A DNA stretch of 43,719 nt, taken from the IMG/VR virus record IMGVR_UViG_2660238269_000008, one strand, 5' to 3'. Within the stretch, counting starts at the first letter, position 1, and the number at the start of each line of letters is the position of its first letter. Origin of the DNA: a virus (taxonomy: Duplodnaviria; Heunggongvirae; Uroviricota; Caudoviricetes). The notes under the pieces were generated by a model. It saw only the letters and a list, made by a program, of their open reading frames with translations. It had not been told where the DNA came from and did not search any database. Positions 1 to 43,719 of the stretch are shown piece after piece. The position numbers and the translations under genes are program-made.

Positions 1-8842: not shown

Positions 8843-9583
8843 ATGAAAAACATTACGTCAGGTGGTGTTCTGGCAAGAGTCAGCAGATTTGTGCCGCAGG
8901 ATGCAATCCCTCCGTACCGTACGGTGGCGGAGTGGCGGGAATGGCAGCTTGCTGAAGGGCGTAAGCGAAGCGAGGAGGTTAATCGTCTGAATCATCAGAC
9001 GCGGGTTGAAAAAATCATTAACCGCTCCGGTATCCAGCCGCTTCACCGGAAGTGTACGTTCGGTAACTACCGGGTGCAGAACGATGGTCAGCGCCATGCC
9101 CTGAGTCAGGCGAAATCCATTGCGGCAGAGCTGGAAGGCGGCTGTACGAATTTTGTTTTCAGTGGCAGGCCTGGCACAGGAAAAAACCACCTGGCGGCGG
9201 CTATTGGCAACCACCTTCTGGCGAAAGGTCGCAGTGTGATTGTGATAACAGTGGCGGATGTGATGCTGGCGTTACATGGCAGCTACGACAACAAAAACTC
9301 GGGCGAAAAATTTTTGCAGGGATTGTGTGGCGTTGACCTGCTGGTACTGGATGAAATTGGCATGCAACGGGATACGCGTAATGAGCAGGTCACGCTGAAT
9401 CAGATTGTTGACCGCAGAACGGCATCGTTACTCAGTGTGGGGATGCTGACAAATCTTAACCATGCAGCGATGAATACACTTCTCGGCGAGCGGGTGATGG
9501 ACCGCATGTCCATGAACGGTGGTCGCTGGGTGACGTTTAACTGGGAGAGCTGGCGTCCGAACGTCAGCCAGCACAGGAACTGA
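8843..9583 (+). CDS. DnaC/IstB-like AAA+ helicase loader (YdaV-like)
   Basis: Walker A GRPGTGKNHLAAAIG, Walker B LLVLDEIG. Confidence 0.85.
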   Translation: MKNITSGGVLARVSRFVPQDAIPPYRTVAEWREWQLAEGRKRSEEVNRLNHQTRVEKIINRSGIQPLHRKCTFGNYRVQNDGQRHALSQAKSIAAELEGGCTNFVFSGRPGTGKNHLAAAIGNHLLAKGRSVIVITVADVMLALHGSYDNKNSGEKFLQGLCGVDLLVLDEIGMQRDTRNEQVTLNQIVDRRTASLLSVGMLTNLNHAAMNTLLGERVMDRMSMNGGRWVTFNWESWRPNVSQHRN

Positions 9584-9612
9584 GAAGTAATTTTTATCCG
9601 GAGGAAGTTTTA

Positions 9613-10383
9613 ATGGAAACCGTATTGCATGCACTGAAAGCGATGGGTAAAGCCAATTCTGTTGAACTGGCGGCGCGGCTTGATATCAGCCGTGAAGAAG
9701 TTCTCAACGAACTGTGGGAACTCAAAAAAAATGGCGTTGTTGATAAAACGGGTCACACCTGGTTTCTGGCTGGCGAAGGTGAATCCCGGGTAACCGAAGA
9801 GCGGCCAGTAAAATCTGAAGCACAGGATATGCTGACCGGGGAGGTCGAACAAAAAGTTACCGCAGACATGATGATTGAGTTTATCGGTCAGGATGGTGCT
9901 AAAACGTGTGAGGAACTGGCGGGTAAGTTCGGCGTCAGTACTCGCAAGGTTGCCTCCACGCTGGCGGTGGTAACCGCAACGGGGCGGCTGGCACGCGTTA
10001 ATCAGAACGGTAAATTTCGTTACTGCATGCCGGGGGGTAATTTACCAGCAGATCCGAAAGCCGCGCCGGTAACGGAAAATGATGGTAAGGCCTTTCCTCA
10101 GCCAGCAGGTGCTGCGTTACCAGTCCGGGAAGCCGCAACACAGGAAGAAATTAAAACAGAAACTGTGGCGGACATTGTGCAGTCGTTGCCATCGTTTACC
10201 AAAACGCAAGCAGATGAGCTGATTTTTCCGTCCCTGCGCAGGGCAAACCTGGCGCTGCGCAGGGCGAAAAGTGATGTTCAGAAGTGGGAGCGAGTCTGCG
10301 CCGCGCTGCGGGAGCTGAACAAGCACCGGGATATTGTTCGACAGATTACTGATTCTTCCCGCCGTGTTGTATCGGAAAAGTGA
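9613..10383 (+). CDS. Conserved prophage protein, function unknown
   Basis: 256-aa ORF with good coding character and GGAGG upstream. Confidence 0.6.
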   Translation: METVLHALKAMGKANSVELAARLDISREEVLNELWELKKNGVVDKTGHTWFLAGEGESRVTEERPVKSEAQDMLTGEVEQKVTADMMIEFIGQDGAKTCEELAGKFGVSTRKVASTLAVVTATGRLARVNQNGKFRYCMPGGNLPADPKAAPVTENDGKAFPQPAGAALPVREAATQEEIKTETVADIVQSLPSFTKTQADELIFPSLRRANLALRRAKSDVQKWERVCAALRELNKHRDIVRQITDSSRRVVSEK

Positions 10384-10398
10384 TTGCCGGAGGCGCTT

Positions 10399-10791
10399 AT
10401 GGCAAAAGTATTTACACCAGAAGAGCGGGAAGAAGTGAAGGCGCGCATTGTGGAATTCGTGCGCCTGAGCGGACGAGAAACTTTTCGACAACTGGCAGAT
10501 AACACGGGTGTCAGTAAGACCGCTATTCGTCGTTTATCTGGTGCGCTTGCGGCCAGTGGTGATGTCTGGCTCTCTGATTGCGGGGTATTTCCATCAGAGC
10601 AGGCGTATCGCGTATGGCGTAAGACACCGGAGAAGGCTGCTGACCCGACACTGATTCGAAAGTTACCTGACGGAGAAATACGTCGTTACAACAGACGGCA
10701 GAACATAATTTGTCGTGAGTGCCGCCAGAGCGAAGTTATGCAGCGTGTGCTGGCTTTCTATCAGGGGAATTTTCAGAAGGTGCTGTTGTGA
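10399..10791 (+). CDS. Conserved prophage protein, function unknown
   Basis: ORF 10384..10791; ATG at 10399 with GGAGG 6 nt upstream. Confidence 0.55.
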   Translation: MAKVFTPEEREEVKARIVEFVRLSGRETFRQLADNTGVSKTAIRRLSGALAASGDVWLSDCGVFPSEQAYRVWRKTPEKAADPTLIRKLPDGEIRRYNRRQNIICRECRQSEVMQRVLAFYQGNFQKVLL

Positions 10792-10896
10792 GCCAAATTA
10801 ACAATCGGAACTTCGTGAAGAGAAAGCATAATCCAAATCTGAATAATTAAGTTCAGCACTGTAAATAAAATTCAATCCTTAACTGGAGGTATATCT

Positions 10897-11109
10897 ATGT
10901 CAAATACACAGAAAATTATTAACACTGAAAAATATAACGAGTGGGTGAAAAAATTCTCTGAGCAGATTTTTAAAATTACTGGCGACGAGAATGTGGCAAA
11001 AAATGAATTAGAACCGTGGACACCTGAAGGAAACGCACCAAATTATTGCTGGTGGGAGGTTGATCCGGTTGATGCTGCAAATGAAGCCATGAGTTACCAC
11101 AACGATTAA
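10897..11109 (+). CDS. Small hypothetical protein (70 aa), AT-rich moron
   Basis: Strong RBS (ctGGAGGtatatctATG). Confidence 0.55.
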   Translation: MSNTQKIINTEKYNEWVKKFSEQIFKITGDENVAKNELEPWTPEGNAPNYCWWEVDPVDAANEAMSYHND

Positions 11110-11141
11110 TGTCGGGAGGCCGCCCGAAAGGGCGGTAAGAA

Positions 11142-11360
11142 ATGACTACATTATTCAGAAAAGAATATCCGCAAAAAAGTAGGGCGACAGAATTTTTGTT
11201 TCACATTCTGTTTATCGTATTGATGATACCGATATCCCCTCTAATTTTTGTCTGGGCAATCGGGAAAATAATTGAGCCAGTTACTGAATTGTATACCGAC
11301 GTTGTATGGGCGTCGTTCAACACACTGCACAATAAAATTAATCCGTATAAGGAAAACTGA
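11142..11360 (+). CDS. Small membrane protein (72 aa)
   Basis: Hydrophobic stretch FLFHILFIVLMIPISPLIFVWAIG; AT-rich. Confidence 0.5.
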   Translation: MTTLFRKEYPQKSRATEFLFHILFIVLMIPISPLIFVWAIGKIIEPVTELYTDVVWASFNTLHNKINPYKEN

Positions 11361-11361
11361 T

Positions 11362-11625
11362 ATGGCAACTTTGACAAAAAAAGAACGGGCATGGTTGAAC
11401 GAATTACAGGAAGTTCTTGATCGCTGTCCATCACCGAAAAAAATTGGCTTTTACACCATTGGCGATAAAAGCATTTACCTGTATGACCTACGCTGCATGG
11501 ATGAAATCATGGAGGCTCTTGATAATCGTTCGTCGATGGATTGGTGTGTTGCTGTTCATGATATGAATGCAGGGTTTGATGAAAAGATTTTGTTCCCCTC
11601 ATCAGTTGAAAGCACTACGGGTTAA
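11362..11625 (+). CDS. Small hypothetical protein (87 aa)
   Basis: ATG at 11362 preceded by AAGGAAAA; within ORF 11272..11625. Confidence 0.5.
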   Translation: MATLTKKERAWLNELQEVLDRCPSPKKIGFYTIGDKSIYLYDLRCMDEIMEALDNRSSMDWCVAVHDMNAGFDEKILFPSSVESTTG

Positions 11626-11635
11626 GGAGTAACAC

Positions 11636-11812
11636 ATGACCACTATTACCAAAGAACGTATTGAATTGTTCATTAAAAACCCGCTTGAAAACGGGCTTAC
11701 CCGTGGTGAACAAATGGAACTGGCACGGATTGCGCTGGCATCGCTGGAAGCAGAGCCGGTTGTGTTCTGGTTTGAAAAATATCAAGAAGGGGCTACGGCA
11801 TGACGACTTTTA
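11636..11812 (+). CDS. Small hypothetical protein (58 aa), paralogue-like to the N-terminus of the next gene
   Basis: AGGAG 6 nt upstream; translation [55 protein letters not shown]. Confidence 0.45.
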
Positions 11813-12144
11813 CCAGGGAGCAGTTAATAGCTCACGCAGAGGAGACTATTGAAGCACAGAGACTGTGCATACCGGGCACAATCGACCATGACATCATCCG
11901 CACATATAAGATGGATATTGCTGTTCTGGAAATCGCACTGGTATCGCTGGCAGCAGAGCCAGCCGGTAAATTGCATCAATACAAACCAGTGGGATATCAG
12001 CGTCTGGTCGATGAGTTAACCATGCTGGTAAAGCAGTTAACCTGGCAACTGAGGAAAGCGAAGCCAGACTGCAAATTACCGGATAAGGCGATGAGTTATC
12101 TGGAGCGGAACGGACTGATAAGCGTGGAGGATATTTTACGATGA
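11800..12144 (+). CDS. Hypothetical protein (114 aa)
   Basis: ORF; shares the [10 protein letters not shown] motif with the preceding small ORF. Confidence 0.5.
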
Positions 12145-12435
12145 CCTGGTCTGAAGCATTCCACAACGGTAGGAATCGCACTGGCGGTGGCGCTGGTGGT
12201 GTATTCGATTTGCCGCTGGGGATAAAAACGGTTTGCGGGAAAAGGAGAGTTAAGTAGAATTGCTGCGGGTGCTTGAGGCTGTTTGCCTCGGGCATGCCGC
12301 CGTAAGGCAGACAGAGAAAAGCCCCAGTTAACATTACGCGTCTTGCAGGACGCTTAACATTAATCTGAGGCCCAATCTATGCTTCACAAACGTAGGTTAG
12401 CCTCTTACGTGCCGAAAGGCAAGGAGAAGCAGGCT

Positions 12436-12591
12436 ATGAAGCAGCAAAAGGCGATGTTAATCGCCCTGATCGTCATCTGTTTAACCGTCATAGTGACGGC
12501 ACTGGTAACGAGGAAAGACCTCTGCGAGGTACGAATCCGAACCGGCCAGACGGAGGTTGCTGTCTTCGTAGACTACGAATCTGAGAAGTAA
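12436..12591 (+). CDS. hok: Hok/Gef-family type I toxin (HokD/RelF-like)
   Basis: MKQQKAMLIALIVICLTVIVTALVTRKDLCEVRIRTGQTEVAVFVDYESEK is near-identical to HokD/RelF as recalled; long structured leader upstream and hairpins downstream. Confidence 0.9.
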   Translation: MKQQKAMLIALIVICLTVIVTALVTRKDLCEVRIRTGQTEVAVFVDYESEK

Positions 12592-13104
12592 GAGTGACCA
12601 GGCGAGGGAGAAATCCCTCGCCACCTCTGATGTGTCAGGCATCCTCAACGCACCCCACTTAACTCGCTTCGGCGGTTTTTTGTTGTTTATTTTCGGTGAG
12701 CGTGATGCATCTGGTTGTACCGATGTGGCTGGCTGATTCTGTTATTCAGGTGGTTTATTGCTGTTGATTGGCATGTCTTCACGGCTAGAATCGAGGCTCT
12801 TAAGTAGTGCGCAGGGATAAGAGGGATGGCCCCCATAAGGGGAGGTGTTTATAGTTCATGGGATTTTTGTTATGAACGATAAGGAATTAATTGCTGCGCT
12901 TTCTATACCAGGTAATTATGAAGTAATAGTTCTTGGGAATGGTGAGTTTATCGTAATGCCATTGCCATCTGATGTTATTCTGATCAGCAAAGAATCGCAT
13001 GCGGATTCGGTCAGTTACTTCAGCATTAAAAGAGACTAGATTATAATGCTGTAGTAAAGCCAGCCTGAACAACTGGCGTCTGTCGCACCATTACGAGGAT
13101 AGTA

Positions 13105-13383
13105 GTGGTGCATTACAAGAAACTTAACAATTCTGATAATTCAGCCGTCTTTGCCAGCAGGCACGGGCGGTGTTCTCATGCATTCAAATCTGACTGGTTC
13201 CAGCATGACCCATGCACTGAAGAACAGGCCGAATGGCTGATTCAGTGCTACCGCAGACGTGGTTACGAGTTTCAGAAAGATCTCAGCTTCGATCGTCGTC
13301 ACTGGATAATCTCCGTCAGGCTCCCTTATTCCGAACGCCCACCGCGTCCGTCCCGCACATTCCAGCAGCGCATCTGGAGGTAA
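13105..13383 (+). CDS. Hypothetical protein (92 aa)
   Basis: GTG start with GAGGA upstream; immediately precedes the DUF968 gene. Confidence 0.45.
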   Translation: MVHYKKLNNSDNSAVFASRHGRCSHAFKSDWFQHDPCTEEQAEWLIQCYRRRGYEFQKDLSFDRRHWIISVRLPYSERPPRPSRTFQQRIWR

Positions 13384-13384
13384 C

Positions 13385-14434
13385 GTGCGGGTATTACTTC
13401 GACCTGTTCTGGTACCGGAACTCGGTCTGGTTATCGTTAAGCCAGGCCGTGAATCAATGTCAGTATTCCATAACGGCAGAATATTGGTGGAGCCGGAACC
13501 GAAAAACATGCGCGGTCTGCCGTCCGGAGTCGTTCCTGCCGTTCGCCAGCCGCTGGCAGAGGATAAAACATTACTGCCATTTTTCAGCGATGAGCGGGTT
13601 ATTCGTGCAGCAGGTGGTGCAGGTGCACTGTCTGACTGGTTATTACGTCACGTGAAATCCTGCCAGTGGCCACACGGCGATTATCATCACAGCGAAACAG
13701 TCATTCACCGTTATGGTACCGGCGCGATGGTGTTGTGCTGGCACTGTGACAACCAGCTGCGCGACCAGACATCAGAATCACTCGATCAACTTGCTCAGCA
13801 GAATCTGGTTGCCTGGATGATTGATGTCATCCGTCACGCAATAAGCGGTACGCAGGAGAGGGAGTTATCGCTGGCCGAATTATCCTGGTGGGCGGCCTGC
13901 AATCAGGTGGTGGATGCACTACCTGAGGCAGTAGCGCGTCGTTCGCTGGGATTACCAGCGGAAAAAATCCGCTCCGTATACCGTGAGAGTGACATCGTAC
14001 CGGGAGAACAGACAGCCATCAGCATACTGAAGCAGCGCACAAAAAATATTGCGCTGCCACTTCACGTCCACCAGCAACAAAATCCACCACAGAAAAAAAC
14101 GGTTGTCAGTATCGCCGTTGATCCGGAGTCTCCTGAATCGTTCATGAGGCGGCCTAAACGTCGCCGTTGGGTTAATGAGAAATACACGCGCTGGGTAAAG
14201 ACACAGCCGTGTGCGTGTTGTGGTAAGCCAGCTGACGATCCGCATCACCTGATTGGTCATGGTCAGGGGGGAGTGGGAACAAAGGCCCACGATATTTTCA
14301 CGCTACCGTTGTGCCGGGAGCACCACAACGAACTTCATGCAGACCCGCTGAAGTTTGAGAAAAAGTACGGCTCTCAGATTGAGTTAATTTTTCGTTTTCT
14401 TGATCACGCCTTTGCGACTGGCGTGCTCGGGTAA
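13385..14434 (+). CDS. DUF968 (YdfU-like) protein with C-terminal HNH-like zinc motif
   Basis: 349 aa, the length I recall for Qin YdfU; C-terminal CACCGKPADDPHHLIGHGQGGVGTKAHDIFTLPLCREHHNELH. Confidence 0.75.
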   Translation: MRVLLRPVLVPELGLVIVKPGRESMSVFHNGRILVEPEPKNMRGLPSGVVPAVRQPLAEDKTLLPFFSDERVIRAAGGAGALSDWLLRHVKSCQWPHGDYHHSETVIHRYGTGAMVLCWHCDNQLRDQTSESLDQLAQQNLVAWMIDVIRHAISGTQERELSLAELSWWAACNQVVDALPEAVARRSLGLPAEKIRSVYRESDIVPGEQTAISILKQRTKNIALPLHVHQQQNPPQKKTVVSIAVDPESPESFMRRPKRRRWVNEKYTRWVKTQPCACCGKPADDPHHLIGHGQGGVGTKAHDIFTLPLCREHHNELHADPLKFEKKYGSQIELIFRFLDHAFATGVLG

Positions 14435-14446
14435 AAGAGGTGACTG

Positions 14447-14809
14447 ATGCTCATAGATTTGGTTTTACCTTACCCGCCGACGGTGAACACTTACTGGCGA
14501 CGCCGTGGCAGCACATATTTTGTATCAAAAGCCGGGGAGCGTTATCGCCGGGCAGTGGCGCTTATTGTTCGCCAGCAGCGACTGAAATTAAGCCTGTCCG
14601 GACGGCTGGCAATAAAAATTATTGCAGAGCCACCGGATAAGCGCCGCCGTGACCTGGACAATATTCTGAAAGCACCGCTGGATGCGCTGACGCACGCGGG
14701 GTTGTTAATGGACGATGAGCAGTTTGATGAAATCAATATTGTACGTGGCAAGCCAGTATCTGGTGGACGGCTGGAGATAAGAATTACAGAGGTGGGTGTG
14801 CATGAATAA
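14447..14809 (+). CDS. rusA: Holliday junction resolvase RusA
   Basis: 120 aa; DKRRRDLDNILKAPLDALT and GGRLEIRITE align with RusA RRRDLDNLQKAAFDALT ... GGRLELTITE. Confidence 0.9.
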   Translation: MLIDLVLPYPPTVNTYWRRRGSTYFVSKAGERYRRAVALIVRQQRLKLSLSGRLAIKIIAEPPDKRRRDLDNILKAPLDALTHAGLLMDDEQFDEINIVRGKPVSGGRLEIRITEVGVHE

Positions 14810-15467
14810 CCAGTATTTACAGTTTGTTCGTGAGCAACTCATGATTGCCACTGCGGATCTTAGTGGGTCGACAAAAGGCCAGCTGGAAGTCTGGCAGGAA
14901 AATGCCCTGTTCGATACAGGGCGTTACAGACGCAAAAAAATTCGTTACCGCGATGAGGTAACCGGAAAAATGATCACGCGGGATAATCCCCCGATCCCGG
15001 GTAAACAATCACTGGCGAAAGGCTCATCAATTGCCCTGGTCAGTCCGGTTGAGTTTTCGACATCATCATGGCGACGCGCCGTTCTGTCTCTTGAAGAACA
15101 TCATAAAGCCTGGCTGCTGTGGTGTTACAGCGGTAGCATTTGCTGGGAGCATCAGATCGCGATAACGCAGTGGGCGTGGACTGAATTTAATGCTCAATCC
15201 GGTACCAGAAAAATTGCAGGAAAAACTCTGGTGCGCCTGAAGACGTTGATCTGGTTGGCGGCGCAGGCGGTAAAAGCTGAGCTTTTTGGTGGGGAAGGTT
15301 ACGAATACCAGGAACTGGCGTTACTGGTGGGAGTAACAACCAAAAACTGGTCCAAGACATTTACTGGTCACTGGGTTGCAATGAAACACATTTTTCATCG
15401 GCTGGATAGTGAAGCTTTATTGTTGGTGGAGGGAACACGTTCAAAACAAAAGGCGGCATTTTCATAG
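14802..15467 (+). CDS. Q: Late-gene antiterminator Q (non-lambda Q family)
   Basis: Position between rusA and a promoter plus short-RNA terminator; 222 aa. Confidence 0.65.
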   Translation: MNNQYLQFVREQLMIATADLSGSTKGQLEVWQENALFDTGRYRRKKIRYRDEVTGKMITRDNPPIPGKQSLAKGSSIALVSPVEFSTSSWRRAVLSLEEHHKAWLLWCYSGSICWEHQIAITQWAWTEFNAQSGTRKIAGKTLVRLKTLIWLAAQAVKAELFGGEGYEYQELALLVGVTTKNWSKTFTGHWVAMKHIFHRLDSEALLLVEGTRSKQKAAFS

Positions 15468-15473
15468 CAAAGT

Positions 15474-15502
15474 ATTGCAAAAGTAGATAAAAAGGCATAT
15501 AT
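15474..15502 (+). promoter_or_regulatory. Candidate late promoter PR' (TTGCAA-17-TATATT)
   Basis: Near-consensus sigma-70 elements immediately downstream of Q. Confidence 0.55.
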
Positions 15503-15554
15503 TTCGTGTAAATCTGATATTTTGCCGTTATTATACGTGATGGCAAAGCCACTA

Positions 15555-15585
15555 AAACCCGTGACCGAGCGGGTTTTTACCCCCC
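15555..15585 (+). terminator. tR'-like intrinsic terminator of a short 6S-like late leader RNA
   Basis: AAACCCG-TGACCGAG-CGGGTTTTT hairpin plus U-tract about 50 nt downstream of the candidate PR'. Confidence 0.65.
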
Positions 15586-15719
15586 AAAAAATGGCATAGA
15601 CATTAAACGTGATGACGATTGTGCCAATACTTTCTCCATCAATGACGCCCCTTGACTGCATGGAATCCAATTTGTTATGTAATGTGTGTTGATATTTTTG
15701 AGTTGTTAATGGTGTTACT

Positions 15720-16433
15720 ATGGATGACAGTGCTCTGCTCAGAAACTCTTCACTTTTTGTTGCTTATATGGGCTGTCTCGGATGGGGGAGCGCTTATTTC
15801 TATGGGTGGGGTACTTCATTTTACTATGGCTTTCCATGGTGGGTTGTCGGGGCTGGTGTCGATGATGTAGCACGAAGTTTGTTTTATGCTGTGACAGTTA
15901 TTGTTATATTCCTTATTGGATGGGGAGTTGGTATTGTTTTCTTTTTGGGCATAAAACAAAAGCGCAATATACAAAATTTGAGTTTTATCCGGCTTTTTCT
16001 CGCGATATTGCTGCTTTTTATTCCACCTGTTCTGGAGTTTTCTGTAATTCATCAGCATGTTGAGCCAGATGTACTGATTTTCTGCGTTCTTGCTGCCTTT
16101 GCAATCACGCTTTTTGTCAGGTCTGGAAGAAGACTTGTTTCAGTCAAATGTTTTTCGGAAATGTCTGTTATTCGCCATCACCGAATTGAGTTCATGATGG
16201 CTGGGTTTATGATTTATTTCTGGGCATTCTCTCTTATTGCCGGTTGGTACAAACCACAGTTTAAGAGGGAATATCAGGCGGTCCACTATGAGAATGTATG
16301 GTATTACATTATTGCGCGCTATGATGATCGTCTGGTGTTATCGAAATCATACAGGAGTGGGGGTAAGAAATTCGTTATATTTAATAGCGGAAATATTAAT
16401 GATTTTGAAATTAATACTGTCAGAGTACGTTAA
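15720..16433 (+). CDS. Integral membrane protein (about 5 TM segments), unknown function; moron downstream of PR'/tR'
   Basis: 237-aa ORF; hydrophobic segments rich in G/W/F/Y; AT-rich, unlike the flanking phage genes. Confidence 0.6.
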   Translation: MDDSALLRNSSLFVAYMGCLGWGSAYFYGWGTSFYYGFPWWVVGAGVDDVARSLFYAVTVIVIFLIGWGVGIVFFLGIKQKRNIQNLSFIRLFLAILLLFIPPVLEFSVIHQHVEPDVLIFCVLAAFAITLFVRSGRRLVSVKCFSEMSVIRHHRIEFMMAGFMIYFWAFSLIAGWYKPQFKREYQAVHYENVWYYIIARYDDRLVLSKSYRSGGKKFVIFNSGNINDFEINTVRVR

Positions 16434-16607
16434 AATTTCCTGAGTAATAAAGATTTTACTGCCCGGCATTGAGCGGTTTTTTTATGCCAGAAAAATGGTG
16501 CAGTACATAAAATGTGCAGGTGGTTATTAATACCGGTCTTTCAGCTTGCTGGCTTTTTTGACAAGAGTTATTGGTGTGTCACGTTAACCGGAAAAGGGAA
16601 AAAGACA

Positions 16608-16804
16608 TGCTGAAACAGCAGGATATGACAGAAACCGCCAGAGCAGTTTTTAATGAATTAAGTGCCACCGAACCGGCGACAGTCGGGGAGATTGCACAGA
16701 ATACGTACCTTTCACGCGAACGCTGCCAGCTAATACTGACCCAGCTTGTTATGGCGGGTCTGGCAGACTATCAGTTTGGTTGTTACAGACGCCTTCAGTC
16801 CTGA
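16608..16804 (+). CDS. Small winged-helix-like protein (65 aa)
   Basis: ATG at 16608 preceded by AAAGGGAAAAAG; within ORF 16571..16804. Confidence 0.45.
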
Positions 16805-16955
16805 AGGCTTTTTTATTTGTGGTAAATGGGCGGCTGGTGGGTGTTAGGGGCACTCACCAGCCATCTGCTCATGCGTTGGGGTCACAAGCAAACCTCAGGC
16901 CCATCTGCTTTGCGCAAAAGCGGTATGAGCCTATCAGAGACAGGCTTAATGATCC

Positions 16956-18014
16956 ATGTTTAATACTGTAAAAATATCCAGTTGTGAGTTAATCAACGCC
17001 GACTGCCTGGAATTTATCCGGTCGTTACCCGAAAATTCTGTTGACCTGATAGTCACGGACCCGCCGTACTTTAAAGTGAAGCCTGAGGGCTGGGATAACC
17101 AGTGGACGGGTGATGAGGATTACCTGAAATGGCTGGACCAGTGTCTGGCGCAGTTCTGGCGGGTGCTGAAACCTGCCGGAAGTCTTTACCTGTTCTGTGG
17201 CCATCGCCTGGCATCTGATATCGAAATCATGATGCGTGAACGCTTCAGTGTGCTGAACCATATTATCTGGGCGAAGCCGTCCGGACGCTGGAACGGGTGC
17301 AACAAGGAAAGCCTGAGGGCGTATTTCCCCGCCACAGAGCGCATTCTGTTCGCGGAACATTATCAGGGGCCGTATCGTCCGAAAGATGCCGGGTATGAGG
17401 CGAAGGGCAGGGCACTGAAACAGCATGTGATGGCTCCGCTGATTGCTTACTTTCGTGATGCGCGTGCTGCCCTGGGGATAACGGCAAAACAGATAGTGGA
17501 TGCCACAGGAAAGAAAAACATGGTGTCGCACTGGTTCAGTGCCAGTCAGTGGCAGCTACCGAACGAAAGTGATTATCTGAAATTACAGGCGCTGTTTGCC
17601 CGGGTGGCAGAAGAGAAGCATCAGCGCGGTGAACTGGAAAAGCCCCACCACCAGCTGCTGGAGACGTATACTTCACTGAACCGGCAGTATGCGGAACTGC
17701 AGAGTGAATATAAGCATCTGCGGCGGTATTTTGGCGTGACGGCGCAGGTGCCATACACGGATGTGTGGACGCATAAACCGGTGCAGTACTATCCCGGGAA
17801 ACATCCGTGCGAAAAACCGGCAGAAATGCTGCAGCAGATAATCAGCGCGAGCAGTCGTCCGGGGGACCTGGTTGCAGATTTCTTCATGGGGTCGGGTTCG
17901 ACAGTCAAAGCCGCGATGGCGCTGGGGCGTCGTGCAACTGGCGTTGAGCTGGAGACTGAACGTTTTGAGCAGACGGTCAGGGAAGTACGGGATTTAGTCA
18001 GTCAGAATGGATGA
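16956..18014 (+). CDS. Orphan DNA methyltransferase (amino-MTase, beta class: DPPY motif IV precedes FxGxG motif I)
   Basis: VTDPPY near the N-terminus, DLVADFFMGSGST near the C-terminus, with a charged/coiled-coil-like segment between; no adjacent restriction endonuclease. Confidence 0.85.
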   Translation: MFNTVKISSCELINADCLEFIRSLPENSVDLIVTDPPYFKVKPEGWDNQWTGDEDYLKWLDQCLAQFWRVLKPAGSLYLFCGHRLASDIEIMMRERFSVLNHIIWAKPSGRWNGCNKESLRAYFPATERILFAEHYQGPYRPKDAGYEAKGRALKQHVMAPLIAYFRDARAALGITAKQIVDATGKKNMVSHWFSASQWQLPNESDYLKLQALFARVAEEKHQRGELEKPHHQLLETYTSLNRQYAELQSEYKHLRRYFGVTAQVPYTDVWTHKPVQYYPGKHPCEKPAEMLQQIISASSRPGDLVADFFMGSGSTVKAAMALGRRATGVELETERFEQTVREVRDLVSQNG

Positions 18015-18054
18015 TATTGCAGGATTAGTTACGTACCGTTATTATCCTGCGCCC

Positions 18055-18130
18055 GGCCCTTTAGCTCAGTGGTGAGAGCGAGCGACTCATAATCGCCAGG
18101 TCGCTGGTTCAAATCCAGCAAGGGCCACCA
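18055..18130 (+). tRNA. ileZ: tRNA with CAU anticodon (Ile2, lysidine type; ileZ-like)
   Basis: Hand-folded cloverleaf: acceptor GGCCCTT/AAGGGCC, loop CTCATAA, T-loop TTCAAAT, 3' CCA; closely resembles E. coli ileX as recalled. Confidence 0.85.
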
Positions 18131-18139
18131 TATCACATA

Positions 18140-18216
18140 CCGCCATTAGCTCATCGGGATAGAGCGCCAGCCTTCGAAGCTGGCTGCGCGGGGTTCGAGT
18201 CCTCGATGGCGGTCCA
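18140..18216 (+). tRNA. tRNA-Arg (anticodon read as UCG)
   Basis: Hand-folded cloverleaf: acceptor CCGCCAT/ATGGCGG, anticodon stem CCAGC/GCTGG, loop CTTCGAA, T-loop TTCGAGT, 3' CCA. Confidence 0.75.
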
Positions 18217-18494
18217 TTATCTGCATTATGCGTTGTTGGTTCTGATGAGTGAATCATTGTCTTTTGAGCAACAGGCTATCATATAAGATAGCCTCAGACT
18301 TCCTTGTTTATTCTCGCCGGATGCTTCGTAGATATTTGCAGGCATCTGTATGCAGGGGTATTATTGCGGCATATATCATCCGGAAAAATAAAAACTACAT
18401 GCTGATCCGGAGATGATAGTTACAAGTCCTCCCGGATCCCGCATATTTACTATATTTTATAGATAATTGTTCTTGTTAATATGGAGATGGATAA

Positions 18495-18923
18495 ATGTAT
18501 TGCCGTGCTGTACCTGTTCTTGTTTTGATATTAGCCAGTCTGACAACTGGCTGCACAAAAGATGTATCGACAAATAATCATGATGCTTCTCTGTATCACT
18601 CAGATAAATTAATAAAGTCGCAAAATTTGAGCTCATCGGAACGTACCCCTGATGCCAGTGAAGAAATCCGGCAGTATGCCATTCAGGTCAGGAAAGCCAT
18701 AGAAGAACAGTTAAAGGATGCGAGTAAGTATTCAGGAAAAGAGTGTTCACTGAGAATGTATATGGCCCCGAATGGTCTTCTGCTACAGGTTAAAAGAGAA
18801 AGCGGTGATCCCGATTTATGTCGTGAAGCGATGAATGCAGTAAAGAATGCTGATATACCATCACCACCGTCTTCAGGAGTATATAAAGCATTTAGAAATG
18901 GCGTGCTGGATTTTAAACTCTGA
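18495..18923 (+). CDS. Lipoprotein with a TolA C-terminal domain III-like fold
   Basis: Signal peptide with lipobox LTTG-C; residues 60-142 align with E. coli TolA C-terminus (YAGKTCTLRIKLAPDGMLLDIKPEGGDPALCQAA...PKPPSQAVYEVFKNAPLDFKP vs SGKECSLRMYMAPNGLLLQVKRESGDPDLCREA...PSPPSSGVYKAFRNGVLDFKL). Confidence 0.8.
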   Translation: MYCRAVPVLVLILASLTTGCTKDVSTNNHDASLYHSDKLIKSQNLSSSERTPDASEEIRQYAIQVRKAIEEQLKDASKYSGKECSLRMYMAPNGLLLQVKRESGDPDLCREAMNAVKNADIPSPPSSGVYKAFRNGVLDFKL

Positions 18924-18980
18924 CAGGGGGAGAAGATTTTCTCCTGTCCTGATGATTTTGGGGCGCTGGAAAGATATTGT

Positions 18981-19240
18981 TCTGTGAAGTGTTAAATCCC
19001 TCACAATTCAGTAAGTTGACAGTTGCCTGTCAGACTGAGCATTTGTTAAAAAAATTTCGCATGGTGAATCCCCCTGTGCGGAGGGGCGACTGGTGAACGG
19101 TATGATCTCTTTGATGATCGTAAGCGAGAATACGCGGGTTTGGTGTCACCGGGCTGAACTCACCGGGAGGCACCCGGCACCATGCTCATGGTGATACAGA
19201 AATGCGGCTTCAGCCCCTCTCCGGAGGGGCTTTCTTATGG
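18981..19240 (+). repeat. Isolated copy (U1) of the ~250-bp hairpin-rich repeat family, ending in an intrinsic terminator
   Basis: Carries the three conserved modules tgttaaat.cctcaca, catggtgaatccccctgtgcggaggggc and ctcaccgggaggcacccggcaccatg, then gcccctctccggaggggc plus T-rich tail. Confidence 0.8.
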
Positions 19241-19384
19241 ACAAAAAAAGCCCGCGCTGGGAGACGCGGGCGGCAAGGAATAAACAATAAAACGTGAAGT
19301 AATACTTCAACTGGCGAATAATACCCGACAGTAATCACTCTGCGCAATAGCGTGGCCTTTTTCGAATTGCGGGCTGTAGTCTCC

Positions 19385-19556
19385 CTTCTGCCGGGTGTCC
19401 AGGTTGCAGATTTCTTCATGGGGTAGGGTTCGGCAGTTAAAGCAGCGATGGCGCTGGGGCGTCGTGCAACTGGCGTTGAGCTGGATACCGGGCGTTTTGA
19501 ACAGACTGCGCAGGAAATCAGGGATGTATTTAGCGGGAGCGGTTTGCAGAAGTAAT
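19385..19556 (+). pseudogene. 3' remnant of a second, diverged DNA methyltransferase gene
   Basis: High by-eye identity to the 3' end of the intact MTase (17866..18014), ends at an equivalent stop, but has an in-frame TAG in place of the MTase TCG codon and no 5' part. Confidence 0.75.
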
Positions 19557-19618
19557 CTCCCAAAATGCCATTTTTGGAATATACTGGTATTAAGTCTTTT
19601 TGCTCAGGTTAATTCAAA

Positions 19619-20344
19619 ATGGATGTTGCCTGCTCTGTGGTCCTGATTCGCTATCCGATAGATATTTTTCTTGAAAAAGAAAAAGTTTCACTCGATGCCG
19701 GAAGTGTTATGCTTGTTGCCAGAAATATAAGAGGGCTTTTCTGTGCTTATGCCGACAGAGTGAAAATGGCAGATATAAGTAACAGCGTCGTCAATCAGTA
19801 TCTGGAAAGGGAGTGTGAACTGACGGAGTATACACCGACAAAAATGCCTCTTTATTTGATGTCTGATATTTACAATACGGAACTGGCGGAGGCTTTAATA
19901 ACCCAGCATAGTGAATCCAGTGATACTTTGAAGGATTTCTCTGTTATAACCGCATTTTCATGTATCTCCTTATTTGCAACAGACAGACGTCTGCCATTAT
20001 TTTTGTCCGGTGCTGTAAATAATATCAGCTGTAAAGTAAGGGCTATAATTCAGACCGACATATCGGCAGGCTGGATGCTTGGTGTGATTGCATTACAATT
20101 GCATATGAGCGAAAGCTTGTTGAAGCGAAAACTTAAGGATGAAGGTTATAGCTTTAGTCGGTTGTTGCTGGAGGAGCGAATGCGTGTTGCTGTTAATCTT
20201 GTATGTTTCCAGCGAGAGTGTGGACAAGCGATAGCGGAAAAATGTGGTTACTCAAGTAAGTCCTACTTCATTTCTGTATTTCACCAGTATTATGGTGCAC
20301 CACCTGAGAGCTATGCATATTTGCAGAAAGCAGACGTTATCTGA
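19619..20344 (+). CDS. AraC/XylS-family transcriptional regulator, AppY/EnvY/AdiY-like
   Basis: C-terminal dual HTH aligns with EnvY/AppY (..CGYSS.SYFISVF...YG..P..Y); 241 aa; AT-rich. Confidence 0.8.
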   Translation: MDVACSVVLIRYPIDIFLEKEKVSLDAGSVMLVARNIRGLFCAYADRVKMADISNSVVNQYLERECELTEYTPTKMPLYLMSDIYNTELAEALITQHSESSDTLKDFSVITAFSCISLFATDRRLPLFLSGAVNNISCKVRAIIQTDISAGWMLGVIALQLHMSESLLKRKLKDEGYSFSRLLLEERMRVAVNLVCFQRECGQAIAEKCGYSSKSYFISVFHQYYGAPPESYAYLQKADVI

Positions 20345-20433
20345 TGTTTTTTCATCAGGCATATATTGATTGACTGTATTAGATATAGTCTGAATGTGTT
20401 CAGCATAAAAAGTTATAATCATTTGGTGTTTGC

Positions 20434-20712
20434 GTGAATATTGATGAGAAAATCAGATGTAGCCAACTGTTACAGCGTATTGAAGCCGTCAATGTGGAAC
20501 GAACAAAGGTCTTCAGTCGTCTGACAGTTTTATTTTGTACCCCTGATCGACGTTCAGGTCAGGAGATGGTTCTTCTGGATGTAGATGCACTTCGGAACGT
20601 CTGTGAGGAGTTCACCGCGGCTAATTCGGAGTTACTGAGTCTTGTTCAGGAGTACAACAGAATTGCAGGTAGTAACGGTTTTGATGAAATCAAAATTATA
20701 TCCCGTGGATAA
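20434..20712 (+). CDS. Small hypothetical protein (92 aa) downstream of the AraC-like regulator
   Basis: ORF with GTG start; same strand as the regulator. Confidence 0.4.
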   Translation: MNIDEKIRCSQLLQRIEAVNVERTKVFSRLTVLFCTPDRRSGQEMVLLDVDALRNVCEEFTAANSELLSLVQEYNRIAGSNGFDEIKIISRG

Positions 20713-20954
20713 AACATATCCTGTATATTTATGTTGTTACATACAGGCGCTTTTAGTATCTGCCGCACGGCAGTTGTACTTCAGAATAAGATGCTTTTGT
20801 GACTGGTGGTGTTGTATCTGGGGTTAGCCAGTAGGCAGGTTCAGAGAGTCCGGTGGTAATTATGTGTATGCAGTGGTTGTTGCTGTACCGTGGGCAAGTT
20901 CTGGAACTGGCTTCGTCCATTGTAGATGATTGTTAGCTGGATATCAGTTACCTC

Positions 20955-21980
20955 ATGGAAATGTTAAATGACTCACAATTCGGTTGATGGGCTATTGTCT
21001 GATCGATGGAAGTCTTGTAAAAACGAGCCAGCATAGTGAATCCCCCTGTGCGGAGGGGCGTCTGACATGGTCTCCATAGCGATGGTCACAATACGCAGAT
21101 TCAGTAGTCAGGCTGAATCTACCGGGAGGCACCCGGCACTATGCTGCTTATGGTGTATACATAGCGATCGGCCCCTCTCCGGAGGGGCTTTTTTTGTGCG
21201 GGAAAAGGCTGTGTTGTTAAGTGTTAAATTCCTCACAGTTCAGATGGTTGATGCTTGCCTGTCTGAGGGGGAGTTGTTAAAAAAGTTCTGCATGGTGAAT
21301 CCCCCTGTGCGGAGGGGCGACTGGTGTGATTTGCATCTTTTCTGTTGTAGGCAATGCAAACGCGGGTTCAGGGACACCAGACTGGACTCACCGGGAGGCA
21401 CCCGGCACCATGTTCATGATGATACAGATACGCAGTGTCAGCCCCTCTCCTGAGGGGCTTTTTTATGCAGGAAAAACGCTGTGTTGTGAAATGTTAAATT
21501 CCTCACAGTTCAGATGGTTGATGCTTGCCTGTCTTACGGGGAGTTGTTAAAAAAGTTCTGCATGGTGAATCCCCCTGAGCGGAGGGGCATATCAGCGCAG
21601 GTGTTTCTACTCTATCCTTTCTGTGCGGGTTCAGGTGCTGATACTGAACTCACCGGGAGGCACCCGGCATCATGCATATGGTTAACAGACACGTAGCGAA
21701 GCCCCTCTCCGGAGGGGCTTTTTTATGCAGGGAAAAGGCTGTGTTGTGAAATGTTAAATTCCTCACAATTCATGAGGTTGATGATTGTCTGATTGATGAG
21801 GAGTTTGTTAAAAAAAACGGGCATGGTGAATCCCCCTGTGCGGAGGGGTGATATCGTATCATTTCCTGTGTGGCCGACTGATATCACGGACATTTGTTCA
21901 CCGGGAGGCACCCGGCACCATGCAGTATACAGAGATTAGGCATACATCCAGGCTCCTCATCGCAGGAGCCTTTTTACATG
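20955..21980 (+). repeat. Tandem array of four ~250-bp units (U2-U5) of the hairpin-rich repeat family; candidate structured ncRNA genes
   Basis: Units at about 20955-21196, 21205-21465, 21481-21726, 21741-21980; same conserved modules in each; variable segments keep self-complementarity; each unit ends in a terminator hairpin plus T-run. Confidence 0.8.
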
Positions 21981-22208
21981 TAAAAAAAAACCGCTCCTGG
22001 GAAGAGCGGTTGGCAAGGAAGCAAGGAATAAATAACAAAACGTGAAGTAATTTATTCAGCACCCTAATAATACCTTAGAGTAATCACCTTGCGCAACTGT
22101 AAGGGCGTATTTCTTTTTTGCGGGCTGTTTTTCTGTGTGACTTTTGTGTTTCCGGAGGTCAGCCCGTGCCTTCTCTGACTCAGAACATTATCCCGGCCGG
22201 GAGGATTC

Positions 22209-24173
22209 ATGGCATTTAAACACTACGATGTGGTCAGGGCGGCATCGCCGTCAGACCTTGCTGAACGACTGACACAAAAACTGAAGGAGGGCTGGCAGCC
22301 ATTTGGCAGTCCGGTGGCCATCACGCCTTATACCCTGATGCAGGCCATTGCGGCGGAAGGTGATGTCACCACACCAGTGGCGGTGACCGGTAATGAGGGT
22401 AAGGCGGTGGCTGTCAGTGCCACCAGCGACCCGGAGTATTACTTTGTTGTGGTTCTGGCAGGGCAGTCAAATGGCATGTCGTATGGTGAAGGTCTTCCGC
22501 TGCCGGAGACATATGACCGTCCGGACCCGCGTATTAAGCAGCTGGCGCGCCGCAGTACGGTGACACCGGGCGGTGTCGCCTGTAAATATAACGACATCAT
22601 TCCGGCGGACCATTGTCTGCATGATGTGCAGGACATGAGCCGTCTTAACCATCCGAAAGCGGACCTGTCAAAAGGGCAGTACGGAACCGTGGGGCAGGGG
22701 CTGCATATCGCCAAAAAACTGCTGCCGTTTATACCGGCGAATGCGGGTATTCTGCTGGTTCCGTGCTGTCGTGGTGGTTCAGCGTTCACCACCGGAGCTG
22801 ATGGCACATACAGTGACGCTGGCGGTGCCTCGGAGAATTCAGCGCGCTGGGGTGTGGACAAGCCGCTGTATAAGGACCTTATCGGTCGAACAAAAGCAGC
22901 ACTGAAGAAGAACCCGAAAAATGTGCTGTTTACCGTGGTGTGGATGCAGGGGGAATTTGATTTTGACGGCACGCCCGGAAATCACGCAGCACAGTTTGGT
23001 GCGCTGGTTGATAAATTCCGTGCAGACCTGGCGGATATGGCAGGCCAGTGCGTCAGTGGCTCTGCTGGCAGTGTTCCCTGGATATGCGGGGACACGACGT
23101 ATTTCTGGAAGCAGAAGAACGAATCCACGTACCAGACGGTGTACGGCAGCTATAAAAACAAAACGGAAAAGAATATCCATTTCGTACCGTTCATGACGGA
23201 TGAGAACGGGGTGAATGTGCCGACGAACAAACCGGAAGAAGACCCGGACATTCCGGGTATCGGGTATTACGGTTCGAAATGGCGTGACAGCTCAGCCACC
23301 TGGACGTCACAGGACAGGGCGAGCCATTTCAGCACCTGGGCACGCCGGGGGATTATTTCCGACCGTCTGGCAACGGCGATTCTGGTGCACGCCGGGAGAA
23401 CCGCTGAATTCATTACCGGAAAACAGCCTGATATGGTGAAGCCCACCGTACCTTCCGGTGAAGGTCCGGAGAGAGAGGCGGAAGCCCCGGTCAGTAACCG
23501 AACCCTGATGAGTCTGCTGGCATCCGGCGAAGACCTGGCATCACAGGGCTGGCGCTATTATCACAAACCGGCGGGCGGAGACAGTGTTAACAAAAACATT
23601 GCTGAAGCGGTGGTCAGTGATGCGGGGGCTACGGGAGGTAAGGCTCTGCAACTGAACAAACCGGAAAACCACATCTGGTTTCTGGAGCATGATGCAGCCG
23701 GACAGGGTGCGGAGTTACTGAAGAAGGGCGGACGTGTGAGCGTACGGTTTAAGTTGCCGGGTTCACTGGTGCCGAATCAGTTTGCCCTGGGCATTTACTG
23801 GCAGTTGTCGTCCCTGCCGGAGGGGGTGACGCTGTCAGGAGAAGGTAACGATATGCTGATGTCCTTCTTCCTGCAGACGGATACGACGAACCTGAACGCG
23901 ATGCATCACAGGAAGCCGAATGCGAAGCTGGATACATTCGGGGTCTTTGATAACGGATGGCACACGCTGGCTTTTGAGTTTGCCGGAAACAACAGCATTC
24001 AGGTGACACCTGTACTGGATGAGAAACGGGGAGCGGCGTTCACACTGGTGAAGTCACCGGCATCGGGGGCGGCGGACAAACTGCAACTGACCGATATATC
24101 AAAATCGGCGACGTATACGCTGCTGATTGACAGCATTGCGGTGGAAGTGAACAGCACAGACACTGCGGCATGA
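22209..24173 (+). CDS. nanS-p: Prophage 9-O-acetyl-sialate esterase NanS-p (SGNH/SASA esterase)
   Basis: 654 aa; GQSNGMSYG esterase motif; size and position (immediately upstream of the lysis cassette) match the NanS-p genes that follow stx in Stx phages. Confidence 0.75.
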   Translation: MAFKHYDVVRAASPSDLAERLTQKLKEGWQPFGSPVAITPYTLMQAIAAEGDVTTPVAVTGNEGKAVAVSATSDPEYYFVVVLAGQSNGMSYGEGLPLPETYDRPDPRIKQLARRSTVTPGGVACKYNDIIPADHCLHDVQDMSRLNHPKADLSKGQYGTVGQGLHIAKKLLPFIPANAGILLVPCCRGGSAFTTGADGTYSDAGGASENSARWGVDKPLYKDLIGRTKAALKKNPKNVLFTVVWMQGEFDFDGTPGNHAAQFGALVDKFRADLADMAGQCVSGSAGSVPWICGDTTYFWKQKNESTYQTVYGSYKNKTEKNIHFVPFMTDENGVNVPTNKPEEDPDIPGIGYYGSKWRDSSATWTSQDRASHFSTWARRGIISDRLATAILVHAGRTAEFITGKQPDMVKPTVPSGEGPEREAEAPVSNRTLMSLLASGEDLASQGWRYYHKPAGGDSVNKNIAEAVVSDAGATGGKALQLNKPENHIWFLEHDAAGQGAELLKKGGRVSVRFKLPGSLVPNQFALGIYWQLSSLPEGVTLSGEGNDMLMSFFLQTDTTNLNAMHHRKPNAKLDTFGVFDNGWHTLAFEFAGNNSIQVTPVLDEKRGAAFTLVKSPASGAADKLQLTDISKSATYTLLIDSIAVEVNSTDTAA

Positions 24174-24541
24174 TAAAAAAGCCGCCAGTTACCGGAATGG
24201 ACTGGCGGGTGAGCTCTATGGACACTCCAGAGAAACATTTTTGTACATGAATATTTTTAAATGAAAAATATTCTTATTGTCAATATGTGTCAGCGGTATT
24301 TGCGGGGCAAAAAAATCCACCAATAAGCACAAGGAGAAATGCGTCATGCTTCTGGTGGAAATAGTACGGCTGTGAGGTTTTATTGTTATGCATGCCATAA
24401 TTTTTCTACACAAAAGCGATTCTTAATGTCAACACGTTTGACAGGGAATTGTTGAGCACTCAGAGTAACTACACGAGGCTGTCAGTGGTGCACTGGCGGC
24501 CTTTTTCATGTTGTGAGCTTCCGGATTGCGGGAGACGGGGT

Positions 24542-24757
24542 ATGTACCAGATGGAAAAAATCACAACAGGTGTGTCATACACCACGTCAGCGGTGGGAAC
24601 GGGCTACTGGTTCCTGCAGTTGCTGGACAGGGTTTCCCCGTCTCAGTGGGCGGCAATAGGCGTGCTGGGGAGTCTGCTGTTTGGTCTGCTGACGTACCTG
24701 ACGAACCTGTATTTCAAAATTAAAGAAGACCGTCGTAAGGCGGCGCGGGGAGAGTAA
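24542..24757 (+). CDS. S: Class II holin (phage 21 S21-type pinholin) with dual-start motif
   Basis: [71 protein letters not shown] closely matches S21. Confidence 0.9.
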
Positions 24758-24761
24758 GCTG

Positions 24762-25295
24762 ATGAGCAGGAAATTCCGCTATGGTTTATCAGCGGTCGTT
24801 CTGGCGCTGATTGCTGCAGGTGCTTCTGCGCCTGAAATCCTCGACCAGTTTCTTGACGAAAAAGAAGGTAACCACACCACGGCATACCGTGATGGTGCGG
24901 GTATCTGGACCATCTGCCGTGGTGCCACCCGGGTGGATGGTAAGCCTGTCGTCCCCGGCATGAAGTTGTCGAAGGAAAAATGCGACCAGGTTAACGCCAT
25001 TGAACGTGATAAGGCGCTGGCATGGGTGGCGAAAAACATCAGAGTGCCACTGACCGAACCTCAGAAAGCGGGGAGCGCGTCATTCTGTCCTTACAACATT
25101 GGCCCCGGTAAGTGTTTCCCGTCGACGTTTTATAAACGAATTAATGCAGGCGATCGCAGGGGAGCGTGTGAAGCGATTCGCTGGTGGATTAAGGACGGTG
25201 GGCGTGATTGCCGCACACGTTCAAATAACTGCTACGGACAGGTTATTCGTCGTGACCAGGAAAGCGCATTAGCTTGTTGGGGGATAGATCAGTGA
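24762..25295 (+). CDS. R: SAR endolysin (lysozyme, R21-like)
   Basis: N-terminal signal-anchor-release segment [20 protein letters not shown] followed by lysozyme-like domain; follows the pinholin. Confidence 0.9.
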
Positions 25296-25759
25296 GAAGA
25301 GTAACCGCGATTATTTACGCTCTGGTTATCTGCATCATCGTCTGTCTGTTATGGGCTGTTAATCATTACCGCGATAACGCCATCACCTACAAAGCGCAGC
25401 GCGATAAAAAAGTCAGTGAGCTGGAGCTGGCAAATGCAACCATTACTGATATGCAGCAGCGCCAGCGTGATGTTGCTGCACTTGATGCCAGATACTCGAG
25501 GGAATTAGCCGATGCGAGAGCTGAAAATGAAACTCTGCGTGCTGATGTTGCCGCTGGTCGTAAGCGCCTGCGGATCAACGCCACCTGCCCCGGTACCGTG
25601 CGTGAAGCCACCGGCACCTCCGGCGTGGGCAATGATGCCGCCGTCGAACTCTCTCCGGTTGCTGGACGAAACGTTCTCGGTATCAGAGACGGAATCATCA
25701 GCGACCAGGCAGCATTGAGAATGCTTCAGGAATATATCCGCACTCAGTGTATTAACTAG
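25292..25759 (+). CDS. Rz: i-spanin Rz
   Basis: [39 protein letters not shown]... matches lambda Rz; GTG start overlapping the end of R. Confidence 0.85.
25512..25718 (+). CDS. Rz1: o-spanin Rz1 lipoprotein embedded in the +1 frame of Rz
   Basis: [15 protein letters not shown] lipobox and proline-rich [10 protein letters not shown]; nested inside Rz. Confidence 0.8.
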
Positions 25760-25782
25760 TATTTTTGTTATTCGGAGAATGC

Positions 25783-26007
25783 ATGAAGAAATTACTGGTA
25801 ACCGTAAAGCCTTTTCAGGGAACAATTCCGTTCCGTATTTTGCAGCGTGGTCGTGTTCTTGTTGAAGGTTCGTTCAGTGGTAAATGTACGCAATTACACT
25901 CCCGGACCTTTCAGGTGAATGCCACGAATGAAGAGCTAACCGTTGAGTATACGATGAATGCCGCTAAATTCCGCATGGTATCCGCTGCATTACAGCCAGT
26001 GTGTTGA
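25783..26007 (+). CDS. Small hypothetical protein (74 aa) after the lysis cassette
   Basis: ATG at 25783 with GGAGAA upstream; within ORF 25765..26007. Confidence 0.4.
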   Translation: MKKLLVTVKPFQGTIPFRILQRGRVLVEGSFSGKCTQLHSRTFQVNATNEELTVEYTMNAAKFRMVSAALQPVC

Positions 26008-26254
26008 GCGACCTTATTATTCATGCGCGGTATTGTCGCCGTATTCCTGCATTAACAGAGACCGCAGCCCGACCGGGAGACTCCTCTGCGCGAGTGTGCG
26101 GGGATAATCAAAAACGATACACACCGGGGTTTACCGCGTTAACGGAGCGCGGCGTTGTCCCCTCATGGTCGCTGGTCCGGTGCGATGGTGGAAGAAACTG
26201 GATTTTGTTGCAACTGATAACCATTATCATTTTCGCGGGTCCTTTCCGGCGATC

Positions 26255-26290
26255 CGGGCCGTTACGGGGCGGCGACCTCGCGCGTTTTCA
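26255..26290. other. cos: cos site (cosN) with lambda-type cohesive-end sequence
   Basis: GGGCGGCGACCT at 26266..26277 followed by CGCGTTTTCACTATTTATGAAAATTTTC, matching the lambda cos region as recalled; upstream of nu1. Confidence 0.8.
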
Positions 26291-26452
26291 CTATTTATGA
26301 AAATTTTCTGGGGAAAATCATGTCGGTACTGATTATATGTAATGTATTGTTTTTAAACGGTACGTAAGAAAAAAGGACCGTCACAGGTGCGTGGAAGAAA
26401 GGCATTTTCAGGCCGTTTTGTGTCGTAACTGATTTTTGAATGAGGTTGTTGT

Positions 26453-27001
26453 ATGAATGTTAACAAAAAGAACCTTGCGGAAATGTTTAATGTTGATCCG
26501 CGTACAATTGAACGCTGGCAAACTCAGGGGCTCCCTCAGATATCTGGTGGAGGAAAAGGTATTGAGATCATTTTTGATTCTGCGAAGGCGATCGAATGGT
26601 ATGCGCAGCGTGAAGCCGATATTGAAAACGAAAAACTCCGTAAAGAGGTCGAAGATTTGAGAGCTGCCAGCGAGACTGACCTTCAGCCTGGTACCATTGA
26701 TTACGAACGTTACCGACTGACGAAGGCACAGGCAGATGCACAGGAACTGAAAAATGCCCGCGACAGTGGGCAGGTGATTGATACTGGTTTTTGTATGTAT
26801 GCACTGGCGCGTCTTGCGCAGGACATTTCCGGTATTCTTGACAGTATTCCACTGTATATGCAGAGACAATTCCCTGAATTTCCCCCTTCCGCCCTTGAGT
26901 TTTTGAAATCGGAGATAGCAAAAGCATCTAACAAGTGTGCGGATACTGCAGATGGGTTACCAGATATGCTTGCAGACTACATTAGAGAGTCAAATTCATA
27001 A
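26453..27001 (+). CDS. nu1: Terminase small subunit Nu1
   Basis: [28 protein letters not shown]... closely matches lambda Nu1. Confidence 0.95.
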
Positions 27002-28901
27002 GTTTGTTTTTCCATTCCGGGCTGGGTTAAAGGGGATGATTCGGCCATTGCCTGTGACGCCAGTTGAGTGGGCTGACAGACATTATTATCTACCACCAGA
27101 GTCTTCGTATCTTGCTGGTCGCTGGGAAACTCTGCCATTTCAGATGGCAATAATGAACTGCATGGGGAATGACAGGATCCGCACGGTTAATCTGATTAAA
27201 TCTGCCCGTGTTGGTTATACAAAGATGTTACTGGGCGTGGTCGGGTATTTTATCGAGCATAAAAGCCGTAACACTTTATTGTTCCAACCGACAGATTCAT
27301 CTGCTGAAGATTTTATGAAATCTCACGTGGAGTCAACGTTACGGGATGTCCCTTGTCTGAAAATTCTTTCCCCTTGGCTGGGACGTAAGCACCGGGATAA
27401 CACGCTGACATTAAAAAGATTCACCTCTCGTGTGGGGTTCTGGTGCCTGGGCGGTGCAGCCGCCAAAAACTACCGTGAAAAATCCGTGGACGTGGTCTGC
27501 TATGACGAACTTTCCTCGTTCGAGCCGGATGTTGAAAAAGAGGGCTCGCCAACCCTGCTGGGGGATAAGCGTATTGAGGGCTCGGTATGGCCAAAATCCA
27601 TTCGCGGCTCGACGCCTAAAATAAAAGGTTCCTGCCAGATCGAAAAAGCGGCCAACGAGTCGGCGCATTTCATGCGTTTTTATGTGCCCTGCCCGCACTG
27701 TGGGGAGGCGCAGTATCTGAAATTTGGCGATGAGTCCACGCCTTTTGGCCTTAAATGGGAGAAGGACAGCCCCGAAAGCGTTTTCTACCTCTGTGAACAT
27801 CATGGCTGCGTGATCCATCAGTCTGAGCTTGACCAGAGCAACGGGCGGTGGATCTGTGAAAACACGGGGATGTGGACCCGTGACGGTCTGACGTTTTTCA
27901 GCGCTGCGGGTAATGAAATTCCACCGCCGCGCTCCATCACATTCCATATCTGGACGGCGTACAGTCCGTTCACCACCTGGGTACAGATAGTCTATGACTG
28001 GCTGGATGCACTGAAAGATCCCAACGGCCTGAAAACTTTTGTGAACACCACGCTGGGCGAGACCTGGGAAGAGGCCGTGGGCGAAAAACTCGATCACCAG
28101 GTACTGATGGATAAGGTTGTGCGTTACACGGCGGCGGTGCCTGCCCGGGTGGTTTATCTGACGGCGGGCATTGACTCGCAGCGAAACCGTTTTGAGATGT
28201 ATGTCTGGGGATGGGCTCCGGGAGAGGAAGCCTTTCTGGTGGATAAAATCATCATTATGGGACGTCCAGATGAGGAAGAGACGCTGTTACGTGTGGATGC
28301 GGCGATCAACAAAAAATATCGCCATGCGGATGGCACCGAAATGACCATTTCCCGTGTCTGCTGGGACACCGGGGGGATCGATGGCGAAATCGTTTATCAG
28401 AGATCAAAAAAACACGGTGTTTTCCGTGTGCTGCCGGTAAAAGGCGCGTCTGTCTATGGCAAGCCGGTGATCACCATGCCAAAAACCCGCAATCAGCGGG
28501 GCGTGTATCTGTGTGAAGTGGGGACGGACACCGCAAAAGAAATTCTCTATGCCCGTATGAAAGCCGATCCCACGCCTGCGGATGAAGCCACGTCGTATGC
28601 CATCCGTTTTCCTGATGATCCGGAGGTTTTTTCGCAGACAGAGGCGCAGCAACTGGTGGCGGAAGAGCTGGTGGAGAAGTGGGAAAAAGGAAAGATGCGT
28701 CTGCTGTGGGATAACAAAAAGCGGCGTAACGAAGCGCTGGACTGCCTGGTGTATGCCTACGCGGCATTACGTGTGTCCGTGCAACGCTGGCAGCTTGATC
28801 TGGCTGTACTGGCAAAATCCCGGGAAGAAGAGACGACCCGGCCAACCCTGAAAGAACTGGCAGCGAAGCTGTCCGGAGGAGTGAATGGTTACAGTCGCTG
28901 A
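26937..28901 (+). CDS. A: Terminase large subunit A
   Basis: Lambda gpA-like throughout ([18 protein letters not shown], ATPase and nuclease regions); exact start codon uncertain (26937 or 26952). Confidence 0.95.
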
Positions 28902-29091
28902 ACTGCAGGCGCTGCGTCAGGCGCGCCTTGATTTATTAACCGGTAAACGGGTGGTGTCTGTCCAGAAAGATGGTCGCAGAATTGAATATACGGCGGCTTC
29001 TCTGGATGAGCTTAACCGTGCGATCAATGATGCGGAGTCGGTACTGGGGACAACCCGACGTCGCCGTCGTCCGCTGGGAGTGAGGTTATGA
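28885..29091 (+). CDS. W: Head-tail joining protein W
   Basis: LTGKRVVSVQKDGRRIEYTAASL matches lambda gpW. Confidence 0.9.
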   Translation: MVTVAELQALRQARLDLLTGKRVVSVQKDGRRIEYTAASLDELNRAINDAESVLGTTRRRRRPLGVRL

Positions 29092-30680
29092 AACGAACGC
29101 CTGTCCTGATTGATGTGAACGGCGTTCCGCTTCGGGAGAGCCTCAGCTACCACGGGGGCGGTGCAGGATTTGGCGGGCAAATGGCGGAGTGGTTGCCACC
29201 GGCGCAGAGTGCCGATGCGGCCCTGCTGCCCGCGTTGCGTCTGGGGAATGCCCGTGCAGATGATCTGGTGCGCAATAACGGGATAGCGGCTAATGCGGTG
29301 GCCCTGCATAAGGATCATATTGTCGGGCATATGTTTCTGATCAGCTACCGTCCGAACTGGCGCTGGCTGGGGATGCGGGAGACTGCGGCAAAAAGTTTTG
29401 TCGATGAGGTGGAGGCGGCCTGGTCGGAATACGCAGAAGGGATGTTTGGCGAGATCGACGTGGAAGGGAAACGCACGTTTACGGAATTTATCCGTGAAGG
29501 TGTGGGCGTTCATGCCTTTAACGGCGAAATCTTTGTGCAGCCGGTCTGGGATACGGAGAGCACGCAGCTGTTTCGTACGCGTTTTAAAGCCGTGAGTCCG
29601 AAACGGGTGGACACGCCAGGGCACGGTATGGGGAACCGCTTTCTGCGGGCCGGTGTGGAGGTTGATCGATATGGCCGTGCCGTTGCGTACCATATCTGTG
29701 AGGATGATTTTCCGTTCTCTGGTAGTGGACGATGGGAACGGATCCCGCGTGAACTTCCCACCGGGCGTCCGGCCATGCTGCATATTTTCGAGCCGGTGGA
29801 GGACGGGCAGACCCGTGGGGCCAATCAGTTTTACAGCGTCATGGAACGGCTGAAGATGCTCGATTCCCTGCAGGCAACACAGCTTCAGTCGGCCATTGTT
29901 AAAGCCATGTATGCAGCGACGATTGAAAGTGAACTTGATACCGAAAAGGCCTTTGAATATATCGCGGGGGCACCGCAGGGTCAGCAGGATAATCCGCTTA
30001 TTAATATTCTGGAGAAGTTCTCCAGCTGGTATGACACGAATCATGTGACGCTGGGCGGTGTCAAAATTCCGCACCTTTTCCCCGGTGATGATCTGAAACT
30101 GCAGACCGCGCAGGATTCAGACAATGGATTTTCGGCGCTTGAACAGGCGCTGCTGCGGTATATCGCCGCCGGTCTTGGCGTTTCCTACGAACAGTTGTCC
30201 CGTGATTACTCGAAGGTCAGTTATTCAAGTGCCCGCGCCTCTGCCAATGAGTCGTGGCGCTATTTTATGGGACGACGAAAATTTATTGCGGCCCGGCTGG
30301 CCACGCAGATGTTTTCCTGCTGGCTGGAAGAGGCACTTCTTCGGGGGATTATCCGTCCGCCACGGGCACGTTTTGATTTTTATCAGGCGCGATCAGCCTG
30401 GTCACGGGCCGAGTGGATTGGTGCCGGAAGAATGGCCATTGACGGGCTCAAGGAGGTCCAGGAATCGGTGATGCGTATTGATTCCGGACTGAGCACGTAT
30501 GAGAAAGAGCTGGCGCTGATGGGTGAGGATTATCAGGACATTTTCCGCCAGCAGGTCAGGGAATCCGCAGAGCGGGAAAAAGCCGGACTCTCACGTCCGG
30601 TGTGGATAGCGCAGGCGTATCAGCAGCAGATAGCGGAGAGCCGCAGGCCGGAAGAGGAGACAACACCACGTGAGACGTAA
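29088..30680 (+). CDS. B: Portal protein B
   Basis: 530 aa; position and size as lambda gpB. Confidence 0.9.
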   Translation: MKRTPVLIDVNGVPLRESLSYHGGGAGFGGQMAEWLPPAQSADAALLPALRLGNARADDLVRNNGIAANAVALHKDHIVGHMFLISYRPNWRWLGMRETAAKSFVDEVEAAWSEYAEGMFGEIDVEGKRTFTEFIREGVGVHAFNGEIFVQPVWDTESTQLFRTRFKAVSPKRVDTPGHGMGNRFLRAGVEVDRYGRAVAYHICEDDFPFSGSGRWERIPRELPTGRPAMLHIFEPVEDGQTRGANQFYSVMERLKMLDSLQATQLQSAIVKAMYAATIESELDTEKAFEYIAGAPQGQQDNPLINILEKFSSWYDTNHVTLGGVKIPHLFPGDDLKLQTAQDSDNGFSALEQALLRYIAAGLGVSYEQLSRDYSKVSYSSARASANESWRYFMGRRKFIAARLATQMFSCWLEEALLRGIIRPPRARFDFYQARSAWSRAEWIGAGRMAIDGLKEVQESVMRIDSGLSTYEKELALMGEDYQDIFRQQVRESAEREKAGLSRPVWIAQAYQQQIAESRRPEEETTPRET

Positions 30681-32175
30681 TCTTTCACACATTATTGCCG
30701 CAGCATTCAATGAACCGCTGCTTCTGGAGCCCGCCTATGCGCGGGTTTTCTTTTGCGCGCTGGGGCGCGAGATGGGGGCAGCAAGTCTTTCGGTACCACA
30801 ACAGCAGGTACAGCTTGATGCTCCCGGAATGCTGGCTGAAACGGATGAGTTCATGACCGGAGATAAACGACCGGCCCGTGTTTACCGGGTGGTGAACGGT
30901 ATTGCTGTACTGCCGGTGACCGGCACGCTGGTGCACCGGCTGGGTGGCATGCGGCCATTTTCCGGAATGACAGGCTATGACGGCATTGTTGCCTGTCTTC
31001 AGCAGGCAATGGCGGACACCTCTGTCCGGGGCGTACTGCTGGATATTGACAGTCCGGGCGGGCAGGCCGCCGGTGCGTTTGACTGCGCTGACATGATTTA
31101 CCGCCTCCGGCAGCAGAAGCCGGTCTGGGCACTGTGTAATGACACGGCCTGTTCTGCGGCCATGCTGCTGGCGTCGGCCTGCTCCCGACGGCTGGTTACC
31201 CAGACATCCCGTATCGGCTCCATTGGCGTGATGATGGGCCATGTCAGCTATGCCGGTCATCTGGCGCAGGCCGGAGTGGATATCACGCTGATTTATGCCG
31301 GGGCGCATAAGGTGGATGGCAATCAGTTTGAAGCGTTGCCGTCAGAGGTTCGCCAGGACATGCAGCAGCGGATTGATGCGGCGCACCGGATGTTTGCCGA
31401 AAAAGTGGCGATGTATACGGGGCTGTCTGTGGAAGCTGTCACGGGGACAGAGGCTGCCGTTTTTGAAGGTCAGTCCGGTATTGAGGCCGGGCTGGCGGAT
31501 GAATTAATCAATGCGTCGGATGCCATCAGCGTGATGGCTGCGGCGCTGAACACACATGATACAGGAGGCACTATGCCGCAATTAACTGCAACGGAAGCCG
31601 CCGCGCAGGAGAACCAGCGAGTGATGGGGATCCTGACGTGTCAGGAAGCGAAAGGACGTGAACAGCTTGCCACGATGCTGGCAGGACAACAGGGCATGAG
31701 CGTTGAACAGGCCCGGGCGATTCTGGCCGCGGCAGCACCGCAGCAGCCGGTGGCATCCGCGCAGAGTGAAGCCGATCGCATTATGGCGTGTGAAGAAGCT
31801 AAAGGTCGTGAACAACTGGCGGCAACGCTGGCGGCGATGCTGGATATGACGGTGGAAAAAGCCCGCCCGATCCTGGCGGCTGCACCACTGGCGGATGCCG
31901 GACCCTCACTCCGTGATCAGATTATGGCTCTGGATGAGGCAAAAGGGGCTGAGGCGCAGGCTGAAAAACTGGCGGCGTTTCCCGGAATGACGGTGGAGGC
32001 TGCCCGCGACATTCTGTCCTCATCGCCGGATAAAGCAGAACCGGTTTCTGCATCCACAACCGCCCTGTTTGAACGGTTCATGGCGAACCATTCACCGGCA
32101 GCCGTGCAGGGTGGCGTGTCACAGACGTCGGCAGACGGTGATGCGGACGTGAAAATGCTCATGGCCATGCCATGA
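30670..32175 (+). CDS. C: Prohead protease C (ClpP/S49-like) with C-terminal scaffold (Nu3-like) region containing three tandem ~40-aa repeats
   Basis: N-terminal 300 aa S49-like; C-terminal repeats ..EAKGREQLA..; lambda Nu3 is nested in-frame in C. Confidence 0.85.
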   Translation: MRRNLSHIIAAAFNEPLLLEPAYARVFFCALGREMGAASLSVPQQQVQLDAPGMLAETDEFMTGDKRPARVYRVVNGIAVLPVTGTLVHRLGGMRPFSGMTGYDGIVACLQQAMADTSVRGVLLDIDSPGGQAAGAFDCADMIYRLRQQKPVWALCNDTACSAAMLLASACSRRLVTQTSRIGSIGVMMGHVSYAGHLAQAGVDITLIYAGAHKVDGNQFEALPSEVRQDMQQRIDAAHRMFAEKVAMYTGLSVEAVTGTEAAVFEGQSGIEAGLADELINASDAISVMAAALNTHDTGGTMPQLTATEAAAQENQRVMGILTCQEAKGREQLATMLAGQQGMSVEQARAILAAAAPQQPVASAQSEADRIMACEEAKGREQLAATLAAMLDMTVEKARPILAAAPLADAGPSLRDQIMALDEAKGAEAQAEKLAAFPGMTVEAARDILSSSPDKAEPVSASTTALFERFMANHSPAAVQGGVSQTSADGDADVKMLMAMP

Positions 32176-32211
32176 AGTCAGTGCTGACCATCAATATGAG
32201 GTTTTTACAAT

Positions 32212-32559
32212 ATGGTAACGAAAACCATCACTGAACAACGTGCAGAAGTACGTATTTTTGCCGGTAATGATCCGGCTCATACCGCCACAGGCAGCAGCGG
32301 GATTTCTCAGGCAACACCGGCACTGACGCCCCTGATGCTGGATGAAGCCAGCGGGAAACTGGTGGTCTGGGACGGACAGAAAGCCGGTAGTGCGGCTGGC
32401 ATACTGGTACTGCCGCTTGAAGGCACAGAGACGGTGCTGACGTATTACAAGTCGGGGACCTTTGCGACGGAGGCAATCCGCTGGCCTGAAAGTGTGGATG
32501 AACACAAAAAGGCCAACGCCTTTGTCGGCACAGCCCTGAGTCACGCGGCGCTGCCGTAA
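32212..32559 (+). CDS. D: Head decoration protein D
   Basis: DPAHTAT...TPLMLDE...KLVVWDG...YKSGTF matches lambda gpD. Confidence 0.9.
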   Translation: MVTKTITEQRAEVRIFAGNDPAHTATGSSGISQATPALTPLMLDEASGKLVVWDGQKAGSAAGILVLPLEGTETVLTYYKSGTFATEAIRWPESVDEHKKANAFVGTALSHAALP

Positions 32560-32616
32560 CACGTTATCAGGCCACCGCGTTGGCCTGACTGATTTCTGAA
32601 TGAAAGGAACTGATTT

Positions 32617-33645
32617 ATGGGATTGTTTACGACCCGCCAGTTACTCGGTTATACCGAACAAAAAGTGAAATTTCGTGCGCTGTTTCTGGAACTGTTTTTC
32701 CGCCGTACGGTGAATTTCCACACCGAAGAGGTGATGCTGGACAAAATTACCGGAAAAACGCCGGTGGCAGCCTATGTCTCCCCGGTTGTTGAAGGAAAAG
32801 TGCTGCGTCATCGTGGTGGTGAAACCCGCGTGTTGCGTCCGGGCTACGTCAAGCCGAAACACGAATTTAATTACCAGCAGGCGGTGGAGCGCCTTCCCGG
32901 TGAAGATCCGGCGCAACTGAACGACCCGGCCTACCGTCGTCTGCGTATCATCACTGATAACCTCAAACAGGAAGAGCATGCCATTGTCCAGGTGGAGGAA
33001 ATGCAGGCGGTGAATGCCGTGCTGTATGGCAAATACACCATGGAAGGGGAGCAGTTTGATACTGTCGAGGTGGATTTCGGGCGCTCTGAAGGAAATAACA
33101 TTGAGCAGGCTGACGGTAAAAAATGGTCTGAGCAGGACCGTGATACGTTTGATCCGACGCATGATATTGACCTCTACTGCGATCAGGCCAGCGGTCTTGT
33201 GAATATCGCCATTATGGACGGTACGGTCTGGCGTCTGCTGAATGGCTTTAAGCTGTTCCGCGAAAAACTGGATACCCGTCGCGGCTCAAATTCACAACTC
33301 GAAACGGCAGTGAAAGACCTGGGGGCGGTGGTGTCTTTCAAGGGGTATTACGGTGATCTGGCCATTGTGGTGGCGAAAACATCTTATGTGGCAGAGGACG
33401 GTACCGAAAAACGTTATCTGCCGGAGGGCACGCTGGTCCTGGGAAATACGGCTGCTGATGGCATCCGTTGCTATGGTGCCATTCAGGATGCGCAGGCGTT
33501 GTCCGAAGGTGTGGTGGCCTCTTCCCGTTATCCGAAACACTGGCTGACCGTTGGCGATCCGGCCCGTGAATTCACCATGACGCAGTCCGCTCCGCTGATG
33601 GTGCTGCCGGATCCGGATGAGTTTGTGGTGGTTCAGGTGAAATAA
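32617..33645 (+). CDS. E: Major capsid protein E
   Basis: 342 aa; YVSPVVEGKV, PGYVKPKHE, RRGSNSQLETAVKDLG, TGDPAREFTMTQSAPLM match lambda gpE. Confidence 0.95.
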   Translation: MGLFTTRQLLGYTEQKVKFRALFLELFFRRTVNFHTEEVMLDKITGKTPVAAYVSPVVEGKVLRHRGGETRVLRPGYVKPKHEFNYQQAVERLPGEDPAQLNDPAYRRLRIITDNLKQEEHAIVQVEEMQAVNAVLYGKYTMEGEQFDTVEVDFGRSEGNNIEQADGKKWSEQDRDTFDPTHDIDLYCDQASGLVNIAIMDGTVWRLLNGFKLFREKLDTRRGSNSQLETAVKDLGAVVSFKGYYGDLAIVVAKTSYVAEDGTEKRYLPEGTLVLGNTAADGIRCYGAIQDAQALSEGVVASSRYPKHWLTVGDPAREFTMTQSAPLMVLPDPDEFVVVQVK

Positions 33646-33695
33646 TCCGTGAGCGGGGGCGATATGCCCCGTGTCTTTTTTCACAGAGGGCTGAG

Positions 33696-34079
33696 ATGGC
33701 AACAAAAGAAGAAAATCAGAAACGTCTTCGTGAACTGGCTGGCCTGCTGGGGCGCGAGGCAGATATGTCGGGGAGTGCAGCGGATATTGCTCAACGTGTG
33801 TCTGAGTGGGAAGAGGAGCTTGCTGTTTCCCCGGAAGGCATTATGCACTCTGATGAGAGCGGGTCTGATCAAAATTACACAGACGATGGTGAGCAGTTGA
33901 ACAACACTGATGCTCCGGATGATGTTAAAGCCGTCCGGGTACGGAAGTGCCTGCAAGTGATGGGGTATTGCCCGGAGACAGGTCGTCCCGTTGAGCTGGC
34001 GTTACGGGGTATGCGTGTTCTGGTGCCATCATCACTGGCAACGGCCATGATACAGCACGGAACGGCTGAGTATGCGTGA
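33696..34079 (+). CDS. FI: DNA packaging protein FI
   Basis: Position between E and FII; N-terminal coiled segment like lambda FI. Confidence 0.7.
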   Translation: MATKEENQKRLRELAGLLGREADMSGSAADIAQRVSEWEEELAVSPEGIMHSDESGSDQNYTDDGEQLNNTDAPDDVKAVRVRKCLQVMGYCPETGRPVELALRGMRVLVPSSLATAMIQHGTAEYA

Positions 34080-34425
34080 TTTTCAGAATGCCTTTGATGC
34101 CGCCCTTGCGGGGGTGGACAGCACGATTGTTGAAGTGATGGGGATCCGTGCGCAGTTCACCTCCGGAGCACAACGTGGCGGTGAAGTTCAGGGGGTTTTT
34201 GACGATCCGGAGTCGCTGGGTTTTGCCGGTGGCGGGGTCCGTATTGAAGGAAGCAGCCCGTCATTATTTGTGCGGACGGATACGGTGCGTGCTGTGCGGC
34301 GTGGTGACACGCTGACCATTAACGGCGAGATATTCTGGGTGGATCGTGTTTCTCCGGATGACGGGGGCAGCTGTTATCTCTGGCTCAACCGTGGGCAACC
34401 ACCCGCTCTTAACCGGCGACGATAA
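34072..34425 (+). CDS. FII: Head-tail connector FII
   Basis: GVFDDPE, VRIEGSSPSLFVRTD, GDTLTI, FWVDRVSPDDGGSC.LWL match lambda FII. Confidence 0.95.
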   Translation: MRDFQNAFDAALAGVDSTIVEVMGIRAQFTSGAQRGGEVQGVFDDPESLGFAGGGVRIEGSSPSLFVRTDTVRAVRRGDTLTINGEIFWVDRVSPDDGGSCYLWLNRGQPPALNRRR

Positions 34426-34440
34426 ACGCAGGGTGAAATT

Positions 34441-35016
34441 ATGGCGATAAAAGGGCTTGATCAGGCGATTGATAATCTGAGCCGGGTTCGTAAAAACGCC
34501 ATTCCGGCGGCTTCAGCAATGACGATTAACCGCGTGGCCACAACGGCGATTAATCAGTCTTCATCACAGGTTGCCCGGGAGACAAAGGTACGCCGGAAAC
34601 TGGTTAAGGAACGGTCCAGACTGAAACGGGCGACGGTCAGAAATCCGAATGCAAAAATTATCGTTAACCGCGGTGATCTCCCAGTGATTAAGCTGGGGAT
34701 CAGAATGCTGGGGCGTCGTCCGAACAGCATACTCAAAGCCGGTCAGCATCGTTATCAGCGGGCATTTATCCAGCGATTAAATAATGGGCGCTGGCATGTT
34801 ATGCAACGTCTTCCCCAGGCCAGATATGAGGAGGGCAATGACGACAAGGGCAGGAAAAAGCGTAATCGCCTTCCCATTCAGGTGGTGAAAATCCCGATGG
34901 CGGCCCCACTGAAACAGGCGTTTGATGAAAACGTTGACCGTATCCGTCGTGAACGCCTGCCCAAAGAACTGGCATATGCGCTGAAACAACAACTGAGGAT
35001 TGCGATAAAACGATGA
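34441..35016 (+). CDS. Z: Tail completion protein Z
   Basis: MAIKGL..A..NLSR, SQVARETKVRRKLVKER.RLKRATV, NGRWHVMQR, RIRRERLPKEL match lambda Z. Confidence 0.95.
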   Translation: MAIKGLDQAIDNLSRVRKNAIPAASAMTINRVATTAINQSSSQVARETKVRRKLVKERSRLKRATVRNPNAKIIVNRGDLPVIKLGIRMLGRRPNSILKAGQHRYQRAFIQRLNNGRWHVMQRLPQARYEEGNDDKGRKKRNRLPIQVVKIPMAAPLKQAFDENVDRIRRERLPKELAYALKQQLRIAIKR

Positions 35017-35408
35017 AACATACTGATATCCGTGCAGCCGTACTGGATGCACTGGAGAAGCATGACACCGGGGCGACGCTGTTTGATGGTCGCCCCGCTG
35101 TTTTTGAGGAGGCGGATTTTCCGGCGGTCGCGGTTTATCTGACGGATGCAGAGTATACCGGTGAAGAGCTGGATGCTGATACCTGGCGGGCCACACTGCA
35201 TATTGAGGTGTTTTTACCGGCACAGGTACCGGATTCAGAGCTTGATCAGTGGATGGAAAGCCGGATTTACCCGGCGATGGCGGAGATCCCTGCACTGGCA
35301 GGCATGATTACCACGATGGTTACGCAGGGCTATGAGTATCGTCGTGATGACGATATGGCATTGTGGAGCTCTGCAGATCTGACTTATTCCATTACATACG
35401 AGATGTGA
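35013..35408 (+). CDS. U: Tail terminator U
   Basis: [40 protein letters not shown] matches lambda U. Confidence 0.95.
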
Positions 35409-35415
35409 GGATGAT

Positions 35416-36165
35416 ATGGCAACACCAAATCCCCTGGCGCCGGTAAAAGGTTCCGGCACCACGCTCTGGGTTTACACCGGTAAGGGCGATGCTTATGCAA
35501 ACCCGCTGTCAGATGATGAGTGGACGCGTCTGGCAAAAATAAAGGATCTGACCCCCGGCGAGATGACGGCGGAATCCTACGACGATAACTATCTGGATGA
35601 TGAGGATGCTGACTGGGTATCCACCGGGCAGGGGCAGAAATCTGCCGGTGACACCAGTTTTACGCTGGCCTGGAAGCCCGGCGAGAAAGGGCAGCGTGAT
35701 TTGATTGCCTGGTTTGACAGCAGTGAGACCCGGGCCTACAAAATCCGCTTCCCGAACGGTACGGTGGATGTGTTCCGTGGCTGGGTGAGCGCCATTGGTA
35801 AAGCGGTGACTGCCAAAGAAGTGATCACCCGTACGGTAAAAATCACCAATATTGGTCGTCCGTCGCTGGCGGAGGATCGGGGAGAAATCACACCGGTCAC
35901 CGGTATTACCGTGACGCCACTAACGGGGAATGTGGCAAAAGGTCAGAGCACCACCCTGACTGTGGCCGTTCAGCCGGAAGGCGCAACGGATAAAACCTTC
36001 CGCGCAACGTCGGCAAATCAGAATTTCGCCACTATTACCGTGAAAGGGAACACGATCACCGTGAAAGGTGTTGCGGCAGGTAAAGCGCAGATCCCTGTTG
36101 TCACCGGCAATGGTGAGTTTGCGGCGGTGGCGGAGATCACCGTCACGGATGGCGCTGCGGGCTGA
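35416..36165 (+). CDS. V: Major tail tube protein V (with C-terminal Ig-like domain)
   Basis: [33 protein letters not shown] matches lambda V. Confidence 0.95.
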
Positions 36166-36181
36166 GGGGAGGAGATCAAGC

Positions 36182-36613
36182 ATGTTCCTGAAAACAGAAC
36201 AATTTGAATATAACGGCGTGTCCGTCACCCTTTCCGAACTGTCTGCGCTACAGCGTATTGAGCATCTTGCCCTCCTGAAACGGCGGGCAGAAGAGGCTGA
36301 AGCCAGCGGCAACCTGCAGGTGAGCGTGGAAGACCTTGTCAGAACCGGGGCGTTTCTGGTGGCGATGTCCCTGTGGCATAACCATCCACAGAAAACGCAG
36401 TCACCGTCAATGAATGAGGCCGTGATGAAGATAGAGCAGGAAGTGCTCACCACCTGGCCTGCCGATGCCATTGCCCGGGCGGAAGAAGTGGTGTTGTGCC
36501 TGTCCGGGATGATCGAAGCTGTTCGTCCGGATACTGATATCACCGAAGTGGCGAAAAATAACGTGCTGACTGATGATGATTTTTCTGCGGGAAAGTCTTC
36601 GACGGCGAGCTGA
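36182..36613 (+). CDS. G: Tail assembly chaperone G
   Basis: Position and size as lambda G; slippery heptamer G GGA AAG at 36589..36595 in the zero frame. Confidence 0.85.
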   Translation: MFLKTEQFEYNGVSVTLSELSALQRIEHLALLKRRAEEAEASGNLQVSVEDLVRTGAFLVAMSLWHNHPQKTQSPSMNEAVMKIEQEVLTTWPADAIARAEEVVLCLSGMIEAVRPDTDITEVAKNNVLTDDDFSAGKSSTAS

Positions 36614-37053
36614 ATTTTGCCCTCAGACTGGCGCGTGAGATGGGGAGACCCGACTGGCGCGCCATGCTTGCCGGGATGACATCCACCGAATATGCCGACT
36701 GGCGACATTTTTACCGCACGCATTATTTTCACGATACCCAGCTGGATATGCATTTTTCCGGGCTGACGTACGCTGTACTCAGCCTTTTTTTTTGCGATCC
36801 GGATATGCATCCCTCTGATTTCAGTCTGCTTGTCCCCCGGCATGAGGAAGCGCAGGTGGAGAGGCAGGATGAGGACAAAATGCTGATGCAGAAAGCGGCA
36901 GGACTTGCCGGAGGCGTCCGGTTCGGTGGGGACGGAGGGCGCGATATTTTATCGTCTGCGGATGTGGCGGATGTCATGGTGGATGATGCCGTATTAATGA
37001 TGGCTTCAGCGGGGATTTCCGGAGGTGTGAGATATGTCCCAGTCGGTTGGTGA
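36589..37053 (+). CDS. T: T portion of the G-T fusion made by programmed -1 frameshift at G GGA AAG
   Basis: ORF 36640..37053 lies in the -1 frame relative to G; canonical lambda-type slippery site. Confidence 0.8.
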   Translation, partial: GKVFDGELNFALRLAREMGRPDWRAMLAGMTSTEYADWRHFYRTHYFHDTQLDMHFSGLTYAVLSLFFCDPDMHPSDFSLLVPRHEEAQVERQDEDKMLMQKAAGLAGGVRFGGDGGRDILSSADVADVMVDDAVLMMASAGISGGVRYVPVGW

Positions 37054-39613
37054 TCTTGTTATTGACCTGAGTCTGGATGCGGTCCGTTTCGATGAGCAGA
37101 TGAGCCGGGTAAGGCGTCATTTTTCCGGACTGGATACCGACGCCAGAAAGACCGCCACTGCCGTTGAGCAGGGGCTGAGCCGCCAGGCGCTGGCTGCACA
37201 AAAAGCCGGGATTTCCGTCGGGCAGTATAAAGCGGCCATGCGAACCCTGCCCGCACAGTTTACGGATATCGCCACGCAGCTTGCCGGTGGTCAGAATCCC
37301 TGGCTTATTCTGCTGCAACAGGGCGGTCAGGTGAAAGACTCGTTCGGTGGTCTTATCCCGATGTTCCGGGGACTGGCGGGAGCCGTCTCGCTACCTGCCG
37401 TCGGGATCACATCACTGGTCGCCGCGACAGGTGCGCTGGCGTATGCCTGGTACCAGGGGGATTCCACGCTTTCAGCGTTTAATAAAACCCTGGTTCTTTC
37501 CGGTAATCAGTCAGGACTGACGGCAGAGCGCATGTTGACGCTCTCCAGAGCCGGGCAGGCGGCAGGGCTGACGTTTAACCAGGCGGGAGAGTCACTGGCA
37601 GCCCTGGTCAGTGCCGGTGTGCGTGGTGGTGAACAGTTTGATGCCATTAACCAGAGTGTCGCGCGTTTTGCGTCTGCCTCCGGTGTGGAGGTGGACAAGG
37701 TTGCAGAGGCTTTCGGAAAACTGACCACCGACCCGACGTCGGGGCTGACTGCGATGGCACGCCAGTTCCGTAACGTGACGGCGGAGCAGATTGCGTATGT
37801 TGCACAGCTGCAGCGTTCCGGAGACGAGGCCGGTGCCTTACAGGCGGCGAACGATATTGCCACGAAAGGCTTTGATGACCAGACCCGCCGCCTGAAAGAG
37901 AACATGGGGATGCTGGAAACCTGGGCGGATAAAACAGGGAAGGCGTTCAAATCGATGTGGGATGCCATTCTGGATATCGGTCGTCCGGAATCCTCAGCGG
38001 ATATGCTTGCCAGTGCGCAGAAGGCATTTGATGAGGCGGATAAAAAATGGCAGTGGTACCAGAGCCGGAGCCAGCGCCGCGGTAAAACCTCCTCTTTCCG
38101 GGCCAACCTTCAGGGTGCATGGGATGACCGGGAAAATGCCCGTCTGGGGCTGGCGGCGGCAACGCTGCAGTCGGATATGGAAAAAGCCGGTGAACTGGCG
38201 GCAAGGGACAGGGCTGAGCGTGAGGCGTCACAGCTGAAGTATACCGGAGAGGCGCAGAAAGCGTATGAACGCCTGCTGTCGCCGCTGGAGAAATATACCG
38301 CCCGTCAGGAAGAACTGAACAGGGCCCTGAGAGACGGGAAAATCCTGCAGGCGGATTACAACACGCTGATGGCGTCGGCGAAAAAGGATTATGAAGCGAC
38401 GCTGAAAAAACCGAAGTCGTCAGGTGTGAAGGTGTCTGCCGGTGAGCGCCAGGAAGACCGGGCACATGCAGCCATGCTGGCGCTTGAAACCGAGCTCCGG
38501 ACGCTGGAGAAGCACAGTGGTGCGAATGAGAAAATCAGCCAGCAGCGCCGGGATTTGTGGAAGGCGGAAAGTCAGTATGCGGTCCTGAAAGAGGCCGCCA
38601 CGAAACGGCAGTTATCCGGGCAGGAAAAATCCCTGCTGGCTCATGAGAAAGAGACGCTGGAGTACAAACGCCAGCTGGCTGAGCTGGGTGACAAGGTGGA
38701 GCACCAGAAACGCCTGAATGAGCTGGCACAGCAGGCGGTGCGGTTTGAAGAGCAGCAGAGCGCGAAGCAGGCCGCCATCAGCGCAAAAGCCCGCGGTCTC
38801 ACTGACCGTCAGGCGCAGCGGGAGTCTGAAGCGCAGCGTCTTCGTGACGTGTACGGTGATAATCCGCAGGCGCTGGCCCGGGGCACCGGGGCACTGAAAC
38901 AGACATGGGCGGATGAAGACATGCTGCGCGGTGACTGGCTGGCCGGGCTGAAGTCCGGCTGGGGCGAGTGGGCGGAAAGTGCGACGGACAGTTTTTCGCA
39001 GGTTAAAAGTGCAGCCACGCAGACCTTTGATGGTATTGCACAGAATATGGCGGCGATGCTGACCGGCAGTGAGCAGAACTGGCGCAGCTTCACCCGTTCC
39101 GTGCTGTCCATGATGACAGAAATTCTGCTTAAGCAGGCAATGGTGGGGATTGTCGGGAGTATCGGCAGCGCCATTGGTGGGGCTGTTGGTGGCGGCGCAT
39201 CCGCGTCAGGCGGTACAGCCATTCAGGCCGCTGCGGCGAACTTTCATTTTGCGACCGGCGGATTTACGGGCACGGGCGGCAAATATGAGCCTGCGGGGAT
39301 AGTTCACCGCGGGGAGTTTGTTTTCACGAAAGAGGCAACCAGCCGGATAGGTGTGGGGAATCTTTACCGTCTGATGCGCGGCTATGCGGAAGGTGGTTAT
39401 GTGGGTGGTGCCGGAAGTCCGGCGCAGATGCGGCGGGCGGAAGGTATTAATTTTAATCAGAACAATCACGTGGTGATTCAGAACGACGGTATAAACGGAC
39501 AGGCGGGGCCGCAGCTGATGAAGGCGGTGTATGACATGGCCCGTAAGGGGGCGCAGGATGAACTCCGGCTGCAGTTGCGTGATGGCGGTATGTTATCAGG
39601 GAGCGGGCGATGA
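37034..39613 (+). CDS. H: Tape measure protein H
   Basis: 859-aa ORF of the size and position of lambda gpH (853 aa). Confidence 0.9.
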   Translation: MSQSVGDLVIDLSLDAVRFDEQMSRVRRHFSGLDTDARKTATAVEQGLSRQALAAQKAGISVGQYKAAMRTLPAQFTDIATQLAGGQNPWLILLQQGGQVKDSFGGLIPMFRGLAGAVSLPAVGITSLVAATGALAYAWYQGDSTLSAFNKTLVLSGNQSGLTAERMLTLSRAGQAAGLTFNQAGESLAALVSAGVRGGEQFDAINQSVARFASASGVEVDKVAEAFGKLTTDPTSGLTAMARQFRNVTAEQIAYVAQLQRSGDEAGALQAANDIATKGFDDQTRRLKENMGMLETWADKTGKAFKSMWDAILDIGRPESSADMLASAQKAFDEADKKWQWYQSRSQRRGKTSSFRANLQGAWDDRENARLGLAAATLQSDMEKAGELAARDRAEREASQLKYTGEAQKAYERLLSPLEKYTARQEELNRALRDGKILQADYNTLMASAKKDYEATLKKPKSSGVKVSAGERQEDRAHAAMLALETELRTLEKHSGANEKISQQRRDLWKAESQYAVLKEAATKRQLSGQEKSLLAHEKETLEYKRQLAELGDKVEHQKRLNELAQQAVRFEEQQSAKQAAISAKARGLTDRQAQRESEAQRLRDVYGDNPQALARGTGALKQTWADEDMLRGDWLAGLKSGWGEWAESATDSFSQVKSAATQTFDGIAQNMAAMLTGSEQNWRSFTRSVLSMMTEILLKQAMVGIVGSIGSAIGGAVGGGASASGGTAIQAAAANFHFATGGFTGTGGKYEPAGIVHRGEFVFTKEATSRIGVGNLYRLMRGYAEGGYVGGAGSPAQMRRAEGINFNQNNHVVIQNDGINGQAGPQLMKAVYDMARKGAQDELRLQLRDGGMLSGSGR

Positions 39614-39939
39614 AAACCTTTCGCTGGAAAGTGAAGCCGGATATGGAGGTGAACTCGCAGCCGTCGGTGCGTGAAGTGCGTTTTGGTGACGGGTACTCAC
39701 AGCGTATGGCGGCAGGGCTGAATGCTGACCTGAAAACATACAGGGTGACGCTTTCCGTGACCCGGGAGGAGGCGCGGCATCTGGAAGCGTTCCTGGCAGA
39801 GCACGGGGGCTGGAAGGCATTTTTGTGGAAGCCACCCTATGCATACCGGCAGATAAAGGTGACCTGTGCCGGGTGGTCTGCGCGGGTCGGGATGTTGCGC
39901 GTTGAGTTCAGCGCGGAGTTTAAGCAGGTGGTGAACTGA
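39610..39939 (+). CDS. M: Tail tip protein M
   Basis: MKTFRWKVKP...VTLSV..EEA..LE.FL.EHGGWK.FLW.PPY..RQIKVTCA.WS.RV.MLRVEFSAEF.QVVN matches lambda M. Confidence 0.95.
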   Translation: MKTFRWKVKPDMEVNSQPSVREVRFGDGYSQRMAAGLNADLKTYRVTLSVTREEARHLEAFLAEHGGWKAFLWKPPYAYRQIKVTCAGWSARVGMLRVEFSAEFKQVVN

Positions 39940-40637
39940 TGCAGGATATTCACGAAGCAAGCCTGAACGAGTCGGTTAAGTCAGAGCAGTCACCGCGGGT
40001 GGTGCTCTGGGAAATCGACCTGACGGTGCAGGGCGGTGAGCGGTATTTTTTCTGCAATGAGCTGAATGAAAAAGGGGAGCCGGTGACCTGGCAGGGGCGT
40101 GAATATCAGGCGTACCCGATTGAGGGCAGCGGCTTTGAGATGAACGGAAAGGGCAGCAGTGCCCGCCCGTCGCTGACGGTGTCCAATCTTTTCGGCCTTG
40201 TCACCGGGATGGCGGAGGATTTGCAGAGCCTGGTGGGTGCCACGGTGGTCCGCCGCCGGGTGTATGCGTGTTTTCTTGATGCGGTGAACTTTGTGGCGGG
40301 GAATCCGGAGGCAGACCCGGAGCAGGAGCTGACGGACCGGTGGGTGGTGGAGCAGTTATCAGCGCTGACGGCCATGACGGCCTCGTTTGTGCTGGCGACA
40401 CCGACGGAGACGGACGGTGCGCTGTTTCCCGGTCGCATCATGCTGGCGAACACCTGTATGTGGGATTACCGGGGCGATGAGTGCGGGTATAACGGTCCGG
40501 CAGTGGCGGATGAGTTCGACAACCCCACCACGGATATCCGGAAGGACAGATGCAGTAAATGCATGCGCGGGTGTGAGATGCGCGGCATGGTGGCTAATTT
40601 CGGCGGTTTCCTTTCCATTAATAAACTTTCGCAGTAA
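39939..40637 (+). CDS. L: Tail tip protein L
   Basis: 232-aa ORF in the lambda L position. Confidence 0.9.
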   Translation: MQDIHEASLNESVKSEQSPRVVLWEIDLTVQGGERYFFCNELNEKGEPVTWQGREYQAYPIEGSGFEMNGKGSSARPSLTVSNLFGLVTGMAEDLQSLVGATVVRRRVYACFLDAVNFVAGNPEADPEQELTDRWVVEQLSALTAMTASFVLATPTETDGALFPGRIMLANTCMWDYRGDECGYNGPAVADEFDNPTTDIRKDRCSKCMRGCEMRGMVANFGGFLSINKLSQ

Positions 40638-40647
40638 ATCCCGTTTT

Positions 40648-41391
40648 ATGACACAGACTGAATCAGCGATTCTGGCGCATGCCCGGCGGTGTGCGCCAGC
40701 GGAGTCGTGCGGCTTCGTGATAAGCACCCCGGAGGGCGAACGGTACCAGCCCTGCGTGAATATCTCCGCAGAGCCGGAGGCGTATTTTCGTATTGCACCG
40801 GAAGACTGGCTGCAGGCACAGATGCAGGGGGAGATTGTGGCGCTGGTCCACAGTCATCCCGGTGGACTGCCCTGGCTGAGCGAGGCGGACCGGCGGCTGC
40901 AGATAAAGAGTGCCCTGCCCTGGTGGCTGGTCTGCCGGGGTGACATTCACCGGTTCCGCTGTGTGCCGCACCTGACCGGACGGCGCTTTGAACACGGTGT
41001 GACGGACTGTTACACCCTGTTCCGGGATGCTTACCATCTGGCGGGGATAACGCTGCCGGATTTTGTGCGTGAGGATGACTGGTGGCGCAACGGTCAGAAC
41101 CTGTACCTGGACAACCTGGCGGAAAACGGCTTTTACCGGGTGTCTCCGTCCCGTGCACAGGCAGGCGATATTCTGCTGTGCTGCTTTGGCGCATCGGTGC
41201 CGAATCATGCCGCCATTTACTGTGGCAACGGTGAACTGCTTCACCATATACCTGAACAACTGAGTAAACGGGAGAGGTATTCAGAGAAATGGCAACGACG
41301 AACGCATTCTGTCTGGCGTCACCGCCACTGGTCCGCATCTGCCTTCACGGGGATTTACAACGATTTGGTCGTCGCATCAGCCTGTATGTGA
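40648..41391 (+). CDS. K: Tail tip assembly protein K (MPN/JAB plus NlpC/P60 domains)
   Basis: MTQTESAILAHARRCAPAESCGFV...HSHPGG... near-identical to lambda K; ATG at 40648. Confidence 0.95.
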   Translation: MTQTESAILAHARRCAPAESCGFVISTPEGERYQPCVNISAEPEAYFRIAPEDWLQAQMQGEIVALVHSHPGGLPWLSEADRRLQIKSALPWWLVCRGDIHRFRCVPHLTGRRFEHGVTDCYTLFRDAYHLAGITLPDFVREDDWWRNGQNLYLDNLAENGFYRVSPSRAQAGDILLCCFGASVPNHAAIYCGNGELLHHIPEQLSKRERYSEKWQRRTHSVWRHRHWSASAFTGIYNDLVVASACM

Positions 41392-41968
41392 ACACGGCAG
41401 CGGAGGCCATCCGTGCCCTGTCGCTGCAGGTGCCGGGATTCCGCTGTCAGATGAACGAAGGCTGGTATCAGATACGTATTGCCGGTGAGGATACCGCGCC
41501 GGAGGCGGTGTATGCCCGTCTTCATGAGCCACTGAGCGGGAGGGCCGTGATTCATATTGTACCGAGGCTGGCAGGGCCGGGGGAAATGGTGTTTTTCAGG
41601 TGGTGCTGGGGGCTGCAGCCATCGTGGGTTCTTTCTTCACCGCCGGTGCAACGATGGCGTTGTGGGGCGCAGCCCTGAGTGCCGGAGGGCTGACTGCCAC
41701 CACGATGCTGTTCTCACTGGGTGCCAGCATGATACTGGGTGGTGTGGCTCAGATGCTGGCCCCGAAGGCAAAGACGCCGGAGTACAAAAGTACGGATAAC
41801 GGTAAACAGAACACGTATTTTTCGTCACTGGACAACATGATTGCCCAGGGTAACCCGATGCCGGTGCCTTACGGTGAAATGCTGGTTGGTTCACGACGGA
41901 TATCCCAGGACATCAGCACCCGTGATGAGGGCGGTGACGGGAAAGTGGTGGTTATCGGGCGGGGATGA
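41289..41968 (+). pseudogene. I: Tail tip assembly protein I, frameshifted in a G5 run (about 41575-41590)
   Basis: ORFs 41289..41678 and 41600..41968 match the N- and C-terminal halves of lambda I in different frames; the switch maps to ccggggg. Confidence 0.75.
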
Positions 41969-42013
41969 AAATAAAAAAATCCCGCAGAGTTAGCGGAGCT
42001 GCGGGAGAGAACG

Positions 42014-42133
42014 ATGAAGATTAACTTTATGGAGTTATTTTTCAGGCATCAAAAAAGTAACGCAGCGTCATTATTGCGGCTACAGGCAATTGCCGGAAAT
42101 GTGAAGAATTTCAGAAATTTTATTCTGTCATGA
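42014..42133 (+). CDS. Candidate small ORF (39 aa) within a 240-bp insert between I and J
   Basis: ATG with GGGAGAG 5 nt upstream; flanked by hairpins at 41979..42004 and 42137..42160 (the latter followed by a T-rich run). Confidence 0.25.
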   Translation: MKINFMELFFRHQKSNAASLLRLQAIAGNVKNFRNFILS

Positions 42134-42208
42134 CACAGGCACCCTCCGGGGTGCCTGTTGTTTTCTGGCATAAACAGATTCAGACATCAGACAGGAGAGG
42201 GGGACAGA

Positions 42209-43719
42209 GTGGGTAAAGGGGGCGGCAAGGGGCACACACCGCGTGAGGCGAAGGACAATCTCAAATCAACGCAGATGATGAGCGTGATTGATGCCATTGG
42301 TGAGGGACCGGTGGAAGGTCCGGTGAAGGGACTGCAGAGTATTCTGGTGAACAAAACCCGCTGACGGACACGGACGGTAATCCCGTGATACACGGTGTGA
42401 CCGCCGTCTGGCGTGCCGGGGAGCAGGAGCAGACACCGCCGGAAGGCTTTGAGTCCTCCGGGCGGAAACCGCACTGGGCGTGGAGGTGACGAAGGCAAAG
42501 CCGGTGACGCGCACCATCACGTCAGCGAACATTGACCGTCTGCGGGTCACCTTCGGGGTGCAGTCACTGGTGGAGACCACCTCAAAGGGTGACCGTAATC
42601 CCTCTTCTGTCCGGCTGCTGATTCAGCTTGAGCGTAACGGTAACTGGGTGACGGAGAAGGATATCACCATTAACGGCAAGACCACCTCGCAGTACCTGAC
42701 GTCGGTGATTCTGAATAATCTCCCTGAGCGCCCCTTTAACATCCGGATGGTCAGGGAGACGGCGGACAGCACCACGGACCAGCTGCAGAACAGAACGCTG
42801 TGGTCGTCATACACCGAAATCATCGATGTGAAACAGTGCTACCCGAACACGGCCATTGTGGGGCTGCAGGTGGATGCGGAGCAGTTTGGTGGCCAGCAGC
42901 TGACGGTGAACTACCATATTCGTGGTCGCATCATTCAGGTGCCGTCAAACTATGACCCGGAAAAACGCACCTACAGCGGTATCTGGGACGGCAGCCTGAA
43001 ACCGGCATACAGCAATAACCCGGCCTGGTGCCTGTGGGACATGCTGACCCACCCGCGCTACGGCATGGGAAAACGCCTGGGGGCGGCGGATGTGGACAAG
43101 TGGGCTCTGTATGCCATCGGGCAGTACTGCGACCAGACGGTCCCGGATGGTTTCGGGGCACAGAGCCGCGGATGACCTTTAATGCGTACCTGTCACAGCA
43201 GCGTAAGGTGTGGGATGTCCTGGGGGATTTCTGCTCGGCGATGCGCTGTATGCCGGTATGGAACGGCCAGACGCTGACGTTCGTTCAGGACCGCCCGTCG
43301 GATGTGGTGTGGCCGTACACCAACAGCGATGTGGTGGTGGATGATAACGGCGTGGGGTTCCGCTACAGCTTCAGTGCCCTGAAGGACCGGCACACGGCGG
43401 TGGAGGTGAATTACACCGACCCGCAGAACGGCTGGCAGACTTCCACGGAACTGGTGGAAGACCGGACGCCATCCTGCGCTACGGGCGCAATCTGCTGAAG
43501 ATGGATGCGTTTGGCTGTACCAGCCGCGGTCAGGCCCACCGTGCCGGACTGTGGGTGATAAAGACCGAACTGCTGGAAACGCAGACGGTGGATTTCACGC
43601 TCGGGTCACAGGGGCTGCGGCACACGCCCGGTGACATCATTGAAATCTGTGATAACGACTATGCCGGGACCCTGACCGGCGACGTATCCTGTCCATCGAT
43701 GCCGCCAGCCGCACACTGA
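42209..43719 (+). pseudogene. J: Central tail fibre / host-specificity protein J, 5' part, with at least four frameshifts; continues beyond the window
   Basis: GTG start (VGKGGGKGHTPREAKDNLKSTQ as lambda J); lambda-J-like sequence jumps frame near 42360, 42460, 43157 and 43462; four successive ORFs in the track. Confidence 0.8.

Follow-up and report, generated by a model that had tools for sequence, protein, structure and literature searches.

The window, i.e., the whole 43,719-nucleotide stretch of DNA analysed here, comes from a lambdoid E. coli prophage with lambda-type tail genes at its right end, as laid out in the map of open reading frames (ORFs). The tail-tip genes follow the order H-M-L-K-I-J in the ORF map, in the Pfam assignments and in annotated relatives; gene I sits between K, whose product carries JAB and NlpC/P60 domains, and J, of which only the 5′ part is present. 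The features under discussion are collected in Table 1, together with nine single-base deletions that are described further below.

Table 1. Features of the window. For the single-base deletions, the run in the relatives is given before the run in the window.
Feature	Coordinates	Strand	Basis or remark
Deletion in int, T6 to T5	513-517	-	A5 on the int strand; T6 in intact relative
IS1 in int	805..1571		9-bp target duplication 796-804 / 1572-1580; comparison with relatives
Deletion in IS1 copy (insB), GGG to GG	1525-1526		six independent assemblies have GGG
Deletion, intergenic, C5 to C4	33667-33670	+	all relatives have C5, as does JWSO02000007.1, identical apart from this run
H, tail gene	37034..39613		ORF map
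M, tail gene	39610..39939		ORF map
L, tail gene	39939..40637		ORF map
K (Prok-JAB and NlpC/P60 peptidase), intact, upstream partner of I	40648..41391	+	Pfam; identical to WP_001380365.1-encoding loci
I	41289..41968	+	overlaps the end of K by its first 103 nt
I, N-terminal half, start frame, codons 1-96, Lambda_tail_I domain	41289..41576	+	translation, Pfam PF06805, alignment to 8iyk_I
G3 run, one G missing (G4 to G3 in I), actual site of the frame break	41574..41576	+	the four closest intact orthologs aligned have G4
I, C-terminal half, -1 frame (AGGNGVFQVVLGAAAI... to stop 41966-41968)	41577..41968	+	translation; alignment to 8iyk_I and 9e7m chains
G5 run, named earlier as switch point	41579..41583	+	same length in the four closest intact orthologs aligned
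I-J spacer, 240 bp, two conserved hairpins	41969..42208	+	context, outside the lesion
J, 5′ part	42209..43719	+	runs to the window end
Deletion in J, C4 to C3	42357-42359	+	
Deletion in J, G4 to G3	42460-42462	+	
Deletion in J, G5 to G4	43155-43158	+	
Deletion in J, C3 to C2	43462-43463	+	
Deletion in J, GG to G	43681	+	

The Lambda_tail_I domain (PF06805) was detected at residues 16-97 of the I product with 53.6 bits against a gathering cut-off of 23.8 (E = 3e-14), a score that is reached both by the N-terminal ORF as it stands in the window and by the restored protein. Once restored, residues 1-225 align with residues 1-223 of lambda gpI (PDB 8iyk chain I; E = 1.2e-97), and the C-terminal part matches the 9e7m chains (E = 1.1e-38); for the window sequence to give this colinear match to gpI, the two frames have to be joined. 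Given this end-to-end alignment of the restored protein, the N- and C-terminal halves belong to one gene and their resemblance to gpI is not due to chance. An earlier, sequence-only reading had claimed that gene I is lambda-I-like with its halves in different frames, and this is borne out by the translation of both frames as well as by the gpI alignment. The intact ortholog in strain 2012EL-2448 translates to 226 residues and also gives a full-length alignment to lambda gpI. Judged from these alignments, gene I is an ordinary ortholog of lambda gpI, a tail-tip assembly protein.

In its native form the product would have 226 residues, comprising the N-terminal Lambda_tail_I domain, a Gly-rich linker (..PRLAGAGGNG..), a hydrophobic segment and a C-terminal domain. 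Cryo-EM has shown that residues 135-223 of lambda gpI form a trimeric plug in the lumen of the tail tip (PMC10721106). In lambda the C-terminal domain is this plug inside the tail tip, with gpJ holding the plug and the plug supporting the end of the tape-measure protein. The likeness to lambda gpI (PF06805; PDB 8iyk, 8iyl, 8k35 and 8xcg, chain I) covers the full-length match, the N-terminal domain, the hydrophobic segment and the plug region, and the window further shares with lambda the K-I overlap and the L-K-I-J order. In contrast to lambda, where I is a single open frame, the window ORF is split at codon 96/97 and one G is missing.

Read in its start frame, I encodes the lambda-I-like N-terminal half as far as ...AVIHIVPRLAG, followed by out-of-frame residues and a stop at 41676-41678, and the -1 frame (...AGGNGVFQVVLGAAAIVGSFF...) continues through to the stop at 41966-41968. 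A single uninterrupted frame, absent from the I of the window, is present in lambda and in all five of the orthologs fetched. The lesion was placed by alignments to these five orthologs and by pairwise comparisons. In the pairwise alignments the orthologs read GGCAGGGGCCGGGGG where the window reads GGCAGGGCCGGGGG, i.e., G4 has become G3, and with the four closest intact orthologs aligned the sequence is GGCA-GGGG-CC-GGGGG-AAATGG, as against GGCA-GGG-CC-GGGGG-AAATGG in the window. The shift is thus of -1 and falls where the N-terminal domain ends, within the Gly-rich linker; one added base restores the frame. The sequence-only reading had put the switch at ccggggg (41577..41583), which is right to within about 5 nt but names the wrong run, as the loss lies in the upstream G4 and the G5 is unchanged; the comparison with orthologous prophages that it had proposed leads instead to the one G missing at 41574..41576 relative to the intact orthologs. 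The sequence 3′ of the break matches the part of lambda gpI that comprises the hydrophobic segment and the plug domain. Because this downstream half is the structural part, a real frameshift would cost the phage a functional tail-tip plug.

A megablast search of the 680-bp I against 5,426 complete E. coli genomes gave matches of at least 80% coverage in 1852 genomes, and nearly all of the matches listed span 681 bases, compared with the 680 of the window. Five RefSeq genomes are identical over the 680-base I except for the missing G; over 1.6 kb (window 40482-42125), strain 2012EL-2448 too differs from the window in this base only. The intact I genes of E. coli lambdoid and Stx-type prophages (WP_001089952.1; strains 2012EL-2448, 2011C-3911 and OkiPb01692) are 99.4-99.9% identical in DNA to that of the window, with an identical K protein and the same neighbour genes, but they have GGGG in place of GGG, and their annotation is that of an intact 'tail assembly protein'. 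Ten contigs were found to encode exactly the K protein of the window: in eight the tract is G4-CC-G5-A3 and I is intact, one has G6 for G5, and one, JWSO02000007.1, has G3.

The mutant I junction had no exact match in IMG/VR, compared with 13 for the intact junction. A pattern covering both alleles found one G4 match and no other among metagenome contigs and no match among GTDB species representatives, each with too little power. Neither the truncated I products (129 aa from the ATG at 41289; 96 aa from the GTG at 41388) nor the 231-aa J fragment is on record in the gene-position index; since pseudogenes have no product in NCBI annotation, this absence carries little weight. The 122-aa C-terminal ORF of I is on record at five places, of which four are contig starts and the fifth is strain 00-3076, with a different lesion.

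Comparison with the closest relatives identified nine lesions in the window, every one a single-base deletion at a homopolymer run (eight at runs of 3-6 bases and one at a GG pair), spread over int, IS1, an intergenic site, I and, with five of them, J; no private insertions were found in the window in this comparison. The link that had been drawn from the break in I to a broken J and int is correct and proved decisive; J has five deletions, and int both a deletion and an IS1. Six of the eight deletions scored in a clustering test fall in the last 2147 nt (P = 3.6e-7), and of the six deletions within the final 2.1 kb, five are in G/C runs of at least 3 bases, which account for 10.9% of bases there (P = 8e-5). 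Over its first 39 kb, the window differs from strain 2011C-3911 by only 6 substitutions, together with a 767-bp insertion in int and single-base gaps. Some other indels were judged to be evidently natural, namely a compensating pair in H (39208/39214), a spacer variant at 42009 and A8/A9 relative to one relative at 21982. Every other late gene matches its annotated ortholog in length, and neither nonsense mutations nor larger deletions were seen in these genes. The 3′ part of H also contains a mosaic patch (39012..39544) with about 40 substitutions relative to otherwise near-identical relatives; this patch is real recombinational variation, because the +1/-1 pair within it keeps the frame, unlike the deletions at other sites, which are uncompensated.

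The exact tape-measure protein of the window was found on contig JWSO02000007.1 (assembly GCA_001188105.2, 567,341 bp). Compared with the last 12.7 kb of the window (31035..43719), this contig has no substitutions and a sole difference, C5 as against C4 at 33667-33670; all six deletions in I and J are present in it, including the G3, and it ends 733 bp past the last base of the window. Its indel density, scored against three intact relatives over the fetched 13.4 kb, rises from 0 indels per kb in the first 10 kb to 1 in the next 1 kb, 2 in the 1 kb after that, 4.4 in the next 0.7 kb and 15 in the last 733 bp, and over these last 733 bp there are 11 indel events and 2 substitutions relative to strain 2012EL-2448. 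Close to the contig end there are also insertions, a deletion of 3 nt and deletions at sites that are not homopolymers. The lesion in I, at 2.9 kb from the contig end, is the first step of this monotonic ramp; the end itself falls in J, a gene with 2 to 14 copies per genome. To judge from this profile, the ramp is what a consensus would be expected to show where coverage thins out or is mixed at the end of a contig, and not the pattern of mutational decay. The window starts at the int stop codon and ends at the stop codon of the J fragment, and it looks like a provirus cut at gene boundaries from a JWSO02000007.1-like contig. This contig is apparently another record of the same prophage, and the two may share an assembly lineage.

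The IS1 copy in int measures 767 bp in the window because a GGG is read as GG at 1525-1526. A chimeric int-IS1 product with the same junction was found in six independent assemblies, gut metagenomes included, all of which have GGG at this site and show no other difference from the window; several int-IS1 records are short-read metagenome contigs, broken just inside IS1. Because the int-IS1 product recurs in six independent assemblies, the integrase gene of the prophage is really disrupted, and on the evidence of these records the IS1 insertion is real and the disrupted int allele circulates. In one JGI contig, IS1 is followed by gltD/gltB and not by the int C-terminus, a layout suggestive of a rearrangement mediated by IS1. 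A 156-aa C-terminal fragment of int was considered as evidence on the T-run and set aside: it is common, but it comes from a different int allele with about 96% identity.

The tract of I that holds the break, GGGGCCGGGGGAAA, was found with three run-length variants in three assemblies, each affecting a different run within the same 14 nt. In strain 00-3076 (NZ_CP027584.1, 2085775-2086355) A3 has become A2, 10 nt downstream of the window lesion, and the gene (C7A02_RS11130, 'tail assembly protein') is marked by RefSeq as a frameshifted pseudogene. The I of this strain belongs to a different prophage, which has HK97-like head genes and an I-J gap of about 920 bp, as against 240 bp in the window. 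In JAOWNB010000002.1 (GCA_026134235.1) the L-K-I-J stretch occurs twice, at 5,033,011-5,036,754 and 12,379-16,122, i.e., at both ends of a 5,042,330-bp contig; the two copies are identical over 3,744 nt except for G5 versus G6 in I, and in one of them the I gene is not called. We infer from their position and identity that they would be an untrimmed circular long-read overlap with a consensus error in it, i.e., two consensus calls of one locus. Both the CP027584 pseudogene and GCA_026134235.1 resemble the window in having a single-base run-length difference in the same tract of I in long-read-era assemblies, but the changes are A3 to A2 and G5 to G6, as opposed to G4 to G3.

Through its five single-base deletions the 5′ part of J is split over four or more frames, and where the window has 1520 bases, all of the 12 best J relatives listed have 1525. 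The best relatives of J reach only 98.7% identity, as against full identity for those of K and I; a consensus in which paralogous copies of J were mixed may account for this. Unlike lambda, in which I and J presumably abut, the window has a 240-bp spacer with hairpins between these genes. One hairpin lies at 41981-41997, and the other, at 42135-42158, is followed by a T-tract and forms a strong intrinsic-terminator-like site just before J. The spacer is conserved among lambdoid and Stx-type prophages, has a conserved 3′ block and is unannotated in the records seen; it may be a small RNA or a regulatory element. A 39-aa ORF with a Shine-Dalgarno sequence (42014..42133) was dismissed as a moron gene, its ATG being ACG in two relatives.

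Two further features lie to the left of the tail genes. The STnc100 sRNA family (Rfam RF02076) is represented by five copies (119-172 bits; 19030-19242 and 21002-21981), four of them in tandem, downstream of a Q / methyltransferase / tRNA-Ile-tRNA-Arg block in a region with no annotated genes in relatives. The layout of this region resembles that of Stx phage, and no stx genes are annotated in the relatives. At 12267-12441 there is a match to the sok antitoxin RNA (RF01794; 115.8 bits), and the adjoining gene is hokD, of the Hok/Gef family, in relatives; on the strength of this match and its neighbour, the pair is a hok/sok-type module inside the prophage.

The sequence-only reading had left the damage to I, J and int between a decaying prophage and systematic homopolymer errors. 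For I and J the nine run deletions and the ramp point to errors; decay stands only for int, in view of the IS1 seen in six assemblies. The frameshift in I is very probably an assembly artefact, i.e., a homopolymer under-call in the consensus. On this account the real DNA would read GGGG and the deposited consensus GGG at 41574..41576, the under-call having arisen in sequencing or assembly, probably in a long-read assembly whose coverage was thin or mixed close to a contig end lying in the repeated J. An artefact is favoured because all nine lesions are homopolymer deletions, because indels ramp up to the contig end and because JWSO02000007.1, with C5 for C4, contradicts the window. The lesion in I is a one-base change in a run set in otherwise identical sequence, and towards the contig end there are many like lesions, in excess of substitutions. 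Homopolymer indel errors of a long-read or pyrosequencing-type consensus at low-coverage contig ends likewise take the form of deletions at runs with a steep ramp at the end. The 14-nt tract is likewise miscounted, at other runs, in CP027584 and JAOWNB010000002.1, and both the absence of the mutant junction from IMG/VR and the full-length late genes fit an artefact. Other records disagree with the window at 33667-33670 and at the IS1 G run, and the sole matching record at the I site shares the G3.

Homopolymer runs are natural hot spots for indels, and one G of the G4 could also have been lost in reality by strand slippage, inactivating I in a decaying prophage already immobilised by IS1; we regard this as unlikely. 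The product would then be the N-terminal domain with a 33-residue nonsense tail, with the plug domain lost and no functional tail tips formed. Such a loss is made plausible by the real IS1 in int, with normal excision barred and selection on the tail genes possibly relaxed, and by the frameshifted I that RefSeq flags in another genome (CP027584). The G3 shared by JWSO02000007.1 would be reproducible if that record was independently sequenced, and the lesion in I stands at the very start of the ramp, where indel density is still low. However, 6 substitutions in the first 39 kb are set against nine single-base deletions, and in E. coli mutation spectra substitutions exceed indels about tenfold. 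A real mutation also fits poorly with nine lesions that are all homopolymer deletions and clustered, with a monotonic ramp that ends in 11 indel events against 2 substitutions, with the contradiction of the window by JWSO02000007.1 at one run and by six assemblies at another, and with late genes in which no nonsense codons or larger deletions were seen elsewhere. It is barely credible that I works in two frames, the G-rich tract serving to join or separate the N-terminal domain and the plug domain by programmed -1 ribosomal frameshifting, by transcriptional slippage or by phase variation. The break does lie exactly at the linker between both domains, the tract varies in length in three assemblies, and lambda tails use a programmed -1 frameshift elsewhere, in G/GT. 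Yet I is a single open frame in lambda, in the five fetched orthologs and in eight of the ten loci with identical K, so that a two-frame layout is not conserved in the orthologs. Nor do the zero-frame codons at the break, GGG CCG GGG GAA, contain an X XXY YYZ slippery heptamer, and the three variants lie in three different runs of long-read-era assemblies, one of them between apparent copies of one locus. It is likewise very unlikely that the linker tract is a real slipped-strand hot spot which would repeatedly switch tail-tip assembly off (possibly on) in resident lambdoid prophages.

Returning to the artefact as the preferred reading, the window and JWSO02000007.1 carry systematic homopolymer under-calls that become worse towards the contig end, which amounts to a quality flag for these records. 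As a consequence, the damage to I, J, part of int and the insB of IS1 is not to be read as prophage decay. If the frameshift in I were real, a prophage that had lost its mobility anyway would simply have a further defective tail gene, a common situation in E. coli. As it is, the tail module of this prophage is probably intact, and the one real inactivating event in it is the IS1 insertion in int.

What the first reader, a model, noticed from the sequence alone, without database searches (positions are those of the whole stretch)
41969..42208. 240-bp insert between tail genes I and J with a small RBS-preceded ORF flanked by hairpins
In lambda, I and J abut. Here an AT-rich spacer contains hairpin CCCGCAG...CTGCGGG (41979..42004), a 39-aa ORF (MKINFMELFFRHQKSNAASLLRLQAIAGNVKNFRNFILS) with GGGAGAG upstream, and a terminator-like hairpin CAGGCACCC..GGGTGCCTG plus T-run (42137..42165). 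It may be a mini-cassette or a remnant of a moron.
Basis: seen in the sequence. Interest (0 to 1): 0.35.

Follow-up and report, generated by a model that had tools for sequence, protein, structure and literature searches.

The report
Known prophage small RNA gene, not an ORF

Summary
The described features are all present: a 240-bp I-J spacer (41969-42208), two hairpins and a 39-codon ORF. The coding interpretation fails. Among 80 distinct homologous spacers the ORF's start codon is ACG or ACA in 31, and length and frame are not kept.

The spacer instead carries a compact gene on the minus strand, antisense to the tail genes. It has a -10 box (42075-42070), a predicted start at 42063, a 91-nt body, and a terminator (42006-41980 plus U7) that ends 5 nt from the I stop codon.

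It differs at 2 of 91 positions from the three identical Sakai copies. Recalibrated coordinates place the Hfq-crosslinked, Northern-confirmed sRNAs EcOnc22/23/24 (~85 nt) on those copies. A covariance model built only from other family members, including PasB of EPEC E2348/69 (83 nt, Hfq-dependent), hits the window at 76.5 bits.

The second hairpin (42135-42158) is a plus-strand terminator-like element upstream of J; lambda has a counterpart there.

Modest new points:
- EcOnc22-24 and PasB are one family.
- An invariant CRP-like box lies upstream of the promoter.
- Some phages stack up to four such cassettes between I and J.

Verdict: already known, function still unknown, low interest.

The parts
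41973..42063 (-). Predicted 91-nt sRNA gene of the PasB / EcOnc22-24 family, from predicted start G at 42063 to the end of the U-tract at 41973
   Evidence: Covariance model R1 was built from 22 family members without the window or Sakai type. It hits exactly 41973-42063 (-) at 76.5 bits, E 3.5e-13, full length. The gene is 89/91 identical to the Sakai Sp15/Sp11/Sp14 copies. It folds at -20.9 kcal/mol, z -3.4. The start is inferred from the -10 box, not mapped.
41973..42006 (-). Intrinsic terminator of the sRNA: 8-bp stem (42006-41999 / 41987-41980), 11-nt loop, U7 tract 41979-41973; ends 5 nt from the I stop codon
   Evidence: The terminator scan calls it on the minus strand and the fold agrees. 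The Northern probe for PasB (AATCCCGCAGTGATCGCGGAGCT) equals the + strand of this hairpin in E2348/69, so the RNA is the minus strand. The loop is hypervariable among homologues.
42014..42036 (-). Most conserved single-stranded part of the sRNA body: AACUCC (42036-42031) and GUUAAUCUUCAU (42025-42014); candidate target-pairing region
   Evidence: Near-invariant columns in alignments of 30 and 56 distinct family members. The seed role is inferred. Zhu et al. 2026 place the proposed PasB seed just upstream of the terminator.
42070..42075 (-). -10 box AATAAT of the sRNA promoter (TATAAT in most homologues); no good -35
   Evidence: This aligns with TATAAT in E2348/69, where the scan finds TTCACA-16-TATAAT with 11/12 matches. 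The window itself gave no promoter call at the scan's threshold.
42100..42115 (.). CRP-like palindrome TGTGA-N6-TCAGA, centred about 44.5 nt upstream of the predicted start; right-hand boundary of the cassette
   Evidence: Both half-sites are intact in all 56 distinct units whose homology reaches this point, while the 6-nt spacer varies. It is the only occurrence in the window, with 0.11 expected. Binding by CRP is an inference, and the spacing is not canonical.
42135..42166 (+). Terminator-like hairpin on the tail-gene strand (10-bp stem, tetraloop, TTGTTTTCT) upstream of J
   Evidence: Terminator scan; -23.1 kcal/mol, z -4.8. One C:G to U:A compensatory change is seen in 15 loci. Wobble intermediates are valid only on the + strand in 8 loci and only on the - strand in 2. 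The T-tract is always on the + side. Lambda has a hairpin at the equivalent place.
42194..42211 (+). Purine-rich Shine-Dalgarno region (GGAGAGGGGGA, 42194-42204) and GTG start codon of J (42209-42211)
   Evidence: Sequence and the VT1-Sakai annotation transferred by alignment.
42014..42133 (+). 39-codon ORF of the finding: judged not to be a gene
   Evidence: Start codon lost in 31 of 80 distinct homologues, with lengths of 6-87 codons. No family match. No sORF is listed at the corresponding Sakai coordinates in the held supplements of Hücker et al. 2017 (weak evidence).

Best explanation
The spacer is a small, self-contained sRNA gene inserted between lambdoid tail genes I and J and transcribed against them.

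Shown or directly read from the sequence:
- On the minus strand there is a -10 box, a 91-nt transcribed region and a strong Rho-independent terminator that stops transcription 5 nt before the I stop codon.
- The sequence belongs to the PasB / EcOnc22-24 family.
- Members of that family are made as ~83-85-nt RNAs in EPEC E2348/69 and EHEC Sakai. They crosslink to Hfq, are lost without Hfq, and appear as the sRNA partner in 37 RIL-seq interactions.

Inferred:
- In a lysogen the RNA is made from its own sigma-70 promoter, possibly under a CRP-like operator. That would fit its higher level in LB than in glucose-containing DMEM.
- It binds Hfq through its U-rich 5' part and terminator tail.
- It pairs in trans with host and prophage mRNAs through the conserved AACUCC...GUUAAUCUUCAU stretch.
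- Being fully complementary to the I-J junction of the late mRNA, it could also act in cis on that transcript.
- During lytic growth, Q-modified polymerase coming from PR' reads through the plus-strand hairpin upstream of J and would run over the sRNA promoter.

The 39-codon ORF and its 'RBS' are accidental read-outs of the complementary strand.
For: (1) Family membership.
- CM R1, built without window-type sequences, hits window 41973-42063 (-) at 76.5 bits. It gives PasB of E2348/69 91.4 bits, the three Sakai copies 72.1 bits and lambda nothing.
- 80 loci that share only the terminator hairpin score at most 35 bits.

(2) PasB.
- Table S6 of Pearl Mizrahi 2021 gives NC_011601.1 minus strand 1466343-1466261, 83 nt, with a probe equal to the + strand of hairpin 1.
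- In that genome I ends at 1466255 and J starts at 1466496, both on the + strand.
- Its level falls in delta-hfq by log2 -6.8 and -2.4, and it has 37 RIL-seq interactions.

(3) EcOnc22/23/24.
- These are Hfq-CRAC peaks on the strand opposite to the tail genes in Sp15, Sp14 and Sp11, with a ~85-nt Northern band that is destabilised in delta-hfq.
- The published coordinates are from the older Sakai record.
- Two calibrations give a shift of +135 to +146 to NC_002695.2: the PR' start 2,926,201 and its 258-nt distance to tR' against L019, and the AgvB Rfam hit.
- That shift puts all three peaks inside the CM hits in the I-J spacers. The window equivalent is about 42050-41979, minus strand.

(4) The Sakai copies differ from the window at 2 of 91 positions.

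(5) Conservation follows the sRNA rather than the ORF.

(6) E2348/69 has a near-consensus promoter at the aligned place.
Against: - No expression data exist for this window itself.
- Its promoter has a 5/6 -10 box and no recognisable -35, and the promoter scan found nothing at its threshold.
- The transcription start is inferred. The published PasB 5' end, taken from read coverage, lies about 15 nt further in.
- There is no covariation support for any structure beyond the terminator. The terminator's invariance is partly forced by the search pattern used to collect homologues.
- The CRP-like box is centred near -44.5, not at the canonical -41.5 or -61.5.
- No target of this family has been validated, so the trans-acting mechanism rests on analogy with other Hfq sRNAs and on RIL-seq counts.
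- Rfam 15 has no model for the family, so there is no curated threshold.
Confidence: 0.85

Rival explanations
1. The spacer encodes a 39-aa protein (a moron gene) translated from the late mRNA, with GGGAGAG as its ribosome-binding site.
For: The ORF is intact in the window and in the Sakai-type copies. ATG is kept in 49 of 80 distinct homologues, and the first ~9 codons are similar at the nucleotide level. One phage record annotates a 32-codon hypothetical protein here.
Against: The start is ACG or ACA in 31 of 80 homologues. Lengths run from 6 to 87 codons, and the frame is shifted by A-run length changes, so nothing beyond ~12 codons is shared. The 'RBS' lies in a stable hairpin stem. There is no PHROG or Pfam match. 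The ORF is not annotated in RefSeq E. coli genomes and is absent from the Sakai intergenic sORF supplements searched. The nucleotide conservation is explained by the antisense sRNA.
Confidence: 0.04
2. The locus is a type I toxin-antitoxin pair: the + strand ORF is a small toxin and the minus-strand RNA, which overlaps its start region by 50 nt, is the antitoxin.
For: The geometry resembles hok/sok-type loci, with the antisense RNA covering the ORF's RBS and first 16 codons. The window carries a sok-like RNA elsewhere, at 12267-12441.
Against: The ORF is not conserved. The peptide is not a hydrophobic membrane helix. No + strand promoter was found for it. PasB behaves in RIL-seq as a trans-acting sRNA with many partners.
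Confidence: 0.03
3. The main job of the RNA is in cis. As a perfect antisense to the I-J junction of the late transcript, it directs cleavage or blocks read-through, setting the I:J ratio or silencing leaky tail-tip expression in lysogens. Trans targets are secondary.
For: The family sits at this one junction and in this one orientation in every locus examined. It terminates exactly at the I stop codon. Its body is hypervariable while its position is fixed. A plus-strand terminator-like hairpin always follows.
Against: Lambda and many lambdoid phages manage without it. The RNA is abundant and Hfq-bound in lysogens, where the late mRNA is essentially absent. Many copies lie in defective prophages whose J is already broken. 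Arrays of up to four different cassettes are hard to explain by a cis role alone.
Confidence: 0.2
4. There is no functional RNA product. The two hairpins are only transcription insulators or mRNA-stabilising ends between I and J, and the rest is neutral filler.
For: Lambda's shorter spacer also has a hairpin. Only the terminator emerges as consensus structure.
Against: Homologous loci give discrete Hfq-dependent RNAs on Northern blots in two pathotypes. The promoter -10, the 5' GCGUUA, the AACUCC and UUAAUCUUC blocks and the upstream box are conserved while neighbouring bases vary.
Confidence: 0.05

Closest known systems
PasB (pathogenicity-associated sRNA B) of EPEC O127:H6 E2348/69, prophage PP6 (Pearl Mizrahi et al. 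2021, PMC8550237; Zhu, Shabalina & Storz 2026 preprint)
   Same: Same junction (6 nt after the I stop, before J), same antisense orientation, same terminator stem and U7 tail. Same 5' GCGUUA, AACUCC and UUrAUCUUCAU blocks, same -10 position and same upstream box. The CM score is 76.5 bits against 91.4 for PasB itself.
   Different: Only about 70% identical over the transcribed part. The window version lacks 6-7 nt in the variable 5' half and has a different terminator loop. It has AATAAT and no -35, where PasB has TTCACA-16-TATAAT. Targets may therefore differ.
EcOnc22 / EcOnc23 / EcOnc24 of EHEC O157:H7 Sakai prophages Sp15 (Stx1 phage), Sp14 and Sp11 (Tree et al. 2014, PMC4104026; listed with unknown targets in Sy & Tree 2021, PMC7873438)
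   Same: Essentially the same gene: 89/91 identical, in a whole spacer that differs at 4 of 240 positions. They were shown to bind Hfq, to run at ~85 nt and to depend on Hfq.
   Different: Two substitutions in the RNA (G/A at +3, A/C at +38). The papers I read do not link EcOnc22-24 to PasB: Table S6 of Pearl Mizrahi lists EHEC homologues for PasA and PasD but none for PasB. The link made here depends on converting old Sakai coordinates.
AgvB, AsxR, StxS, HnrS: other Hfq-binding sRNAs of EHEC lambdoid prophages
   Same: Short, terminator-ended, Hfq-dependent RNAs carried as extra cargo at fixed positions in lambdoid prophages, often in several copies per genome.
   Different: Different loci (PR'/lysis region or downstream of Q, not the tail operon) and unrelated sequence. 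There is no Rfam AgvB or AsxR hit here. Their mechanisms (sponging GcvB or FnrS, repressing hha, activating rpoS) are established, whereas none is for this family.
Lambda I-J intergenic region
   Same: Same gene order, with a terminator-like hairpin followed by T-rich sequence shortly before the J ribosome-binding site.
   Different: Lambda's spacer is about 60 nt and has no sRNA cassette. CM R1 finds nothing in it.

Membership tests
PasB / EcOnc22-24 prophage sRNA family | Located in the spacer between lambdoid tail genes I and J, starting a few nt from the I stop codon | tested here: met
   Window terminator tail ends at 41973 and the I stop at 41968. PasB ends at 1466261 and I at 1466255. 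The Sakai CM hits lie inside the three I-J spacers.
PasB / EcOnc22-24 prophage sRNA family | Encoded on the strand opposite to the tail genes | tested here: met
   The U-tract follows the hairpin only on the minus strand. The CM hit is on the minus strand. PasB is listed as '-' with I and J '+', and the probe equals the + strand. EcOnc22-24 are listed '+' with tail genes '-'.
PasB / EcOnc22-24 prophage sRNA family | Sequence and structure similarity to described members | tested here: met
   76.5 bits, E 3.5e-13, full-length hit with a model that excludes window-type sequences. 89/91 identity to the Sakai copies. Hairpin-only controls score at most 35 bits.
PasB / EcOnc22-24 prophage sRNA family | Rho-independent terminator with a long U tail (Hfq-binding module) | tested here: met
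   8-bp stem plus U7.
PasB / EcOnc22-24 prophage sRNA family | Own promoter directly upstream | tested here: inconclusive
   AATAAT aligns with the TATAAT of E2348/69, which scores 11/12 with its -35. The window has no acceptable -35, and the scan reports no promoter.
PasB / EcOnc22-24 prophage sRNA family | Discrete ~83-85-nt transcript that binds Hfq and is destabilised without it | not testable with these tools
   Shown for the E2348/69 and Sakai homologues only.
Protein-coding moron / small protein gene | Open reading frame with start, frame and length conserved among homologues | tested here: not met
   Start lost in 31 of 80 distinct homologues, with lengths of 6-87 codons. No PHROG or Pfam match.
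Type I toxin-antitoxin | Conserved small hydrophobic toxin ORF overlapped by an antisense RNA | tested here: not met
   The overlap exists, but the ORF is not conserved and the peptide is not hydrophobic.
AgvB / AsxR anti-sRNAs and other Rfam sRNA families | Match to the Rfam covariance model | tested here: not met
   No sRNA family match at E <= 1 in 41700-42500. The whole-window gathering scan finds only STnc100, sok and tRNAs elsewhere.
Intrinsic terminator (hairpin 2, + strand) | G+C-rich stem-loop followed at once by a U-rich tract on the transcribed strand | tested here: met
   10-bp stem, tetraloop, TTGTTTTCT; -23.1 kcal/mol; a compensatory change and a T-tract conserved on the + side. 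Termination efficiency and read-through by Q-modified polymerase were not tested.
CRP-dependent promoter | TGTGA-N6-TCACA site centred at -41.5 (class II) or -61.5 and its helical repeats (class I) | tested here: inconclusive
   9 of 10 half-site bases match. The half-sites are invariant and the spacer varies in 56 distinct units. The centre is about -44.5 from the predicted start, which fits neither class.

The most novel reading that the evidence does not exclude
The I-J junction of lambdoid phages may be a dedicated landing site for interchangeable sRNA cassettes. Each would comprise the same CRP-like operator, a -10 box, a conserved 5' GCGUUA, a hypervariable body and a terminator.

The cassettes can be stacked (four in IMGVR_UViG_2728369607_000007), so a prophage carries a nutrient-responsive, diversifiable set of Hfq sRNAs. 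These could also act in cis on tail-tip gene expression.

The arrays and the shared box are shown here. Control by CRP, functional diversification of the bodies and any cis effect are not.
Probability: 0.2. Interest if true: 0.5.

Novelty: already known. Interest (0 to 1): 0.2.

Why it matters
The result removes a false small-protein candidate. It also shows that this spacer is a regulatory RNA gene carried by about 15% of complete E. coli genomes, usually in several copies.

For annotation, the family has no Rfam model, so it goes unmarked in genome records. The ORF is occasionally annotated as a hypothetical protein.

For the field, the useful by-products are small:
- EcOnc22-24 of EHEC and PasB of EPEC are the same family.
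- The published Sakai coordinates need a shift of about +135 to +146 nt before they fall on the gene in the current record.
- A conserved CRP-like box gives a testable idea for the RNA's regulation.

The RNA's targets and role remain unknown.

Tried and rejected
1. AgvB/AsxR. My first recollection was that AgvB lies between I and J. Tree et al. place it at the PR' moron site, and Rfam finds no AgvB or AsxR here.

2. HnrS (EcOnc10-12) is a different 66-nt sRNA in other prophages.

3. Taking the Table S2 coordinates at face value put EcOnc22 on hairpin 2. Two calibrations show that the table uses the older Sakai record. An early estimate of +123 to +130 was replaced by +135 to +146 after reading the PR' start position in Sy et al.

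These loci served only as negative controls for the CM.

5. RNAalifold found no conserved structure beyond the terminator. A possible 5' stem between columns 7-10 and 50-54 of the alignment was seen by eye but is not supported.

6. Linkers between stacked cassettes looked like degenerate copies of the I 3' end, but the alignment scores do not exceed shuffles.

7. A + strand promoter for the ORF or for J inside the spacer was not found.

8. Supplements: Hücker 2017 has nothing at the expected coordinates, and no supplementary files are held for Sy 2020.

Full report
**What is there**

The window ends in a lambdoid tail module (H, M, L, K, I, J). Gene I stops at 41968 and J starts with GTG at 42209, leaving the 240-bp spacer described.

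- Hairpin 1 is at 41981-42005.
- The 39-codon ORF is at 42014-42133.
- Hairpin 2 is at 42136-42157, followed by TTGTTTTCT.

All three are real and fold better than shuffled controls.

Two details were missed or misstated. Hairpin 1 is followed by seven U on the minus strand, so the scan calls it a minus-strand terminator. Lambda's I and J are 60 nt apart rather than abutting, and lambda's spacer has its own hairpin.

**How common it is**

The spacer is not private to this window. Megablast finds it in 96 phage records, almost all Stx-converting or related lambdoid phages. It also finds it in 802 of 5426 complete E. coli genomes, with a median of three copies per positive genome. Blastn extends this to 147 phage records at 74-98% identity.

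I fetched a graded series of these loci and about 120 viral contigs that share hairpin 1. This gave 94 distinct 340-nt sequences. Of these, 79 retain the family's full promoter-to-terminator homology; with the window that makes the 80 sequences analysed.

**The ORF does not survive comparison**

- At the position of the window's ATG, the 80 distinct homologues have ATG 49 times, ACG 26 times and ACA 5 times.
- Reading on from there gives 6 to 87 codons.
- An A-run of variable length shifts the frame after about 12 codons, so no C-terminal sequence is shared.
- The peptide matches no PHROG or Pfam family.
- It is not annotated in the RefSeq genomes inspected.
- Nothing is listed at the corresponding Sakai coordinates in the held supplements of a Ribo-seq study of Sakai intergenic small genes (weak evidence, since repeated prophage DNA is often excluded).
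- The supposed ribosome-binding site is the 3' arm of hairpin 1.

**What the conservation does follow**

Read on the minus strand, the alignment of 56 distinct units shows an ordered gene:

1. An invariant TCTGA-N6-TCACA box.
2. A variable stretch of about 24 nt.
3. A -10 hexamer, which is TATAAT in most units and AATAAT in the window.
4. A conserved GCGUUA 7 nt further on.
5. A U-run.
6. A hypervariable segment.
7. The conserved blocks AACUCC and GUUAAUCUUCAU. The latter is the reverse complement of the ORF's 'ATGAAGATTAAC'.
8. The terminator, which has a hypervariable loop.
9. A U7 tail.

In window coordinates:

| Feature | Coordinates |
|---|---|
| CRP-like box | 42115-42100 |
| -10 box | 42075-42070 |
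| Predicted start | 42063 |
| Terminator | 42006-41980 |
| U tail | 41979-41973 |

The predicted RNA is 91 nt and folds at -20.9 kcal/mol, z -3.4.

**Identification**

Two papers describe this gene.

*PasB.* Pearl Mizrahi et al. (2021) found PasB in EPEC E2348/69 by RIL-seq. Their Table S6 places it on the minus strand of NC_011601.1 at 1466343-1466261. It is 83 nt long, lies in prophage PP6 and was detected with the Northern probe AATCCCGCAGTGATCGCGGAGCT. In that genome I ends at 1466255 and J starts at 1466496, both on the plus strand. The probe equals the plus strand of hairpin 1, so the RNA is the minus strand. PasB falls by log2 6.8 and 2.4 in a delta-hfq strain. It has 37 RIL-seq interactions, almost always as the second (sRNA) partner.

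*EcOnc22, 23 and 24.* Tree et al. (2014) list these as homologous Hfq-CRAC peaks in Sakai prophages Sp15, Sp14 and Sp11, on the strand opposite to the tail genes. They report a ~85-nt Northern band that is destabilised without Hfq. A 2021 review still lists their targets as unknown.

*Coordinate conversion.* Taken at face value in the current Sakai record, the published peaks fall in the three I-J spacers but over hairpin 2. The table uses the older record. Two calibrations give the shift:

- The Rfam AgvB hit lies 137-146 nt above the published AgvB1 peak.
- Sy et al. give the Stx1-phage PR' start at 2,926,201, 258 nt from tR'. This corresponds to 2,926,336 in the current record, a shift of about +135.

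With +135 to +146, all three peaks fall inside the minus-strand gene. The window equivalent is about 42050-41979.

*Similarity to the window.* The three Sakai spacers are identical to each other. They differ from the window at 4 of 240 positions, 2 of them within the 91-nt RNA.

**Formal membership test**

I built a covariance model from 22 distinct family members, leaving out the window and all Sakai-type sequences.

| Target | Score |
|---|---|
| Window 41973-42063, minus strand | 76.5 bits (E 3.5e-13), end to end |
| PasB of E2348/69 | 91.4 bits |
| Three Sakai copies | 72.1 bits |
| Lambda | no hit |

Eighty loci from unrelated bacteria that share the exact terminator hairpin score no more than 35 bits. 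Rfam 15 has no model for this family.

**How it probably works**

*Shown for homologues.* They give a discrete, abundant, Hfq-bound and Hfq-dependent RNA with many mRNA partners.

*Inferred for this copy.*

- It is transcribed in the lysogen from its own promoter and terminated just before I.
- It pairs in trans through the conserved single-stranded blocks. AACUCCUU-type sequences are complementary to Shine-Dalgarno regions.
- The upstream box matches the CRP consensus at 9 of 10 half-site positions and is the only such site in the window, with 0.11 expected by chance.
- The box's half-sites never vary while its spacer does.
- PasB is higher in LB than in glucose-containing DMEM, which would fit CRP activation.
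- The centre of the box lies near -44.5 from the predicted start, which is not a canonical CRP position. I therefore hold this at about 0.3.
- The RNA is fully complementary to the I-J junction of the late transcript, so a cis effect on tail-tip expression is possible (about 0.2).

**Hairpin 2**

This is a separate element on the tail-gene strand.

- Its T-tract is always on the plus side.
- One stem pair shows a C:G to U:A exchange in 15 loci.
- Wobble intermediates are valid only on the plus strand in 8 loci and only on the minus strand in 2.
- Other family members replace it with a different hairpin at the same place.
- Lambda has its own.

The simplest reading is an ancestral terminator-like structure ahead of J. 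It would stop unmodified polymerase and be read through by Q-modified polymerase. The sRNA cassette sits between the I stop codon and this structure.

**Extra observations**

- In some viral contigs the cassette is repeated between I and J. L063 and L068 have two or three units.
- L073 has four units. Each has its own box, -10, GUUAC start and terminator, and one has a different body and terminator.
- In another group the RNA body and terminator are present, but homology stops at the transcription start, so the promoter has been replaced.

**Verdict**

The element is an already described prophage sRNA gene whose function is still unknown. I did not see the equation of EcOnc22-24 with PasB, the box or the arrays stated in the papers read. 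They are incremental.

Noticed in passing
window 19030-19242 and 21002-21981 (+): There are five matches to the prophage sRNA STnc100 (119-172 bits), four of them head to tail within 1 kb. A weak R1 model hit (15 bits, E 0.65) lies on the opposite strand directly after the first copy, at 19243-19326.
   Followed up: no
window 12267-12441 (+); 18055-18213 (+): A sok-type antitoxin RNA (115.8 bits) suggests a hok/sok-like locus in this prophage. Two adjacent tRNA genes are also present.
   Followed up: no
window about 41574 (gene I); 42357, 42460, 43155, 43462, 43681 (gene J): Compared with the near-identical prophage in E. coli 2015C-3121 (CP027340), the window has single-base deletions, apparently all in G or C runs. 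They break I and the 5' part of J into several frames. The pattern looks like homopolymer sequencing error, but decay of a defective prophage is also possible. J is annotated as frameshifted in 2015C-3121 and truncated in VT1-Sakai too.
   Followed up: partly
L073 316-1231 (IMGVR_UViG_2728369607_000007); also L063 and L068: Up to four tandem antisense sRNA cassettes lie between I and J. Each has the TGTGA-N6-TCAGA box, a -10 box, a GUUAC start and its own terminator. The third unit of L073 has a different body and terminator (AAAAAATCTCCCGTAAT...GACGGGAGA).
   Followed up: partly
L020, L079, L075, L100 and similar viral contigs: These are PasB-like genes in which homology stops exactly at the predicted transcription start (…ACATTAAC|TCAGAGAGGGAGG…). 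The body and terminator are kept but the native promoter and box are replaced by unrelated sequence.
   Followed up: no
window 42181-42194; L009 (phage 2851) spacer: The heptad CAGACAT just upstream of the J ribosome-binding site varies in copy number: two imperfect copies in the window and up to four in phage 2851 and some viral contigs.
   Followed up: no
L013 (PPompW_699) 760-940 and 18 other distinct sequences: An alternative J-proximal module of about 180 bp replaces hairpin 2. It carries a two-way terminator-like hairpin, AAAACCCCGGTATC...GATACCGGGGTTT, and may hold another small antisense unit.
   Followed up: no
Sakai NC_002695.2 versus coordinates in Tree et al. 2014 and Sy et al. 2020: The published EcOnc and PR' coordinates refer to the earlier Sakai record. 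They lie about 135-146 nt below the current RefSeq coordinates in the 1.9-2.9 Mb region. Used uncorrected, they put several sRNAs on the wrong feature.
   Followed up: yes

What the first reader, a model, noticed from the sequence alone, without database searches (positions are those of the whole stretch)
42209..43719. Tail fibre gene J carries at least four frameshifts within 1.5 kb
Lambda-J-like translation jumps frame near 42358-42362 (acccgctg, where accccgctg would keep frame), 42458-42466, 43155-43158 (a G-run) and 43458-43466. The neighbouring genes H, M, L and K are intact. Either J is a decayed pseudogene (adsorption-defective particles) or these are homopolymer-type sequencing errors.
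Basis: seen in the sequence. Interest (0 to 1): 0.4.

Follow-up and report, generated by a model that had tools for sequence, protein, structure and literature searches.

The report
Assembly errors mimic broken J gene
The frameshifts in the phage tail-tip gene J are really in the sequence, but they are almost certainly single-base consensus errors near the end of a draft-assembly contig, not a decayed gene, so the finding is ordinary.

Summary
All four reported frame jumps are at the stated coordinates. Each is a one-base deletion in a short G or C run.

They are almost certainly not biological.
- The window matches contig JWSO02000007.1 of E. coli assembly GCA_001188105.2. That contig ends inside J, 733 bases past the window.
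- Indels rise from none in the 7.9 kb before gene I to about 15 in the last 2.9 kb of the contig.
- Putting back five bases makes the window's J segment identical, base for base, to the start of an intact 1155-aa J in an independent assembly.
- A second contig of the same assembly carries the same 5.4 kb with no substitution differences. It has full-length runs at five of the six sites and its own, different deletions.
- None of the best matches in 5,426 complete E. coli genomes shares the deletions.

Verdict: these are consensus errors where the contig breaks in a prophage repeat. Interest is very low.

The parts
42209..43719 (+). 5' 43% of lambda-type tail tip / host-specificity gene J, as assembled. 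It is broken by five 1-bp deletions.
   Evidence: The repaired translation matches NCBIfam NF049904.1 lambda_TipJ at profile positions 1-505 of 1163 (E = 0, 1162 bits). The repaired DNA is identical to nt 1-1516 of the intact 1155-aa J in L022.
42357..42359 (+). Deletion site 1 in J: CCC where relatives have CCCC.
   Evidence: Contig 11 of the same assembly and L022, L023 and L024 all have CCCC.
42460..42462 (+). Deletion site 2 in J: GGG where relatives have GGGG.
   Evidence: In one search the best matches, from 28 complete-genome records at 99% identity or more, are otherwise identical and span 223 nt against the query's 221.
43155..43158 (+). Deletion site 3 in J: GGGG where relatives have GGGGG.
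   Evidence: This is the only window site where contig 11 of the same assembly also lacks the base. L022 and L023 have GGGGG.
43462..43463 (+). Deletion site 4 in J: CC where relatives have CCC.
   Evidence: In one search all ten listed best matches span 623 nt against the query's 620.
43681..43681 (+).
   Evidence: It creates the TGA at 43717-43719.
41388..41968 (+). Tail assembly gene I, frameshifted at 41574-41576 (GGG instead of GGGG).
   Evidence: Adding one G gives a protein 100% identical to the I protein encoded at L001:5829-6410, annotated WP_001089952.1.
39005..43719 (+). Stretch (3' end of H, then M, L, K, I and the 5' part of J) that occurs twice in the source assembly. Contig 7 and contig 11 have no substitution differences from here to the end of contig 7.
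   Evidence: The last substitution between the two contigs is at window 39004. After that they differ only by short indels, nearly all of one base.

Best explanation
The frameshifts are base-calling or consensus errors in a draft assembly, not mutations.

The window is a lambdoid E. coli prophage taken from contig JWSO02000007.1 of GCA_001188105.2. From about window 39005 onward, the tail-tip module (end of H, M, L, K, I, J) is an exact repeat that also lies on a second contig of the same assembly. I infer that this second copy belongs to a second prophage. The assembler could not resolve the repeat, so contig 7 stops inside J. In its last 3 kb, where I infer few reads support the consensus, short G/C runs were under-called by one base.

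The real gene in this strain is most likely an intact 1155-aa J, identical to the one in GCA_015847895.1.

Shown: the error pattern, the disagreement between the two contigs, and the identity to an intact allele.

Inferred: falling read depth at the contig end, and the sequencing platform. The platform is probably single-molecule long reads, because the contig runs through a 768-bp IS1 and five tandem-like sRNA repeats, and the errors are deletion-biased.
For: 1. The window equals L012 (JWSO02000007.1) at 27034-43719 except for one C-run length at 33666. So homopolymer lengths differ even between two copies of this sequence.
2. That contig ends 733 bases after the window, inside J.
3. Indels per 500 bases toward the contig end are 0, 0, 0, 0, 0, 1, 2, 0, 2, 6, 6. 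Nearly all are 1-bp deletions.
4. Window 1572-33665 has no gaps against near-identical prophages in complete genomes.
5. Against L022, an independent assembly with an intact 1155-aa J, the 4,514 bases from L to the contig end have 0 mismatches and 17 gap openings. With five bases restored, the window's J equals L022's J over 1,516 nt.
6. Contig JWSO02000011.1 of the same assembly has 0 substitutions against contig 7 over 5.4 kb. It has the full run at 5 of the 6 window sites and its own deletions elsewhere. Those rise 0, 0, 0, 0, 1, 1, 9, 12, 19 per kb toward the end of the fetched stretch, which stops 1.8 kb short of that contig's end.
7. A Logan contig from SRR13202286 differs from the window only at the first three deletion sites.
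8. The best matches among 5,426 complete genomes all carry the extra bases and an annotated intact gpJ.
9. None of the longer fragment ORFs exists as a called protein among about 15 billion proteins.
10. Homopolymer-associated false deletions are the dominant error of long-read assemblies and are known to fragment genes (PMC12007338).
Against: - No reads or quality values are available, so the error was not observed directly.
- The prophage already carries one real lesion, an IS1 inside int with a 9-bp target duplication. Some decay is therefore plausible a priori.
- At 43155-43158 both contigs of the assembly lack the same G. That could be a real change, or a systematic under-call of a G5 run.
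- The sequencing platform of this assembly could not be established.
Confidence: 0.95

Rival explanations
1. J, and I, are real pseudogenes. The prophage is cryptic and its tail-tip genes have decayed through successive frameshifts, so any particles would be adsorption-defective.
For: The frameshifts are in the deposited sequence, and no proteins are on record for I and J in the source assembly, whose gene calls stop at K. The prophage integrase is interrupted by IS1, and a T-run in int is one base short. One site (43155) is short in both contigs of the assembly.
Against: - There are 17 indel events and zero substitutions relative to an intact allele over 4.5 kb.
- The repaired frame has no stop codon in 750 codons.
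- The deletions cluster 100-fold at the contig end.
- The second copy in the same assembly has different indels and the same bases otherwise.
- No other genome examined shares the deletions. The one exception is a single site in another contig-end sequence that is also riddled with indels.
Confidence: 0.03
2. The short G/C runs are phase-variable tracts, or the culture was a mixed population, so J switches on and off by slipped-strand mispairing.
For: All six window changes are length changes of G or C runs.
Against: The runs are only 2-5 bases long, far shorter than known contingency tracts (my own knowledge: usually 7 or more). In every best match inspected from the complete genomes, and in three independent assemblies of the same allele, each run has the same full length. 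Six simultaneous 'off' states would be needed.
Confidence: 0.01
3. The frame changes are read through by programmed ribosomal frameshifting, as in the lambda G/GT tail chaperone.
For: Programmed frameshifting does occur in lambdoid tail operons (established knowledge for G/GT).
Against: The homologues, including a nucleotide-identical allele, are in one continuous frame at every site. Five or more consecutive +1 events in one gene are without precedent.
Confidence: 0.002

Closest known systems
Gene-fragmenting homopolymer indel errors in long-read or flow-based draft assemblies
   Same: The changes are single-base, deletion-biased and in homopolymers. They break ORFs into pieces, they are not reproduced in an independent consensus of the same DNA, and they are densest at a contig end that lies in a repeat (the general pattern is described in PMC12007338).
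   Different: The platform and read depth of this assembly are not known to me. One site is in a run of only two bases, and a few deletions beyond the window are not in homopolymers.
Lambda gpJ (tail tip attachment / host specificity protein; NCBIfam NF049904 lambda_TipJ)
   Same: The underlying gene is an ordinary member. It has the gene order H-M-L-K-I-J, and the repaired N-terminal 505 aa align end to end with profile positions 1-505. The full allele in L022 is 1155 aa with the usual J domains.
   Different: As written in the window, the gene is split into five or more ORFs and is cut off by the window end. A 240-bp spacer separates I and J here and in close relatives. From memory, the two genes are adjacent in lambda itself.
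Contig-start J gene in NCTC assembly GCA_900449405.1 (UGCV01000001.1)
   Same: This is another E. coli contig with an end next to J (it begins 125 bases upstream of the gene). Its J is also chopped into small ORFs, with 17 indel columns in the first 1.65 kb. These include the same CCCC-to-CCC change, which gives the identical 51-aa first fragment.
   Different: It is a different J allele (95 substitutions in 1.6 kb), and its indels include many insertions.

Membership tests
Assembly/consensus artefact (homopolymer indel errors at a contig end) | The changes are 1-bp indels in homopolymer runs, mostly deletions. | tested here: met
   All six window sites are 1-bp deletions in G or C runs. Over the contig tail I count roughly 14 deletion events against 2 insertions.
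Assembly/consensus artefact (homopolymer indel errors at a contig end) | Error density rises toward a contig end or a repeat boundary. | tested here: met
   Indels per 500 nt run 0, 0, 0, 0, 0, 1, 2, 0, 2, 6, 6 up to the contig end. Contig 11 shows the same trend. The tail is an intra-assembly repeat from window 39005.
Assembly/consensus artefact (homopolymer indel errors at a contig end) | The changes are not reproduced in an independent consensus of the same DNA. | tested here: met
   Contig 11 of the same assembly has the full run at 5 of 6 sites. L022, L023 and L024 have the full run at every site they cover. The window and L012 disagree on the run at 33666.
Assembly/consensus artefact (homopolymer indel errors at a contig end) | Raw reads contradict the consensus, or depth is low at the sites. 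| not testable with these tools
   No reads or quality values are accessible.
Decayed prophage pseudogene | The lesions are inherited, meaning shared by related genomes carrying the same allele. | tested here: not met
   Assemblies with the nucleotide-identical allele are intact. No best match among 5,426 complete genomes shares the deletions.
Decayed prophage pseudogene | Relaxed selection shows as in-frame stops or an excess of substitutions alongside the indels. | tested here: not met
   There are 0 substitutions against an intact allele. The repaired frame has 0 stops, and against a more distant allele the differing codons are 29 synonymous to 12 non-synonymous.
Lambda TipJ family (NF049904) | Sequence match to the family profile. 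| tested here: met
   The repaired 505 aa score E = 0 and 1162 bits over profile positions 1-505 of 1163. The full-length cutoff of 1950 bits cannot be reached by a 43% fragment.
Lambda TipJ family (NF049904) | Position at the end of the H-M-L-K-I tail module. | tested here: met
   See the gene order.
Phase-variable homopolymer tract | A long tract whose length varies among strains. | tested here: not met
   The runs are 2-5 nt, and their length is the same in all the complete-genome matches and independent assemblies inspected.

The most novel reading that the evidence does not exclude
The deletions are real. Under this reading the strain carries two identical copies of the tail-tip module, and each is being inactivated independently by a process that removes single bases from short G/C runs without causing substitutions, for example a local mutator or repair defect acting on prophage tail genes.
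Probability: 0.02. Interest if true: 0.35.

Novelty: not a real feature. Interest (0 to 1): 0.03.

Why it matters
It matters only as a caution. I and J have no called protein in the source assembly, and a reader or an automated pipeline could score this prophage as tail-defective. The evidence says the gene is intact in the organism.

More generally, clusters of 1-bp homopolymer deletions near contig ends inside prophage repeats should be filtered out before anyone calls pseudogenes or predicts phage viability.

Tried and rejected
- An exact-pattern scan of viral contigs for the deleted version of site 1 found nothing.
- Literature searches for the WGS prefix JWSO found nothing, so the platform and strain remain unknown.
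- I looked up ten candidate fragment proteins by exact sequence. Only the 51-aa J start and a 122-aa I fragment exist.
  - The 51-aa hit led to an NCTC contig with a different J allele, so it is not the source.
  - The 122-aa hits were mostly I genes cut off at contig starts in short-read drafts.
- Looking up the exonuclease to recover the start of the source contig did not return that contig. It did show a JGI contig with the same IS1 insertion.
- I first thought the roughly 20 substitutions that set this J apart from complete genomes might be consensus errors or a chimeric consensus. That is rejected, because three independent assemblies carry exactly these bases.
- Programmed frameshifting and phase variation were considered and rejected (see the rival explanations).
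- I did not run the large protein searches, structure prediction or fold searches. They could not bear on the question of error versus mutation.

Full report
**What is in the sequence.** The end of the window carries the tail module of a lambdoid prophage:
- H at 37034-39613
- M at 39610-39939
- L at 39939-40637
- K at 40648-41391
- I at 41388-41968
- a 240-bp spacer
- J from 42209 to the window end

J is split into ORFs of 51, 40, 231, 156 and 72 aa. I aligned the region with intact prophages in complete E. coli genomes: L001 (CP075632.1), L002, L003, L004 (CP015240.1) and L005 (AP042554.1). The window lacks exactly one base at six places, each in a G or C run:

| Window position | Gene | Window | Relatives |
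|---|---|---|---|
| 41574-41576 | I | GGG | GGGG |
| 42357-42359 | J | CCC | CCCC |
| 42460-42462 | J | GGG | GGGG |
| 43155-43158 | J | GGGG | GGGGG |
| 43462-43463 | J | CC | CCC |
| 43681 | J | G | GG |

It missed the fifth J site and the one in I. H, M, L and K are intact, as it said.

**Where the window comes from.** Window 1572-22000 matches the prophage of strain 2011C-3911 with 3 mismatches and no gaps. Window 22001-39000 has 0-1 substitutions per kb against its nearest relative and one indel. An exact-protein look-up of H found contig JWSO02000007.1 (567,341 bp) of assembly GCA_001188105.2. That contig is identical to the window at 27034-43719, except that it has CCCCC where the window has CCCC at 33666. 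It runs on for only 733 bases beyond the window and then ends, still inside J.

**The indels track the contig end.** Counted per 500 bases toward the contig end, indels relative to intact relatives are 0, 0, 0, 0, 0, 1, 2, 0, 2, 6, 6. Almost all are single-base deletions. Elsewhere in the window I found only two other 1-bp run-length differences: T5 instead of T6 at 512, and the C-run at 33666. The clustering is not chance (binomial P about 4e-7 within the window, 2e-16 for the contig tail).

**The underlying gene is intact and under selection.** With the indels repaired, 750 codons of J contain no stop. Against the J of 2011C-3911, the differing codons are 29 synonymous and 12 non-synonymous, and several of the non-synonymous ones lie in the garbled last 300 bases. 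The repaired 505 aa match NCBIfam lambda_TipJ over profile positions 1-505. Adding one G to I gives a protein identical to the I protein encoded at L001:5829-6410.

**Decisive comparisons.** A look-up of the window's L protein returned contigs that carry the same allele.
- **L022** (GCA_015847895.1, AAXQGZ010000102.1) has an intact I and an intact 1155-aa J. Over the 4,514 bases from L to the end of contig 7 it shows 0 mismatches and 17 gap openings. After five bases (C, G, G, C, G) are put back, the window's J segment is identical to L022's J over all 1,516 nt.
- **L024** (a Logan assembly of SRR13202286) differs from the window only at the first three deletion sites.
- **L023** (an ENA metagenome scaffold) also has the full-length runs.
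- **L020** is a second contig of the same assembly, JWSO02000011.1 (16.3 kb). From window 39005 to the end of contig 7 the two contigs have no substitution differences. Contig 11 nevertheless has the full-length run at five of the six window sites, and its own deletions at other places. Those rise 0, 0, 0, 0, 1, 1, 9, 12, 19 per kb toward the end of the fetched stretch, which stops 1.8 kb short of that contig's end.

So two consensus sequences of the same DNA, within one assembly, disagree only in short indels, nearly all of one base. That is what sequencing error looks like and not what mutation looks like.

**Wider comparison.** For the 221-nt stretch holding two sites, 28 complete-genome records match at 99% identity or more. 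All ten listed matches span 223 nt and are otherwise identical. For the 620-nt stretch holding three sites, all ten listed best matches span 623 nt. All carry an annotated intact gpJ.

Of ten candidate products of the fragment ORFs, only two exist among about 15 billion catalogued proteins.
- The 51-aa J start occurs once, at the start of an NCTC contig (UGCV01000001.1). That contig has a different J allele and is itself riddled with indels in its first 1.65 kb, which is a second instance of the same artefact.
- The 122-aa I fragment comes mostly from I genes cut off by contig starts.

**Mechanism.** The tail-tip module is present twice in the assembly, and I infer that two prophages share it. 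The exact repeat of at least 5.4 kb stopped the assembler inside J. I also infer that the consensus at the contig tail rests on few reads, so G/C runs were under-called. Deletion-biased homopolymer errors that fragment genes are the known main failure of long-read assemblies (PMC12007338). I suspect long reads here because the contig runs through an IS1 copy and several sRNA repeats, but I could not establish the platform.

**Rivals.**
- **Real decay** would need 17 indels and no substitutions, independent and different indel sets in two otherwise identical copies, and clustering at the contig end. I give it about 3%.
- **Phase variation** fails because the runs are 2-5 nt and their length is constant in every match inspected.
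- **Programmed frameshifting** fails because the identical allele elsewhere is in one continuous frame.

**Verdict.** The sequencing-error alternative is right and the pseudogene alternative is wrong. This is not a real biological feature, and interest is very low. Its only value is as a warning against calling prophage pseudogenes at contig ends.

Noticed in passing
window 805-1571 (flanks 796-804 and 1572-1580): A 767-bp IS1 copy sits inside the prophage integrase gene, with a 9-bp target duplication GTAGCTGCA. It is absent from the otherwise identical prophage of strain 2011C-3911. The same insertion is in JGI contig Ga0169236_00003 (L018), but there the far side of the IS1 joins the gltD/gltB region instead of the rest of int. 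That points to an IS1-mediated rearrangement or a mis-join.
   Followed up: partly
window 512: A T-run in the integrase gene is TTTTT where three intact relatives have TTTTTT. It could be another consensus error or a real change in a gene already broken by IS1.
   Followed up: partly
window 33666: An intergenic C-run between the major capsid gene and FI is CCCC in the window but CCCCC in JWSO02000007.1 and in relatives. The window and the fetched contig JWSO02000007.1 therefore differ in one homopolymer length.
   Followed up: yes
window 39005-43719 and L020 (JWSO02000011.1): The source assembly holds a second contig of 16.3 kb with a different tail shaft region (H of 864 aa, a Gifsy-2 family gene). 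From the end of H onward its tail-tip module is identical to the window's. Against 2011C-3911, the window also shows a dense patch of 46 substitutions in 39001-40000. Since contig 11 matches the window only from 39005, this suggests that the tail-tip module was exchanged between prophages. The same 859-aa H protein occurs in NEMG01000095.1.
   Followed up: partly
window 19030-19242 and 21002-21981: Rfam finds five copies of the sRNA family STnc100, four of them in a row just upstream of the SASA-family esterase and lysis genes. That is the position where Stx phages carry stx (from memory), and no stx gene was seen here.
   Followed up: no
window 12267-12441; 18055-18213: There is a sok antitoxin RNA next to a hokD-type gene, and two tRNA genes after the DNA methyltransferase gene. 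A relative annotates the tRNAs as Ile and Arg.
   Followed up: no
window 41969-42208: A 240-bp non-coding spacer lies between I and J and is conserved in close relatives. It has two terminator-like hairpins, one on each strand: 42135-42158 on the plus strand and 41997-41981 on the minus strand. Shuffled sequence gave 0.2 on average. There was no Rfam hit at gathering score.
   Followed up: partly
L006 (UGCV01000001.1, GCA_900449405.1) 1-1650: An NCTC E. coli contig starts 125 bases upstream of a different J allele and has 17 indel columns in its first 1.65 kb. One is the same CCCC-to-CCC change, so its first called protein is identical to the window's 51-aa fragment.
   Followed up: yes
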